Source: Candidatus Peregrinibacteria bacterium CG10_big_fil_rev_8_21_14_0_10_49_10
GTDB lineage: Bacteria; Patescibacteriota; Gracilibacteria; Peribacterales; Peribacteraceae
Direction: 5' to 3'
Length of the DNA: 64,000 bases
NCBI GenBank assembly: GCA_002772545.1
Contig: PFDR01000023.1
Coordinates: 654-64,653 of the forward strand
Part shown: positions 1 to 64,000 of the stretch, one piece after another
Layout: each line of letters opens with the position of its first letter
How positions within the stretch are numbered: position 1 is the stretch's first letter
Position numbers and translations under genes: made by a program
Notes under the pieces: generated by a model
Seen by the model: only the letters and a program-made list of their open reading frames with translations
What the model was told of the DNA's origin: nothing
The model's database searches: none

Positions 1-398
1 AGTACGGAGCCATCGATATCTTTGCTGTCCTGTATGAGTTTGAGAACAGAGGAAATAAGGGCACTCTCTGCCATAACACCACCGTGTGACTGCAGTATTC
101 CCTTTGCAAGATCGTTCACATCTTCCAGGCGGGTAGTGCGCACGGTGCGACGCAATTTTCCGAGTGCAATACTCTCAATTTGACGAATACGCTCTCTCGT
201 TACATTGAAATGCTTGCCAATTTTCTCAAGTGTTTGCTTTTGATTACCCTGGAGTGCAAACCGCTTCTTAATGACAGCAGCTTCCTTCTCTGTAAGGACA
301 AGGAAAAGACTACTGAGCAACTCATCGAGATTAAGCACAAGCTGCTTGCTTTGCGCTTTCTGCTGAGTAGGGGAGAGTTGGGTAGCGAGATCAGACAT
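1..398 (-). CDS. sigma-70 region-4-like HTH protein, N-terminal part (gene continues beyond window start)
   Basis: Own translation of the minus strand from ATG 398-396: MSDLATQLSPTQQKAQSKQLVLNLDELLSSLFLVLTEKEAAVIKKRFALQGNQKQTLEKIGKHFNVTRERIRQIESIALGKLRR... The TLEKIG..VTRERIRQIE segment is the classic sigma-70 region 4.2 helix-turn-helix. The frame is open to position 1, so it is absent from the ORF track. Confidence 0.6.
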   Translation of the reverse strand, partial: MSDLATQLSPTQQKAQSKQLVLNLDELLSSLFLVLTEKEAAVIKKRFALQGNQKQTLEKIGKHFNVTRERIRQIESIALGKLRRTVRTTRLEDVNDLAKGILQSHGGVMAESALISSVLKLIQDSKDIDGSV

Positions 399-585
399 AG
401 GAAGTGGGAAGAGAACAACCCTCGTTTTACCAAATTATTGACAGAAATGAAAGTTAAGTGAACGGTTTGGGTAGACACAGGCGATAGATAGTGGTTTACC
501 AATCTTCATAATGTAAAACGAAGTGTCCAAAGAACAGAAAGGATACTATTTTAATCAAATTTTAGTATTTGTCAACAATTAACAT

Positions 586-957
586 TCACCTTTTTTGCTG
601 GTCTAAGAAGGTCAAAAGAAGTTGGCATGCTGCGAACGCATCTCCGTCAAAATCTGATCCCTGGGGAGTGCTATATCGTTCGTCTAAAAAAAGGACAGAA
701 AGCCCGCATTTTTGAAGGGCGACGGCAACAGAACGGACGTACCTGCACTGTTCGCCCTCCTCGCCGGAAGGGAGCAGTGGCAGTCCGCAGAGCACTGTGT
801 GCACTCCTTTTTCCTGCGAGCGCAGTGCAACACTCTGCACAAGTTCCTGCACTGTGCGGTGCTCCACAGTATCCAGAGCAACGGGCACGGCAGTCTCCTC
901 ACTCACAAATGCCATACCCGTTCTGCGCTTGCCGATGTCGAGTGCGAGGTAATGCAT
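586..957 (-). CDS. ruvX: YqgF/RuvX-family Holliday junction resolvase-like nuclease
   Basis: 123 aa. N-terminal ALDIGKRRTGMA motif and size are typical of the YqgF family. Confidence 0.8.
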   Translation of the reverse strand: MHYLALDIGKRRTGMAFVSEETAVPVALDTVEHRTVQELVQSVALRSQEKGVHTVLCGLPLLPSGEEGEQCRYVRSVAVALQKCGLSVLFLDERYSTPQGSDFDGDAFAACQLLLTFLDQQKR

Positions 958-1102
958 TACTTTGAATAGTTAACCATGAAGAATTCAGAATTCATAATTC
1001 AGAATGCACAAGTACTTTTTCCCTGGGAACCTGCAGATTTGATGAATATAAGAAAAAATCAGAAGATCCACGTTCCAATTGTGCATTGTGAATTATGAGT
1101 TG

Positions 1103-1366
1103 TTAAGTGTGCGCAGCGACCAATTTCGCCATTCTTGCCTTCTTCCTCGCTGCAGTATTCCTGTGAATAATAAACTTTTTAGCTGCGGTATCTATGGACT
1201 TGTACACTGCCGGGAGCAATGCCTCTGCCTCCTTTTGTTTCCCCTCCTTTACGAGATCCGTCATGGCACGAACCATGGTCTTCATGTACGTTTTATACGG
1301 GAGGCGACGCACACGGCGCACCTCGTTTTGTCTCTTCCGTTTAATAGCGGACTGAATGATAGGCAT
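1103..1366 (-). CDS. rpsT: 30S ribosomal protein S20
   Basis: 87 aa, basic. The MPIIQSAIKRKRQNEVRR... start and ...IIHRNTAARKKARM end match the S20 pattern. Confidence 0.9.
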   Translation of the reverse strand: MPIIQSAIKRKRQNEVRRVRRLPYKTYMKTMVRAMTDLVKEGKQKEAEALLPAVYKSIDTAAKKFIIHRNTAARKKARMAKLVAAHT

Positions 1367-1586
1367 AAAGCGGAGAAAGGGTAGGGGAGAGACCTATAGC
1401 CGTCAAATAAATAAAGAAGTTAACGCCAAACTCGCAGTGGAGAGTGGACAGTGGTCAGTGGTCAGAACTCACACCAGGTTGCAAATAACCGCGAAGTGGC
1501 ATCACACCATGCCGTGATGCTACTGCTGCAACCACTGACCACTGATAACTGCACACCGACAGCGCTCTTTTACGAGCGTATCTCCA

Positions 1587-1616
1587 TTGACTAAACCCTG
1601 TTTCTTCGCTTAAATA
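1587..1616 (+). promoter_or_regulatory. sigma-70-type promoter of glmS (TTGACT-N18-TAAATA), 7 nt before the ATG
   Basis: TTGACT at 1587-1592, TAAATA at 1611-1616 and ATG at 1624 imply a leaderless or near-leaderless transcript. Confidence 0.55.
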
Positions 1617-1623
1617 CGCCCAT

Positions 1624-3399
1624 ATGTGTGGGATTTTTGGGTACGTGGGAAAGCGTACAAACGCCGGCCAGCTGGTTATAGACGGCATAAAGAATCTGGA
1701 GTACAGAGGGTACGATTCTTGGGGAGTCGCGTGTAAGAGGGGAGAGAATATTTTGGTAGAAAAGAACACCGGAAAAATCAGCGGTGTGGATAGCCAGCAA
1801 TTTGCAGAGGAGTGTATGCAGGCTATTGCCCATACGCGCTGGGCAACCCACGGTGGTGTAACGAAAGAAAATGCCCATCCGCATGTAAGTACAGATAGCA
1901 CGATTGCCGTGGTACACAACGGCATTATCGAAAACTATCAGCAACTACGGGATGAACTGAAGAAGAAAGGACACACCTTTCTTTCGGAAACGGACACGGA
2001 GGTCATTCCGCATCTTATAGAGGAGGAGTTGCAGAACACAGAAGACTTTGCCTCCGCCGTGCGGAGCGCATGTAAAAGGTGCGAGGGCCGGTATGCCATA
2101 CTCGCCATGCACACGACCTCTCAAACACTGGTGGCTGCGCGTACGGGCTCTCCGTTGATTGTAGGAGTCTCTCCGGAAGACGGCTACTTCATAGCATCGG
2201 ATATTCCGGCGTTTATGGAGTACACACGCACCGTTCAGTACTTAGATGACGGGGAAATGGTGGTGACCGACGGTCAGAGCATTCTGTTTATGAGTATAGA
2301 GACCGGAGAAGAACACCCGAAACGGGAAATTGAGATCACATGGACGATAGAAGAAGCGCAAAAAGGGGATTTTGATCACTTTATGATGAAAGAAATTATG
2401 GATCAAAAGGAGAGCATTGCCCGTGCGGTGAATCAGGATGAAGAGCAGATTCGGGTTGTGGCAGAGGCAATCAGCAAAGCGAGGGGTACGTTCCTGGTAG
2501 GTTGCGGAACGGCCGGAAAAGCCTGCATGGCCTCCGAGTACTTCTTTTCTGTCATAGCAGATCATCACGTCAATTTTGCACCGGCGAGCGAATTTAAGCT
2601 CTACCATCACTTCCTCAAACAGGAGAGCCTGCTCATCGTTATTAGTCAGAGTGGAGAAACGGCAGACGTACTGGAAGCTATGAAGGTAGCAAAATCCAAG
2701 GGTGCTAAGGTGCTTGCCATTGTCAACGTAGAAGGCTCAACCATAGACCGTGAAGCGGATTACTCCCTCCTCATTAATGCAGGACCGGAACGCGCCGTAG
2801 CTTCCACCAAAGCACTCACAGGGCAGCTCGCGGTGCTCATGCTCATTGCTTATGCTATGGCAGGTAAGCTCCGGGAGGGGAAGACGCTGCTCCTGGAAAC
2901 CGCCTCTCTCATCAACGACATGCTGAACCCCCGGTACATCCGGAGAATTGAAGATTTGGCAGAGAGCATAAAGGAGAAGGAGGACCTCTACATTATCGGG
3001 AAGAGCTGGAACTACCCTATGGCACTGGAGAGCGCGATTAAAATACAGGAGGTAAGTAATGTTCACGCCGAAGGCTTTGCCGGTGGTGAATTGAAACACG
3101 GACCTATTGCCCTTGTAGAAGATAAAACCCCCTGTATAGCACTCGTCGGCAATGATGAAGTAACAACGGATATACTCAGCAATACCATAGAGCTCAAAGC
3201 ACGCGGTGCGCAGACCATAGGTGTTTCTCCTTCGAACAATGAAGCCTTTGATGAGTGGATCAAAGTGCCGGATGCCGGCCATGCGCAGGCACTGGTCAAC
3301 ATTATCCCCATTCAGATTTTGGCATACTTTTTGGCTGTGAAGAGAGGGAAAGATCCGGACATGCCGAGGAATTTGGCAAAGTCGGTGACGGTGAAGTAA
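1624..3399 (+). CDS. glmS: glutamine--fructose-6-phosphate aminotransferase
   Basis: 591 aa. Has the MCGIFGY N-terminal Cys nucleophile, tandem SIS domains and the C-terminal LAKSVTVK. Confidence 0.97.
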   Translation: MCGIFGYVGKRTNAGQLVIDGIKNLEYRGYDSWGVACKRGENILVEKNTGKISGVDSQQFAEECMQAIAHTRWATHGGVTKENAHPHVSTDSTIAVVHNGIIENYQQLRDELKKKGHTFLSETDTEVIPHLIEEELQNTEDFASAVRSACKRCEGRYAILAMHTTSQTLVAARTGSPLIVGVSPEDGYFIASDIPAFMEYTRTVQYLDDGEMVVTDGQSILFMSIETGEEHPKREIEITWTIEEAQKGDFDHFMMKEIMDQKESIARAVNQDEEQIRVVAEAISKARGTFLVGCGTAGKACMASEYFFSVIADHHVNFAPASEFKLYHHFLKQESLLIVISQSGETADVLEAMKVAKSKGAKVLAIVNVEGSTIDREADYSLLINAGPERAVASTKALTGQLAVLMLIAYAMAGKLREGKTLLLETASLINDMLNPRYIRRIEDLAESIKEKEDLYIIGKSWNYPMALESAIKIQEVSNVHAEGFAGGELKHGPIALVEDKTPCIALVGNDEVTTDILSNTIELKARGAQTIGVSPSNNEAFDEWIKVPDAGHAQALVNIIPIQILAYFLAVKRGKDPDMPRNLAKSVTVK

Positions 3400-3660
3400 G
3401 GGTTTGACCTCACCCCCTCACCCCCTCTCCTCCACTTCCATTTTGTGTATGGAGAGGAGAAGTAGTATGAAGTTCTTAGCAAGAAAAACACCTTCCAGGA
3501 GAGGGGGGACAAAGAATCCAAATGAAAAAGCCCCTCTCCTCGAAGGGGTCGCATCTTCTGAAATTTTCACAATAGAGGGATTACTTCAACCTCCACGGAA
3601 ATGGAGGAGAGGGGAAACCCGCCCCCGCCTTGCGGGGCGGAAAGGGGTGAGGTCAAACCC
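3400..3660. repeat. 261-bp nested palindromic element filling the convergent glmS/PBP intergenic gap
   Basis: Perfect 17-bp inverted repeat GGGTTTGACCTCACCCC (3400-3416) / GGGGTGAGGTCAAACCC (3644-3660). Second-tier arms are CCCTCTCCTCC.. / ..GGAGGAGAGGG. An inner 10-bp hairpin is AGGAGAGGGG (3497-3506) / CCCCTCTCCT (3531-3540), and a 7-bp hairpin sits at 3619-3640. Confidence 0.8.
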
Positions 3661-6188
3661 TATTTCTCATCCGGCGGAATGCCGTAGTACTTAAACAAGA
3701 ACGCTGCAATGTCCTTAAAAACCGGAGCAGCTGTAACAGACCCATACTCCCGGGAACGGGGACGATCAAACTTCACAAGAATCACAAATTTTGGTTCATG
3801 GGGCGGAGCATACCCAACAAAGGACGCTATGGAAGAACCTGTCCCTGTTTCGTACTTTCCACCGGGACCGGCTATTTGACTGGTACCTGTTTTACCGGCA
3901 ATGCGATAACCCGGAACTTTACCCGGCTTGGCGTATCCGTTTTGCACCGAACTCACGAGCATAGCAGTGATGGTATCTGCGCTCTCTGTGGTAATGACTT
4001 GGTCGACGATATGGGGTTTTGTGCTCTGCTGTGTGCCATCACTGGTAATAATACTGTCTATGACAGTGGGTCGCATCAGTTTTCCACCGTTGGCGAGTGC
4101 TGCAAATGCAGTAATCATCTGGAGTGGTGTGGCAGAAATTCCCTGACCGTAGGCGGCTGTTGCAAGGAGGGCATTACTCCAGTTTCTCCACGGGAGAATT
4201 TCTCCGGGAAGCTCATCTTCCAGTTCTATGCCGGTAATATTCCCAAAACCGAAGGCATAGAGCATGCGATGAAAGAGTTTACGACCGAGCTTGGCAGAAA
4301 CGTGTGTCATGCAGGTGTTAATGGAAAACTCCAGACACTGGGTCATGGTCACATCTCCAAACTGACGGTTAAACGCGTTACGAATGGTATATTCATCCAC
4401 TTCCACAGGTTTATCATCCTGATAGTGATCAGAGGGCGTTACCTCTCCCTGATCAAGAGCAATGGCCATTGTGACGGGCTTGAGCACAGACCCCGGCTCG
4501 TAAATTTCCTGAATGGTTCTGTTGAGGTAGGCACCCACACCCAGATTATTCTCATACTTGAGCCAAATTTCAGGACGGCTGGTGGGAAAAATCTCCCGAC
4601 GGCTGTTTTCCCCTATGTACTGGTAGTAGCGGACGACATCTTCCAGATTGTGGTAGTTCTGAATCTCACGTACGTCCTGCTGCTTCTGTTCACTGAGAGA
4701 AGCAAAACCCTGGTCTGTAAACAGGTCTCCGAAGTAGGCTTTTAAAATAAATTGATGCGTATCGGGATGGTACAGCTCCACAACAATTTCACGTTGCTTC
4801 CTCTCATCCAGATAAATGGGTATTTTCCCATACACGTTCCCGTAGGAATTGGCATTGAACAAAGGCGCATTGGCCATTGCAATAATGCGCCCGGTAGCGG
4901 GGTCCATGACAATGACCTGACCGCTGTCGGCATCATATTTCTCTACGGCTTTGTTCAGGATGCCCTCAATTTCCCTCTGGACATACCGGTCGATGGTAAG
5001 AACCACCGTATCACCGTCCTTAGGGTCTATAATCCGCTGTTCGGCTGTAAGAATTTGACCGCCTGTAGGGTCATTCACTGTGCGGATGAGACCTTCCTGC
5101 CCGCGAAGCTGAGGATCGAACGTACGCTCTATGCCATACTGCGCTTCCTGGGTTGAATTCAAAAATCCCACAACATGCGACGCCACACTCGCATCCGGAT
5201 AAAATCTCCAGTGTTCCGGAATTAATGCGATGCTGCGCAGCGGGTCGACAATGTTCTGTGCGGCTTCCGTACTGGGTGCATTCTTCTTGCGCTCCAGTGT
5301 GGCAAGAAGAGAATTCTGCTGCATTTCCCGGATGGCAGAGGAAAGCAACGGAGGAAGGCGACGCATAATGGGAACGTAACGAAGTGGCCTGCTCCGCATA
5401 CTGTTACGCAGTACGGCAGGGTCAGTTTGAAGAGGATCAGCCAGTTTACGCGCAATACCGGAAAGCTTTCCCTGGTCTACTTCTTCGGGGTTACAGAAGA
5501 TGAGACGTACGTCTTGTTCCACATACACACCATAAATTCCCAGGTCCTCAACGAGCTTCATTTGTACTTTATTGGCACCATAGAGAAGAGGCACAAACGT
5601 GACTCTCTTTTCGGCAATGCGCTTTTCGATGTCCCGGGTGAACTTTCTGCGTACCTCCAGCACATCCATTGTTGCCTCAAGTGGTGCAGTGGGCAGTTCC
5701 TTTGGAATAGGTTCGAGCAAGCGACCTGTTCCGATATTTGGAATGGACTCCAGCGGGTCGAATGCAAAGGAGTAGTAGGGCCAGAGTTCTCTGGGACAAA
5801 GATCTTCTCCCCGCATGCAGGCGGCATGGAATTCGTCTGTGACGAGTACGTCTGCTATTTGCTTGGCAACAAAACCGGGATCGTTGGTCACGAGAGGATC
5901 AACGTAAATCATATCGAGCGTCGTGTTGGTAGCCAGTATGCTCACTTCGCCACTTTTACTGTTCCGACTGAGAATTTCACCCCGTTTTGCCGGAAGGGAA
6001 ACTCCTCCGTAGTGTTGCTCCTGTGCCAGACTGTGATACTCAGCACCGCGCACTATCTGCAGTTCTATAAGACGTGCCACCACAACGAGCCCGCACACGG
6101 ACAGAATGCCGTACACCATGAACATGCGCTGTACCACAGAACGTTTGCGCTGGGTTTCTGAAATGGCATATCGGTTTCTGGCTGACAC
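3660..6188 (-). CDS. class B penicillin-binding protein (PBP2/FtsI-type transpeptidase), unusually long
   Basis: 842 aa with an N-terminal TM anchor. Motifs SVLK (SxxK), SIN (SxN) and KTGT are present. GTG start is preceded by TGcTACGCT-N6. Confidence 0.85.
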   Translation of the reverse strand: MSARNRYAISETQRKRSVVQRMFMVYGILSVCGLVVVARLIELQIVRGAEYHSLAQEQHYGGVSLPAKRGEILSRNSKSGEVSILATNTTLDMIYVDPLVTNDPGFVAKQIADVLVTDEFHAACMRGEDLCPRELWPYYSFAFDPLESIPNIGTGRLLEPIPKELPTAPLEATMDVLEVRRKFTRDIEKRIAEKRVTFVPLLYGANKVQMKLVEDLGIYGVYVEQDVRLIFCNPEEVDQGKLSGIARKLADPLQTDPAVLRNSMRSRPLRYVPIMRRLPPLLSSAIREMQQNSLLATLERKKNAPSTEAAQNIVDPLRSIALIPEHWRFYPDASVASHVVGFLNSTQEAQYGIERTFDPQLRGQEGLIRTVNDPTGGQILTAEQRIIDPKDGDTVVLTIDRYVQREIEGILNKAVEKYDADSGQVIVMDPATGRIIAMANAPLFNANSYGNVYGKIPIYLDERKQREIVVELYHPDTHQFILKAYFGDLFTDQGFASLSEQKQQDVREIQNYHNLEDVVRYYQYIGENSRREIFPTSRPEIWLKYENNLGVGAYLNRTIQEIYEPGSVLKPVTMAIALDQGEVTPSDHYQDDKPVEVDEYTIRNAFNRQFGDVTMTQCLEFSINTCMTHVSAKLGRKLFHRMLYAFGFGNITGIELEDELPGEILPWRNWSNALLATAAYGQGISATPLQMITAFAALANGGKLMRPTVIDSIITSDGTQQSTKPHIVDQVITTESADTITAMLVSSVQNGYAKPGKVPGYRIAGKTGTSQIAGPGGKYETGTGSSIASFVGYAPPHEPKFVILVKFDRPRSREYGSVTAAPVFKDIAAFLFKYYGIPPDEK

Positions 6189-6227
6189 ACGCGAAGCGTA
6201 GCACAGCAGCCTAAATCATGGTACAAT

Positions 6228-7358
6228 ATGGAGATGACTGATACACAGGAACATTGGGAGACGTTCCCCTGGGAGACGCTCGACGGCACGGCACTGCTCG
6301 AGGCACTGCAGAAGTACAGTATTGAGAAAGGGGTTTCGGACATCCATACCTCTCCCGAAAAAGAATGTGTACGTCTGGAAGTGCGATTGCATGGTGTGCT
6401 TCTGCCCTTGGCAAAATTACTGGAGAAGAACTACATTGACCTGGTCCGGAGGATCAAGTTCCTCTCCAAACTGAAGCTGAACGTCACGAATGTTCCACAG
6501 GACGGTCAGTATACATTTCAGGCACCTGAGCGGAGAGTAAACGTACGTGTAGCCAGTATTCCATCGCGGTTCGGTGAAACCTTCACACTACGACTGCTGG
6601 ATCCGAAAAAAGGGATTGTTCCGCTGGAAAAACTGGGCTTCCCCGATGTGATTCATACAAAACTTGCTGAACTGACCCAAATGCCCAATGGGCTTATTCT
6701 GGTAACCGGTCCTACGGGCTCTGGAAAAACAACCACACTCTACGCGCTGCTCAATACCATGGTGGGCAAAGAACGAAACATCATCACATTGGAAGATCCC
6801 ATTGAGTATGAGTTACCGGGCATTGTACAGAGTCAGGTGGACCATGAACATGAGTACGACTTTGCGCGCGGACTGCGCTCCATTCTCCGTCATGACCCCG
6901 ATGTGGTACTGGTGGGAGAAATTCGTGATATGGAAACGGCACAAACAGCCATAGATGCTTCACTTACAGGCCACCTTGTTCTTTCCACGCTGCACACCAA
7001 CTCTGCCATAGAAGCCATCCCGCGCTTTCTTTCTATGGGTGTGAGTCCCTATACCTTTGCACCTTCCCTTCGTGCGGTGCTCGCACAGCGTCTTGTGCGT
7101 ACGGTAACACCGGAATGCAAAAAAGAAGGGGCACAGTGTGATCCCGCAGACCACACGACCTACGATGGCGTAAAGGCTCTTCCGGAACTGCTGGTGGCAA
7201 CGCCTGAAATACGTGAACACATCCTGCAAAATGATACTGCCGCAGACATCGAAAAAGTTGCACGCGAGCAGGGGTACATGGAAATGAAAGACTGGGGAAA
7301 GATCTTTGTGGAGAATGGCGTGACGAATGAGTCCGAAGTCACACGGGTAACGATGTAG
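6228..7358 (+). CDS. GspE/PilB-family type II/IV secretion ATPase (short form)
   Basis: Walker A GPTGSGKTTT, VVLVGEIRDMETA, and His box GHLVLSTLHTN. The real start may be the second ATG at 6234, which lies 6 nt after TGgTACAAT. Confidence 0.85.
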   Translation: MEMTDTQEHWETFPWETLDGTALLEALQKYSIEKGVSDIHTSPEKECVRLEVRLHGVLLPLAKLLEKNYIDLVRRIKFLSKLKLNVTNVPQDGQYTFQAPERRVNVRVASIPSRFGETFTLRLLDPKKGIVPLEKLGFPDVIHTKLAELTQMPNGLILVTGPTGSGKTTTLYALLNTMVGKERNIITLEDPIEYELPGIVQSQVDHEHEYDFARGLRSILRHDPDVVLVGEIRDMETAQTAIDASLTGHLVLSTLHTNSAIEAIPRFLSMGVSPYTFAPSLRAVLAQRLVRTVTPECKKEGAQCDPADHTTYDGVKALPELLVATPEIREHILQNDTAADIEKVAREQGYMEMKDWGKIFVENGVTNESEVTRVTM

Positions 7359-7418
7359 TTGGTTATTGGTTGTTGGTTATTGGTTATTCGTCGAAAGACA
7401 CAAACAACCAATAACCAA
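7359..7418. repeat. hairpin built from GGTTATT-type heptamers directly after the secretion ATPase stop
   Basis: TTGGTTATTGGTTGTT (7359-7374) is the perfect complement of AACAACCAATAACCAA (7403-7418). Confidence 0.8.
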
Positions 7419-7489
7419 TAACCACTCACCAATCACAAAAAACAAACGCATAGCGAGCAACATCCTGAGACAAATGCCTTGCGGGAAGC

Positions 7490-9274
7490 TTGGATTTCCC
7501 CGTACCATACTCTTCCTCTATGCGACGGTACAGACACATCCATCGGCGACGGTACGGAGACTACCCCCACGAAGGTCCCGTGCGACGGAATGTGATGCGC
7601 TCTGTTCTGCTGGTAATTGTACTCTTTGTAGCAGTCAAGTGGGTACTTGCGTACTTTGGAGTGGGAAATACCATTCAGCAACAGGGAAGCACACTGCACA
7701 TAACAGATACAGCGCATGTGGAAGTTTCAATAGAAGGAGGAGAACTCAAGCGTGCGGAAAATGAGCAGAAGCTCTACCCGGGTGATCGTGTCACAACAGG
7801 AATTGCCTCACATGCTGTTTTATCATTTTTTGATCATGCGGTTGTGCGGCTGAATGAGCTCACGGATCTTACTATAGAGGAAAGTCACTCTGCAGTAATG
7901 ACCTCACAACTTTCCCTCCTTCTGCGCGAAGGAAGTATATGGATTTCTACACCGGAGAAGCAGATCTTTTCCGGCTCTATGACGCGTACAGTACGTACGG
8001 CCGACATGACGCTCTCTCTCCCCTCCAACACCGAAAGCGTGGTTACAGAGAGATCACTTGTGGTGTTTCGTGCAGATGGCCTTGGAGTGACGTTGGATGC
8101 CAAAGAGGGGGTAGTTCCTGTTATAGTGGGGGAAGGACAGAAGTTTGTTCTTCCTCCTTCCTACACCGAGGAAACCGACCTCTATGCGTATCGTTCACCA
8201 TTGGACCCCCTTGCGGTACAGTCGTTGTTTGTGCAGGAAAGTCGGGCAGAACTGGCACGTAGCAGAGCAGTTGCGGCAACTGAGGGCAATCCTGTTACTC
8301 CGGAGAACACAGAACCGGAGGAAGATGACCTACTGAGCGTAACCGTGCCCGAAAACAATGCGATTCTCAAAGCCCCGACTGTGGAAGTACGTGGAACTGC
8401 GGGCAGGAACATTGCCAGTGTACGTATAAATGGATACACGGCCCCCTTTGAACAGGGTACCCGGACGTTCGCACTTGAAATTGCCCTCCCGGACGAAGAC
8501 CAGGTGGAAATAGCAGTAGCAGGACTGGATACAGACGGAAGTGTACTCAAAGAAGTAAGGCGCATGGTATCACGTGACAGAAAACCTCCCGCCTCTCCAA
8601 AAATCACCAGCCCGGCTCACGAAGGGCAAACGTACAGAACGGGCAGTGAACGGTTTGTGATAGCCGGAACAGTCTCACCGGATACCATCAGTGTGATAGT
8701 AAATGACTACAAGCTGCAACTCTACAAGCCGGGCAGCACAACGTGGACCTACCTTGCGAGTACTTCCATAGATAATCTGCATGCAGGAACAAACGTCTAC
8801 TCTGTGGTCAGCATGAATCGTGGCGGCTACAGGAGCGCACCTGCTGTACTCACTGTCCTTCTGGAAGAGGGTCCCGAAGGAGTCGTAGAGGTGGGAAATG
8901 AGAGTTCCAGTGGAAGTGCAACAACCGCAGAGGATACTGAGTCGAGCGAGGCCTTCAATGTACGCGAACTACCCAAAAATGCACCTCTGCAACCCGGAAG
9001 CCTGCAGGTAACAGGACCGACACCCGGCACGCATCATACGGCGACAGGCAGCTCCTTCCTTATACAGGGAACAACTGTTCCTTCTACCTTCTCCCTGTGG
9101 GTAAATGACTACCGTCTTCGCCTGTACGAACCGGGAAAAACAACCTGGAACTACATCGCCGATACCAATTTGCGTACGCTGCACCGCGGACAGAACGAAT
9201 ACACTATTGTGACCCGGGACAATCAGAATAGAATTCTGGATACGTTGACCTACTTGGTTGAGTATCAACCCTAA
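7490..9274 (+). CDS. membrane-anchored protein with a FecR-like domain and duplicated C-terminal beta-rich domains
   Basis: 594 aa with TM segment SVLLVIVLFVAVKWVLAYF and a FecR-like stretch (YPGDRVTTG..AVLSFFDHAVVRL). Two related C-terminal modules are present (VNDYKLQLYKPGSTTWTY... / VNDYRLRLYEPGKTTWNY...). The start codon is uncertain. Confidence 0.5.
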   Translation: MDFPVPYSSSMRRYRHIHRRRYGDYPHEGPVRRNVMRSVLLVIVLFVAVKWVLAYFGVGNTIQQQGSTLHITDTAHVEVSIEGGELKRAENEQKLYPGDRVTTGIASHAVLSFFDHAVVRLNELTDLTIEESHSAVMTSQLSLLLREGSIWISTPEKQIFSGSMTRTVRTADMTLSLPSNTESVVTERSLVVFRADGLGVTLDAKEGVVPVIVGEGQKFVLPPSYTEETDLYAYRSPLDPLAVQSLFVQESRAELARSRAVAATEGNPVTPENTEPEEDDLLSVTVPENNAILKAPTVEVRGTAGRNIASVRINGYTAPFEQGTRTFALEIALPDEDQVEIAVAGLDTDGSVLKEVRRMVSRDRKPPASPKITSPAHEGQTYRTGSERFVIAGTVSPDTISVIVNDYKLQLYKPGSTTWTYLASTSIDNLHAGTNVYSVVSMNRGGYRSAPAVLTVLLEEGPEGVVEVGNESSSGSATTAEDTESSEAFNVRELPKNAPLQPGSLQVTGPTPGTHHTATGSSFLIQGTTVPSTFSLWVNDYRLRLYEPGKTTWNYIADTNLRTLHRGQNEYTIVTRDNQNRILDTLTYLVEYQP

Positions 9275-9312
9275 AGGGTACAGCAATAGTTACAGCATGG
9301 TACACTTAGCGT

Positions 9313-10350
9313 GTGGATACAGTGCTTCTCACAGGCGGTGCAGGTTTTTTTGGAAGCATTCTCAAGCGCATGCTCCTCAGCAAAGGGTTCAGAGTCGTGT
9401 CCATAGATCTTGAGGAAGACGAAGAGGTACATGAGCACCTGCGTTCCATACGGGGAGATATCTGCGATAGACGCCTGCTACAAGATATTTTTGAATCAGA
9501 GAAGATTTCTACCGTGTTTCACTGCGCAGCTTTACTCGCACATGTAACACAGAACAGGAAGAAACTCTGGAAGGCGAATGTAGAAGGAACGCGCATCCTC
9601 GCAGAGGAAGCCTGCAGGCATCAGGTAGAGCATTTTATTTTTACGTCGAGCAACTGCCTATGGGGTACAGAGATGGGTAGACCCATAACAGAAACCGACG
9701 AGACGCATCCTGTGGAAGTCTATGGGGAATCGAAGTTAGCAGGAGAAAATATACTCCATGCGTATAAGAAACAGATGCAGGTGATCATCATCCGTTGCCC
9801 CACCATACTGGATGCAGGAAGACTGGGACTCCTTTCCATTCTCTTTGAATTTATAGATGAAGGAAAAAGAATATGGCTGGTTGGAGGCGGAGAGAACGTG
9901 TACCAGTTCATCTACAGCGAAGACCTTGCCCATGCCTGCCTTCTGGCCGCTCAGTACAACCAATCTGCAACATTCCATATCGGCTCGGACCGTGTTCGGT
10001 CCTTTCGGGAGGTGTACGCAGAAATCATACGTAGGGCGGGGACCGGTGCCCGGCTTTCGGGCATTCCGCGATGGATTGCCATTCCCCTTATGCGTCTTGC
10101 GTACGTTTGCCATCTCTCTCCGCTTGGCCCATACCAATACAATATGATTGCGGGAAATTTTCTGTTCGACACACAAAAGATAAAAAGAGAGCTGCACTGG
10201 AACCCGACCTGTACAAACGAGGAGATGCTGTGGAAGGCATATGATTACTACCACCGGCATCGCAGAGAGATTGAGCAGCGTGAACATGTTTCGGCGCACA
10301 AGCAGGCAGCAAAAATGGGCATCATCCGGCTACTCAAATGGCTTTCCTAA
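9313..10350 (+). CDS. NAD-dependent epimerase/dehydratase (extended SDR)
   Basis: TGGAGFFGS Rossmann motif and YGESK catalytic YxxxK. GTG start lies 6 nt after TGgTACACT. Confidence 0.85.
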   Translation: MDTVLLTGGAGFFGSILKRMLLSKGFRVVSIDLEEDEEVHEHLRSIRGDICDRRLLQDIFESEKISTVFHCAALLAHVTQNRKKLWKANVEGTRILAEEACRHQVEHFIFTSSNCLWGTEMGRPITETDETHPVEVYGESKLAGENILHAYKKQMQVIIIRCPTILDAGRLGLLSILFEFIDEGKRIWLVGGGENVYQFIYSEDLAHACLLAAQYNQSATFHIGSDRVRSFREVYAEIIRRAGTGARLSGIPRWIAIPLMRLAYVCHLSPLGPYQYNMIAGNFLFDTQKIKRELHWNPTCTNEEMLWKAYDYYHRHRREIEQREHVSAHKQAAKMGIIRLLKWLS

Positions 10351-11294
10351 GAGTCTGGAGAACCGATGTGTAATTTTTCTAACGCAAGTGTAAACGGGAG
10401 TGGCAGAGGTGCCTGTACGGCAATTTCCTGTATTTTTGTAGGAGAGAGGAATCGCAGTTTCCACGCATGTAAACACATACCCTCTATACCGGACGTTTTG
10501 CCAAACGCCGAACTTGCAGAAGACCCGTACAGGACATCTCCCAATACAGGATGCCCCACGGAACTCATATGCACGCGGATCTGGTGTGTACGCCCCGTAT
10601 GCAAATCACACTGCACAAGTGTAGCCTTTCCTGTGGTTTCCAGAGTGCGGTAGGTCGTTTTCGCCTCCCGACTTATGGACGTGCGGAGCACAGACATTTT
10701 CGTACGATCAGTTAAGTTGCGGCCGATGGGAGCATTGATCATGGCCGCAGGAGGATCAGGCTGCCCGGCCACAAGTGCTAGATACGTTTTGGAGACACTC
10801 CGTTGTGCAAATTGCTTCTGAAGTGCCAGATGAGATTGTGCGTTTTTTGCCACAAGCAGGCATCCTGTAGTCTCTTTGTCTAAGCGGTGCACCAGTACAC
10901 TTTCCCGGGAGAAGGGGAGATCTCTCTCGGCAAAGAGGTGCGCAATGCCATGCAGGATGGTTGCATCTTCGCTCCCCATACCCGCACCAGGATGCACGGC
11001 AATTCCTGCAGGCTTACTGAGCACCAGACACTCTTTGTCCTCGTACAGAACCGGAAGGTGAAGATCCAGAGGTGCAATCGTTGTTTCCCGTGAGAGTTCT
11101 TCGTTTTCCATTTTTTGAAACACGCTGTCTCCCTCTCTCAGTTTTTGAGCCGGCTTCGTAACCTCCTCACCGTTTACCTCTACTCCTCCGGACACAATCA
11201 TCTTTTGCAGCCGGGCACGGCTGACAGCCGGATGTTGATCGGCGAGAAAGGCGTCCAGACGCTGAGGAGCCGTAATGGTCCACTGGAAGGACAT
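10347..11294 (-). CDS. rluD: RluA/RluD-family 23S rRNA pseudouridine synthase
   Basis: N-terminal S4 domain and catalytic HRLDKETTGCLLVAK motif. Overlaps the epimerase stop by 4 nt (convergent). Confidence 0.88.
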   Translation of the reverse strand: MSFQWTITAPQRLDAFLADQHPAVSRARLQKMIVSGGVEVNGEEVTKPAQKLREGDSVFQKMENEELSRETTIAPLDLHLPVLYEDKECLVLSKPAGIAVHPGAGMGSEDATILHGIAHLFAERDLPFSRESVLVHRLDKETTGCLLVAKNAQSHLALQKQFAQRSVSKTYLALVAGQPDPPAAMINAPIGRNLTDRTKMSVLRTSISREAKTTYRTLETTGKATLVQCDLHTGRTHQIRVHMSSVGHPVLGDVLYGSSASSAFGKTSGIEGMCLHAWKLRFLSPTKIQEIAVQAPLPLPFTLALEKLHIGSPDS

Positions 11295-11482
11295 ATAGGC
11301 ATTGTAGAAGTACTGGGGGCTCTATGGCTATTTTTTAAGTCAGTTGTCAGTGGCCAGCCACCAGCATATATCTCTGGCTAGAGCAGAGAGACGCTGTCTA
11401 CTGATCACTGATCACTGACCACTGGAAAACTAGCTGCTTTTGGCACTGGAAGACTCCACCCAAACAAAGTACCCTATGCACT

Positions 11483-12631
11483 ATGAAGAACGACGAACTG
11501 CTCACACGCGGCGTCTCCAATGTGACACCCAAAGACCTTGCGGAGAAGAAGTTGAAATCCGGCAAACCCATACGGCTCTACCTCGGTATAGATCCTACAG
11601 GATCCAAACTGCATTTGGGTCACTCAGTTCCTTTGCGTAAATTGAAGGCGTTTCAGGAGGCAGGGCACGAGGTCATTTTCCTTGTAGGGAGCTTTACAGC
11701 CATGATTGGTGACCCATCGGGAAGAGATAAACAACGGGAAGCACTCACAGAGGAGCAGGTGGAGGAGAACTTTCAAACATATAAGGACCAGGCTTCAAAA
11801 ATTCTTGACTTTAGAAAAGTACAGCTTCGATACAACCATGAATGGCTTGAATCACTTACTGTTAAAGAATTAGCAGGACTCGCCACCCACTTTACCGTGC
11901 AGCAAATGCTGGAACGCGATATGTTTCAGGAGCGGATGAAGAAAGGGAACCCCATTGCCATTCTGGAGTTTCTGTACCCCCTCATGGTTGGCTACGATTC
12001 TGTTGTGCTGGACGTAGACTTAGAGGTAGGAGGGAATGATCAGTATTTCAATCTCCTGGCAGGACGTACCCTGCAAACAGCTCTGGGCAAACGCGATAAA
12101 TTTGTTTTGACCACTAAACTGATCGAAGGAACGGACGGCAGGAAAATGAGTAAAACCTACAACAACTGTATTTACTTAGATGATGAACCGCGCAATATGT
12201 TTGGCAAAGTGATGTCTGTACAAGACATCCTCATGGAAACATACTTTGAATGTTGTACCGATGTACCCATGAGCGAGGTACAGCAAATTCTCGGGGGCGA
12301 ACCCCGGGACGCCAAGGCACGGCTTGCACGGGAGATCGTAACGCTCTACCACGGAGAGAGTGCTGCATTCGAAGCCGAAAACGCATTTACGAAAGTGTTT
12401 TCCAGAGGAGAACTCCCTGACGACATGTCCGAGATCAAGGTAAAAAAAGGGAGCATGCTCTTAGATGTCCTCGTGTCGGAGGGTCTCATTGCTTCCAAAT
12501 CGGATGCACGCAGACTGGTAGAGCAGGGAGGAATAAAACTGAACAACACACCCGTTGCGTCCATAGAAGCACAGGCAGAGGAGGGAGTGGTAACGATAGG
12601 AAAGAGAAAGTTTGTACGACTAAGATTCTAA
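11483..12631 (+). CDS. tyrS: tyrosine--tRNA ligase
   Basis: HLGH (HIGH) and KMSKT (KMSKS) motifs, the FTAMIGDPSGR signature, and a C-terminal S4-like domain. Confidence 0.93.
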   Translation: MKNDELLTRGVSNVTPKDLAEKKLKSGKPIRLYLGIDPTGSKLHLGHSVPLRKLKAFQEAGHEVIFLVGSFTAMIGDPSGRDKQREALTEEQVEENFQTYKDQASKILDFRKVQLRYNHEWLESLTVKELAGLATHFTVQQMLERDMFQERMKKGNPIAILEFLYPLMVGYDSVVLDVDLEVGGNDQYFNLLAGRTLQTALGKRDKFVLTTKLIEGTDGRKMSKTYNNCIYLDDEPRNMFGKVMSVQDILMETYFECCTDVPMSEVQQILGGEPRDAKARLAREIVTLYHGESAAFEAENAFTKVFSRGELPDDMSEIKVKKGSMLLDVLVSEGLIASKSDARRLVEQGGIKLNNTPVASIEAQAEEGVVTIGKRKFVRLRF

Positions 12632-12653
12632 GTGAAAAACAGAAAGAGCTGCG

Positions 12654-14444
12654 CTAGACGCGCACAAACGGAATCGACACAATGAACAATGAACAGAGAG
12701 CGACGAGCAAGAGCAGCGCTCCACGGAAGAGCGGTCGGCGTTTCTTGGGAAGCAGACGAATACCAATGAGTAAGGAATAGACTGCAGGTACAAGCAGGAG
12801 TACGGCAAAACGAAAATCCTGTGTAGGACTAAAGGGCTCGTACTGGCGTATGGCAATGTGCCCGGCAAGCAAAACAAGTACGCTGTACCAGAGAGGAAAG
12901 GTTTTGTACCAGGCATGCCGGATGATGCGGTAGAACCCAATGAACAGCACCGGAAGCAAGAACAAGGCAAGGGCAACCAGAGCAGAAGCGAGAGGGCGTA
13001 AGACTGGTCCGAAGCTAAACTCTCCGAACAGTGAGCTTAAGAACCAATACTCCCAAAAATGATTGCGAACTTCTCCACCCCACGCGTTATTGTACGGTTC
13101 CAGAATGAGTCGGAGCGGATTGAACTCCGTGAGTGTATCAATGGAATTTTCCACGCGTAATCCGCTATGTAAGTTTCGTGTGTTCTCTATAAGAGACGTG
13201 TTGTTCTCCCATCCAAAACGGACCACGTAAAACCATGCACACATACACAAAATTGCGAGTATGCCACGTATGCCCAGTTTTAACTTTTTATCCCATGACA
13301 TCTTTTTGCGTATGAGCAGACACCCATACAAAACGGGAAGGAGGAGCAGGGCATTACTTTTTGTCAGAATGCCCAGACCTGTAGCTACTATAGCCACATA
13401 CCAATCTCTCGGTCTCTCATCTCTCCACCAACGTAGCAGGAAGCCAAATGCGACAAACGCAAAGAGTTGATACAGAACGTCGTTATTGACACGTGCGGAA
13501 AAGTACAGGAGGCTCGGTTGCACGGCCAAAACAAGAAGAAACATCAGGCGATCTTTTCGGTGTTTCCTCTTTGGGAAAAGGAGAGAGGAAATCCAACAAA
13601 TGACTCCGTATGTGCCAATAGAAAGAAGGAGCGCTTCAACCTGCAACCCACGAAGCAACGCAGCTTTCAGTGGTTCAAACAAAGAATGAATTTGCATCCA
13701 AACAGCAGAAAGTGCGTAGTAGAGCGGGGGATGGTAAAACTCCCATCCCGTACCGGAGGATGGCATGGCAAACGAATGATCCAGCAGGTACTGAATATAT
13801 TCCACATGGCCGTCTGTATCGTGCCCGCGTATGCCATACGGCGTACCAAAGAAATAGTAGAGCCGCATGAACGTTGCAAATGCAAAGATCAGCCACAGCA
13901 GGACATCAAATCGTTTCTTGCAATATCGGAGTGCAACTTTCCAGAAGTATACAAAAATGAGAAGAACAACCAGAAACCGCAGGAGGAAGAGGAGGGGATC
14001 ATTCGGTGCCACAGAAATCTGCAGCTTGGAGAGCCCGCCGTCATTTTGCAGTGCGACCAGTAACGTATTTTCTCCGGCCCGTAGGTACGGAGAAAATTTC
14101 AAATCTTTTCCGTACACATATCCGCAGAGCGGGAAAAACTCCGCGGGCAACTCCAGTCTGTTTACAGTGATACTCTGTATACAGTCATCCGGCACTATAC
14201 GGTAACGGGAGGGTCGAATGAGTCCCACACGCATGGTTGAAAGAATCTCTACTTCTACATCGTCCTCCGTATTCATGGAAAAAGGATGCGTGAAGGAAGT
14301 CCACTCCTTTTGAGGTACAAAACGGTAGCGTCCGTTTGAAAACGAAGGCTGCGCAGCATGAAATGCAGAAAGGAGGAACACAAGTGCGAACAGAAACAGC
14401 ACAGTGTCCCGTACAAACATTCGGTTGGGGAGATGCGATCGCAT
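12654..14444 (-). CDS. polytopic membrane glycosyltransferase, GT-C fold (PMT/ArnT-like)
   Basis: 596 aa. An extracytoplasmic N-terminal domain of about 140 aa is followed by more than 10 predicted TM helices. A GIRGHDTDGHVEYIQYL..YHPPLYY loop resembles the GT39/GT83 families. Confidence 0.55.
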   Translation of the reverse strand: MRSHLPNRMFVRDTVLFLFALVFLLSAFHAAQPSFSNGRYRFVPQKEWTSFTHPFSMNTEDDVEVEILSTMRVGLIRPSRYRIVPDDCIQSITVNRLELPAEFFPLCGYVYGKDLKFSPYLRAGENTLLVALQNDGGLSKLQISVAPNDPLLFLLRFLVVLLIFVYFWKVALRYCKKRFDVLLWLIFAFATFMRLYYFFGTPYGIRGHDTDGHVEYIQYLLDHSFAMPSSGTGWEFYHPPLYYALSAVWMQIHSLFEPLKAALLRGLQVEALLLSIGTYGVICWISSLLFPKRKHRKDRLMFLLVLAVQPSLLYFSARVNNDVLYQLFAFVAFGFLLRWWRDERPRDWYVAIVATGLGILTKSNALLLLPVLYGCLLIRKKMSWDKKLKLGIRGILAILCMCAWFYVVRFGWENNTSLIENTRNLHSGLRVENSIDTLTEFNPLRLILEPYNNAWGGEVRNHFWEYWFLSSLFGEFSFGPVLRPLASALVALALFLLPVLFIGFYRIIRHAWYKTFPLWYSVLVLLAGHIAIRQYEPFSPTQDFRFAVLLLVPAVYSLLIGIRLLPKKRRPLFRGALLLLVALCSLFIVSIPFVRV

Positions 14445-14545
14445 GAAAAAGGGTTACGCAGAGCATTGCGCCCTGGGAACCCTCTGTCAAGCGCTTCTGA
14501 ATGCAGGGCTTGGCCAAAGCTAGCGCTGTAACCTATTATAAAACC

Positions 14546-14881
14546 ATGGACGATTTGCGACAAAAGAAGTGTAAACCCTGTGAAGGTGGCATGCCGGCGC
14601 TCACGCCGGGTGAAGTGGAAGTACTGCGGGCACAGGTTCCTGAGTGGAACACAGACTCCACCTCCACCACTCTTGCCCGTACGTTCGATTTTGCAAATTT
14701 CCGGAAAGCAATCGATTTTATCCATCGTGTTGCAGATGTTGCGGAAGCGGAAGGACACCATCCCGATATTTTCCTGCACGGGTACAAGCACGTAACCATC
14801 TCTCTCACCACGCATGCTCTTTCCGGACTCTCGGAGAATGACTTTATAGAAGCAGCAAAAATAGAGGCGATTGCTGGCTAG
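14546..14881 (+). CDS. pterin-4-alpha-carbinolamine dehydratase
   Basis: MDDLRQKKCKPCEGG... and the EGHHPD motif. Start chosen at ATG 14546, 6 nt after TATTAT (14534-14539). Confidence 0.85.
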   Translation: MDDLRQKKCKPCEGGMPALTPGEVEVLRAQVPEWNTDSTSTTLARTFDFANFRKAIDFIHRVADVAEAEGHHPDIFLHGYKHVTISLTTHALSGLSENDFIEAAKIEAIAG

Positions 14882-15148
14882 TTTCGGAGCTTGCCTAGCT
14901 TTATTAGCTTAGTTAGCTTTATAAGCTTCAAGAGCATAAGTGCTTTGGTCATTTTCCTTAGGCCTTTTGTTCACGCAAATGGAAAAATACAAGAAACAAT
15001 CTTTAAAGTAGTAAGCTAGCCTAGCTAACCAAGCCAGGTAAGCTAATCCAGCTAATCCAGCTGACAGGAAACAAATAGGGAAATGCAGTTGACTCTGTTA
15101 AAAGAGCCTGTATCTTGCGTTTCCTGTCATATATTCCCTCTCACTACA

Positions 15149-16045
15149 ATGACGCGCAAAATACTCATTGCAACGTTCGCTCTCGTACTCATTTTTCTTC
15201 CCACACAGATGCTGGCTGCTGCTATGGAAGATGCACAGTTCGGTAACTGGATTCTTGCAGAAGCAGGGAATACAAGCAGTTTAAAACAGCAGCTCAAAGA
15301 CCTGCAGGCGAAACTTGCACAAGTCAGACAAGACATCCGTCAGCAGAATGCGGATTACAACACTCTGCGTGAAGGGCTCCACTACGAAAAGGCTACACTG
15401 GCCCGTGAGCGCACAGCACTGGATGAAACTATGCAACGCAATACGATGATTGAGCGCGACATGCTGGGACGTCTTTCTCTTGTCGGCCCGCCTAAACACC
15501 TGAAACGGTGGAGACTCCAGACAAAACTCAATAACGCACTTAAGCTCCTCAGCGCAGATAAAACCAGTCCCTACAGCGACCTTACCCGCAGAGAGAAACT
15601 TCTTGCAGCGGAAGAAGCACAACTGGAAAAGACGTACCTTGCCAAGCGGCAGAGTATGCAGACAGAGGAATCTGCTCTCAAAGAGCAAAGTACCACCGTC
15701 GAAAAGCGTATTACCTACGCACGGGCAAATGATCTGGCAGCTCCGCTTATACCTCTGCCCCCTTCCGTGCGAGACGATTTTCTGGAGTCACGCCGTCTGC
15801 AAGCTCAGCTTCTACGTGCAAGCAATGCAGCCCGTGTGATACAAGCCGTAAAAGCAGGAGAGGAGAACCACTACCTTACCAAAGTGCAACCGGAGGTACA
15901 GAACTCACTTCTTATGAAGCAGCAGGAAGAAACTCTGTTAAAGGTTCGCTTGCTGCAGAATATGATTTTAGAAAGCCTGGGTTCCAACCTGGCACCAGAA
16001 AGTCTGCAGAGAGCGGAATTGCTCAAGTTGATGAGCGGGGAGTAG
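15149..16045 (+). CDS. secreted coiled-coil protein, unknown function
   Basis: Signal/TM-like MTRKILIATFALVLIFLPTQMLAAA followed by a long Q/E/L/K-rich heptad-like sequence. Confidence 0.5.
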   Translation: MTRKILIATFALVLIFLPTQMLAAAMEDAQFGNWILAEAGNTSSLKQQLKDLQAKLAQVRQDIRQQNADYNTLREGLHYEKATLARERTALDETMQRNTMIERDMLGRLSLVGPPKHLKRWRLQTKLNNALKLLSADKTSPYSDLTRREKLLAAEEAQLEKTYLAKRQSMQTEESALKEQSTTVEKRITYARANDLAAPLIPLPPSVRDDFLESRRLQAQLLRASNAARVIQAVKAGEENHYLTKVQPEVQNSLLMKQQEETLLKVRLLQNMILESLGSNLAPESLQRAELLKLMSGE

Positions 16046-16056
16046 AGCTCTCTGTT

Positions 16057-16809
16057 CTACTTCTGTGAGAGAAGAATTTTCTTGGCCTCTATCTTCAGAC
16101 GGCTAAAGACAATCTTAGATGCCTCGGCGCGGCTTACGGGATCATACGGACGGAACTTCCCGGTAGGCAGACCATCTTTTCCTCTATCCCCGGAAATAAT
16201 CTTGAGTGCTGCAGCACTTGCAACGTAGCGCTCAAGGGGGTGCCCCTGGGTATCTGTAAAGTCAGAAGCGATGGGAGGAAGAGGATCCTGAAAAGCATCA
16301 CTCACTATCGATACAGCTTCTGCACGTGTTACCGGTACGTTCAGGTCTACGTTGGATCGATCCAGAACAGTCACAAAGTACTCTTCCGCACAACCTACAT
16401 ACGCTTTTGCCCAGTGTTCCTGCGCCTGAGAGAGCCTTGGATTCTTGCAGAGTTCTTCATCCACACCAGCGGCTTCAAACGAAATTTTAAGCATCTCTGC
16501 TAGGGTTACAGAGCGCGAAGGCTCAAATTTTCCCGTCAGCTTTCCCGTACCGTTCTTCGTTCCGGAAACCAGTCCCCAGGAAGCAAGGGAAGTCACATAG
16601 GGATGGAACCACTCCGTATCCTCCACATCCGTAAACGGGGAAGAAATTTTTCCGAGTGTTTCAAGTAAATCTGAAAAATCACCACTGTGATTTGCCTGCC
16701 AGGAAATAAGTTCGGATTCCAATCCCTGGAGTTCTGTAAAGAAACCGAGTGCTGCAACAGGGGAGAAGAGCAGCACTACGAGTGCCGATGCTCGCAGTTT
16801 TTGTTTCAT
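16057..16809 (-). CDS. SLH-domain cell-surface protein
   Basis: Signal peptide plus three SLH-like repeats: FTDVEDTEWFHPYV..., HWAKAYV...VTRAEAVSIV, and FTDTQGHPLERYV...VSRAEASKIV. Confidence 0.7.
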   Translation of the reverse strand: MKQKLRASALVVLLFSPVAALGFFTELQGLESELISWQANHSGDFSDLLETLGKISSPFTDVEDTEWFHPYVTSLASWGLVSGTKNGTGKLTGKFEPSRSVTLAEMLKISFEAAGVDEELCKNPRLSQAQEHWAKAYVGCAEEYFVTVLDRSNVDLNVPVTRAEAVSIVSDAFQDPLPPIASDFTDTQGHPLERYVASAAALKIISGDRGKDGLPTGKFRPYDPVSRAEASKIVFSRLKIEAKKILLSQK

Positions 16810-16837
16810 AAATCAAAGAAGTATAGCACGTTTTACA

Positions 16838-18841
16838 TCAGGATTCAACACTCACATTCGCCAATGGTATCCAGTACGTAAATGTTGTGCCCACTCCCAC
16901 CTGAGACTGAACCGTAATGTCACCACCCTGAAGGGTCATGAAGTTTTTTGCAATATACAGGCCCAGACCGGCACTCACCTCACCATCTCCTGCGGAACGG
17001 GTAAGAAGCTGGTCCTGCGTAAAGAGCTTTCGCAGAGTAGCTTCGTCCATGCCTTCGCCGGTATCGGACACATGAATACATACTTGATTACTCTTCACTT
17101 CAATGCGAACAGTAATCGCACCGTTCTCTGTATGTTTCAGGCCATTACTCACGCTGTTGCCTACTGCTTCTGTTATTTTCTCAGTATCTGCCAAAATACG
17201 GAGAGTGGGGTCTATGTCTTCAATAATCAGCTTAAGACCCTTCTGTGTAATGGGTTGGCGATAATTTTTCACACTCATTTCCACCACATCCTTCAGGAAG
17301 ACGGGTTTTATTTTCACTTCAATCACTCCACGCTGAATGCGGGATACATTGAGCAAATCTGAAATGAGCACATGATTCTGCGCATTCACATCATAAATCT
17401 CCTGAACCAGTGAACGTGATTCCTCTGAAAATTTTTCTTCTATAGCAGCTTCCAAAAGCAATTCCGAATGCCATCGAATGGCTGCAACAGGTGCCTTCAG
17501 CTGATGGGAAACAAACGAAATGACATTGTCTTTCAGGGTTTCTATGCGTTTGCGCTCGGATATATCCTGGGCAATCACGGAACCGCCTATCATACGCTTT
17601 TCTGCATTACGAACAGCGGATATGGTCAGAGACACTGGCAGCATATCCCCATTTTTTTTCACCCATACGGACTCCAAATGCTCTACAGCTTCCCCACGCG
17701 CTACACGCCCAAGCAGATCCACCAGAGTGAGTTTCTCTTTGGGAGAGAAGAGTACAAACGGCTTTGAGAGAACGTCTTGCACGCTGTAACCCAGCAAACG
17801 TGTGGCAGCAGCGTTCCAGGTACGTACTCTTGCATCTGCTGTAAGCCCGATGATGGCATCATTCGACTGCTCCACAATGGAAGCTAGTTTCCTCAGTTCA
17901 CGATTAAGACGCTCATTTCTGGCACGGGTGCGTGCAAGAGAAACAATGATACTTAAAGTAAGAAGAGTGAGGAAACTACCTGCAAGAGCAATCCGTACTC
18001 TTACGCGCCATAAAGGCGCATAGGCCTCATCCACAGGCTGGTTGGCAACAATGACCCAGAGCTTGCCGCCAACATTCACGGGAAGGAACGTAGCCAGCAT
18101 ACTCTTCCCGAGGAGGGGATCTGTGTACTCAGTCGTACGCATGGTACCTGCTAAAGCCTCCCGGATACTTTCGACATGGTTGTACCCCGCATAGAGAAGA
18201 TGCGATTGGTCGTTTTCGGGATGAGCAACCAATGTACCGGAGCTATCCAGAACATACAGGTAACCGGATTCGGCAAGTCGGATGTTCCGGAGTTGCTCAC
18301 TGAGCGCACTGAGGCTGTATTCCAAAACAAGTACGCCAATCATATGCTCATCGGCAAACACGGGAGATGCAATAGCCGTCACGACAGCAGGAGGATCTTC
18401 CGTACGCACGTATACGTTTGAGATGACGGAACGGCCCTCCTTTAGAACATCTTTGAACCACTGCGCAGTGAAAAAATTCTCCCCCACGGTATCCACGGCA
18501 GGCGGGTAGTCACTCCATAGAACACCGCCGCTTGTGGTCATAAACGCCCGGTTTACAGCAGGAGAAGAGAGCACCAGCGGCTTGAGGCGCACACGCATGG
18601 CCTTGGCATCCAGATTGCTGGCTGCGTCTACGGTACCGGGTAAGGAAGAGAATGCGGTGGTTACCGTAAAAACCTGGAATAAGTCCTGGTTCATCTGCTG
18701 AGAAAAGTTGGAAACAGCAGAGAGGTTGGAAGACTGCACAAGATTCTGTACGGAATCCGCTGCAATCCGATAGGAGTAGACGCTCAAAAGTACAATGGGC
18801 AGCAGTGCTACCAGAAACGGCAGTGACCAGAAAAATGCCAT
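16838..18841 (-). CDS. sensor histidine kinase (Cache-like periplasmic domain, PAS, HisKA, HATPase_c)
   Basis: Two TM segments flank a roughly 270-aa extracytoplasmic domain, followed by a PAS region. H-box FVSHQLKAPV, N-box NGLKHT, G-boxes DTGEGM and GLGLYIAK. Start set at the MAFFWSLPFL Met. Confidence 0.85.
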   Translation of the reverse strand: MAFFWSLPFLVALLPIVLLSVYSYRIAADSVQNLVQSSNLSAVSNFSQQMNQDLFQVFTVTTAFSSLPGTVDAASNLDAKAMRVRLKPLVLSSPAVNRAFMTTSGGVLWSDYPPAVDTVGENFFTAQWFKDVLKEGRSVISNVYVRTEDPPAVVTAIASPVFADEHMIGVLVLEYSLSALSEQLRNIRLAESGYLYVLDSSGTLVAHPENDQSHLLYAGYNHVESIREALAGTMRTTEYTDPLLGKSMLATFLPVNVGGKLWVIVANQPVDEAYAPLWRVRVRIALAGSFLTLLTLSIIVSLARTRARNERLNRELRKLASIVEQSNDAIIGLTADARVRTWNAAATRLLGYSVQDVLSKPFVLFSPKEKLTLVDLLGRVARGEAVEHLESVWVKKNGDMLPVSLTISAVRNAEKRMIGGSVIAQDISERKRIETLKDNVISFVSHQLKAPVAAIRWHSELLLEAAIEEKFSEESRSLVQEIYDVNAQNHVLISDLLNVSRIQRGVIEVKIKPVFLKDVVEMSVKNYRQPITQKGLKLIIEDIDPTLRILADTEKITEAVGNSVSNGLKHTENGAITVRIEVKSNQVCIHVSDTGEGMDEATLRKLFTQDQLLTRSAGDGEVSAGLGLYIAKNFMTLQGGDITVQSQVGVGTTFTYWIPLANVSVES

Positions 18842-19052
18842 GCGTGAAAAGCCACCTGCCCGCTTTGCAGAGAGAAAGGTTTGTACCTTCTGAGGAAAAT
18901 GGGAAGAATGCACACAAACAGTATGCCCGTAACTGTGGGTCTTGCACAAAAACAGATCCGGTACAAAAAGAAGTAAAACAACATTTTTTCATACATACAA
19001 GTATTCACCAACTCCGGAAAACGCTATACTGTGATGAAATATACAAAAAAAC

Positions 19053-22000
19053 GTGCAGAGACTACTCTCAAAAACAGGGGTTGTACTTTCCCTTCTGGTG
19101 ACACCGCTCACCATTGGGCTCGTGCACACCGCAACCATCTGGAGCAATGCTCGGGCAACTTTGTCTACAACTCAGAACACTGGTTGCTTTTACTGGCGTG
19201 ATCCGTGTTTAAAGCAAGGAAAGTGGGTCGAAAAGTGTTCATTGGCTCCGCGTTTTGAACGCGTCCAATGTAACATAGACGAATGTAACGTAGGTAAATG
19301 CACAAAAAATGGAGCACTTCTTACGGAAACAGGGACCGTTGGCATAGTGGAAGAGATACAGCTGTATATTCCGCGCCGACTGAAAGTGGAAATCCAGAAA
19401 GAAGCTCCGGAACCTGACCCCGTACTCCAATCGGGCTGTTACTTCTGGTACGACCCCTGTCCGGAAACAAGTAAAACCTGCACACCTCCTCCGAGGGTTA
19501 TTCATACCACATGTGACGATGTGCGTTGCAACCTCGGCCCCTGTGGAGAACCCGAGATAGTCTCCTTTAATGAGAATATGTCGGAACAACAGGAGGCAGA
19601 TCTTGTCACGGTGGATCTGCATGATTTTAACGGTGACGGAATGACGAATATCAAAGATAAAGAAATGCAGCAGGAAATAGCAAAGGACATCCTCAGTAAG
19701 CGAACTGTTACAGACACAAAGGAAAAGAAGGAAGAAATTGATTCACTCCGAAAAGCTGCTCCGCGGATGCGGGAGGGATGTTTCGATTCCAAAGGTGAAT
19801 GGATACAAGAAGCCACTGCCTGCGCAGAAGACCAAACGTCCTTCCTATTGCAATCATTTGAAATCGCCGATAGCCGTACAGGAGCCGTGATTGCAGATTT
19901 GGAAAATGAAAAAAAGTGGCAAAAGACCATTACTGCAACACTGTTCCAGGAAACAGTAAGCCAGCAACAGGTAGAACTCACACGCATCATGGGAAAGGGC
20001 ATCTACCGTTTAGCCATGCTGCATGAACGAAAGGATCTTTCTCAAACATTCCGGAAGAATCTCGAAAAAAGCATGCAGAACGTAAGTTCGCTCTACAATT
20101 CTCTGCTTACAAAAGGGCAACGCACGGAAGAGGAGCTGCAGGACACATCTCTGACCATGCAGAAGGAATTTTCATTTATAGAAACACTACTGGAAGATGA
20201 AGACCGCACAAAGCGCATAGAGAAAGAGGCATTGCAGGCACCTGCAGAGAGCGAAGGAGAAGAAGGTATGGGAGTAGGGGAAACAGATATAGTTCCCGTA
20301 CAGGAAGAACAGACTCCTTCTACGGAAGAAGTACCTCAACCTACACCGCACAACGACATTCTTGAAATTGTACAGAAGACGCAAAAGCTTCTGGATACAG
20401 TAAAAACAACCATGGTCATGTATGAAGAAAATGGCATTGTTCTACCCCCCACCGCTCGCAAGGCGTACGAAGAGGCTCTGGCTCTTTTTGTGAAAATAAA
20501 ACCTGTGTGTGAGGAAAACACGGAAGCCTGTGTACGTCTTTGGGATGTCTTTAGCATTATAGAAACACGGATGCAGGGACCCATGGTGGCTGCGTTGTAC
20601 TCAAGCGGCAGCAAAGATGTGATACAGAAAATTGAATCTCTGTTCCGTGAAGGAGAAGAACTCGGGCCAAATATGCCGGGTACACCTCCGCCGCATGGAG
20701 AGTGTGATCTGATTGTGGGAACAGATGCAGCTCAGAAATCCATGCGTGAATGGTGCAAACAACGCAGAAATCAGGAACCAAACGGCTATGGAACAGGATA
20801 TCCTCCTTACGGGAACAACCAACCCGGAGTGGGGGGCGGACACCCGGACGATGTGTCCGGCAATCGGAGGTTCTGGACGATGAATGGAGAGAGCTTTCGT
20901 GTAGATACGGTGGAACAGTGTGACACACTGGGAGAAAAGAACACCTGGTCAACAGAAGAGAAGAAATGGTGCAGAATGATGTTTGATGACCACCACGGAT
21001 CTTATGAAGATGCAAAGAGAGAATTTTGGGACAAAAAAGGCAATAGACATGAAATACTTTCCCGGGAAGACTGTGCAACGCTTGCCGAACAGGGCGCTAT
21101 AGAACAGAGTGAAACAGACGAGTGCTACAAAGTATTTGACGAGGGATACAGCACTCCGGATGAAAGAAGACACAGCCCCTACTTCTGGGATAGCAAAGGC
21201 AACAGGTACGACGTGAAAACCGAAAAAGAATGTACAGAGCTTGCCACCAAAAACAAGTGGAGCGAAGAAGAGAAGGGTTGGTGTGTCATGATGTTTAGGC
21301 CTGAAATGTATATGGTCAGTCCGCCTCCTCAGGAAAAGTATGCAAGCGGAAGTATCACAGGAAGCTCCGAACACATCTACTGGTCAGCTTCAAAGAACAA
21401 GTCATTTGGCATAAAAACAACAGCTGATTGCGACGCGCTTGTTGCGAAAGCAGCAATTCCTTCCGCAGAAAAACAGTGGTGCTATGATGCTTTAAAAGAT
21501 TGGGGAGCGGGCATGGGAGGAACCACGAGCTACAGAATGTACTGGTCACCTTCAAGGCAGCAGTCATTCAATGTTCCCAGTAGAGGAGACTGCGACAAGC
21601 TCCTTTCAGACGGAAAGATTCCGCGTACAGAAAAAGAGATGTGCTACACGGCATCGGACAGCAGAGGAAGTGGTGGCGGTGGAGGAATGGGGTCCGTATC
21701 GTACTGGTCACCGTCCAAAAACAAATCGTTCACCGTTACAACCACAGTGGAATGTGACAACCTTGTCACAAGAAAAGACATCCCGTCTACAGAGAGAGAA
21801 ATGTGTTACAGGAGTATGGGAGGAGGTGGCGGAACAGGATCCCGGAGTTATTGGTCAGCTTCTAAACAACGGTCTTTCAGCGTCTGGAATACCAAAGACT
21901 GTGATGCGCTGGTTCCGGGAAGTATCCCCGAATCGGAACGAAAAATGTGCTACGACGCACTCGGGAATTACCCGGAAGGCACGGGGAGTTCCTCCTACTG

Positions 22001-23447
22001 GTACTGGTCGGGCACTGCAAACAAATCCTTTGAAATACGAAGTACCGCAGACTGTGACCGCCTTGTAACAGACAAAAAGATTGCTGCATCCGAAAAGGAT
22101 ATGTGCAACGCCTCCATGAGCACCGGAGGATGGAACGGATGGAAAAATCCCGAATGCCAGACCAGCAAGTGTTACTGGTCTTCCTACGCACAGAAAGAAT
22201 ACCCCGTGAGCAGCGAAGCAGATTGTGACGCTCTCATACTCAAAGGATACATACAATCTTCGGAACGCGACTGGTGCGTTATGGCAACCAAGAACTGGGG
22301 GACTGGAAGCAGCAGTTCCTATGGGAGTTGGAGCAGTTACGGCACGTGGTCCGTCTGGTACAGGTCACCTTCTCGCAATCAATCATTCACCATCACATCC
22401 CGGACAGACTGCGATAGAATGATTACCGAAAACATGATCCCCGCAACAGAGAAGGAAATGTGTTACAGCGTCCTAGTAGGTGGCAGTACCGGAAGCGTAA
22501 GCAGCTACTACAGTTCATACAGCAGTACGAGCAACAGTAGTAGGAGTTATAGCAGCAGTTCCCGGAGCAGTGCATCCTCCTCTTCCGGAAGCGGGCATGA
22601 ATACTGGTCTACCAAAGGTGTGCGGTACTGGGTGAATGACGAAGCCCACTGCGATACGCTCGCCGGTCAGAATGGATGGTCAGAAAACGACAGGAGCTGG
22701 TGCAAACAGATGTTTACCGGTTATACCGGAGGAACGAGTTACGAGTACTGGACAAGCACCGGAGAGCACTACTGGGTTAAACAGGCAACAGACTGCGACT
22801 ATATGGCTATAGACCATGGGTGGAGTGACCAAGACAAACAATGGTGCAGATCCATGTTTAGCGGGAGCAGCGGCGGGGGAGAAACAAGCACCACCACAGA
22901 AGGAAGCTACGGAGGAGGAAGCAGCGGCGGAAGTTATACAGGAGGAACAACGGACGGCGTGTACTGGTACTGGTCCGATTACGCAAAAAAATCCTTTGAG
23001 ATCCGTAGCATGGAAGACTGCGAAACGCTCATCTCCAATAAAGAAATTCCCGAATCCGAACGTGACTGGTGCAGTGCGTCTATGAGCACCGGAGGATGGA
23101 GCGGGTGGAGCAATCCCGAATGCCAGACCAGCAAGTGCTACTGGTCGTCTTCCGCACAGAAGGAATACCCTGTAAGCAGCGAAGCAGACTGCGACGCACT
23201 CATTTCCAGCGGCTCCATACCTTCTTCGGAACGGGATTGGTGCGTTATGGCAACAAAAGACTGGGGAGACAGTGGCAGTACAAGTAGCTGGGGCAGCGGA
23301 GACAGCTGGAGCAGTTTTGACCCCTCCTTCTGGTCACCCACTGCACAGAAGACGTTTAACGTCTGGACACACGATGACTGTGGCTACAGAGGAGTACCCG
23401 ACGCCGATTTGCAACTCTGCTACGACGCCGTAGACGCCAAGTACTAG
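19053..23447 (+). CDS. giant secreted protein with about 15 tandem two-cysteine modules
   Basis: 1464 aa with a signal-like N-terminus. Two 6-Cys modules follow the pattern GC[FY][FY]W.DPC...C...C..CN.G.C. A coiled-coil/acidic middle is followed by about 15 repeats of roughly 45 aa, of type YWS.S...SF.[IV]....DCD.L.....IP..E+.MCY or FW...G..[YF].V....C..L...N.WS..E+.WC..MF. A poly-Ser tract is also present. Confidence 0.8.
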   Translation: MQRLLSKTGVVLSLLVTPLTIGLVHTATIWSNARATLSTTQNTGCFYWRDPCLKQGKWVEKCSLAPRFERVQCNIDECNVGKCTKNGALLTETGTVGIVEEIQLYIPRRLKVEIQKEAPEPDPVLQSGCYFWYDPCPETSKTCTPPPRVIHTTCDDVRCNLGPCGEPEIVSFNENMSEQQEADLVTVDLHDFNGDGMTNIKDKEMQQEIAKDILSKRTVTDTKEKKEEIDSLRKAAPRMREGCFDSKGEWIQEATACAEDQTSFLLQSFEIADSRTGAVIADLENEKKWQKTITATLFQETVSQQQVELTRIMGKGIYRLAMLHERKDLSQTFRKNLEKSMQNVSSLYNSLLTKGQRTEEELQDTSLTMQKEFSFIETLLEDEDRTKRIEKEALQAPAESEGEEGMGVGETDIVPVQEEQTPSTEEVPQPTPHNDILEIVQKTQKLLDTVKTTMVMYEENGIVLPPTARKAYEEALALFVKIKPVCEENTEACVRLWDVFSIIETRMQGPMVAALYSSGSKDVIQKIESLFREGEELGPNMPGTPPPHGECDLIVGTDAAQKSMREWCKQRRNQEPNGYGTGYPPYGNNQPGVGGGHPDDVSGNRRFWTMNGESFRVDTVEQCDTLGEKNTWSTEEKKWCRMMFDDHHGSYEDAKREFWDKKGNRHEILSREDCATLAEQGAIEQSETDECYKVFDEGYSTPDERRHSPYFWDSKGNRYDVKTEKECTELATKNKWSEEEKGWCVMMFRPEMYMVSPPPQEKYASGSITGSSEHIYWSASKNKSFGIKTTADCDALVAKAAIPSAEKQWCYDALKDWGAGMGGTTSYRMYWSPSRQQSFNVPSRGDCDKLLSDGKIPRTEKEMCYTASDSRGSGGGGGMGSVSYWSPSKNKSFTVTTTVECDNLVTRKDIPSTEREMCYRSMGGGGGTGSRSYWSASKQRSFSVWNTKDCDALVPGSIPESERKMCYDALGNYPEGTGSSSYWYWSGTANKSFEIRSTADCDRLVTDKKIAASEKDMCNASMSTGGWNGWKNPECQTSKCYWSSYAQKEYPVSSEADCDALILKGYIQSSERDWCVMATKNWGTGSSSSYGSWSSYGTWSVWYRSPSRNQSFTITSRTDCDRMITENMIPATEKEMCYSVLVGGSTGSVSSYYSSYSSTSNSSRSYSSSSRSSASSSSGSGHEYWSTKGVRYWVNDEAHCDTLAGQNGWSENDRSWCKQMFTGYTGGTSYEYWTSTGEHYWVKQATDCDYMAIDHGWSDQDKQWCRSMFSGSSGGGETSTTTEGSYGGGSSGGSYTGGTTDGVYWYWSDYAKKSFEIRSMEDCETLISNKEIPESERDWCSASMSTGGWSGWSNPECQTSKCYWSSSAQKEYPVSSEADCDALISSGSIPSSERDWCVMATKDWGDSGSTSSWGSGDSWSSFDPSFWSPTAQKTFNVWTHDDCGYRGVPDADLQLCYDAVDAKY

Positions 23448-23704
23448 GAGAAAGAAGAGGTAGTGGATTATGGGAACTGCTGGTTAGAGATGTAAAAAGA
23501 TAGAGAAGGAGTATAGACAAATTCTATAAGTTTAGTATTGTATGCTGCTGAAGCATCCCAAAGGTGTGGAAGGAAATGCTCCTTTACATCTTCGTTTCAA
23601 CTGTAAGAAATCTGCTCTTTAAGTTTCAACTCCGGCTCTGCAGAAATGCAGGGCTGGGGTTGAACGTTATAACTGAGAGTAGATTTCTTACACAGAAGAA
23701 AAAC

Positions 23705-24634
23705 TCACTCGCTGGGAATAAACCGTTCTTCAAACACATCCATAGCCATAAAGTGCTCTGAGTCTTTTTCTTCGGACTGCGTAAGTTCCTGTTCTATCTC
23801 TTTACGGAGAGTAGGGGGGAGTGCAGCACCCACCCGTATATGTTTAGATAAAAGATAGGCGATATTGCCACTGCGTAATGCAGCACTGAGTTGCTGCATA
23901 CGGCTGTGGTTCATAGGAATATTCCAGTCGAACATCTCTGCTACACGCCGGATGCTCTCAAAGTCCAGCGGAGAACCTATAGCCATTTCCACACACCGCA
24001 CGGCATCACGTAAAAACTGCACTGGTGTGAGGTAGGAATGAATTTCCGGATTGTTAACATTATCTCGTAGCAAGACTGTCTGCGTATGCACTACTTCGTA
24101 CGCAGCCCGAAAAGCAAGAGTGCGAAATTCCTTTTCCGCCGGAAAGCGTCCTTCAAAACAGGCAACGGCAGCAGGGTTTGCTTCCAGAGCAACCATATTT
24201 GCGCAGATGGTGATGTCGTCCCAGTTTTCAGCCTTCTGCAGGAGGTACAACGCTGTCTCCAGACGTTCGTGTGCAAGGCCTACAGAAATCTCATCACCCT
24301 CACGCAGCGCAGAATAGTCTCGTATGAGAATCTCAGCCAATGCAATCAGTTCCTTTGTGTCAAAGCTCAGTTGTACATCCTCTGATGCAACAGCCATATT
24401 GGTTTGTAGTGGTGCATCCCAAAAAGCATCTATGCTCTCCGGAGGAAGCTCTTCAGCATTACTGTCATAGGCATCGGGGTATAAAACGTCAAAAATGTCT
24501 GATTTTACAGAAGAAAGTAAAGACCATACGCTGCGGGAGAAGTCAGCAGCACTTTCCAACTGCGCATCTGCTGCAGCATGGTTATTGAGTGCATCCCGCA
24601 TGTTTAAAGTCGGTCCTTTAGAGAGGGTACTCAT
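23705..24634 (-). CDS. hypothetical protein
   Basis: 309-aa ORF with no recognisable motif. TATAAT lies 14 nt upstream of the ATG. Confidence 0.55.
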   Translation of the reverse strand: MSTLSKGPTLNMRDALNNHAAADAQLESAADFSRSVWSLLSSVKSDIFDVLYPDAYDSNAEELPPESIDAFWDAPLQTNMAVASEDVQLSFDTKELIALAEILIRDYSALREGDEISVGLAHERLETALYLLQKAENWDDITICANMVALEANPAAVACFEGRFPAEKEFRTLAFRAAYEVVHTQTVLLRDNVNNPEIHSYLTPVQFLRDAVRCVEMAIGSPLDFESIRRVAEMFDWNIPMNHSRMQQLSAALRSGNIAYLLSKHIRVGAALPPTLRKEIEQELTQSEEKDSEHFMAMDVFEERFIPSE

Positions 24635-24662
24635 ACGGTGTGTAAAGAATTATATACACTCT

Positions 24663-24866
24663 ATGGATTTTTTAGGTGGTGTCAACTTCCTTTGTTGTTT
24701 CATCAGAAATTTGCCCTCTTCCCCTTCCCCATGGTACTTTTTACGTACTGGTGGCTTAAATGACTGTTTCTTAACGCTCAATTTCTCTGAAGGAGGTGAT
24801 TCTATTGAAAAAGCTGACACTGCATACACGAAGAAGGCACCCCGCCTAAAAGAAGCTCTCAACTGA
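24663..24866 (+). CDS. small hypothetical protein (67 aa), putative leaderless gene
   Basis: ATG 24663 lies 6 nt after TATATA (24651-24656). The stop is followed 18 nt later by a strong intrinsic terminator. No homology recognised. Confidence 0.3.
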   Translation: MDFLGGVNFLCCFIRNLPSSPSPWYFLRTGGLNDCFLTLNFSEGGDSIEKADTAYTKKAPRLKEALN

Positions 24867-24883
24867 GAGCATAGCCGCCATCA

Positions 24884-24919
24884 AGCCTCAGTCCCCCTCA
24901 AAGGACTGAGGCTTTTTTC
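24884..24919 (+). terminator. rho-independent terminator
   Basis: AGCCTCAGTCC / GGACTGAGGCT 11-bp stem followed by TTTTTT. Confidence 0.75.
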
Positions 24920-25181
24920 ACAGAAAGATTTTTGATGAAAACAAAAGGAGGGGGTAGGCTTTTCGCAGTTACGTTCTTTTCTCCTTCCTGAAAGGAGGTG
25001 GCAATGCATAGACGCGTGTTCTAGCACATTGCTTCTTCGGCCCACCGAGTGCTCGTCCGCAAAGGTGGGAAGCAACTCCTGTGAGTCCATTGTGTTGATT
25101 TGTCATTTTGTCAGGGGAAGTGGATGCTTACAGGAGCAAGCCGAATCCCAGTCTGCTGCAAGGCAGACTGGGAAGATTTTA
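24920..25181 (+). ncRNA. candidate structured RNA / leader-type transcript of unknown class
   Basis: The region is bounded by two terminator hairpins. Helices: 25029-25034/25070-25075, 25041-25046/25064-25069 and 25076-25085/25127-25136. Hairpin CTCCTT/AAGGAG (24981-24997) sequesters a perfect SD, AAGGAGGTG, placed 3 nt before a 6-codon ORF (25004-25024, MHRRVF). The terminal hairpin CCCAGTCTGC/GCAGACTGGG spans 25147-25172. Confidence 0.3.
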
Positions 25182-25236
25182 TAAACAGAGACAATTCATT
25201 GTGTATATGTACGAATAAAGTACAATTTTCTTTCCA

Positions 25237-25500
25237 ATGCCATTTAAGTTCCTCATCGGGAAAAGCAGCGAGACCAAACAACCGACTCTGGAGGAACTCC
25301 TAGAATTGGATACAAAAGCCATTCGCAATCGGATTCACGGACTTAGCACAGACGCAAGACTAAAGATCGTACAGGCTGCCCGGAAAAGAATACAAGAAGG
25401 TCGCATAGGGGGAAAAGTGACGAAAAAAAGTCTGAGGAAATTTGGAGGTACACAGACTATTGAAAAGCTGGTAGTAATTGCAAACGCTTGTGGAGAGTAG
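25237..25500 (+). CDS. hypothetical basic protein (87 aa)
   Basis: ORF with TACAAT (25221-25226) 10 nt upstream. No recognisable family. Confidence 0.4.
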   Translation: MPFKFLIGKSSETKQPTLEELLELDTKAIRNRIHGLSTDARLKIVQAARKRIQEGRIGGKVTKKSLRKFGGTQTIEKLVVIANACGE

Positions 25501-25557
25501 GGGAGCCAAAAGTCGGTGCATAGCACATTACGCGTTGGTGTTATGAAAATGCATTCC

Positions 25558-25597
25558 GCGCTGGTGTTTGTAATGCATGCATATAAAACACCAGCGC
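25558..25597. terminator. bidirectional hairpin between convergent orf87 and xer
   Basis: GCGCTGGTGTTT (25558-25569) / AAACACCAGCGC (25586-25597), a 12-bp perfect stem. A third, direct, near-copy CGCGTTGGTGTT lies about 25 nt upstream. Confidence 0.55.
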
Positions 25598-25642
25598 ATG
25601 TTGCGTGCCTATCGTCAGACAGGTGTGTGCGTTGATATCACA

Positions 25643-26569
25643 TCATTTCCCATGGAACCTCTCATGGACATCCTTCAACTGTGGATTGGTCACATGGGTA
25701 TATATCTGGGTCGTACTCAGATCCGCATGCCCCAGTAATTCCTGTACAGATCGTAAATCAGCACCATTTCTGAGGAGATCGGTTGCGAAGGAGTGCCGGA
25801 GGGTGTGGGGCGAAGGGTCACTCACAATCCCTTCCTGCAGCGCGTATTTTTTCACGATGTTGTAGATGGAAATACGCGAGAGGCGAAACTCTTCACCGGG
25901 GGGCATTGCGGTACCTGTTTGCTGCATATTGCGGATAAAGAGGGGAGTGAGACTATCTAACCGGACTTCCAGGTATTCCTTGAGGGCCAAGCAGGCACGG
26001 TCCGAGAGAAAGACCACGCGAATTTTCCCTCGCTTACCACGCACCGAAATCTCACGAGTGTCAAAGTTTAGGTCTTTCGTATTCAGTCCCCGAAGTTCTG
26101 CCAAACGTAAACCGGTGGAAAAAAACATTTCGAGTATTGCCCTGTCTCTCTTGCCTATTTTTGTCGAAACGTCGGGGGACTCGAGGAGCCTCTTGAGCTC
26201 TTCAGCACGGAGTACTTTGACCTGACGCTCTTCCTGTTTGAACCTCTGTATGCGGTCGGGTGCGTAAATGCCCTCCATTTCCTCATCCTGCAGTAAATAT
26301 CGCAGGAAAGCCCGTAGGACGGTGAGATGGTAGTTTTTGGTAGTGATACTCAGGGGCTTGCCATTGCGGGCCGTAGCGGAATGGAGTTTAGATTTCAGCG
26401 TCCGAATGGTGAGTTTATGAATGTCTATGGCATCCGAGACGTCCAAAAGCTCCAACAGAAGGTCAAGCGAGCGCCTGTAATTGGCTACAGTGAGGGGGGA
26501 TTTGTTTTCCTCCGCCTGCATATACAGGACGTAGCGTTCCATGGCTTGCGAGAGCGGGGATTGGTTCAT
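25643..26569 (-). CDS. XerC/XerD-family tyrosine recombinase
   Basis: 308 aa. N-terminal SAM-like core-binding domain, HTLRHSFAT, and LGHADLSTTQIYTHV with the catalytic Tyr. Confidence 0.9.
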   Translation of the reverse strand: MNQSPLSQAMERYVLYMQAEENKSPLTVANYRRSLDLLLELLDVSDAIDIHKLTIRTLKSKLHSATARNGKPLSITTKNYHLTVLRAFLRYLLQDEEMEGIYAPDRIQRFKQEERQVKVLRAEELKRLLESPDVSTKIGKRDRAILEMFFSTGLRLAELRGLNTKDLNFDTREISVRGKRGKIRVVFLSDRACLALKEYLEVRLDSLTPLFIRNMQQTGTAMPPGEEFRLSRISIYNIVKKYALQEGIVSDPSPHTLRHSFATDLLRNGADLRSVQELLGHADLSTTQIYTHVTNPQLKDVHERFHGK

Positions 26570-26653
26570 CTAGAGATGAGAGTATTCGGATAAGGAATTT
26601 ACTGCTGAATAGGGCGGGGGACCCACAGGAGTGGCTTTTCCACATTCTCTATT

Positions 26654-26681
26654 ACTTAACATAATGCATTTTATGTTAATA
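26654..26681. other. dif: dif-like Xer recombination site
   Basis: ACTTAACATAA TGCATT TTATGTTAATA. Arms TTAACATAA/TTATGTTAA are 9-bp perfect inverted repeats around a 6-bp centre. The right arm equals the first 9 nt of the E. coli dif XerD arm TTATGTTAAAT (from memory). The site lies 85 nt upstream of the xer start. Confidence 0.55.
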
Positions 26682-26760
26682 TTCAATTGACTGTGGATAA
26701 CTTTATGATTCGTATCTGATAGATCGTAGGTCGTAGCAGATAAGACTCCTCTATGCACAT

Positions 26761-27384
26761 TTACTTTAATTGTTCATACATAAAATAGTACACGAGTCCC
26801 ACTGCTTCCCGCGCTACAGCTTTAAGCTCAAAAAGAAGAGTGGGCACTTCCCCGGCCGGGAGTGTACGAAGATCCTCCCAACCCTGGAGTTTTGCGAGGT
26901 AGGCAATGCGGGCAAGATGATAGCGATCAGAAATGCCCACAATAGAGGAACAGTCCCCTACAAGATCTTTTGTAAAAAGAAGGTTTTCCCAGGTGGAACG
27001 CGCCTGTTCCTCCAATACAACATCATCAGGATCCACACCATCGAGTAATGCAACCTTTCGCATAACCTCCGCCTCACTGTCAAGTTTTGCCGTACCCTTG
27101 CCACCGGTGAGAATAATGGTCTGCACATCACCCTGTTGGTACAACGCAGCCGCAGTTTGTACCCGACGCGTAATGGCCGGGCCCGGCTGAGAACCTCTCC
27201 ACACGGCAGCACCAAATACAATGGCACAATTCTTTGTGCCGGCTTGCCACTCCCCTCCTCCTGCCGTACCACTGAACTGAGAAACAATGTAGAGCATGAG
27301 AACTGCAAAAATAAAAGAAATGGCTAGCAGAAGCCTAAAAGTCCACGTACGGAGCCACCTTAGTTGGGCAGTACTTGGAATCAT
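26761..27384 (-). CDS. DUF218 (YdcF/SanA/ElyC-like) membrane-anchored protein
   Basis: AIVFGAAVW..PGPAITRRV..LYQQG..IILTGGKG...SEAEVM...STWENL...ISDRYHLARI pattern. Start ATG 27384 overlaps the upstream stop in an ATGA arrangement. Confidence 0.72.
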   Translation of the reverse strand: MIPSTAQLRWLRTWTFRLLLAISFIFAVLMLYIVSQFSGTAGGGEWQAGTKNCAIVFGAAVWRGSQPGPAITRRVQTAAALYQQGDVQTIILTGGKGTAKLDSEAEVMRKVALLDGVDPDDVVLEEQARSTWENLLFTKDLVGDCSSIVGISDRYHLARIAYLAKLQGWEDLRTLPAGEVPTLLFELKAVAREAVGLVYYFMYEQLK

Positions 27385-29027
27385 CGCATGACGTCTATGG
27401 AAATATGCGAAGGAATGGAAGGCAATATGTTCTGCCAGGGCGGCCACACCGCTATTTCTACGTTTTCTACTTCCGGCAGATTCTGAATAATGCGTTCTGC
27501 TGTCACCTTCTGTTTTCCTGTAATGAGCTCACGCAGTTTTTTCCCAAACTGGGCACCGGTAGGACTGAGGGGATCGAGGATGTACTGCACCGTACCCGAG
27601 AGATCCACGGTAAGTTTTATCCAGGTGAGCTCATCATTGTAATCTATCACGTGCGCAACGAGACGATCCAATGTGAGCGTATCTTCCAGCAGACGCTTGC
27701 CTTCTTCCGTGTGTACACGAAGTTCCTGCTTAAGCAGTTCTAAGATGCGGTGGGAGTCGTACGCATAAGCCGTATACACAATTTCCCCGCTTACAGGAAC
27801 AGAAAGCATGGGCTGACCAAGAAATTGTCTGGGGAGACTGAAGTTTTGGTAGGATGAGTTTGTAAGTTCGTCGTAGTACAAAATCTCCATGTTGTGGTCG
27901 GGGTGCTCGGAATTGTAGAGTTCCCGCTGCTCATCTATGAGTTGCTTGGCTGTGCTCAGGAGTTCCTGTTCCAGTTTCAGCTTGGCCACCTGCAAATCTT
28001 CCTCGTGTACGACAGTTTTGTACGCGGACTCCCCGCCAAAACCAGCACTGCGGTTTTCCGCATACACTTTTTGCTGTTCCTCTTTCGAAAGACCAGGAAT
28101 ATTCCAGTGGAGTCCTGCGGGAACATTACCGCGCTCACCCACAATCTCCCCATAGAGGTCCATATCGTCGGCCTCCGCTCGTACAGTCACTTCGCCGCCG
28201 GGCGGAATGACCGCCGGCTCCTGGGTGCGAAAGACCATTCCTGCCTGATTCATAACGCGTGTACCCACACGAAGTGAATAGGTTTCTTTCGCGGTGTTAA
28301 TCATAGTCATGGCAACCCGTGAGCTGGTCCCCACGAACTCCTTGGAAATTTGGTCAAAGGTCATGGAACGTTCCACATCCACACGAATGGGCATTAACTC
28401 CAGTGTTCTCACACGTGAAGGGACTTCCTCTATGGTGGAACCGGAGAGTACTAAAAAGATATTGGCAGTTTGAGAAATGGTGTCTTCACGCGGCCATACC
28501 TGTATGGTAGCGGAAGGCAGCAACCTGAAGATGACGAAAAGAAAGAGCAACCCACTCACCAGAATCAAAATCCACACACGGAGTTTGGGCAGACTGAGAA
28601 GCCCCATAGACTGCAAATTGCTGCGCAACTTCTGCCTCCAGATATTTGGGGAAAACGCACGGACCGCTTCTTCGTACTTGGGATGCCCGTGCAGAAGATG
28701 TTTGAGATCCTGCACGCTATCTACCACGCGAATGCCCCGCGAGCGCGCCGCAGCCATCAGGACACGCTGACGGGTCGCAAGGTGCACTCGACTGCTTAAC
28801 CCGGCCATAGCATCTAAAAAGATCACACGCTCCTTCTCCTGTTTCGCCAGTACGACATCAGGGCCCGTGAGGACTATCACCATACTCCCCTGCTCCCTTT
28901 CTATGCGTTTTCTAAATGCAGACCATGACTCTCCCTCTTTGGGAAAGAGCACGGTGATGTCAGCATTCTTTGAAGAAGGCATGGGAACAGTATGAAGGAA
29001 GCACTGAGTATTGGAAACTTCTTCCAT
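27381..29027 (-). CDS. hypothetical single-pass membrane protein (548 aa)
   Basis: Long ORF with a cytoplasmic N-domain of about 150 aa, one TM (VWILILVSGLLFLFVIF) and a large extracytoplasmic domain. No family recognised. Confidence 0.6.
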   Translation of the reverse strand: MEEVSNTQCFLHTVPMPSSKNADITVLFPKEGESWSAFRKRIEREQGSMVIVLTGPDVVLAKQEKERVIFLDAMAGLSSRVHLATRQRVLMAAARSRGIRVVDSVQDLKHLLHGHPKYEEAVRAFSPNIWRQKLRSNLQSMGLLSLPKLRVWILILVSGLLFLFVIFRLLPSATIQVWPREDTISQTANIFLVLSGSTIEEVPSRVRTLELMPIRVDVERSMTFDQISKEFVGTSSRVAMTMINTAKETYSLRVGTRVMNQAGMVFRTQEPAVIPPGGEVTVRAEADDMDLYGEIVGERGNVPAGLHWNIPGLSKEEQQKVYAENRSAGFGGESAYKTVVHEEDLQVAKLKLEQELLSTAKQLIDEQRELYNSEHPDHNMEILYYDELTNSSYQNFSLPRQFLGQPMLSVPVSGEIVYTAYAYDSHRILELLKQELRVHTEEGKRLLEDTLTLDRLVAHVIDYNDELTWIKLTVDLSGTVQYILDPLSPTGAQFGKKLRELITGKQKVTAERIIQNLPEVENVEIAVWPPWQNILPSIPSHISIDVMR

Positions 29028-29036
29028 ATGCTCACC

Positions 29037-29066
29037 AAAAAAACGGAGTAGGTAGGTGCCTACTCC
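29037..29066 (-). terminator. rho-independent terminator after the 99-aa membrane gene
   Basis: GGAGTAGG/CCTACTCC 8-bp stem (29045-29066) followed on the minus strand by TTTTTTT (29037-29043). It ends only 10 nt before the next start codon (29027). Confidence 0.65.
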
Positions 29067-29082
29067 ATTCGTTCCAATAGTC

Positions 29083-29382
29083 TTACTTCTTTTTTAGTTT
29101 AGCCTTTGTATCTGCAGACAGGGGTGGCGGCTTGGATTCCGCAACCAGACGCTTATACACAAAGGAGGCAAATACTCCATTGACTAGCGCAAAGCATCCC
29201 AATGCAAGCAGTTCTTCATCTGAACAGGTACCTCTTTTTGTAAGCGTGTTTATAGCATTTTCCACATGTTTAAATGCTATAGACTCCAGATACCGTAGCC
29301 CCACCCAGGTATGGAACGAAAGGACACAACAGACACAGAAAGTAAGAACGGCTTTTAACACTGTTCCCATATGCCTCTCCAA
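29083..29382 (-). CDS. small membrane protein, unknown function
   Basis: 99 aa with two hydrophobic segments and a Lys-rich tail. Confidence 0.45.
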   Translation of the reverse strand: MERHMGTVLKAVLTFCVCCVLSFHTWVGLRYLESIAFKHVENAINTLTKRGTCSDEELLALGCFALVNGVFASFVYKRLVAESKPPPLSADTKAKLKKK

Positions 29383-29504
29383 AGCAAAAGTGAATGAACA
29401 AAAACTATTGGGGCGAGAGTGTAATATGATTCCACGGTAAAAACGATAAAAATGCTCCTCTTTAAGAGACGTACCATTCTAGCGCAACGGAAGCATCTGC
29501 CTTG

Positions 29505-30713
29505 CTAGTTGCTCTTCTTAAGCAGCACTTCCAGCGCCGGCAGTTTTTTGCCGGAAATAAAGTCCATCATGGCTCCTCCGGCTGTACTCACAAACGTATA
29601 AGCCTCCAGCGAATAACCGTACCGCTCATGGAAGTCGAGGGTATCCCCTCCTCCGACTATAGAGATGGCTCCGTTCTTCGTGGCGGCTGCAATGGCTTCC
29701 GCAACGCGTTTTGTTGCATGCGAGAAACGGTTGAATTCATGTAATCCGAGAGGCCCGTTCCACACAATGGTCCTAGACTGCTGTATGATTTGCAGGTACT
29801 GCTCCAGTGTGCGCACACCAATGTCGTATATCGCCATATCTCCGGCAATGTTCTCTACCGGAAGATCCACCTTTACGGCATTCTCTGCTGGTTCCGTTGC
29901 CAGCACAGCATCGGTCGGCACGTGCACAGTGGCATTCTTGTCACTATCGCTTTCCAGCATTATTTCCTGTGCTTTTTCCACCCATTGTTCTTCGTACAGT
30001 GATGTTCCAACGTCATAGCCGCTCGCGGCTATAAAGGTGTTGGCTATGCCTCCGCCGAGCAGAATATGATCTGCCCGTGTTAAAAAGTTTTCAATCACCG
30101 GTACTTTTGTTTCCATTTTTACACCACTCACAATAAGGGTGACCGGATGCCCGGGACGATCAAATGCCTTTGAAAGATTTTCTACCTCCTGCTGTGCCTG
30201 AAGCCCCAGATAACCGGGAAGCAGCTTGGGAACACCGGTCATACTGGCATGGTCACGATGTGAATTGGTAAATGCATCGTTTACATAGATGTCTGCGAGT
30301 GCAGCCAGTTGCTCTGCGAAAGCGGAATCTTTTTCCTGCTTCTCTCCCGGTTCAAACCGCAAATTCTCGAGGAGGAGCACCTGCCCCGGTTGCAGTGCGG
30401 CTGCCTTTGTTTTGGTCTCCTCCCCCACACACCGCTCAGCAAAATCCACGTTGATACCCAGCAGCTGTTTAAGAACAGGCACAAGAGGCTTTTGACTCAT
30501 TTCCGGAACAACCTTTGCCTTTGGTCTGCCCTGGTGCGCCATAATAATGAGTGCGGCACGGGAGTCCAGAATGTACTTCATGGTAGGCACCATGGCCTCT
30601 ATACGTGTCGTGTCCTGTACTTTGCCGTCCTCTATGGGCACATCAAAACCTGCACGAAGGAGAACTTTCTTTCCGGTCAGATCTGCGTTTTTAAGGAGAG
30701 GGTAGGCAGACAT
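29505..30713 (-). CDS. pgk: phosphoglycerate kinase
   Basis: 402 aa. KKVLLRAGFDVP N-terminus and typical PGK sequence throughout. TACAAT (30720-30725) lies 6 nt upstream of the ATG. Confidence 0.96.
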   Translation of the reverse strand: MSAYPLLKNADLTGKKVLLRAGFDVPIEDGKVQDTTRIEAMVPTMKYILDSRAALIIMAHQGRPKAKVVPEMSQKPLVPVLKQLLGINVDFAERCVGEETKTKAAALQPGQVLLLENLRFEPGEKQEKDSAFAEQLAALADIYVNDAFTNSHRDHASMTGVPKLLPGYLGLQAQQEVENLSKAFDRPGHPVTLIVSGVKMETKVPVIENFLTRADHILLGGGIANTFIAASGYDVGTSLYEEQWVEKAQEIMLESDSDKNATVHVPTDAVLATEPAENAVKVDLPVENIAGDMAIYDIGVRTLEQYLQIIQQSRTIVWNGPLGLHEFNRFSHATKRVAEAIAAATKNGAISIVGGGDTLDFHERYGYSLEAYTFVSTAGGAMMDFISGKKLPALEVLLKKSN

Positions 30714-30788
30714 AGGTGCATTGTAACTGAGGAAGGGATGTATGCGCTGGCGGTTAGGGTAGACAGAACGGTTATTCGTTACCAGTTT

Positions 30789-31160
30789 TTAGTTATTCAT
30801 TTTTAGTATTGTGTCTACACACTCCGGCTTCACGTCTTCCAGAAGAAATCCTGTCAGTACTCCTCCCCTATTCAGTACCATATTGACCTTTTGTTTTGCA
30901 GAAGCGTCCAATACATCCAGCAGAGGAAGAATCGGATGCTGGAGTTTCGGTCCAATAATATATGCCCGGCGGTCAAAGTGGAACATTTCACTCAGACGCT
31001 CCGGTAGGTGATCTTCTTTGGTAGGGTAGCGATCACAGAAGGCGTCCATCCCCTGCTTCGTAAAGAATGCATTCCACTCCTTTTGCAGAGCGGATGCATG
31101 CGGGTAAGACCCGAGGATGCCAAAGAGTTCGCGGGAAGGAGATACACGAGGCTTGTTCAT
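30789..31160 (-). CDS. shikimate dehydrogenase N-terminal-domain-like protein (stand-alone, no NAD domain)
   Basis: 123 aa from the MNKPRV Met. FGILGSYPHAS...YIIGPKLQ...VNMVLNRGGVLTGF follows the spacing of the AroE substrate-binding domain. TATACT (31167-31172) lies 6 nt upstream and supports this start. Confidence 0.35.
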   Translation of the reverse strand: MNKPRVSPSRELFGILGSYPHASALQKEWNAFFTKQGMDAFCDRYPTKEDHLPERLSEMFHFDRRAYIIGPKLQHPILPLLDVLDASAKQKVNMVLNRGGVLTGFLLEDVKPECVDTILKMNN

Positions 31161-31375
31161 AGAGCCAGTATAGCGGAAAGCAACCTTCGGCAGCCGTAAG
31201 CAGCAGCCGCACCCACGAAGGGGTGCGGCTGCGAAAAGGCATGCATGGAGTTGCATCCTTCATGGATGCAGCTCCATAATCTCTGAAGCAAAAAGTGACC
31301 AGTTGAGCTCCGTACCCGACAGCCGTCTCACAGAAAGAATAGCCTTGAAGCCCCCATCACTCCTACAATGCCTCC

Positions 31376-32452
31376 ATGCTCACCCTTCCGCAGATACTCG
31401 GCTGGTCGACCTGTACACTGGTCGCTTCGTTACTGCTGCACTGGTACGCCCTGCGGCTGTTCCCCCGATGGAAACTGCTGGACTTCCCCGAGCGTTACGG
31501 GCTGCAACGGGAACGTATCCCCTACCCTACAGGGATTCTTGCGGTATCACTTTTTCTCCTGCTCTTTGCGCTTGTGCAACCCTCCTTTGCATCTCCCTGG
31601 TCACTGCAACATATGGGTCTCTTTGCCGCCACCCTTCTGCTGGGCATTACATCCTTTATAGACGACAGAGACCGACTCAGCCCCAAGCTGCGCATAGTCA
31701 TTCACATTCTCTGTGGAGTCATCATTTTTGGCACCGGCACACGCATCTACTCCCTCACCAATCCTCTGGAAGCACTCACGGGTATACCACGCCTCCAGCT
31801 GGATACGTACGTCATCCGCTCCTCTCTGCTTTCGGACCCTTCCCTTATTGGCGCGCTGTTTACCGTACTGTGGCTGGGACTCACCATGAATGCACTCAAC
31901 TGGTTTGATGGTATACCCGGTCAGGTGAGTGTGCTTGCTGTCATCGGATTTGTCACCATCGGATTCCTTTCCCTCTCTGCACGTGTGAACCAGCCGGAAT
32001 TGGCATTCCTGAGCTTTTTACTTGCGAGCATAGCTCTTGGCGGCCTCCTCTTTGATCTCCCGCCGGCAACAGCGCTCATGGGCGATACCGGTGCCATGTT
32101 CTACGGCCTTCTACTTGGCGTGCTCACCATCTACGCCGGAGGAAAAGTGGCAACGGCGTTTTTAGTACTCGGCGTGCCACTCATAGATTTTGCCATCGTC
32201 ATCTTCCGCAGAGTGCTCCACCACTCCCCTATTCTACAGGGAGGAGACAATGAGCACCTGCATCACCGCTTGCTCGCAAAGGGCTGGTCGCAGAGACAAG
32301 TCATACTGCTTACGGCAGTGCTCGGCTCCACCTTCGGCGTGTCGGCGCTGTTCCTGAGCACGGTTCAAAAGTTTATTGCAGCACTCATTCTCTTTGGCGT
32401 GATGCTAACTCTCAGCAGGTATGCTCAATTCAAAACCCATGAAAACTCATGA
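31376..32452 (+). CDS. glycosyltransferase family 4 polyprenyl-phosphate sugar-phosphate transferase (MraY/WecA family)
   Basis: 358 aa, about 10 TM segments, DDRDRLSPK and NALNWFDGIPG motifs. TACAAT (31364-31369) lies 6 nt upstream. Confidence 0.8.
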   Translation: MLTLPQILGWSTCTLVASLLLHWYALRLFPRWKLLDFPERYGLQRERIPYPTGILAVSLFLLLFALVQPSFASPWSLQHMGLFAATLLLGITSFIDDRDRLSPKLRIVIHILCGVIIFGTGTRIYSLTNPLEALTGIPRLQLDTYVIRSSLLSDPSLIGALFTVLWLGLTMNALNWFDGIPGQVSVLAVIGFVTIGFLSLSARVNQPELAFLSFLLASIALGGLLFDLPPATALMGDTGAMFYGLLLGVLTIYAGGKVATAFLVLGVPLIDFAIVIFRRVLHHSPILQGGDNEHLHHRLLAKGWSQRQVILLTAVLGSTFGVSALFLSTVQKFIAALILFGVMLTLSRYAQFKTHENS

Positions 32453-33501
32453 TCCGGAAGTTCCGGGGCTACAAAATTTGTAGCCTTTTTATGAATAATG
32501 TTTTGAATACGCACACACATCGCCAATGCCTCTCTTCCATCTTCTGAAAGATCACTACGTTCTGAGACCTGCCAAACATCATGGTCATCTGTGTGAGCCA
32601 AGTCCCACTCCGTAAGTAGCTTACCCGAAATTCGATCATAATCTTTTGTTGTATAAACTCCCACCTGCTGAGCAGTATCTGAAAATGCACTGAATGCCGG
32701 ACCGGCCTGAGTGACCTCATGAGTATCAGACCGCACCTCACGCATAAGATGTGCCGGCATAACAACACGGTTTTTCATCATATCTCTAATTGTTTCTATC
32801 ATTCCATTCGGATCAATCTCCAAGGCAGTTTTTACAAAATTGCTATACATGATTGCATGCATACCTTCGTCTCCTGCAATAGTTCTACAGGCTTTGGCAA
32901 TCAGTGGTGCATTACAATCTGTAGCTATTTTTGCAACATTTGCGTGCGAAACCTGAGTGGCACGCTCCTGAAATGCTGTGTAATAAAATGAACTGTAGGG
33001 ATCGTTTTCTGTTCCTATTTGCATACCATCATCTATGAGCATATGTTTAGAGCGTTCATAAGCACCCATATCAACCGCCTCGGACATAAACAAAATACGA
33101 TCCAAGAGGGTACCGTGGCGTTCCTCCTCTGCTGACCAAGCCCGTATCCACTGCTGCAAAGAACTATCATGTGGATCCGGCATACCTTCTATTGAAGTAA
33201 GGAAATGTGTGTAGGTTGGAAGAGCTTCTTCTGTGAGGGTATCTCCAATCAAGACGATGCGTATTTCCCTTGAGAGCGAGGCCATCTCCTTTGCTATGGC
33301 ACCATGTGCGGTGTGAGGAACTATGGAAGAGGGTGTCCAGACTTCTTCGTACCCCTTTCTCTTTGTGAGAGTTGACCAGGGAATACGCCCATCGGAAATT
33401 CGCTGCTCTATCTCGTTCATTGACTTTCTTCGCATCTCCTCTTGCTTAGCCAATTGCTCACCAGTTCGTTCTGACATGTAAGACCAGAATAGTGATCGCA
33501 A
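32425..33501 (-). CDS. soluble acyl-ACP desaturase-family di-iron protein
   Basis: 358 aa. EALPTY, WSAEEERHG and AGDEGMH motifs match the two EENRHG/DExRH iron-binding motifs of stearoyl-ACP desaturase/DesA. The 3' end overlaps the convergent gene by 28 nt. Confidence 0.78.
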   Translation of the reverse strand: MRSLFWSYMSERTGEQLAKQEEMRRKSMNEIEQRISDGRIPWSTLTKRKGYEEVWTPSSIVPHTAHGAIAKEMASLSREIRIVLIGDTLTEEALPTYTHFLTSIEGMPDPHDSSLQQWIRAWSAEEERHGTLLDRILFMSEAVDMGAYERSKHMLIDDGMQIGTENDPYSSFYYTAFQERATQVSHANVAKIATDCNAPLIAKACRTIAGDEGMHAIMYSNFVKTALEIDPNGMIETIRDMMKNRVVMPAHLMREVRSDTHEVTQAGPAFSAFSDTAQQVGVYTTKDYDRISGKLLTEWDLAHTDDHDVWQVSERSDLSEDGREALAMCVRIQNIIHKKATNFVAPELPDHEFSWVLN

Positions 33502-33524
33502 GGAAGAAATGCTAGACTTAAGTC

Positions 33525-33860
33525 ATGGATTTTGAGCTCTACCACCTCATTGTGTATGTTCCTACGAAAGAAGCCGATGCCGTGCGGAAGGCGCTGGCCA
33601 ATGCCGGTGCCGGGAGCATAGGTCACTACGACAGTTGCTCGTTCTCTACCCACGGCATAGGACGTTTTCGCCCCGACGAAGATGCAAAACCTGCCATAGG
33701 AGCAGCAAGTCATTTGGAGGAAGTAAAAGAGGAACGCATAGAAGTGGTGGTACAACACTCCAGACTCAAAGAAACACTGAATGCCGTGCTGGAAGTACAC
33801 CCCTACGAAGAACCGGCTATGCACGTAGTACCCATGTTGGACTACCGTACCCTCCTTTAG
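33525..33860 (+). CDS. NIF3/YqfO cap-domain-like small protein
   Basis: 111 aa. IVYVP...A..V..AL..AGAG.IG.Y..C.F...G.G.F.P...A.P.IG.......E.RIE......L...L.AV...HPYEEPA pattern. TGcTAGACT lies 6 nt upstream. Confidence 0.5.
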   Translation: MDFELYHLIVYVPTKEADAVRKALANAGAGSIGHYDSCSFSTHGIGRFRPDEDAKPAIGAASHLEEVKEERIEVVVQHSRLKETLNAVLEVHPYEEPAMHVVPMLDYRTLL

Positions 33861-33922
33861 CGCAACAGGATGTGAAGATCTCCGACCTATTTGAAAATTC
33901 TACTGCGCTGTATACTCCCGCT

Positions 33923-34333
33923 ATGAAATCACCCATTCCTCTACTCCTTTGCCTGGCAATTCTCCTCCCCGCCTGCACATGGGACGGCGAAGAAGTGACG
34001 AACGCACCGACCGATTCACCTCCCGCATCGTTGGTAGACCGGGGCGTACAAGATGACATTCCTCTGTACTACGAAGATTCCGATGCAAAGAAAGTATCCT
34101 ACTTAGCAACGGAAACAGGTGGCATTGTCATCACCATGGAAACGATCAACGGCCCCTTAAGTCCCATGACGTACTACCGTAAAATTGGGGAACGGGGATG
34201 GAAGATAGTGCAGGATACGCCGAACAACGGAGGAACACTGAAAGCCACAAAACAGGGGCGTACACTGGAAGTGACATTTGTAGAACTCCCGGGTGGAGCC
34301 GGAACGTTTCTTACGCTTGTCACGCGTGACTAA
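33923..34333 (+). CDS. putative lipoprotein
   Basis: MKSPIPLLLCLAILLPAC is a signal peptide with a lipobox-like LPAC. 136 aa. Confidence 0.6.
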   Translation: MKSPIPLLLCLAILLPACTWDGEEVTNAPTDSPPASLVDRGVQDDIPLYYEDSDAKKVSYLATETGGIVITMETINGPLSPMTYYRKIGERGWKIVQDTPNNGGTLKATKQGRTLEVTFVELPGGAGTFLTLVTRD

Positions 34334-34383
34334 TCTGCTCCTCTACAGTTTATATGCTACGAACAATTTCTAGTTTCTAGTTT

Positions 34384-35979
34384 CTAATCCTTCACATACT
34401 CCATGGGCCGACTCACATTCTGGAAGGGCTGGGCCTGTATAACAATGGTTCTCCTGCCACGGGGCAGCATGTAGACTTCGGCTTCACCCTGTACAAAATC
34501 CACTTGTGAGAGAATTGCAGGACGGAATTCCGCATCTCCGTAAGCAGTGTGCATGTAAATATCACGATCAAGCCGTGGGTTAAAGATCAGATTGCCCTGA
34601 GCATCCGTGAGTTGCACGGTAATTTTTTCCCACCCTCTTCCGCTGTAACTCTCATCATGTTGCACCTCTACGTTGGCAACTATGACCTGCTCCATAAGAA
34701 TGGACTCGGTATCCCGGGAAGCCACTTCACTCGTCTGTACGATGGTCGGTGTACGTGCAACCTGCAATGTTGCAAATTTCTCCCGTTCCAGTCGCTCCTG
34801 AATACGTTCCTGCCGACTCTGAGCTATACGTTGTGCTAAGGAAAGTCGAACAACGGGTGCAGCAGGTGGTGCTGGTTTCAACACGTTCAGAGGAGGGGCA
34901 GTATGTACAGTCGTATCCTGTGTATTTGCAGCCACTGTCTGCACAACTACCGAAGATGCAGGTACTTCTGCCACATGCTCTGCAAGGCGTTGGTGTATAC
35001 GCAGAGCCACACGTTCCTCCCTCGTCAGTACAGGTGGTGCCTGCACGTCCTGCACAACGACTTGTTGTGTGAAAGAAGGATAATTGCTCTGTACATAGAG
35101 CATGGGATGGACTGTGTACTCCGTAAGGCGCTCACTGTAGAGTCCTACATCCACAGCCTGGTCCGTCGTGAGATGTGCTTTCGTTGCTTCCTCATCGGTA
35201 AACGGCCAGAAGGGGTGGAACGGTGCACTCTCTCTGTCCATTTGGAAATGCAAATGCGGTCCTGTCACAAAGCCTGAATCACCAGAGTAAGCAATCTGCT
35301 GGCCCTTCTGCACCACATCTCCTTCGGAGACGAGGAAACTCTGCAAGTGGGCGTAGCAGGAGTACAACGTTGTCAAACTGTTTGGACGGTCAGGGTCAGG
35401 AACATTGGGGTGTCGTACAATGACCACATTGCCATACCCACCTCCTGTTTTTATTTCTTCCACAATGCCGTTGGCAACCGCACGGACAGGCGTACCAATG
35501 GGTACCCGGATATCCACCCCGGGGTGGCTACCGGAATTTTCGGCACCTGTGGAGTAAGAGCCCCTGTTTCCTACAGAGTAGAAACTGGAAGTGGTAGAAG
35601 CACTCCGTGTACGCAGTTGCTCATACTGATCATACTGAGGCAAATCTATAAGAAGATTCTGCGGCACCTGTCGAAACGTATGCAGTTCCGCACTCCCCCC
35701 GTAGGCAGACCATTTGCTGTAATCCGGAACTTTCTCAATGGGAGAGACTGTTCCCATATACACGATGAGGCTATCATCCTGATTACCCAGCACGGAAGCC
35801 ATAAACAGGTACCAACCATGCTGCCCTATCATATTGCCAATGATGAATGCCATCACTGAAAGCGTAGCAATCCAAAAGGAACTCCTCTGGCTGAGGAAGT
35901 ACACAGGGTGGGGCTCCCGCTTATTATGCAGAGGCCCGGAGGCAAAGCCGTGTTTGCGGCGTGAGACAAGAGAAGTCAT
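34384..35979 (-). CDS. membrane-anchored M23 (LytM-type) metallopeptidase
   Basis: HPGVDI (HxxxD) and GPHLHFQM (HxH) motifs, an N-terminal TM segment, and a long C-terminal extension. Confidence 0.85.
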   Translation of the reverse strand: MTSLVSRRKHGFASGPLHNKREPHPVYFLSQRSSFWIATLSVMAFIIGNMIGQHGWYLFMASVLGNQDDSLIVYMGTVSPIEKVPDYSKWSAYGGSAELHTFRQVPQNLLIDLPQYDQYEQLRTRSASTTSSFYSVGNRGSYSTGAENSGSHPGVDIRVPIGTPVRAVANGIVEEIKTGGGYGNVVIVRHPNVPDPDRPNSLTTLYSCYAHLQSFLVSEGDVVQKGQQIAYSGDSGFVTGPHLHFQMDRESAPFHPFWPFTDEEATKAHLTTDQAVDVGLYSERLTEYTVHPMLYVQSNYPSFTQQVVVQDVQAPPVLTREERVALRIHQRLAEHVAEVPASSVVVQTVAANTQDTTVHTAPPLNVLKPAPPAAPVVRLSLAQRIAQSRQERIQERLEREKFATLQVARTPTIVQTSEVASRDTESILMEQVIVANVEVQHDESYSGRGWEKITVQLTDAQGNLIFNPRLDRDIYMHTAYGDAEFRPAILSQVDFVQGEAEVYMLPRGRRTIVIQAQPFQNVSRPMEYVKD

Positions 35980-36019
35980 TTTTATGTGTCTTTATATTAT
36001 ATTATAACATTTTTTCATT

Positions 36020-37039
36020 TTGGAAACAATAGACTACAACATCGAGATTTGGCTTAAAGAAGCCGAAAATACCCATACTTGCGGCAAATCTCTCGCGGAT
36101 TCCATCTATACCACTCCTGTTACTATTCTGCTTTCGGGGGAGATAGGGTCGGGCAAAACAACATTTCTGAACGGTTTTTCGGAAGCCCTGGGAATACAGG
36201 AAGACATTCCCAGCCCTACCTTCGCCCTGGAGCATCATCACAAAACCAAAAGCGGAGCTCCGTTCCTCCACATAGATCTTTACAGACTTTCCGGAAAGGA
36301 GGCAGAAGCATTTGTAGAGCAAACGGGTGAATTTGAAGGCTTCCGCTGTATTGAGTGGACACAGCACCTCTCCAGACTCCCTGCCGGACCCACCATAGCC
36401 ATCTCTCTTGAGGATACAAACAGAAAACAGGGACACAGGCTCGAGTGCACATTTCACGACGTACCCCTTCCCGGCACCGCACGCATTCTTGCCTGGCGCG
36501 AGGAGCTTGAACTCCCCCATCATATTTCTGCACACTGTGATACTGTTGCGGATTTGGCCGTGGAATTCGGCAGGCACATACTGAAGGAGGGTACAATCGT
36601 ACGACTGAATGCTCTCAAGGTTGCAGGACAGCTACATGACCTTCTGCGATTTGTAGATTTTCCCGTTGAGGGGTCTGCGCAGAGCGATTCACCAACCGAA
36701 CCGGCAATTTGGGAGCGTGTACGTGAGCAGTACAGCGGACTTCACCACGAAGGAGCCTGTGCGGCATTTTTGCGGAAGAATGGATTTGCAGCGTGTGCAG
36801 ATATTGTGGAAGTGCATGGACTTTCACTCCCGCCAAATGAGCGACGCACCATAGAGCAGAAATTGCTGTACTACGCAGATAAACGCGTGAGCCACGAGAA
36901 TGTTGTATCTCTGGAAGAACGCTTTGCCGAGTTTACGGAGCGCTACAAAGGCAGAGCATATATGGCAGACGCAGACATCTGGTTTGGGCAGGCAAAAGAA
37001 TTGGAAAAAGAACTCTTCGGAAAAAGGCCCCCAAGGTAG
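36020..37039 (+). CDS. tsaE: TsaE (t6A ATPase) fused to an HD-domain phosphohydrolase
   Basis: The N-terminal half has GEIGSGKTT, PSPTFAL and HIDLYRL (TsaE/YjeE). The C-terminal half (about 190 aa) has H...HD...D spacing (ISAHCDTV...GQLHDLLRF...YYADKR), as in YqeK-type HD proteins. TTG start. Confidence 0.72.
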   Translation: METIDYNIEIWLKEAENTHTCGKSLADSIYTTPVTILLSGEIGSGKTTFLNGFSEALGIQEDIPSPTFALEHHHKTKSGAPFLHIDLYRLSGKEAEAFVEQTGEFEGFRCIEWTQHLSRLPAGPTIAISLEDTNRKQGHRLECTFHDVPLPGTARILAWREELELPHHISAHCDTVADLAVEFGRHILKEGTIVRLNALKVAGQLHDLLRFVDFPVEGSAQSDSPTEPAIWERVREQYSGLHHEGACAAFLRKNGFAACADIVEVHGLSLPPNERRTIEQKLLYYADKRVSHENVVSLEERFAEFTERYKGRAYMADADIWFGQAKELEKELFGKRPPR

Positions 37040-37099
37040 ACATCCACTACAGAAGGAAAAAGACCTTCTATGAAGTCAGGTATACACCAACGTCTTCCT

Positions 37100-37687
37100 T
37101 TAGAAATGGAACGGAATCAACTGACTCTGCAGCACAAAAAACAATGTCTTGGTATCCATTCCCAGAATAAGCGGTGCAGCCGCAATGAGAATAAGAGAGA
37201 ACTCTATGGCAAAAAAGCAGAAATGATCCAGGTTACTCCATCCCTGGCAGAAACGCGGATGCACCTGGTCAATGTAATGCCGAAGATGAGAAATAACCTT
37301 CAGGAAATTATGCAGAACTTTTACTTTCGGCAGAACCATCGCAGCCGCACTTACGAGTGACACTTCAGCTCGCAGAAGACCGCTCATACCTGCCAGCCCA
37401 ATGGTATGATGGATGTACACAGCAAAGAGCAGTCCAACGGATAGAAGTGTTACATCCACAAGGCTTTCGCGTACCATTCCTTCCAGAGTACGCTTCATGC
37501 TGAATTTGTGATATTCCCTGTATTTCACAAAATCAAGTGTCATGTGAGCTGCAATGAGCAGGCCGAATGCACCCAGATTGAGCAGAGCCGCAACAAGGAG
37601 CGTAAGCACCAAATACCCCGCATGAAATGCGGGAAGATCATCGTGTACATGTGCAAAGCGTCGAACTGCTGTGAGTGTTTGTGTCAT
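37100..37687 (-). CDS. hypothetical polytopic membrane protein
   Basis: 195 aa with 5-6 hydrophobic helices. TGtTATAAT lies 13 nt upstream. Confidence 0.5.
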   Translation of the reverse strand: MTQTLTAVRRFAHVHDDLPAFHAGYLVLTLLVAALLNLGAFGLLIAAHMTLDFVKYREYHKFSMKRTLEGMVRESLVDVTLLSVGLLFAVYIHHTIGLAGMSGLLRAEVSLVSAAAMVLPKVKVLHNFLKVISHLRHYIDQVHPRFCQGWSNLDHFCFFAIEFSLILIAAAPLILGMDTKTLFFVLQSQLIPFHF

Positions 37688-37813
37688 GTTTGTGATGAAT
37701 ATTATACAATATTTTATTATCTTTTACAAGATCTACTCTATACATTTGGTCTTCTGGAAGCCATTTGCACTTCATGAAAAAACATATTGATTTTAGGAGC
37801 AGGAGTGGAGACA

Positions 37814-37978
37814 ATGCTGGCCTTTCTATTTCTTTCTCCTCTCTGTATGGAAGAATGCGAAACATGCGGACAGAACTTCTGCGACGTCTGTGGTGGCTGC
37901 GAATGCGAAGGCAACGAATGTAGTTGTAGCGCAGACGCCGGTGATGACGACGAGATGGTTCTGGACGAAGAGTTATAA
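37814..37978 (+). CDS. small cysteine-rich acidic protein
   Basis: MLAFLFLSPLCMEECETCGQNFCDVCGGCECEGNECSCSADAGDDDEMVLDEEL. AGGAG lies 8 nt before ATG 37814; an alternative start is 37847. Nine Cys in 54 aa. Followed by hairpin CTACACGTGACT/AGTCATGTGTAG. Confidence 0.45.
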   Translation: MLAFLFLSPLCMEECETCGQNFCDVCGGCECEGNECSCSADAGDDDEMVLDEEL

Positions 37979-38133
37979 AAACACCTCTACACGTGACTCT
38001 GTACAGTCATGTGTAGTAGGAAGTACAGTGAATCAGCAAGCGGGCAGCGAGCAACACATTCTGTCGCTGGCCGTTTGCCGATGGAACAGAGCGGTTTGTG
38101 GCATGGAAAGTGAAAATCTGGTACAATGAACAC

Positions 38134-38526
38134 ATGTCTGATGATTCCTTTGTACAGAAAATACAGAAGCAAGAGCAACTCACTCAGGAGCAGGAGCAGA
38201 GTGCAAATAAGGCTGTGGAAGGAAAAATGGAAGAAGAACACAAGAACTTTCTCACCGTGCTCTTTGGTTTAATCGACAAAGGAGAAATCAGCGTGGATGA
38301 TCCGCAGACCATGCTCAAGCAGGACGTGTACCAGAAACTGGATGAGGAGTGGGTAGGAAAAGTAGATCTGGCACTGCTCAACATCGTAAATCAGGTGCGC
38401 CTTATAGAGAACTTTCGCAAAGACAAGAACACGCCCGACGAGTCTCCGCAGCTGCAAACCATGGTGGAACAGCTGTGGCAGATGAAGCAGCGCATAGAAG
38501 ATCACTACGATGTATTCGTTTTCTAA
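38134..38526 (+). CDS. hypothetical protein (130 aa)
   Basis: ATG lies 6 nt after TGgTACAAT (38119-38127). Q/E-rich N-terminus; no family recognised. Confidence 0.5.
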   Translation: MSDDSFVQKIQKQEQLTQEQEQSANKAVEGKMEEEHKNFLTVLFGLIDKGEISVDDPQTMLKQDVYQKLDEEWVGKVDLALLNIVNQVRLIENFRKDKNTPDESPQLQTMVEQLWQMKQRIEDHYDVFVF

Positions 38527-38544
38527 CCGTTTCCAAACATACAC

Positions 38545-38892
38545 ATGGACAACATCGAAGTCCCATCAGAGCAACCATCCGACGTTATTGCTGAGCGACT
38601 GCGGGTAGCAGACAGTACGACAGATACACTTCGGCAGGCAGGACAGGAAGTGAATCGTCCGGGAGCCTTGCGCAGATATGCAGAACTCACAGGTACGGAT
38701 CCTCAGGAGCACATAGAAACGATGAAAAGGGAAATGGCAGCCCAGCGACAAGCCGCTGAAAACAATAAGCCATTTATGGGAAACTACACACGACGCATGT
38801 GGGCAGAAGCGGAAAAGAAGGAGGTAGATCCTCTGGAGTACATTGCACTACGGACACTTCTGGACGTTAACCCTGAACGTCTTTCTGCGTAA
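38545..38892 (+). CDS. hypothetical protein (115 aa)
   Basis: ORF 18 nt downstream of the previous gene. Its 3' end overlaps convergent miaA by 26 nt. Confidence 0.45.
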   Translation: MDNIEVPSEQPSDVIAERLRVADSTTDTLRQAGQEVNRPGALRRYAELTGTDPQEHIETMKREMAAQRQAAENNKPFMGNYTRRMWAEAEKKEVDPLEYIALRTLLDVNPERLSA

Positions 38893-39823
38893 GCCACCGG
38901 ATACGCGCGTCCCCTTTCCACCACGTCATCTGCCTGCGGGCATACTGGCGGGTTTTGGCAGCAATAAGTTCCTGTAGGGTATCCGGATCGTCCTGTGCCC
39001 CCTCCATGTAGGCAATAATTTCGCGATAGCCGTGGCTCTTCAGCCCGGGATCTTCTGCTCTGTAGCCCTGCTTGAGCAAAGTTTCCACCTCCTCTATCCA
39101 GCCCTCTGCAAACATTCTGCGTGTGCGTTCATTGATCCTCCTGCAGAGCTCTTGCCTTTCCCACTGCATTCCAAAAATAAGTAGATCGTATGGAGAAGAT
39201 GCATGTGCAGAAGACCGGAGTTCCGTTTGAGGAACCGCACTGGACTTGGGCTCTTCCAGCATTTCGTACACTTCCATGGCACGCACGACGTACGGCATGT
39301 TGTTTGGATGTATACCCTCTGCGGTCTCGGGATCTACCTGCTGCAAACGGGCATAGAGCGTCTTGCCGGCATCCTGTTCGTACTCACGGATGAGCTGTGC
39401 ACGCAGAGCCGGCTCGGGAACCGGAGCCATGGTCAGACCATCCACCACACTACTGACGTAGAGCATGGAACCTCCCACCAGTAGAGGAACAGAGTTTTTT
39501 GAGTGAATGGACTGGATGGCACTACGCGCTTCTTTTTGATACCACCCGGCAGAAACGTCTTCTTTCGGGTCCAGAACGTTTAGTAAATGGTGGGGTACAT
39601 CCTGCATGTCTTCCGTACGAATTTTTGCTGTTCCAATATCCAGGTATGTGTAGAGTTGTCGCGAATCTGCATTGAGTATTTCTGCCGGTCGCCCCGTGGA
39701 GGCAATGAAATGCGCAAGCCTGATGGAAAAAGCAGTTTTACCGCTCGCGGTGGGTCCGAGTACCACGATGAGCGGTTGCTCTGCGCTGGCAAGGAGGCCG
39801 GTAGTCTGTTGTTTCCAGTCCAT
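38867..39823 (-). CDS. miaA: tRNA dimethylallyltransferase
   Basis: GPTASGKT P-loop and [16 protein letters not shown] motif. Start set at the MDWKQQ Met (39823). Confidence 0.9.
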
Positions 39824-40019
39824 AGGGAAGAGTATGTCGTATGTGGTGTATCGTATAAAGAAAAGGCATACTACATACCACAGAGGATATACGACATACG
39901 TTGTGAAGGAATGTAAACTATGCATTACAGATACATCGCACAACATTCTCTTCTACACGCATACTGCCCCCGATGACCAAAAAAAGGTATTATACTGTGA
40001 ACAACATTCCCCCATTCCC

Positions 40020-40676
40020 ATGCACCCAGCTATCCAATCGATTTCCAGAGAGATCTCAAACGGGCGTCTCACACCGCAGAACGTCCTGATTCCAACTGTG
40101 ATAGAAAAAACGCAGTTTGGCGAACGTGTATACGACATTTACTCCCGTCTCCTGGAAGAACGCATTATTTTTCTGGGTACACCTATCAACGACGATATTG
40201 CCAACTCGATCATTGCGCAGCTGCTCTTTTTAGAAAAAGAGAATGCCAAAAAGGATATTACCCTCTACGTCAACTCTCCCGGAGGACAGGTCACATCCAC
40301 CCTCGCCATGTACGACACCATGCAGTACGTCCAACCGGATATTTCCACCATTTGTCTGGGTATGGCTGCCAGCGGCGGAGCCATTATTTTAATGGGTGGC
40401 CAAAAGGGGAAGCGTTTTGCATTGGAGCACTCCGAAATTATGATTCACCAACCACTGGGTGGTACGGAAGGTCAGGCGACCGATATCGCCATTCACGCAG
40501 ATCACATCATTCAGACAAAAGACCTCTTAAACGAGCTCATTGCAAAACATTCCGGTCAGAAGCTTGAGAAAGTAAAAGTAGATACGGAGCGCGATAAGTT
40601 CATGAAGGCCGAAGATGCACTGAGTTACGGTCTCATCGATAGAATTGTTTCTAAGCACGAAGTAAGCAAAAAGTAA
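40020..40676 (+). CDS. clpP: ATP-dependent Clp protease proteolytic subunit
   Basis: 218 aa from the MHPAIQS Met. ERIIFLG..I.D..A, GMAASGG (catalytic Ser) and MIHQPLGG (His). Confidence 0.95.
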
Positions 40677-40698
40677 CCAGAGAACAGATAACTGAAAG

Positions 40699-40725
40699 TC
40701 GCATCCATACGGATGCGGCTTTTTT
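40699..40725 (+). terminator. rho-independent terminator of clpP
   Basis: CGCATCC-ATAC-GGATGCG stem-loop followed by TTTTTT. Confidence 0.8.
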
Positions 40726-40746
40726 ATCGTCTGAGATCCAATGCGA

Positions 40747-41157
40747 TTATTCTTCAGAGCAACAACAACTTGTTTTTACCACCAGAACAAGCACGATGAT
40801 CCAGATAAAGGCATTGATGACCGCAGGCATCACATTGGGCAACGGAACACCGCCCACCACAGGCTTTAAGAGCATTCCGATGGGAATAGAGCCCAGTGCC
40901 ACACCCGAAGCCCACACAGCCACCTCGGTATACATACCGATGGTGAGAAGGGCGCCACCCACTATCATGAGTGCGGGGAGAATATAGGCCCACAGGGCAC
41001 CAAGGGGTTCCAGCGCTCCCAAACCGTCCATGGTCATGCCTTTAAACGCACCCATAGTCATGTAATGCGTAAGACCAACGAACAGAAGAGAGAGACCAAA
41101 CGAAATACGCAGAAGAAGAGCAACAATGCCCTTAGGATTTGTAGGACAACCAGACAT
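40747..41157 (-). CDS. DoxX-like small membrane protein
   Basis: About 136 aa with 4 hydrophobic helices. LLLRISFGLSLLFVGLTHY resembles the DoxX N-terminus. CCC near the C-terminus. Start uncertain. Confidence 0.42.
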   Translation of the reverse strand: MSGCPTNPKGIVALLLRISFGLSLLFVGLTHYMTMGAFKGMTMDGLGALEPLGALWAYILPALMIVGGALLTIGMYTEVAVWASGVALGSIPIGMLLKPVVGGVPLPNVMPAVINAFIWIIVLVLVVKTSCCCSEE

Positions 41158-41270
41158 AGAATGGAGGGGAAGGTTACTGAAAAGCGTACAGTAATTCATT
41201 TTGGGCAATATCTGCAAAATGCACAAGATAGCGGAATTGTAAGAAGGCATTCTGTCCAATCCAAAACTAC

Positions 41271-42353
41271 ATGTATCCTACACTCATGTTTACTCTCCAG
41301 AGCACCTCATCCATCGGCAGACGTGGAAACATACGCACCGCACACGGAGAGATTCAAACTCCCTTCTTTATGCCTGTAGGAACAGCAGGAGCTATGCGCG
41401 GTATGACCCATGAGCAACTGGGAGAACTCGGTGCACAGATTCTTCTGTGTAACACCTACCACCTCCATCTGCAGCCAGGTGAGGAAACTATTGCTCCTGC
41501 CGGAGGACTGCACCAGTTCATTCATTGGAAAAAACCCATTCTTACTGACTCCGGAGGCTACCAGGTGTTTTCCATGCGGCACACAAGCAAGATAGAAGAT
41601 ACAGGCGTGCACTTCCGCTCACACAGAGACGGTACTCCCCTCTTTTTAGGGCCGGAAAGTGCCATGCGCATTCAGCATGCGCTCGGCGCAGACATCATCA
41701 TGTGTTTTGACGAGTGCCCACCTTCCACCGCCCCAAGGCAGGACATAGAACAGGCTGTAGACCGCACGCTCCTGTGGGCGAAACAGTGCAAAGAGTGGCA
41801 CAAGGAACTCTGCAAGAAATCAGCACATGTTCCGCTCCTGTTTGGCATAGTGCAGGGCGGACTGGAGCGCGACCTGCGGGAAAAGTGTGCAGAGGAACTC
41901 ATGGCTATGGATTTTGACGGGTATGCCATAGGCGGCCTTGCCGTAGGAGAAGGACAGGAAGAAATGTACGGCGTTCTGGACGCCGTATGCCCGCTCCTTC
42001 CTGCAGAAAAACCACGATACCTTATGGGTGTGGGGACCATACCGCAACTCCAAAACTGCGTAGCCAAAGGAGTGGACATGTTCGACTGCGTACTTCCCAT
42101 GCGCCTGGCACGGCATGGGCACCTCTTCCTCTCGGATGGCTCAGACATACGCCTGTCCCACAGTAAATGGAAAAATGCGCATGAGGCGATAGATGCGCAC
42201 TCCCCTTCTCTCCTCAGTCGCACACACTACAAAAGTTACCTGCATCATCTCTTTAAAGTCCATGAACGCCTGGCAGAGACCATAGCGTGTATGCAGAATC
42301 TGGGAATGACGCTAAAAACCATGCAGGATTTGAGAGAACAGATGAATGATTGA
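41271..42353 (+). CDS. tgt: queuine tRNA-ribosyltransferase
   Basis: GEIQTPFFMPVGTAG, LLCNTYHL and DSGGYQV motifs. 360 aa. Confidence 0.95.
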   Translation: MYPTLMFTLQSTSSIGRRGNIRTAHGEIQTPFFMPVGTAGAMRGMTHEQLGELGAQILLCNTYHLHLQPGEETIAPAGGLHQFIHWKKPILTDSGGYQVFSMRHTSKIEDTGVHFRSHRDGTPLFLGPESAMRIQHALGADIIMCFDECPPSTAPRQDIEQAVDRTLLWAKQCKEWHKELCKKSAHVPLLFGIVQGGLERDLREKCAEELMAMDFDGYAIGGLAVGEGQEEMYGVLDAVCPLLPAEKPRYLMGVGTIPQLQNCVAKGVDMFDCVLPMRLARHGHLFLSDGSDIRLSHSKWKNAHEAIDAHSPSLLSRTHYKSYLHHLFKVHERLAETIACMQNLGMTLKTMQDLREQMND

Positions 42354-42366
42354 TCATCTGTTTCTG

Positions 42367-42438
42367 GTTACTGGTTTCTTGTTACTCGATTTCTGCGCAT
42401 GAACAGAAACAAGTAACTTGTAACAAGAAACCAGTAAC
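42367..42438. repeat. 19-bp perfect hairpin built from GGTTACT/GGTTTCT heptamers between convergent tgt and rplU
   Basis: GTTACTGGTTTCTTGTTAC (42367-42385) pairs with GTAACAAGAAACCAGTAAC (42420-42438). Confidence 0.85.
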
Positions 42439-42449
42439 AATCTGGAAAT

Positions 42450-42836
42450 CTATTTCTTTTCCTCCTTCTTTGCTGCCTCCTTCTTTGCAACAGGATCTTT
42501 TTTAGCAGCAGCTATTCCACCGGAAGTCTTTATTTTGACTACCTCTATCTCCGTGTGCCCCTGCTTGTGACCATGTGTGCGGCGGTAGCGCTTGCGGCGA
42601 CGCATTTTGTAGACACGAATTTTATCGTCACGACCGTGGCTGAGCACCTTTACTTCCACGGCGGCACCCGCCACGTAGGGCATACCCACGGTGACGTCGG
42701 TGTCGCTCTTTGCAAGCAGCAGAACTTTTTCGAAAGTGACAGACTTCCCTTCCTCTGTATCGAGTGTAGGAACGAGGAGCGTGTCTCCTATGGAAACTTT
42801 CTCCTGAAAGCCGGCAATATCGACAACCGCGAACAT
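42450..42836 (-). CDS. rplU: 50S ribosomal protein L21 with Lys/Ala-rich C-terminal tail
   Basis: MFAVVDIAGFQEKV... matches the L21 pattern. Start set at this Met. rpmA is not adjacent. Confidence 0.88.
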   Translation of the reverse strand: MFAVVDIAGFQEKVSIGDTLLVPTLDTEEGKSVTFEKVLLLAKSDTDVTVGMPYVAGAAVEVKVLSHGRDDKIRVYKMRRRKRYRRTHGHKQGHTEIEVVKIKTSGGIAAAKKDPVAKKEAAKKEEKK

Positions 42837-43074
42837 AGTACTGAAGGGGAATGCCCAATAAAGGCACGCGAAGTCTACGGAAAAGCGCCAGGGGCAGCAA
42901 GAAGAATACTCAGCTATTTGTTTTCCCAATCATCTCTTTGACAACGCAAACAAGACGGCATTCAATACGCCGTCGTTCCTTGTACACCACCCATACCCGA
43001 AGGAGGGATGCAGACTCGCGCAGCCGGCAACCCCCCCTTGGTTTAACAATCACGCATAACAAAGGAGGTTAGCC

Positions 43075-43392
43075 ATGCTGTTCAAAAACAATGTATTGGG
43101 AATACGGTTGAACTCCGCAAAAGCTAAACTTATTTTCCACTTGCTCAAAATGGGAATCATAAAAAGAATGCGTTTGCTTCTGGGCGAATATCAACCGGGA
43201 TCAACACAAAAGACTCTCATTTTTGTTTTACCATATCCACTTATCGATTGCTTCCGTGAGGCAGGCATAGAGATAGAAATATCTCGTGTCTGCTGGCAGG
43301 GAGATGCATTGAAGGGGCGTGGAAATAGTGCCATCTTACTGACCAAAGAAGAAATGGATGAACTACTCGGTATGGATGCTTCAGTTTCATGA
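43075..43392 (+). CDS. hypothetical protein (105 aa) with strong Shine-Dalgarno
   Basis: AAAGGAGG lies 6 nt before the ATG, and the gene has its own terminator. No family recognised. Confidence 0.5.
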   Translation: MLFKNNVLGIRLNSAKAKLIFHLLKMGIIKRMRLLLGEYQPGSTQKTLIFVLPYPLIDCFREAGIEIEISRVCWQGDALKGRGNSAILLTKEEMDELLGMDASVS

Positions 43393-43404
43393 ATCAGGGG
43401 GACG

Positions 43405-43439
43405 CCCGGTACTTTCGAAAGATCGTACCGGGCAATTTT
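43405..43439 (+). terminator. rho-independent terminator
   Basis: CCCGGTAC/GTACCGGG stem followed by CAATTTT. Confidence 0.7.
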
Positions 43440-43467
43440 GGTGTGCCCTGGAAATGGGTGCAGTCAT

Positions 43468-43498
43468 CTTAAAAAAGAGGGGAAGGACTCCCCTCTTT
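43468..43498 (-). terminator. rho-independent terminator of the minus-strand ECF operon
   Basis: AAAGAGGGG/CCCCTCTTT 9-bp stem with an A/T run on the minus-strand 3' side. Confidence 0.55.
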
Positions 43499-43518
43499 GC
43501 ATGCCGGAAGATCACATC

Positions 43519-44124
43519 TTATGATTCTTCTTTAGTTGTCACATTCACACTAAATGCTGCATCAATCATGGCGTTCAAACTCGTACGAATGGAAGATTCT
43601 GCCTTTTGCACACATGCTACAAATGCACTTTTATCAGTATCTTCTTCGTTGCATAGCTTCCTGGTAAATCTTCCCAAAAGATTGATTGCATTCCGTACGG
43701 AGGTTTCCACTTTTACGCGCATGCGATCGTACGTTTCACGCGTCAGTGTGCGACTTCGAACAGCACCTATTCTCCCAAAGGCATGACCTATGCCGCTGCC
43801 GCTGCCAGATCGCTCCATACCTGAGTCTAAAGAAGCAGCATGCTCTATACGAATGTTCGCTTGCTCAGAGCACTTTTTCGAACGCTCTTCATCTTGTATT
43901 TTTTCACAACGAGCCAGTAAGACTGCTGCAATGTCTGCACGACCTTCGGCATGAGCATTCACTACCAAAGGCGGACCGAAAAAGGGAGGAGGAGCAACAT
44001 TTGTCCTGCCACCGGCACCAAATTGCACTTGCCCCTGAGAACCAAAACCAAGAGCAAAGACCGGCGAAGCACTAAAGAACAGGAGCACTCCACTGAGTGC
44101 AGAAAGAATACGGGTAGTGTCCAT
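43519..44124 (-). CDS. secreted hypothetical protein (last gene of the ECF sigma operon)
   Basis: Signal peptide MDTTRILSALSGVLLFFSASPVFA. 201 aa. Confidence 0.5.
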   Translation of the reverse strand: MDTTRILSALSGVLLFFSASPVFALGFGSQGQVQFGAGGRTNVAPPPFFGPPLVVNAHAEGRADIAAVLLARCEKIQDEERSKKCSEQANIRIEHAASLDSGMERSGSGSGIGHAFGRIGAVRSRTLTRETYDRMRVKVETSVRNAINLLGRFTRKLCNEEDTDKSAFVACVQKAESSIRTSLNAMIDAAFSVNVTTKEES

Positions 44125-44186
44125 GGGAATGAAGGGGAGTAAATAAAAGTTCGGACACAAGAGAAGACGCTTGAATGGTCCAACTC

Positions 44187-45464
44187 TTACAGACTTTCCA
44201 CTGCCTCTTTTTGTATTTCTGTTTTTTGCGGCAATTGTACTGCGGGTTTCGTCTCCTGCTTTTTGGAACGCATGTGAGGGAACAGAAAGAATCGTCGTGG
44301 CACTGCAAAATCTGGCGACTTTTGTTCCGTGCTGCTGTTCGATAAAAATTCATCATAGGAACGCGCAGGAACATCTACGGGCTTCTTCGCTCCTGAGTTT
44401 TCCTGGGAAAATCTGTTGTCATCCGGTTTTAACTCCTGATTGGGTCGACTCTCAGCAGAATGAGAGGGCAACTTCGCCGGAACACGCAGGCGTTCGGGTT
44501 TGGTCAGATTCTCATTATCGCTACCCGGTAGAGAAGAAACAGAGTCTGTGGAAAAACTGTCATTCCTGCCGGCAGAAGAAACATTCTGTGATGTAGGCTT
44601 GCCGTATGAGCTGCGAGCAGAGGGGGGAAACATCAGCACATCCATATCATCGCTTTCCGGTTTTTTTGGCATCTCCTCAACATGTTCCCGGTGTTTCTGT
44701 AAGGATTCCATGACTGCGCGCACGGGAGGCTCCACAGGGTGTTTCTCAACTGAGGATTTCAAACGCGCTTCATACTTTACGAGTGTTGATTCCAGCTCAG
44801 TCTGCATAGCCGCACGACGTACACGCTCTTTCACATCCTGGGCAGATTGCCCTCCATTTTTTTCCGAAGGTGTCGGTAATTGTTGTATTTGCCCTTCTAC
44901 CAGAAAGACCTGGTGATCAATACGTTTTTGCACTTGTTCCCATAGGTGAGGATCCTTCTTCTGAAGAACAACCAAAGCCTGTGCTTCTTCCAGTCGTCGT
45001 TCTAACTGCTGTAGTTTCCACTCGTCGCTTTCGTCCTGCGTACGCTTGAACGCACCCCGTAGCGGCTCAACGACGTCAACTTTCAACGGATAAAGCAGAT
45101 CGCCGGGCAATGCACCTTCCGCAGCATACGCAAGACTGCCACCCAGTGAGAACACAATGAGAAGAGATGCCATGCATGTTGCAAGAAAACGATGAGCCTG
45201 CAAGCGAAAGAAGAAATTTGAAAGAAGACCATGTTCCACCGGCAAAAGTGGATGCCTGCGCATGTGCACAATGAGTTGATGCAGACCCTCCGATTTTTCC
45301 GCGCTAGTCAGGCGGAGGTCTTTCCCCACTCTCTGCAGTTCCTGCGAGTGCGCTATCGTCTGCATGTTCTGGATTATGAGCTCGCAGACAGCATTGTGTT
45401 CTGCCACAGAGAGTTGCAGAGCTTTTGCATCGGCCAGAAATTGTGAGACGCGTTTATCCATCAT
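44187..45464 (-). CDS. putative anti-sigma factor / membrane regulator
   Basis: The start (45464 or 45461) overlaps the sigma gene stop by 8-11 nt. It has a short cytoplasmic N-terminus, one TM (LATCMASLLIVFSLGGSLAYA) and an extracytoplasmic coiled-coil and low-complexity region. Confidence 0.5.
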   Translation of the reverse strand: MMDKRVSQFLADAKALQLSVAEHNAVCELIIQNMQTIAHSQELQRVGKDLRLTSAEKSEGLHQLIVHMRRHPLLPVEHGLLSNFFFRLQAHRFLATCMASLLIVFSLGGSLAYAAEGALPGDLLYPLKVDVVEPLRGAFKRTQDESDEWKLQQLERRLEEAQALVVLQKKDPHLWEQVQKRIDHQVFLVEGQIQQLPTPSEKNGGQSAQDVKERVRRAAMQTELESTLVKYEARLKSSVEKHPVEPPVRAVMESLQKHREHVEEMPKKPESDDMDVLMFPPSARSSYGKPTSQNVSSAGRNDSFSTDSVSSLPGSDNENLTKPERLRVPAKLPSHSAESRPNQELKPDDNRFSQENSGAKKPVDVPARSYDEFLSNSSTEQKSPDFAVPRRFFLFPHMRSKKQETKPAVQLPQKTEIQKEAVESL

Positions 45465-46008
45465 GCTTCCGGAGGAGAGAGGTAAGTTGCTCCAGGCCAC
45501 GATGCACGTGAACGGACGCAACATTCGAAGATACATGAAGCAGTTCTGCTATTTCCCTTGGTGGCAATCCATCAACGTAACGCATGATGACTGCCGTTCG
45601 GTACGGTTCCTCTATCTTTTGCACGGTCTCCAGCACCTCACGCTGTGCATAGCGATGCCCGGGACCCGGTTCCTCATCCGGAAGATCGAATCCTGCTTCT
45701 TCCTGCATAGCTTCTAAGGAATCTTCCGTGCGTCGTTTCTTCCGACGCGCATAATCGACAAGAAGGTTATTTGCCGTTTTGTAGAGGAACGCTTTAAGAT
45801 TGTCGACCTGCTTCCCTTTTACAAGATATTCCCATGTCTTCAGAAAGGCTTCCTGCATAACATCTTTTCCGGTTTCCCGATTCCCAATACGCAGAGCACA
45901 GTGGCGAAAGATCAAGTCAGCATACGTGTTGTACGCATCTATAAACTGCTGTTCCATAGCATGGGATGAAAGAGAGGCACGCTTCTGATGACGCTTAAAG
46001 ACGGACAT
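45454..46008 (-). CDS. ECF-type RNA polymerase sigma factor
   Basis: Region 2 (ADLIFRHCALRIGNRETGKDVMQEAFLKTWE) and region 4 HTH (LPPREIAELLHVSSNVASVHVHRGLEQL). The start may be 46008 or 45957. Confidence 0.85.
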   Translation of the reverse strand: MSVFKRHQKRASLSSHAMEQQFIDAYNTYADLIFRHCALRIGNRETGKDVMQEAFLKTWEYLVKGKQVDNLKAFLYKTANNLLVDYARRKKRRTEDSLEAMQEEAGFDLPDEEPGPGHRYAQREVLETVQKIEEPYRTAVIMRYVDGLPPREIAELLHVSSNVASVHVHRGLEQLTSLLRKHDG

Positions 46009-46219
46009 TCTTACAAAAAAAGAATTGTACAACAGTTTCAAACACCGGGGAAAGAATAGCTGTGTCATGCGCTATGAAATCAAGTAAGTGGATCTGTACT
46101 TGCTTTGTGTTCTCCCCTCTTCCATGCCACATGCTCAGAACACCCCATTAGCCGTAGTATTCGGGATGGAGGGCGACTATCCCCTTGACTATAGTAGATG
46201 GAAGAGCTAAGCTGTAGCC

Positions 46220-54741: not shown

Positions 54742-54851
54742 TCTTTCATTGGGCCTCAAGCGCCTTTGGATTCCAGCCAATCGCGGCTGAGCGAAGGCGG
54801 ATGGCTGGGGAGGAGGTAGATTTCTGTGTCCACTTTTTGGGGTACAGATCA

Positions 54852-54926
54852 TGGCTGGGGAGGAGGGATTCGAACCCCCGTATGCCAGGACCAAAACCTG
54901 GTGCCTTACCACTTGGCTACTCCCCA
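54852..54926 (-). tRNA. tRNA-Gln (anticodon UUG), CCA encoded
   Basis: TGGGGAG TA GCC AAGTGGTAA GGC A CCAGG TTTTGGT CCTGG CATAC GGGGG TTCGAAT CCCTC CTCCCCA G CCA. U1-A72 and G73 as in bacterial tRNA-Gln. TACAAT lies 12 nt upstream. Confidence 0.9.
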
Positions 54927-54959
54927 TCATAAGAACGCATTGTAGAGAAATAATAATTT

Positions 54960-55025
54960 CTTACCACTTGCTTGCCCTGAACCGTCCTGAACGAAGTGAA
55001 GGACTGGTTCGGGGGCTACTCCCCA
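54960..55025 (-). repeat. partial copy of tRNA-Gln positions 1-22, split by a 44-nt hairpin-containing insert
   Basis: TGGGGAGTAGCC (55025-55014) and AAGTGGTAAG (54969-54960) are identical to the tRNA 5' end. They are separated by an insert that forms GAACCaGTCCT/AGGACgGTTC. Confidence 0.7.
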
Positions 55026-55165
55026 ATAACACTTGTATGTGCCCAAAAATAGCGTGAACAGGTGCAAAAATCCACTCTCACTGCACGCTGGACGCAACGA
55101 GTATTGAGCCATTTCTCAGCTGAAATGTTTAGATAAGTACTCTTATTATAATTATAATGAAAAAC

Positions 55166-55193
55166 TTGACATTAGTCACTAAATATATATTAT
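55166..55193 (+). promoter_or_regulatory. sigma-70 promoter TTGACA-N16-TATTAT for the DUF11 giant gene
   Basis: TTGACA at 55166-55171 and TATTAT at 55188-55193. Confidence 0.55.
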
Positions 55194-55223
55194 TATCCCC
55201 TTTTGCCTCTGTTCAATTCTCCT

Positions 55224-58200
55224 ATGTCTATGAGGAAAAACCGCATAATAACTTCCTGTGGGCTTGTTACAGCCCTTATAGCCCTCATCCAGGTGAGCGG
55301 ATGGCAGAACCTCTCAGAGGTCATTGTTCCTACGGCGCAGGCAGCAACCGGCGACCTTTCCATTACAATTTCGGGACCTTCCACAACTACAAGAGGAAGT
55401 ACTGTTTCGTATGCAGTCGTAGCCACAAACGCCGGTCCGGATACGGCAACAAACGTCACTATTACAGATCCTCTGCCGTCCGGACTCACCTTTAACCCGT
55501 CTGCATCGTCTTCCAACTGTACTGTAAACGGATCCAACATCCTGTGTGACAACCTCACATTGGCAAGTGGTCAGTCCAGTAATCTTACAATTGTGCTCAA
55601 CGTTCCGGGGAACGCAACCTGTAGCTCAACCATCTCAAATCATGTAGTTGTCTCCGGTTCTTCTACGGATCCCAATTCCGGAAATAATACCAGCTCTACC
55701 ATTTCTACGGCGGTGGACTGCGGCAACGAAGCCGATGTTGCGGTCAGCAAGAGCGGACCCGGCAGCGCAAACCGCGGTGCTACCATAAGCTACAGCGTTG
55801 TCGTAAGTAATAACGGTCCGAGCACAGCACAGTCTGTGAGCATTACAGATAACGTACCTTCCGGACTCACGTTTAACCAAAGCGCTTCGGACCCCACCTG
55901 TGGAGATCTGGGATCGCAAGTGAACTGTGGCATGTTCGACATAACAAGTGGCGGGTCACGCACGGTAACCATTGCGTTCACAGTGCAAAGTACAGCTGCA
56001 TGTAGCTCCACCATCAGTAATCAGGCAACTGCAGCCTCACCCATTTCTGCAGACCCAAACAGTACCAATAACAGCAGTAACACGGTTTCCACAAGCATTA
56101 CCTGCAATAACGAAGCCGATCTCTCCATTACAAAAACAGGACCGAGTTCGGTGCAACCGGGGACAACCCTCACGTACACCATTATTGTAAGCAATGCAGG
56201 TCCGGGTACGGCGCAGACCGTGAGTATTGCAAACCCCATTCCATCCGGACTCACATTGAGCAGCGGCGCATCGGACGGTAGCTGCGCTGTAAACGGTGCA
56301 AATGTGCTGTGCAACAACATCACACTGGCAAACGGCCAGAGCAAAACCCTCAATATTGCGTTTACTGTCCCCTCTACTGCTACGTGCAACTCAAGCATTG
56401 CGAACCAGGCGACGGTTTCCACGTCTTCCACAGATCCGAATGCCGGAAACAATACAAGTGCCACAGTCACTACGACTGTGGACTGTACCAACAGTGTCGA
56501 TCTCTCCATTAGCAAATCTGCTCCGGCAAGCACCACTCCGGGTGCCACACTCATCTACACTGTTGTGATATCCAACGCCGGTCCCGGCACGGCACAGACT
56601 GTCAGCGTAGCCGATCCTGTGCCTGCAGGTCTTACATTCAGCAGTGGATCTTCGGACTCCAGCTGTGCCTTAAACGGTTCGAACGTGCTCTGTAACAACA
56701 TCACACTGGCAAGCGGCCAGAGCAGAACCATTGCCATTGCATTTACCGTACCGAGCAATGCCACTTGCAGCTCCACCATAAACAATCAGGCAACGGTTTC
56801 CACATCATCAACCGATCTGAATGCCGGAAACAATACGAGCAGTACCACCGCTACTTCTGTGATCTGCCCCGTGAGTGGTGCGGATCTCAGTATTACGCAG
56901 ACTGGTCCTATCAACGTTCCTCTGGGGAACACGATCATCTACACCGCCGTAGTGACAAATAACGGCCCGAATACGGCTACGAACGTGACGGTGACAAACC
57001 CTATTCCCTCCGGTTTCACGTTTAACGCTGCCGGATCGGATTCCAGCTGTATTGTAAACGGTTCCAATGTGCTCTGTGACAACCTCACACTCACAAACGG
57101 ACAGAGTAAGACACTGAACATTGCGTTCGTACTCCCAACCACGTTGGGTTGCAGTGCAACGCGATCCAACCAGATAACCGTTTCCGGCTCCTCCACCGAC
57201 CCCAATGCAGGCAACAACATGAGTACTGCCATTTCCACAACTGTCAGCTGTCCGTTCACGATCAACATCAATGACAGCCGTTCCAGTGCAAATGTTTCTG
57301 ATACCATCACCTACAACATTGCGGTAGCCAATACATCAAATGTCACAACAACAAATGTGGGGGTCACCGTTGCACTCTCTCCCAACGTCACATTCGTGAG
57401 TGCTGCGAACAACGGAACACACAGCAATGGCACCATTACATGGACGGGTCTTGCCATAGCACCCGGCCAGACTCTGAACCTGCAATTCACCGCAACGGTG
57501 AAGGCAAGTGCCGGCGGCACCTTAGTCCAAACTACAGCGCAAATTACAGGTACCAGCATCAGTTCCATTGATAATACGCAAATCAACGGAACAACGCAGA
57601 CGGGGTGTATTGATATTGTGAACCTCACGTTCAACCAAAACGGCAGTTCTCTTGTACCCGTGCCAACAGAATTCAACTTCTTTTTAGACGGCAGCCTTGC
57701 AACGCTCTTCCCCACAAACTCCAGCGGCCAGGCTCACATGAGTAATGTGTCTCTCGGGTCACACACCGTCGAAGAAATTATCCCCTTCGGATGGATCCTC
57801 TTTGAAATCACTCCCGCAAACGGCGTGGTGAATGTACCCACGGGAAGCACCTGTGCCACTGTGACCTTTAAGAACCTCAAGCAGCCTACCAGTCCTCCGT
57901 TCCTCACCATTACCAAAACGGATAACCGCACAACAGTAAGTGCCAACGAAACACTGGTCTACACAATCACCGTCAGCAACGCCTCAAACGTGCCGGCTCT
58001 CAAAGTGAGCGTAGGAGATTTGATCCCATCCAATACGACTTTCATTTCCGCATCGGATAACGGTACACAGGAACCACCTCTGGTGGTGTGGAGAGACCTC
58101 GTGGTACCCGCAGGAGGCAGTAAACAACTGACGTTGACCGTTCAGGTCAAAAGCAACGTGCAGAACGGTGAGAGCATTGTAAACCAGGCACAAATTCATC

Positions 58201-60569
58201 ATGGTCAAACTGCTGTAGATACCACCACAGTGACGACCACCACGAGTACCGGATGTATCGACGTTGTGAAAGAGACATTCAATACAACGGGTAATCCCAT
58301 TTCACCCGTTGCCCAGTTCACCTTCCGTCTGGATGGAGGAGCACAGACCGTGAGTAACGATTCCAGCGGCAATGCGAAATTCTCGAATGTTGCCTCTGGT
58401 ACACACACCGTTGAAGAACTCATTCCTACAGGATGGGTACTGCTCTCCGTCACACCCGCAAACGGCATCATTTCCGTTGGAAACGGATCCAGCTGCTCCA
58501 CTGTTATCTTTAAAAACCAGCAACAGATTGGTGGTAGCCCCACATTCACCATTAGCAAGACGGATAACCGCACCACAGTGACGCAGGGCGAAACCCTTAC
58601 CTACGCCATCACGGTTCAAAACACCTCATCGGTCACAGCCAATAACGTGACTGTCACCGATACACTGCCCAGCAACGTCAGCTTCCAGAGTGCTACCAAC
58701 AACGGTTCTCAGACGAGCGGAACTGTTACGTGGTCCGGACTCACCATTGGTGCAGGGAGCAGCATAACACTCACCGTTACCGTGACGGTGAACAACAACG
58801 TGGTGAATGGCACAACCATCACCAATACAGCGCAAATAGTAGGCGGTCCCTCCGCAACAGATACCACAACGGTCAGCAGTACGGCAGCTCCCTCTCTTAC
58901 CATTAGCAAGACGGACAACCGCTCTACCGTAACGCCGAACGAAACACTCACCTACGTGATTACCATTCAAAACACATCTGCCACTACAGCCACCAATGTG
59001 AGTGTCACAGACCTGCTCCCAAACAATGTGACTTTCGTGCTTGCAACAAGTAATGGCACGTTCAACGGACAGAACGTTACGTGGAACAATCTGACGGTCA
59101 ATGGCAACAGCAGCCTCACGCTCACTCTGCAACTGCGTGTAAACAGCGGAACGAGCAATGGAACCATACTTACAAACGTCGCTCAAATTACAGGTGGACT
59201 GAGCGCCACGGATACCACAACCGTACAAGGAGGAACCGTAGATGCAAACAATGTGACTATTGACCTCACAGACGAACGGGATCCCGTAAAACCAGGAGAG
59301 TCCTTCTGCTACACCCTTCGTGTAACCAACTTAAATGCCAGTACATTGGACAGACAGCTGGTGACGCAAACACTGGATGGCATGACAACCTTCCAGTCGG
59401 CTTCTCAGGGGGGTTCGCACAACAGTGATATTGTTACCTGGAACAACGTGAGCATTCCGGCAAATGGCACAACGACGCTCATCAGTTGCGTACGTGTGGA
59501 CTCCAATACAGAGCTGGATGAAATTTTAAACTCTCAGGCTTTTATAGGCAGTAAGAGTGATGTGGAAACGACCGTCGTAAGTGATGATGACTTCTTCTTC
59601 ACAGGAGACGGAGACCGCCGCTGCGAAATTCAGAGCATTTCCGATACGCCGGACCCTGCACAACCAGGCGAAACCATTACCTACAGCATTCGTGTGCGAA
59701 ACGGTTCTGCCACCACTAATGTCTCGAGTAGCTCCCGCCTCTTCAATATCGTCGCCTTTGTAGATAACGATCTTACGTTCCTTTCTGCGAGTGATGGTGG
59801 AGAAGAAGATGGAGCACGGGAAGTGGAATGGAAGGATATCCGGCTCCGCAGGGGGGAAAGTGATTCTGTCCGCCTCACGGTACGTGTCAATGATACCGTG
59901 CGCGATGAGCGGGTACGCATTCGGGTACAGTGTGAAGATGACGAAGAATACGAGAACACGCGTATTGAAAAAGATGGAACAGTACCTACAGGTGACGGCC
60001 ATGTGCGCGCCAGCATAGACAAACGTGCAAGTCAGCAGGAAGCAAAGCCGGGAGACCTTGTAACCTACACTGTCACGCTGCGGAACCTCACGAACAATAC
60101 CGCCAAGAACGTACGGGTAGAAGATCGCTTCTCAGCCGGATCCATCTCCATTCAGGATGCCGGAGGCGGTGACGTAATCGGCAATGGCATTGCATGGGAC
60201 GTTCCCACGCTGGGACCAAATGACACCCGCGTCTTCACCTACCGCATCCGCATAGGTCCGGACATGCGCCACGGAGAAATAGTGAGCAACACGGTTGTGG
60301 CAACCAGTCAGGACTTCGATAGGCCCGCAACGGACATAGAGGAAGTACGCGTACTCACACAGCTCCCTCAAACGGGAGCAGTCGGTGGATTCTTCCGCTC
60401 CTTCCGGGAAACAGCACAGAACCTACGACCCACTAGCAGAATTGCGAGCTTGGCACCGGAAGGCAGTGGAACGGGTGCCGCAGCCATCGAATTCATCGTC
60501 TGGACAAGCATCATTTCCATAGGACTCTTGGGAGGCACTGTGATAGGGCGAAAGGTGTTCCCATTTTAA
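55224..60569 (+). CDS. giant cell-surface protein with DUF11-type repeats, prealbumin/SpaA-like domains and a C-terminal LPQTG-type anchor
   Basis: ORF track 55203..60569; ATG at 55224 is preferred as the start. Signal peptide, then at least 8 tandem 4-Cys repeats of about 110 aa (ADLSI.K.GP......G..+.Y...V.N.GP..A..V...D..P.GLT). Later come TITKTDNRTTV-type repeats and two GCIDIV..TFN...G...P domains. Ends with LPQTGA, a hydrophobic segment and GRKVFPF. Confidence 0.85.
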   Translation: MSMRKNRIITSCGLVTALIALIQVSGWQNLSEVIVPTAQAATGDLSITISGPSTTTRGSTVSYAVVATNAGPDTATNVTITDPLPSGLTFNPSASSSNCTVNGSNILCDNLTLASGQSSNLTIVLNVPGNATCSSTISNHVVVSGSSTDPNSGNNTSSTISTAVDCGNEADVAVSKSGPGSANRGATISYSVVVSNNGPSTAQSVSITDNVPSGLTFNQSASDPTCGDLGSQVNCGMFDITSGGSRTVTIAFTVQSTAACSSTISNQATAASPISADPNSTNNSSNTVSTSITCNNEADLSITKTGPSSVQPGTTLTYTIIVSNAGPGTAQTVSIANPIPSGLTLSSGASDGSCAVNGANVLCNNITLANGQSKTLNIAFTVPSTATCNSSIANQATVSTSSTDPNAGNNTSATVTTTVDCTNSVDLSISKSAPASTTPGATLIYTVVISNAGPGTAQTVSVADPVPAGLTFSSGSSDSSCALNGSNVLCNNITLASGQSRTIAIAFTVPSNATCSSTINNQATVSTSSTDLNAGNNTSSTTATSVICPVSGADLSITQTGPINVPLGNTIIYTAVVTNNGPNTATNVTVTNPIPSGFTFNAAGSDSSCIVNGSNVLCDNLTLTNGQSKTLNIAFVLPTTLGCSATRSNQITVSGSSTDPNAGNNMSTAISTTVSCPFTININDSRSSANVSDTITYNIAVANTSNVTTTNVGVTVALSPNVTFVSAANNGTHSNGTITWTGLAIAPGQTLNLQFTATVKASAGGTLVQTTAQITGTSISSIDNTQINGTTQTGCIDIVNLTFNQNGSSLVPVPTEFNFFLDGSLATLFPTNSSGQAHMSNVSLGSHTVEEIIPFGWILFEITPANGVVNVPTGSTCATVTFKNLKQPTSPPFLTITKTDNRTTVSANETLVYTITVSNASNVPALKVSVGDLIPSNTTFISASDNGTQEPPLVVWRDLVVPAGGSKQLTLTVQVKSNVQNGESIVNQAQIHHGQTAVDTTTVTTTTSTGCIDVVKETFNTTGNPISPVAQFTFRLDGGAQTVSNDSSGNAKFSNVASGTHTVEELIPTGWVLLSVTPANGIISVGNGSSCSTVIFKNQQQIGGSPTFTISKTDNRTTVTQGETLTYAITVQNTSSVTANNVTVTDTLPSNVSFQSATNNGSQTSGTVTWSGLTIGAGSSITLTVTVTVNNNVVNGTTITNTAQIVGGPSATDTTTVSSTAAPSLTISKTDNRSTVTPNETLTYVITIQNTSATTATNVSVTDLLPNNVTFVLATSNGTFNGQNVTWNNLTVNGNSSLTLTLQLRVNSGTSNGTILTNVAQITGGLSATDTTTVQGGTVDANNVTIDLTDERDPVKPGESFCYTLRVTNLNASTLDRQLVTQTLDGMTTFQSASQGGSHNSDIVTWNNVSIPANGTTTLISCVRVDSNTELDEILNSQAFIGSKSDVETTVVSDDDFFFTGDGDRRCEIQSISDTPDPAQPGETITYSIRVRNGSATTNVSSSSRLFNIVAFVDNDLTFLSASDGGEEDGAREVEWKDIRLRRGESDSVRLTVRVNDTVRDERVRIRVQCEDDEEYENTRIEKDGTVPTGDGHVRASIDKRASQQEAKPGDLVTYTVTLRNLTNNTAKNVRVEDRFSAGSISIQDAGGGDVIGNGIAWDVPTLGPNDTRVFTYRIRIGPDMRHGEIVSNTVVATSQDFDRPATDIEEVRVLTQLPQTGAVGGFFRSFRETAQNLRPTSRIASLAPEGSGTGAAAIEFIVWTSIISIGLLGGTVIGRKVFPF

Positions 60570-60600
60570 GAGCCAGAAGAAGGAAACCGCTGAACGAACC

Positions 60601-61167
60601 TTACTTGCCCTGCTCCGCACCTGTTTCCAGTACAAATTCCCGTACAAGATCTGCAATGCCTCCCAGAGCAGTCTGGATGGCCGCCTTCTCTTCTGCGGAA
60701 GGAACACTGAGTACCCATCCGGCTACGTCTGTACTGGGAGAAGGTTTTGCGCCCAGTCCAATACGGAGCCGTGGATACGCCTCACCGAATTTTGCCTGGA
60801 GAGAACGCAGTCCATTGTGTGTTCCGGGTCCGCCACTTGTACGCAGTCGTAACTCGCCTAACGGAATATCGATATCATCGCACAGAACCATCACTTGATG
60901 TGCCGGATCCAGTTTGAAAAAATCTACAATCTTCTCCACGGCATTGCCGGAGAGATTCATATATGTCTGTGGCTTCACCAGTAACACCGGAACAGTGACA
61001 ATGCGTGCTTCCTGCACGACAGAGAGGAACTTCTGCTTCTCTTCCCACTCCCCCACACCAAATGCTTCGGAGAGTACATCCACAGCACGAAAACCTACAT
61101 TGTGTCGTGTTTCTGCATACTGCGTACCGGGATTGCCCAGACCAACAATAACAAGATTCGGCTTCAT
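60601..61167 (-). CDS. pth: peptidyl-tRNA hydrolase
   Basis: LVIVGLGNPGTQYAETRHNVGF N-terminus. 188 aa. Confidence 0.95.
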   Translation of the reverse strand: MKPNLVIVGLGNPGTQYAETRHNVGFRAVDVLSEAFGVGEWEEKQKFLSVVQEARIVTVPVLLVKPQTYMNLSGNAVEKIVDFFKLDPAHQVMVLCDDIDIPLGELRLRTSGGPGTHNGLRSLQAKFGEAYPRLRIGLGAKPSPSTDVAGWVLSVPSAEEKAAIQTALGGIADLVREFVLETGAEQGK

Positions 61168-61180
61168 AGATGCCGATAGG

Positions 61181-61576
61181 TTAGCACAGATCCTGGAACG
61201 CGCGACGTAAGGCGGTCACCGCACGGTCACTCTCCTGTTTGGAAACACGCATACCCGGTTCATGTGCAATACGATTGCGCAGCTTGTGAGCTGCCCATAC
61301 GGCATTGAGATCGGAAAAACGCGGCCCGGCCTTCTTTAGTTTTTCAGCGAGCGAACCGCTATACCCCGAGGCACCCAAGGCAGAATCCAAAATACTGTCT
61401 GCCTCCAGCACACGCCGAAGATCGTCCTGAATCTGTTCCAGTGACTTCCACTGTGCCAGGAGTTTCTTCTGCACGGAACCCGAAAGTTTTCTGCCACGCA
61501 AACGCAAGAAAACGAATCCCACAAAAAAGAGACCAATGGCCCCTGCAATAGCTACAATAAAGAAAGGATTGCTCAT
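61181..61576 (-). CDS. membrane-anchored protein with an R-x4-H (HEPN/DUF4145-like) motif
   Basis: N-terminal TM segment. C-terminal AAHKLRNRIAHEPG resembles the HEPN Rx4-6H motif. Confidence 0.4.
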   Translation of the reverse strand: MSNPFFIVAIAGAIGLFFVGFVFLRLRGRKLSGSVQKKLLAQWKSLEQIQDDLRRVLEADSILDSALGASGYSGSLAEKLKKAGPRFSDLNAVWAAHKLRNRIAHEPGMRVSKQESDRAVTALRRAFQDLC

Positions 61577-62229
61577 AATCTCTGTGAAGAAGAAAGTTCT
61601 GCATCTTCCGCAGAAAGCTCCTGTCGCTGCACTTCCCGCGCAACAATAGTAGAGAAGAGTTCCTGCACGTTCTTTGCATTCTTGAGGTTCTTGGCATGTA
61701 AATACTCCTCCATGTTCTGGAGGATAATTCCTTCTACTTTCCGTGGACTGGGTACGTTCTCCAGAGAAATAGCTCCTCCTGTTGATATTTTTTCGATGGT
61801 AATCGTCCCGTAGCGCAGCAGAGTATTGGTCACACCCTGAATTTCATAACCTACACCCTGAATATCACTGTAGAGAATACGGGCAGATTGACGATGGAAC
61901 CACCCGTGCCACTCCACGTCAATAATTCCCATATTGGTGACAATCCAGGCATCTAAGTAGTAGTCGAAAAAATTACGCAAAAACCACACGAGTGAAACCA
62001 GACTCCAGAGAGAAATGGCATAGAACACACCGCGAGAAGGAGCCAAATACAGAAGAATCCAACAGGCAAGAAACGACGTTGCTGGCCAGAACAGAAAACG
62101 AAATCCTCTAAACCAATGCTTATGAACCACATAGGCAATGCGCTCATCTTCTTCCAGGTGCCGTCCAAAGAATCGTTCGTTCAGGTGAAACACAACCCGT
62201 AGTGTACAACAGAGTATCGTGCGACGCAC
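61573..62229 (-). CDS. membrane protein with a possible bacterial PH (DUF304-like) domain
   Basis: LEEDERIAYVVHKHWF followed by two TM segments and a soluble C-terminal domain. Has a 4-nt overlap with the downstream gene. GTG start. Confidence 0.4.
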   Translation of the reverse strand: MRRTILCCTLRVVFHLNERFFGRHLEEDERIAYVVHKHWFRGFRFLFWPATSFLACWILLYLAPSRGVFYAISLWSLVSLVWFLRNFFDYYLDAWIVTNMGIIDVEWHGWFHRQSARILYSDIQGVGYEIQGVTNTLLRYGTITIEKISTGGAISLENVPSPRKVEGIILQNMEEYLHAKNLKNAKNVQELFSTIVAREVQRQELSAEDAELSSSQRL

Positions 62230-62297
62230 ATGGAAGCAGTGGCACTGCAGTACTGTAGAGACTATACAAGGAGAGAGAGCGCTCCTATACTGCTACC

Positions 62298-62921
62298 ATG
62301 GCAATACAGAAAACCGGTCTGTGGTATCACATGTTCGACGTCGTGCTCAACATTGTCATTATAGTGGCAATTGTAGGAGCTATTCGGACATTTCTCATTT
62401 CTCCTTTTCAGGTGGAAGGCAGCTCTATGTCCGACACACTGGAGCATAAGGAATACATCATCATCAATAAACTCGCTTACCATATCGGCACGCCAAAAAA
62501 CGGCGACGTGGTGGTGTTCCGTCCTCCTACAGATATGAAGAAGCATTACGTGAAACGTGTCATTGGCACCCCCGGAGACACCATCACCATTAAAAACGGG
62601 GAGGTGTACATCAAGAGAAAGGATGACATCAGAGAAGAACTCCTGCCAGAACCGTACCTGAGCGAACGGAACAAGGGAAAGACGTACAGGCACCCACCCA
62701 CCAGCGGTGATACCAGTGAAATTTCCTATACCGTTCCCGAGGGAGAATACTTCCTCCTGGGAGATAACCGTCAGGGAAGCCTCGACTCACGCAGTTTTAT
62801 GGACGAAGACGACCATCCAGCCCCCTTTGTGCCGGAAGACGATATGAAGGGTCTGGTGTGGTTCATTGCACTGCCTGTTACAAGGATGCATGCGCTGCAG
62901 CCGCCGGACTATGGGTTCTAA
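62298..62921 (+). CDS. lepB: signal peptidase I
   Basis: EGSSMSDTL (catalytic Ser), YVKRVIGTPGD (Lys) and LGDNRQGSLDSR boxes. TATACT (62286-62291) lies 6 nt upstream. Confidence 0.9.
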   Translation: MAIQKTGLWYHMFDVVLNIVIIVAIVGAIRTFLISPFQVEGSSMSDTLEHKEYIIINKLAYHIGTPKNGDVVVFRPPTDMKKHYVKRVIGTPGDTITIKNGEVYIKRKDDIREELLPEPYLSERNKGKTYRHPPTSGDTSEISYTVPEGEYFLLGDNRQGSLDSRSFMDEDDHPAPFVPEDDMKGLVWFIALPVTRMHALQPPDYGF

Positions 62922-63025
62922 TTTCTCGTTTCTCGTTTCTAATCCTTCTGAATTCCCTTGCACAGTCCACTTCCCCTGCAGTACAATACGGTACGTCTCG
63001 CCCCGAGGCTTTTTTAGGGAAGATT

Positions 63026-63214
63026 ATGCGATTTATCACCACCTACATCAACGACTGCGTACAGGAGCTCCACCATGTCCGGTGGCCTACACGGCACCAG
63101 GCAATACGGCTCTCTCTCATAGTCCTCGGCTTTGTGGCTGCTTCCACTGCACTGTTTGGCCTTCTGGATTTCGGCTTGGCAAAGGCCGTCTCTCTTCTTC
63201 TTTCCTTCGCTTAA
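63026..63214 (+). CDS. secE: preprotein translocase subunit SecE
   Basis: 62 aa. ELHHVRWPTR followed by a single TM segment. Located immediately upstream of nusG. Confidence 0.75.
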   Translation: MRFITTYINDCVQELHHVRWPTRHQAIRLSLIVLGFVAASTALFGLLDFGLAKAVSLLLSFA

Positions 63215-63217
63215 GCT

Positions 63218-63763
63218 ATGGGTAAACAAGATCCAAATGCCGGACGGAACTGGTACGTCGTTCACACCTACGCCGGGTATGAAGACGCTGTAAAACAAGC
63301 ACTCTTACAGCGCGTGGAGTCTATGGGAATGCAGGATTACATCTTTGATATACAGGTACCCAAAGAGAAACAGCTCACCTTCCGCAAAGGAGAACCTATA
63401 GAAGAAGAAAAAAAGCTCTTTCCCGGCTACGTGCTGGTGTACATGATTGTCACAGACGAAAGTTGGTACCTCGTACGCAATACCCCTAACGTTACGGGAT
63501 TCGTTGGCTCCGGCAATATTCCGGTTCCTGTCACTCCGGAAGAGTACGGCGTCATAGAACGACGCGTGGGCGAACAGGAAGCAAAGTTCAAAAGCGACTT
63601 CCAGATGGGAGATTTGGTGATCATTGTCGACGGTCCTTTCAAAAACTACGAAGGAACGGTGGACAGTGTGGATGTAAATAAGGGGAAAATTACGGTCATG
63701 GTACTCATCTTCGACCGCGAAACCCCCGTGGAGCTCGACTTCACCCAGGCGCAGAAGAAATAG
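63218..63763 (+). CDS. nusG: transcription termination/antitermination factor NusG
   Basis: NWYVVHTYAGYE NGN domain, FPGYVLV, and KOW motif GDLVIIVDGPFKNYEGTV. Confidence 0.95.
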   Translation: MGKQDPNAGRNWYVVHTYAGYEDAVKQALLQRVESMGMQDYIFDIQVPKEKQLTFRKGEPIEEEKKLFPGYVLVYMIVTDESWYLVRNTPNVTGFVGSGNIPVPVTPEEYGVIERRVGEQEAKFKSDFQMGDLVIIVDGPFKNYEGTVDSVDVNKGKITVMVLIFDRETPVELDFTQAQKK

Positions 63764-63832
63764 ACGTTCGCTAAAGTGACGTTCCGACTCTCTTGGTGAC
63801 AGTACCCTTCTGTTTTGTGTATCATCAGAATA

Positions 63833-64000: not shown

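Follow-up and report, generated by a model that had tools for sequence, protein, structure and literature searches.

A putative Peregrinibacteria envelope protein carrying a lineage-specific array of fifteen rare two-cysteine modules

We studied a stretch of 64,000 nucleotides from an uncultured Candidatus Peregrinibacteria (CPR) bacterium (the window) and found that it encodes a 1464-residue protein in which a conserved, previously unannotated core is followed by 15 copies of a new two-cysteine domain. The gene (19053..23447, + strand) starts with GTG, and the giant reading frame claimed by an earlier sequence-only reading proved to be real and uninterrupted. From the N- to the C-terminus the protein presents a hydrophobic segment, two six-cysteine modules, an acidic helical region and the 15 two-cysteine modules; its cysteines total 52 (3.6%). 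Taken together, these features most likely correspond to an envelope protein, either secreted or anchored in the membrane, to which a multivalent Trp/Tyr-rich binding array would have been added. Identical entries of the protein were found across ENA, Logan, JGI/IMG and NCBI sources, and its sequence was identical or near-identical across independent assemblies. The whole protein had no match in Pfam and NCBIfam, even at E<=10, nor did profiles of the Myxococcus cysteine-rich repeat or FG-GAP type match it in those databases at that threshold. A Pfam search showed the SLH domain (PF00395) to be absent both from this protein and from its orthologue P0002 (see below).

A profile HMM of the two-cysteine module detected 15 significant copies in the reading frame (36.7-64.9 bits each, i-Evalues from 4e-10 to 6e-19) and no copy in the remaining five frames or in the rest of the 64-kb window, a count far beyond chance and in agreement with the ~15 copies first proposed. 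All 15 copies contain exactly two cysteines, spaced C-x16-C in 13 of them, C-x15-C in one (aa 950/966) and C-x12-C in the last (aa 1443/1456). The array copies share a signature that includes the C-x16-C spacing: [FY]-W in strand 1, aromatic-x-[VI] in strand 2, [DE]-C-x2-L at the opening of helix 1 and [WM]-C at the close of helix 2. In the alignment of 33 modules C20 and C37 were invariant, and W5 was conserved in more than 90%. Two flavours, a and b, are homologous to each other (hhalign probability 97.5%, E=5.7e-12) and follow the order aaa-bbbbbbb-aa-bbb, all on the + strand: modules 1-3 of flavour a (20862..21299; aa 604-645, 655-696 and 708-749; 50.6-57.6 bits each), modules 4-10 of flavour b (21372..22478; aa 774-815, 828-869, 882-923, 931-971, 982-1023, 1039-1080 and 1101-1142; 57.3-63.5 bits each), modules 11-12 of flavour a (22593..22862; aa 1181-1222 and 1229-1270; 56.4 and 56.3 bits) and modules 13-15 of flavour b (22962..23435; aa 1304-1345, 1361-1402 and 1424-1461; 57.2, 64.9 and 36.7 bits). 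The flavours thus sit in blocks and not in the alternation read from the sequence alone, and the supposed fixed unit of ~45 aa gave way to a core of ~40 aa with start-to-start spacings of 48-80 aa.

The array is preceded by a Pro/Gly/Tyr-rich junction (aa 541-603; 20673..20861, + strand), where a "headless" C-x16-C segment (aa 551-568), with an HMM score below significance, resembles the two-helix half of a module. The poly-Ser tract noticed earlier was found as a Ser-rich linker at aa 1143-1180 (22479..22592, + strand). Two linkers, aa 1024-1040 (nt 22122-22172) and aa 1346-1362 (nt 23088-23138), hold an extra C-x4-C pair. Small cysteine-containing repeats with unstructured linkers between them could also belong to a polyprotein precursor, in which cleavage of the linkers would free small disulfide-bonded signal or toxin peptides. 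We consider this very improbable: the linkers, 6 to 38 residues long, showed no conserved cleavage motif, no protease, maturase or transporter genes adjoin the window gene, and the module also occurs singly inside large SLH-anchored proteins. At the DNA level the module copies are diverged, with 60-84% identity over short conserved stretches and 77% in one 300-nt duplication (nt 22962-23261, a duplicate of nt 21996-22295). That the frame is an artefact, i.e., a mis-assembled or non-coding repetitive stretch open by chance, has a negligible probability; nothing spoke in its favour, and it was ruled out by the divergence of these copies, the identical protein in independent assemblies, a syntenic orthologue with 39% identity in which Cys and Trp are conserved, and the confident AlphaFold2 fold of the module.

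For a single module (module 1, flavour a) AlphaFold2 predicted a beta-beta-alpha-alpha fold with a pLDDT of 95.4, its strands spanning positions 3-5 and 11-13 and its helices positions 17-26 and 31-39. The invariant C20 was predicted at the start of helix 1 and C37 at the end of helix 2. Judging from where the cysteines fall in this predicted secondary structure, the module is probably locked by one disulfide joining these two points, so that the small disulfide-stapled fold envisaged in the sequence-only reading is plausible. In the model of a tandem of two flavour-b copies (aa 982-1080; pLDDT 85.3, pTM 0.49) both modules had the same secondary-structure elements as flavour a, and the linker had a pLDDT below 50. 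This model resembles beads on a string and speaks against the rigid fibre that had been proposed; the array looks like a series of independent beads on floppy Gly/Ser linkers. The description of the module as unrecognised held in all searches: none of the 33 single modules had a match in Pfam and NCBIfam, even at E<=10, nothing significant was found among PDB sequences (the best was 5JI4, E=0.044), and Foldseek gave no match in PDB and BFVD. We found no paper describing the module.

The N-terminal part of the protein begins with a putative signal peptide or signal anchor (aa 1-36; 19053..19160, + strand), in which a hydrophobic stretch at aa 9-29 is followed by A-R-A. A hydrophobicity scan with 19-mers gave this as the single peak in the whole protein, and the segment lies at the same position in all core homologues. 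The export claimed earlier is plausible on account of this single N-terminal segment and of the other module bearers, which are SLH-domain surface proteins only. The two six-cysteine modules already noted were located at aa 44-83 (19182..19301, + strand; C-x6-C-x9-C-x10-C-x4-C-x4-C) and aa 128-164 (19434..19544, + strand). They are almost invariant between the window protein and its orthologue, and their homologues are present in 0-3 copies per core in other Peregrinibacteria. Downstream, a conserved core (aa 240-535; 19770..20657, + strand) had tblastn and HMM matches at 13 other Peregrinibacteria loci, the HMM matches ranging from 1e-32 to 1e-160. It comprises a CF-x2-DG..C-x2-DQ motif, an acidic helical region and, towards its C-terminus, a domain with KPxC-x6-C; the first of these, the N-terminal hydrophobic segment and a C-terminal C-x6/7-C pair form the family signature, which the window protein carries in full. 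Residues C243, F244, C257, Q261, C493 and G519 were invariant in the core alignment (n=10 sequences), and the core had no match in either Pfam or PDB. As judged by these sequence comparisons, residues 1 to ~540 constitute a Peregrinibacteria protein that is conserved and unannotated. What had been read as a coiled-coil/acidic region belongs to this lineage-specific family, with three conserved Cys pairs, and is no generic coiled coil. That reading overlooked the conservation of the N-terminal ~540 aa in Peregrinibacteria and the lineage-specific nature of the added array.

The core gene has a conserved partner, a gene for a small SLH-domain protein of 250 aa (16057..16809, - strand; Pfam SLH E=1.1e-15) with orthologues at 33-48% identity in Peregrinibacteria MAGs. 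In the window, at locus L001 and at 13 other loci, the core gene adjoins and diverges from the gene for this ~250-aa protein. The divergent neighbour of the window gene, a dCache/PAS histidine kinase (16838..18949, - strand), is syntenic in the orthologue and at locus L005, and a Cache/PAS sensor kinase gene is often found beside the core gene across the lineage. The array is missing at all 13 other loci with the core and SLH genes. Since most Peregrinibacteria orthologues are devoid of it, the array is not essential to the function of the core, and the comparison of loci identifies it as a lineage-specific gain onto a conserved core protein.

The orthologue P0002 is collinear and syntenic with the window protein, shares 39% identity with it, contains 18 modules and keeps its Cys and Trp. 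For several modules the nearest relative is the one at the corresponding position in P0002; the closest matches of modules 11-12, for instance, are those at the same positions. As only two organisms have the array, selection on it is poorly sampled; positional orthology at 39% identity, together with flavours kept in blocks, suggests position-specific roles beyond spacing. These observations bear on the possibility that the array is a passive, disulfide-toughened and protease-resistant flexible stalk or S-layer matrix spacer whose modules bind nothing. Such a spacer would fit the flexible Gly/Ser linkers, which do not fix inter-module geometry, the conserved residues, which mostly look like fold-core positions, and the S-layer/SLH setting of the locus. 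We think it unlikely, given the positional orthology and block arrangement just described and the high Trp/Tyr content of the array (5.1% W and 5.6% Y, with 16.3% S and 9.2% G), a composition typical of binding modules. Moreover, the giant SLH proteins keep a single copy, and one copy cannot space.

A profile search of 1.84 billion protein representatives retrieved the module in seven protein clusters only: the window protein, the syntenic orthologue P0002 and five SLH-domain surface proteins (P0005, P0006, P0007, P0008 and P0010). These five have 1-2 copies each and all contain SLH domains. Two of them, P0006 and P0010, carry the NCBI nr name [quoted passage not shown], and a third member is encoded on a Peribacteria genome contig. 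Giant SLH proteins adjoin the SLH and core gene pair at 3 loci. Non-covalent wall anchors classically consist of ~40-aa repeats, rich in aromatic residues and joined by Ser/Gly-rich linkers, in an array at the C-terminus. The array resembles this layout, and the partner gene codes for a wall-binding protein of the SLH type; the modules might then be a self cell-wall anchor similar to LysM, choline-binding or CWB repeats, holding the core onto the cell's own peptidoglycan or secondary wall polymer. This appears improbable, as an N-terminal hydrophobic anchor or signal is already present, 13 core orthologues do without any such array, the module of the giant SLH proteins lies in their N-terminal Cys/Gly-rich half, distant from the SLH anchor, and no match to LysM or another wall-binding Pfam family was obtained.

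We propose, with moderate confidence, a cell-envelope core protein that gained a flexible multivalent array binding a repetitive ligand. The core protein (~540 residues) would be exported or anchored at its N-terminus and reside in the cell envelope. A sub-lineage would have acquired the extension of ~860 residues, with 15 mini-domains, each a hairpin plus two antiparallel helices, on Gly/Ser-rich linkers. This Trp/Tyr-rich bead array would most likely project from the cell and bind a repetitive polymeric ligand, probably a glycan, with high avidity; candidate ligands are the wall or S-layer of the cell itself and the surface of a partner cell. The prevailing view is that CPR bacteria live attached to other cells, and to our knowledge hardly any of the molecules mediating this contact have been identified. 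It is possible, if doubtful, that the module is a new small fold restricted to Peribacteria-like CPR and recognises ligands to attach to a partner (host) cell. If true, the rise in copy number, with 1-2 in S-layer-type proteins and 15-18 on a conserved envelope protein, would represent a lineage-specific adaptation in attachment avidity or host range. The analysis defines a new domain with a confident predicted fold and great rarity (7 clusters among 1.84 billion representatives), a gene pair that is conserved across Peregrinibacteria and had not been annotated (the putative envelope core protein and the small SLH protein), and a natural domain fusion that ties the module to the core/SLH locus. 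Module, gene pair and fusion offer small expressible targets for binding and structure work, and domain databases gain a new family. Were the module only a spacer, it would simply be one more lineage-specific repeat of a routine kind.

Among known systems, LysM arrays consist of ~40-45-aa two-strand/two-helix units in tandem, with Ser/Thr/Gly-rich linkers, in exported bacterial proteins, and this likeness of unit size, composition of elements and export is a lead only. Neither the whole protein nor any of the 33 modules matched LysM (PF01476) in Pfam at E<=10, and its topology is beta-alpha-alpha-beta, whereas that predicted for the module is beta-beta-alpha-alpha. In principle, the latter order might derive from the former by circular permutation; LysM lacks an invariant disulfide pair. 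With eukaryotic-style arrays (EGF-like, TSR-like) and de novo designed disulfide-stapled mini-proteins (such as 5JI4) the module shares the concept of tiny disulfide-dependent domains arrayed outside the cell, but it differs from them in the lack of homology, in topology and in having probably one disulfide instead of 2-3. The SLH module proteins are also large, with Cys-/Gly-rich parts, and reach 46% identity over a 69-residue local alignment spanning the module, and one of them adjoins an SLH and core gene pair; they differ in their SLH anchors, in another helical body and in having neither the core family nor an array. The closest described counterparts are the large Cys-rich extracellular proteins of Candidatus Peribacter riflensis, which were predicted to be extracellular and proposed to act in attachment, and which were characterised solely through their composition and a weak likeness to FG-GAP, pappalysin and the Cys-rich repeats of Myxococcus (Anantharaman et al. 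2016, PeerJ, PMC4736985). Judged from its neighbouring genes, the window protein is of the same lineage; it exceeds 1000 aa as they do and has an N-terminal hydrophobic segment where those have a signal sequence. Its Cys content is 3.6% as against 7.2 +/- 2.4% in the reported cluster, and its module matches neither the Myxococcus repeats nor FG-GAP or pappalysin. Within this already noted class of large Cys-rich Peribacteria exoproteins the module would be a new domain; the class is defined by composition and not as a homology family (PMC4736985).

Re-examination of the ORF at 19053-23447 (+) showed that it is intact, starting with GTG and encoding a 1464-aa product (hereafter the giant) with 52 Cys residues. 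GTG 19053 is the earliest possible start, because the nearest in-frame stop on its 5' side lies at 19035-19037, and the syntenic orthologue of the giant, P0002, has a Val codon aligned with it. Promoter and terminator scans found no excess of sites over shuffled sequence. The single hydrophobic segment of the giant is N-terminal (aa 9-29); C-terminal to it lie two 6-Cys modules (aa 44-83 and 128-164), an acidic, largely helical region and, at aa 604-1461, an array of 15 copies of a ~40-aa unit, the module, with exactly two Cys per copy. The array is rich in Cys, in Ser/Gly and in aromatic residues (5.1% Trp, 5.6% Tyr). The coordinates, Cys patterns and poly-Ser tract of an earlier sequence-only reading were all correct. 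Its alternation of two module flavours, a and b, gives way to blocks (aaa-bbbbbbb-aa-bbb), and its ~45-aa modules to a start-to-start spacing of 48-80 aa, since the linkers range from 6 to 38 residues; an extra C-x4-C pair in two linkers was absent from that description.

Two further segments lie N-terminal to the array. The first, DFNGDGMTNIKD (19623-19658, aa 191-202), fits the 12-residue pattern of an EF-hand/dockerin-type Ca2+-binding loop, D-x-N-x-D-G-x5-D, as a pattern-level match without a profile hit. Its P0002 counterpart is DFNGDGLTDRED, and the pattern is kept between the two giants only, in a stretch that is otherwise variable. The second, a 'headless' C-x16-C segment ECDLIVGTDAAQKSMREWC at 20697-20762 (aa 549-570), stands where the conserved N-terminal core (see below) meets the array, resembles only the two-helix half of the module, has no significant module HMM score and occurs in P0002 too; it may be left over from the origin of the array.

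A profile HMM of the module recovered 15 of 15 copies in the giant (36.7-64.9 bits) and matched nothing in any other reading frame of the window. Flavours a and b are homologous (hhalign probability 97.5%, E=5.7e-12), with mean identities of 34% (among a modules), 43% (among b modules) and 23% (a against b). An alignment of 33 modules (A2) shows both Cys without exception and a nearly invariant Trp in position 5. With this alignment, AlphaFold2 predicted module 1 at pLDDT 95.4 and pTM 0.70, as two strands (residues 3-5, 11-13) followed by two helices (17-26, 31-39). In the model Cys20 opens the first helix and Cys37 closes the second; because they would face each other in an antiparallel helix pair, a stapling Cys20-Cys37 disulfide is the natural reading of the prediction. 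A tandem b-linker-b model (aa 982-1080) reproduced the module fold twice, at pTM 0.49 and with a poorly defined linker (pLDDT <50 at residues 47-50), so that the modules resemble separate beads, flexibly strung together. The fibre proposed in the sequence-only reading is thus not favoured, the predicted tandem being flexible rather than a rigid rod. The array might have a passive role, as a stalk or as matrix material, which we consider unlikely.

Searches against known families agreed with the initial impression that the module is unrecognised, as those of Pfam, NCBIfam, PDB sequences and Foldseek all ended without a significant match. Pfam and NCBIfam gave nothing above noise for the whole giant, and Pfam gave no match to any of the 33 single modules even at E<=10. 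Weak matches to DUF2760, CPL1-like and Aconitase_C fell below their own cut-offs and did not recur. The best PDB sequence match to the module profile was not significant (5JI4, 37 residues, E=0.044); we take this entry to be a designed mini-protein. With Foldseek, neither the single module (PDB, BFVD) nor the tandem (PDB) had a match at E<0.7, a 42-residue query having little statistical power. Tested for membership in the LysM, SLH and Myxococcus-type Cys repeat families, the module belonged to none of them.

The module is also very rare. An exhaustive HMMER search with A2 (E<=1e-3) of 1.84 billion sequences that represent about 15 billion proteins returned 11 proteins, seven of them real clusters, among which is the giant itself (P0001); P0003, P0004, P0009 and P0011 were spurious, i.e., highly repetitive proteins that matched the profile only in part. 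P0002 (1598 aa) is 39% identical to the giant over 97% coverage and has 18 modules. Five others (P0005-P0008 and P0010; 1006-1501 aa) have one or two full-length module copies each, and all five carry SLH domains; two of them stand in NCBI nr as 'S-layer homology domain-containing protein [Candidatus Peregrinibacteria bacterium]'. A local alignment spanning the P0007 module showed 46% identity to window modules. Scanning genome contigs with both full-length giants revealed no relative in 185,579 species representatives.

At the DNA level, the array contains one sizeable duplication (21996-22295 vs 22962-23261, 77% identity), and the remaining copies are 60-84% identical over short stretches only. 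Since the copies have diverged in this way, an assembly artefact and a very recent expansion are both excluded. Several window modules are closer to their positional counterpart in P0002 than to any paralogue (e.g., aa 708 to 720, 828 to 935, 1181 to 1279, 1229 to 1327 and 1361 to 1452), which indicates that most of the array was in place before the two organisms diverged and has been kept ever since. ENA, Logan, JGI/IMG and NCBI sources all list the same protein, the JGI copy differing solely in the translation of the start codon, and P0002 has a variant with a single substitution. We give very little weight to the giant being an artefact or a polyprotein precursor.

The N-terminal part places the giant in a conserved family. 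Searches by tblastn and with an N-terminal HMM located residues ~120-540, the core, at 13 other Peregrinibacteria loci, and local HMMs from the core alignments score the giant at 130-550 bits. The core homologues have 405-610 aa and 0-3 six-Cys modules, share invariant C243, F244, C257, Q261, C493 and G519, and either stop directly behind the helical domain or run on into a tail rich in Pro, Gly and Tyr. Ten of them gave nothing above noise in Pfam, and the core profile matched no PDB sequence significantly. Disruption or absence of the ORF in relatives had been raised as a challenge to the initial reading: no disrupted ORF was seen in relatives, although the two-Cys array is in none of the core homologues at the 13 other loci, the more distant orthologues. 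The giant combines the conserved core with an enlarged array of a module that elsewhere occurs in one or two copies, in S-layer-type proteins.

At all 13 loci (L004-L012, L015, L016, L021 and L022) the core gene adjoins a gene for a small SLH protein, with a kinase gene sometimes between them; in the window the pair corresponds to 16057-16809 (-) and 19053-20660 (+). This conserved, unannotated pair comprises an SLH protein of ~250 aa and a divergently encoded, helical core protein of 405-610 aa with Cys pairs, and the gene often found between the two is for a Cache/PAS histidine kinase; neither family appears to have been described before. The top ~25 relatives of the window SLH protein were almost exclusively from Candidatus Peregrinibacteria/Peribacteria MAGs (33-48% identity), which places the window in a Peribacteria-like CPR bacterium that lacks a close species representative. 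The window and the P0002 contig share the order Pterin_4a, an unknown 298-aa protein, the SLH protein, a dCache/PAS histidine kinase and the divergent giant; synteny stops immediately after the giant gene. Large SLH proteins related to P0007 adjoin the pair at three loci (L004/L013, L015 and L010), of which the L004 protein alone has the module. The module is no constant companion of the pair (1 of 13 other loci), and a core common to the giant and the large SLH proteins was rejected, as the latter lack it. The pair and the neighbouring large SLH proteins mark the neighbourhood as a cell-surface (S-layer-type) locus.

Other genes of the window were also inspected. A second giant ORF (55203-60569, +; 1788 aa) with 11 DUF11 repeats and DUF7507 and DUF7619-like parts probably encodes another large surface protein. 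In a 1258-aa ORF (48521-52297, +), a SpoIIE/PP2C phosphatase domain at the C-terminus accompanies a protein-kinase match at aa 169-291 that is weak and below its cut-off. A gene 4.6 kb upstream of the giant (12654-14444, -) encodes a glycosyltransferase of PMT_2 type (dolichyl-phosphate-mannose protein mannosyltransferase-like), which might have a bearing on O-glycosylation of the linkers rich in Ser and Gly. Downstream are a tyrosine recombinase (Phage_integrase; 25643-26569, -), a 548-aa ORF (27381-29027, -) whose weak precomputed Baseplate_J match was not reproduced at E<=0.001, and an IS1595-family transposase (46220-47131, +). A type II/IV secretion (PilB/PilT-like) ATPase (6228-7358, +), a PBP2-type transpeptidase (3660-6188, -) and an M23 peptidase (34384-35979, -) fit published accounts of Peribacteria genomes as rich in envelope and pilus genes.

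Module and core both keep company with SLH proteins, at a locus of S-layer type, which is consistent with a role of the array in binding or adhesion, a reading in which we have roughly even confidence. The giant would be exported and either stay attached through its N-terminus or be released; the array would project outward, its modules oxidised to the stapled form, and avidity would come from multivalent contacts with a ligand that is repetitive and probably a glycan. That the array instead anchors the protein to the cell's own wall seems improbable.

Descriptions of the module, its predicted fold, its extreme rarity, the core and SLH gene pair and the core-array fusion were not found in the sources searched. 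The finding should serve domain databases and research on CPR cell surfaces, and is no surprise in a lineage rich in unannotated exoproteins. Peribacteria encode large Cys-rich exported proteins and one disulfide-formation protein, as well as S-layer genes and extensive surface-glycan synthesis, and have been proposed to attach to other cells (PMC4736985). Exported Peribacteria proteins that are large, rich in Cys and made of small disulfide-containing units are a class already noted, to which the giant, putatively exported and disulfide-stapled, would add a variant with a module of its own.
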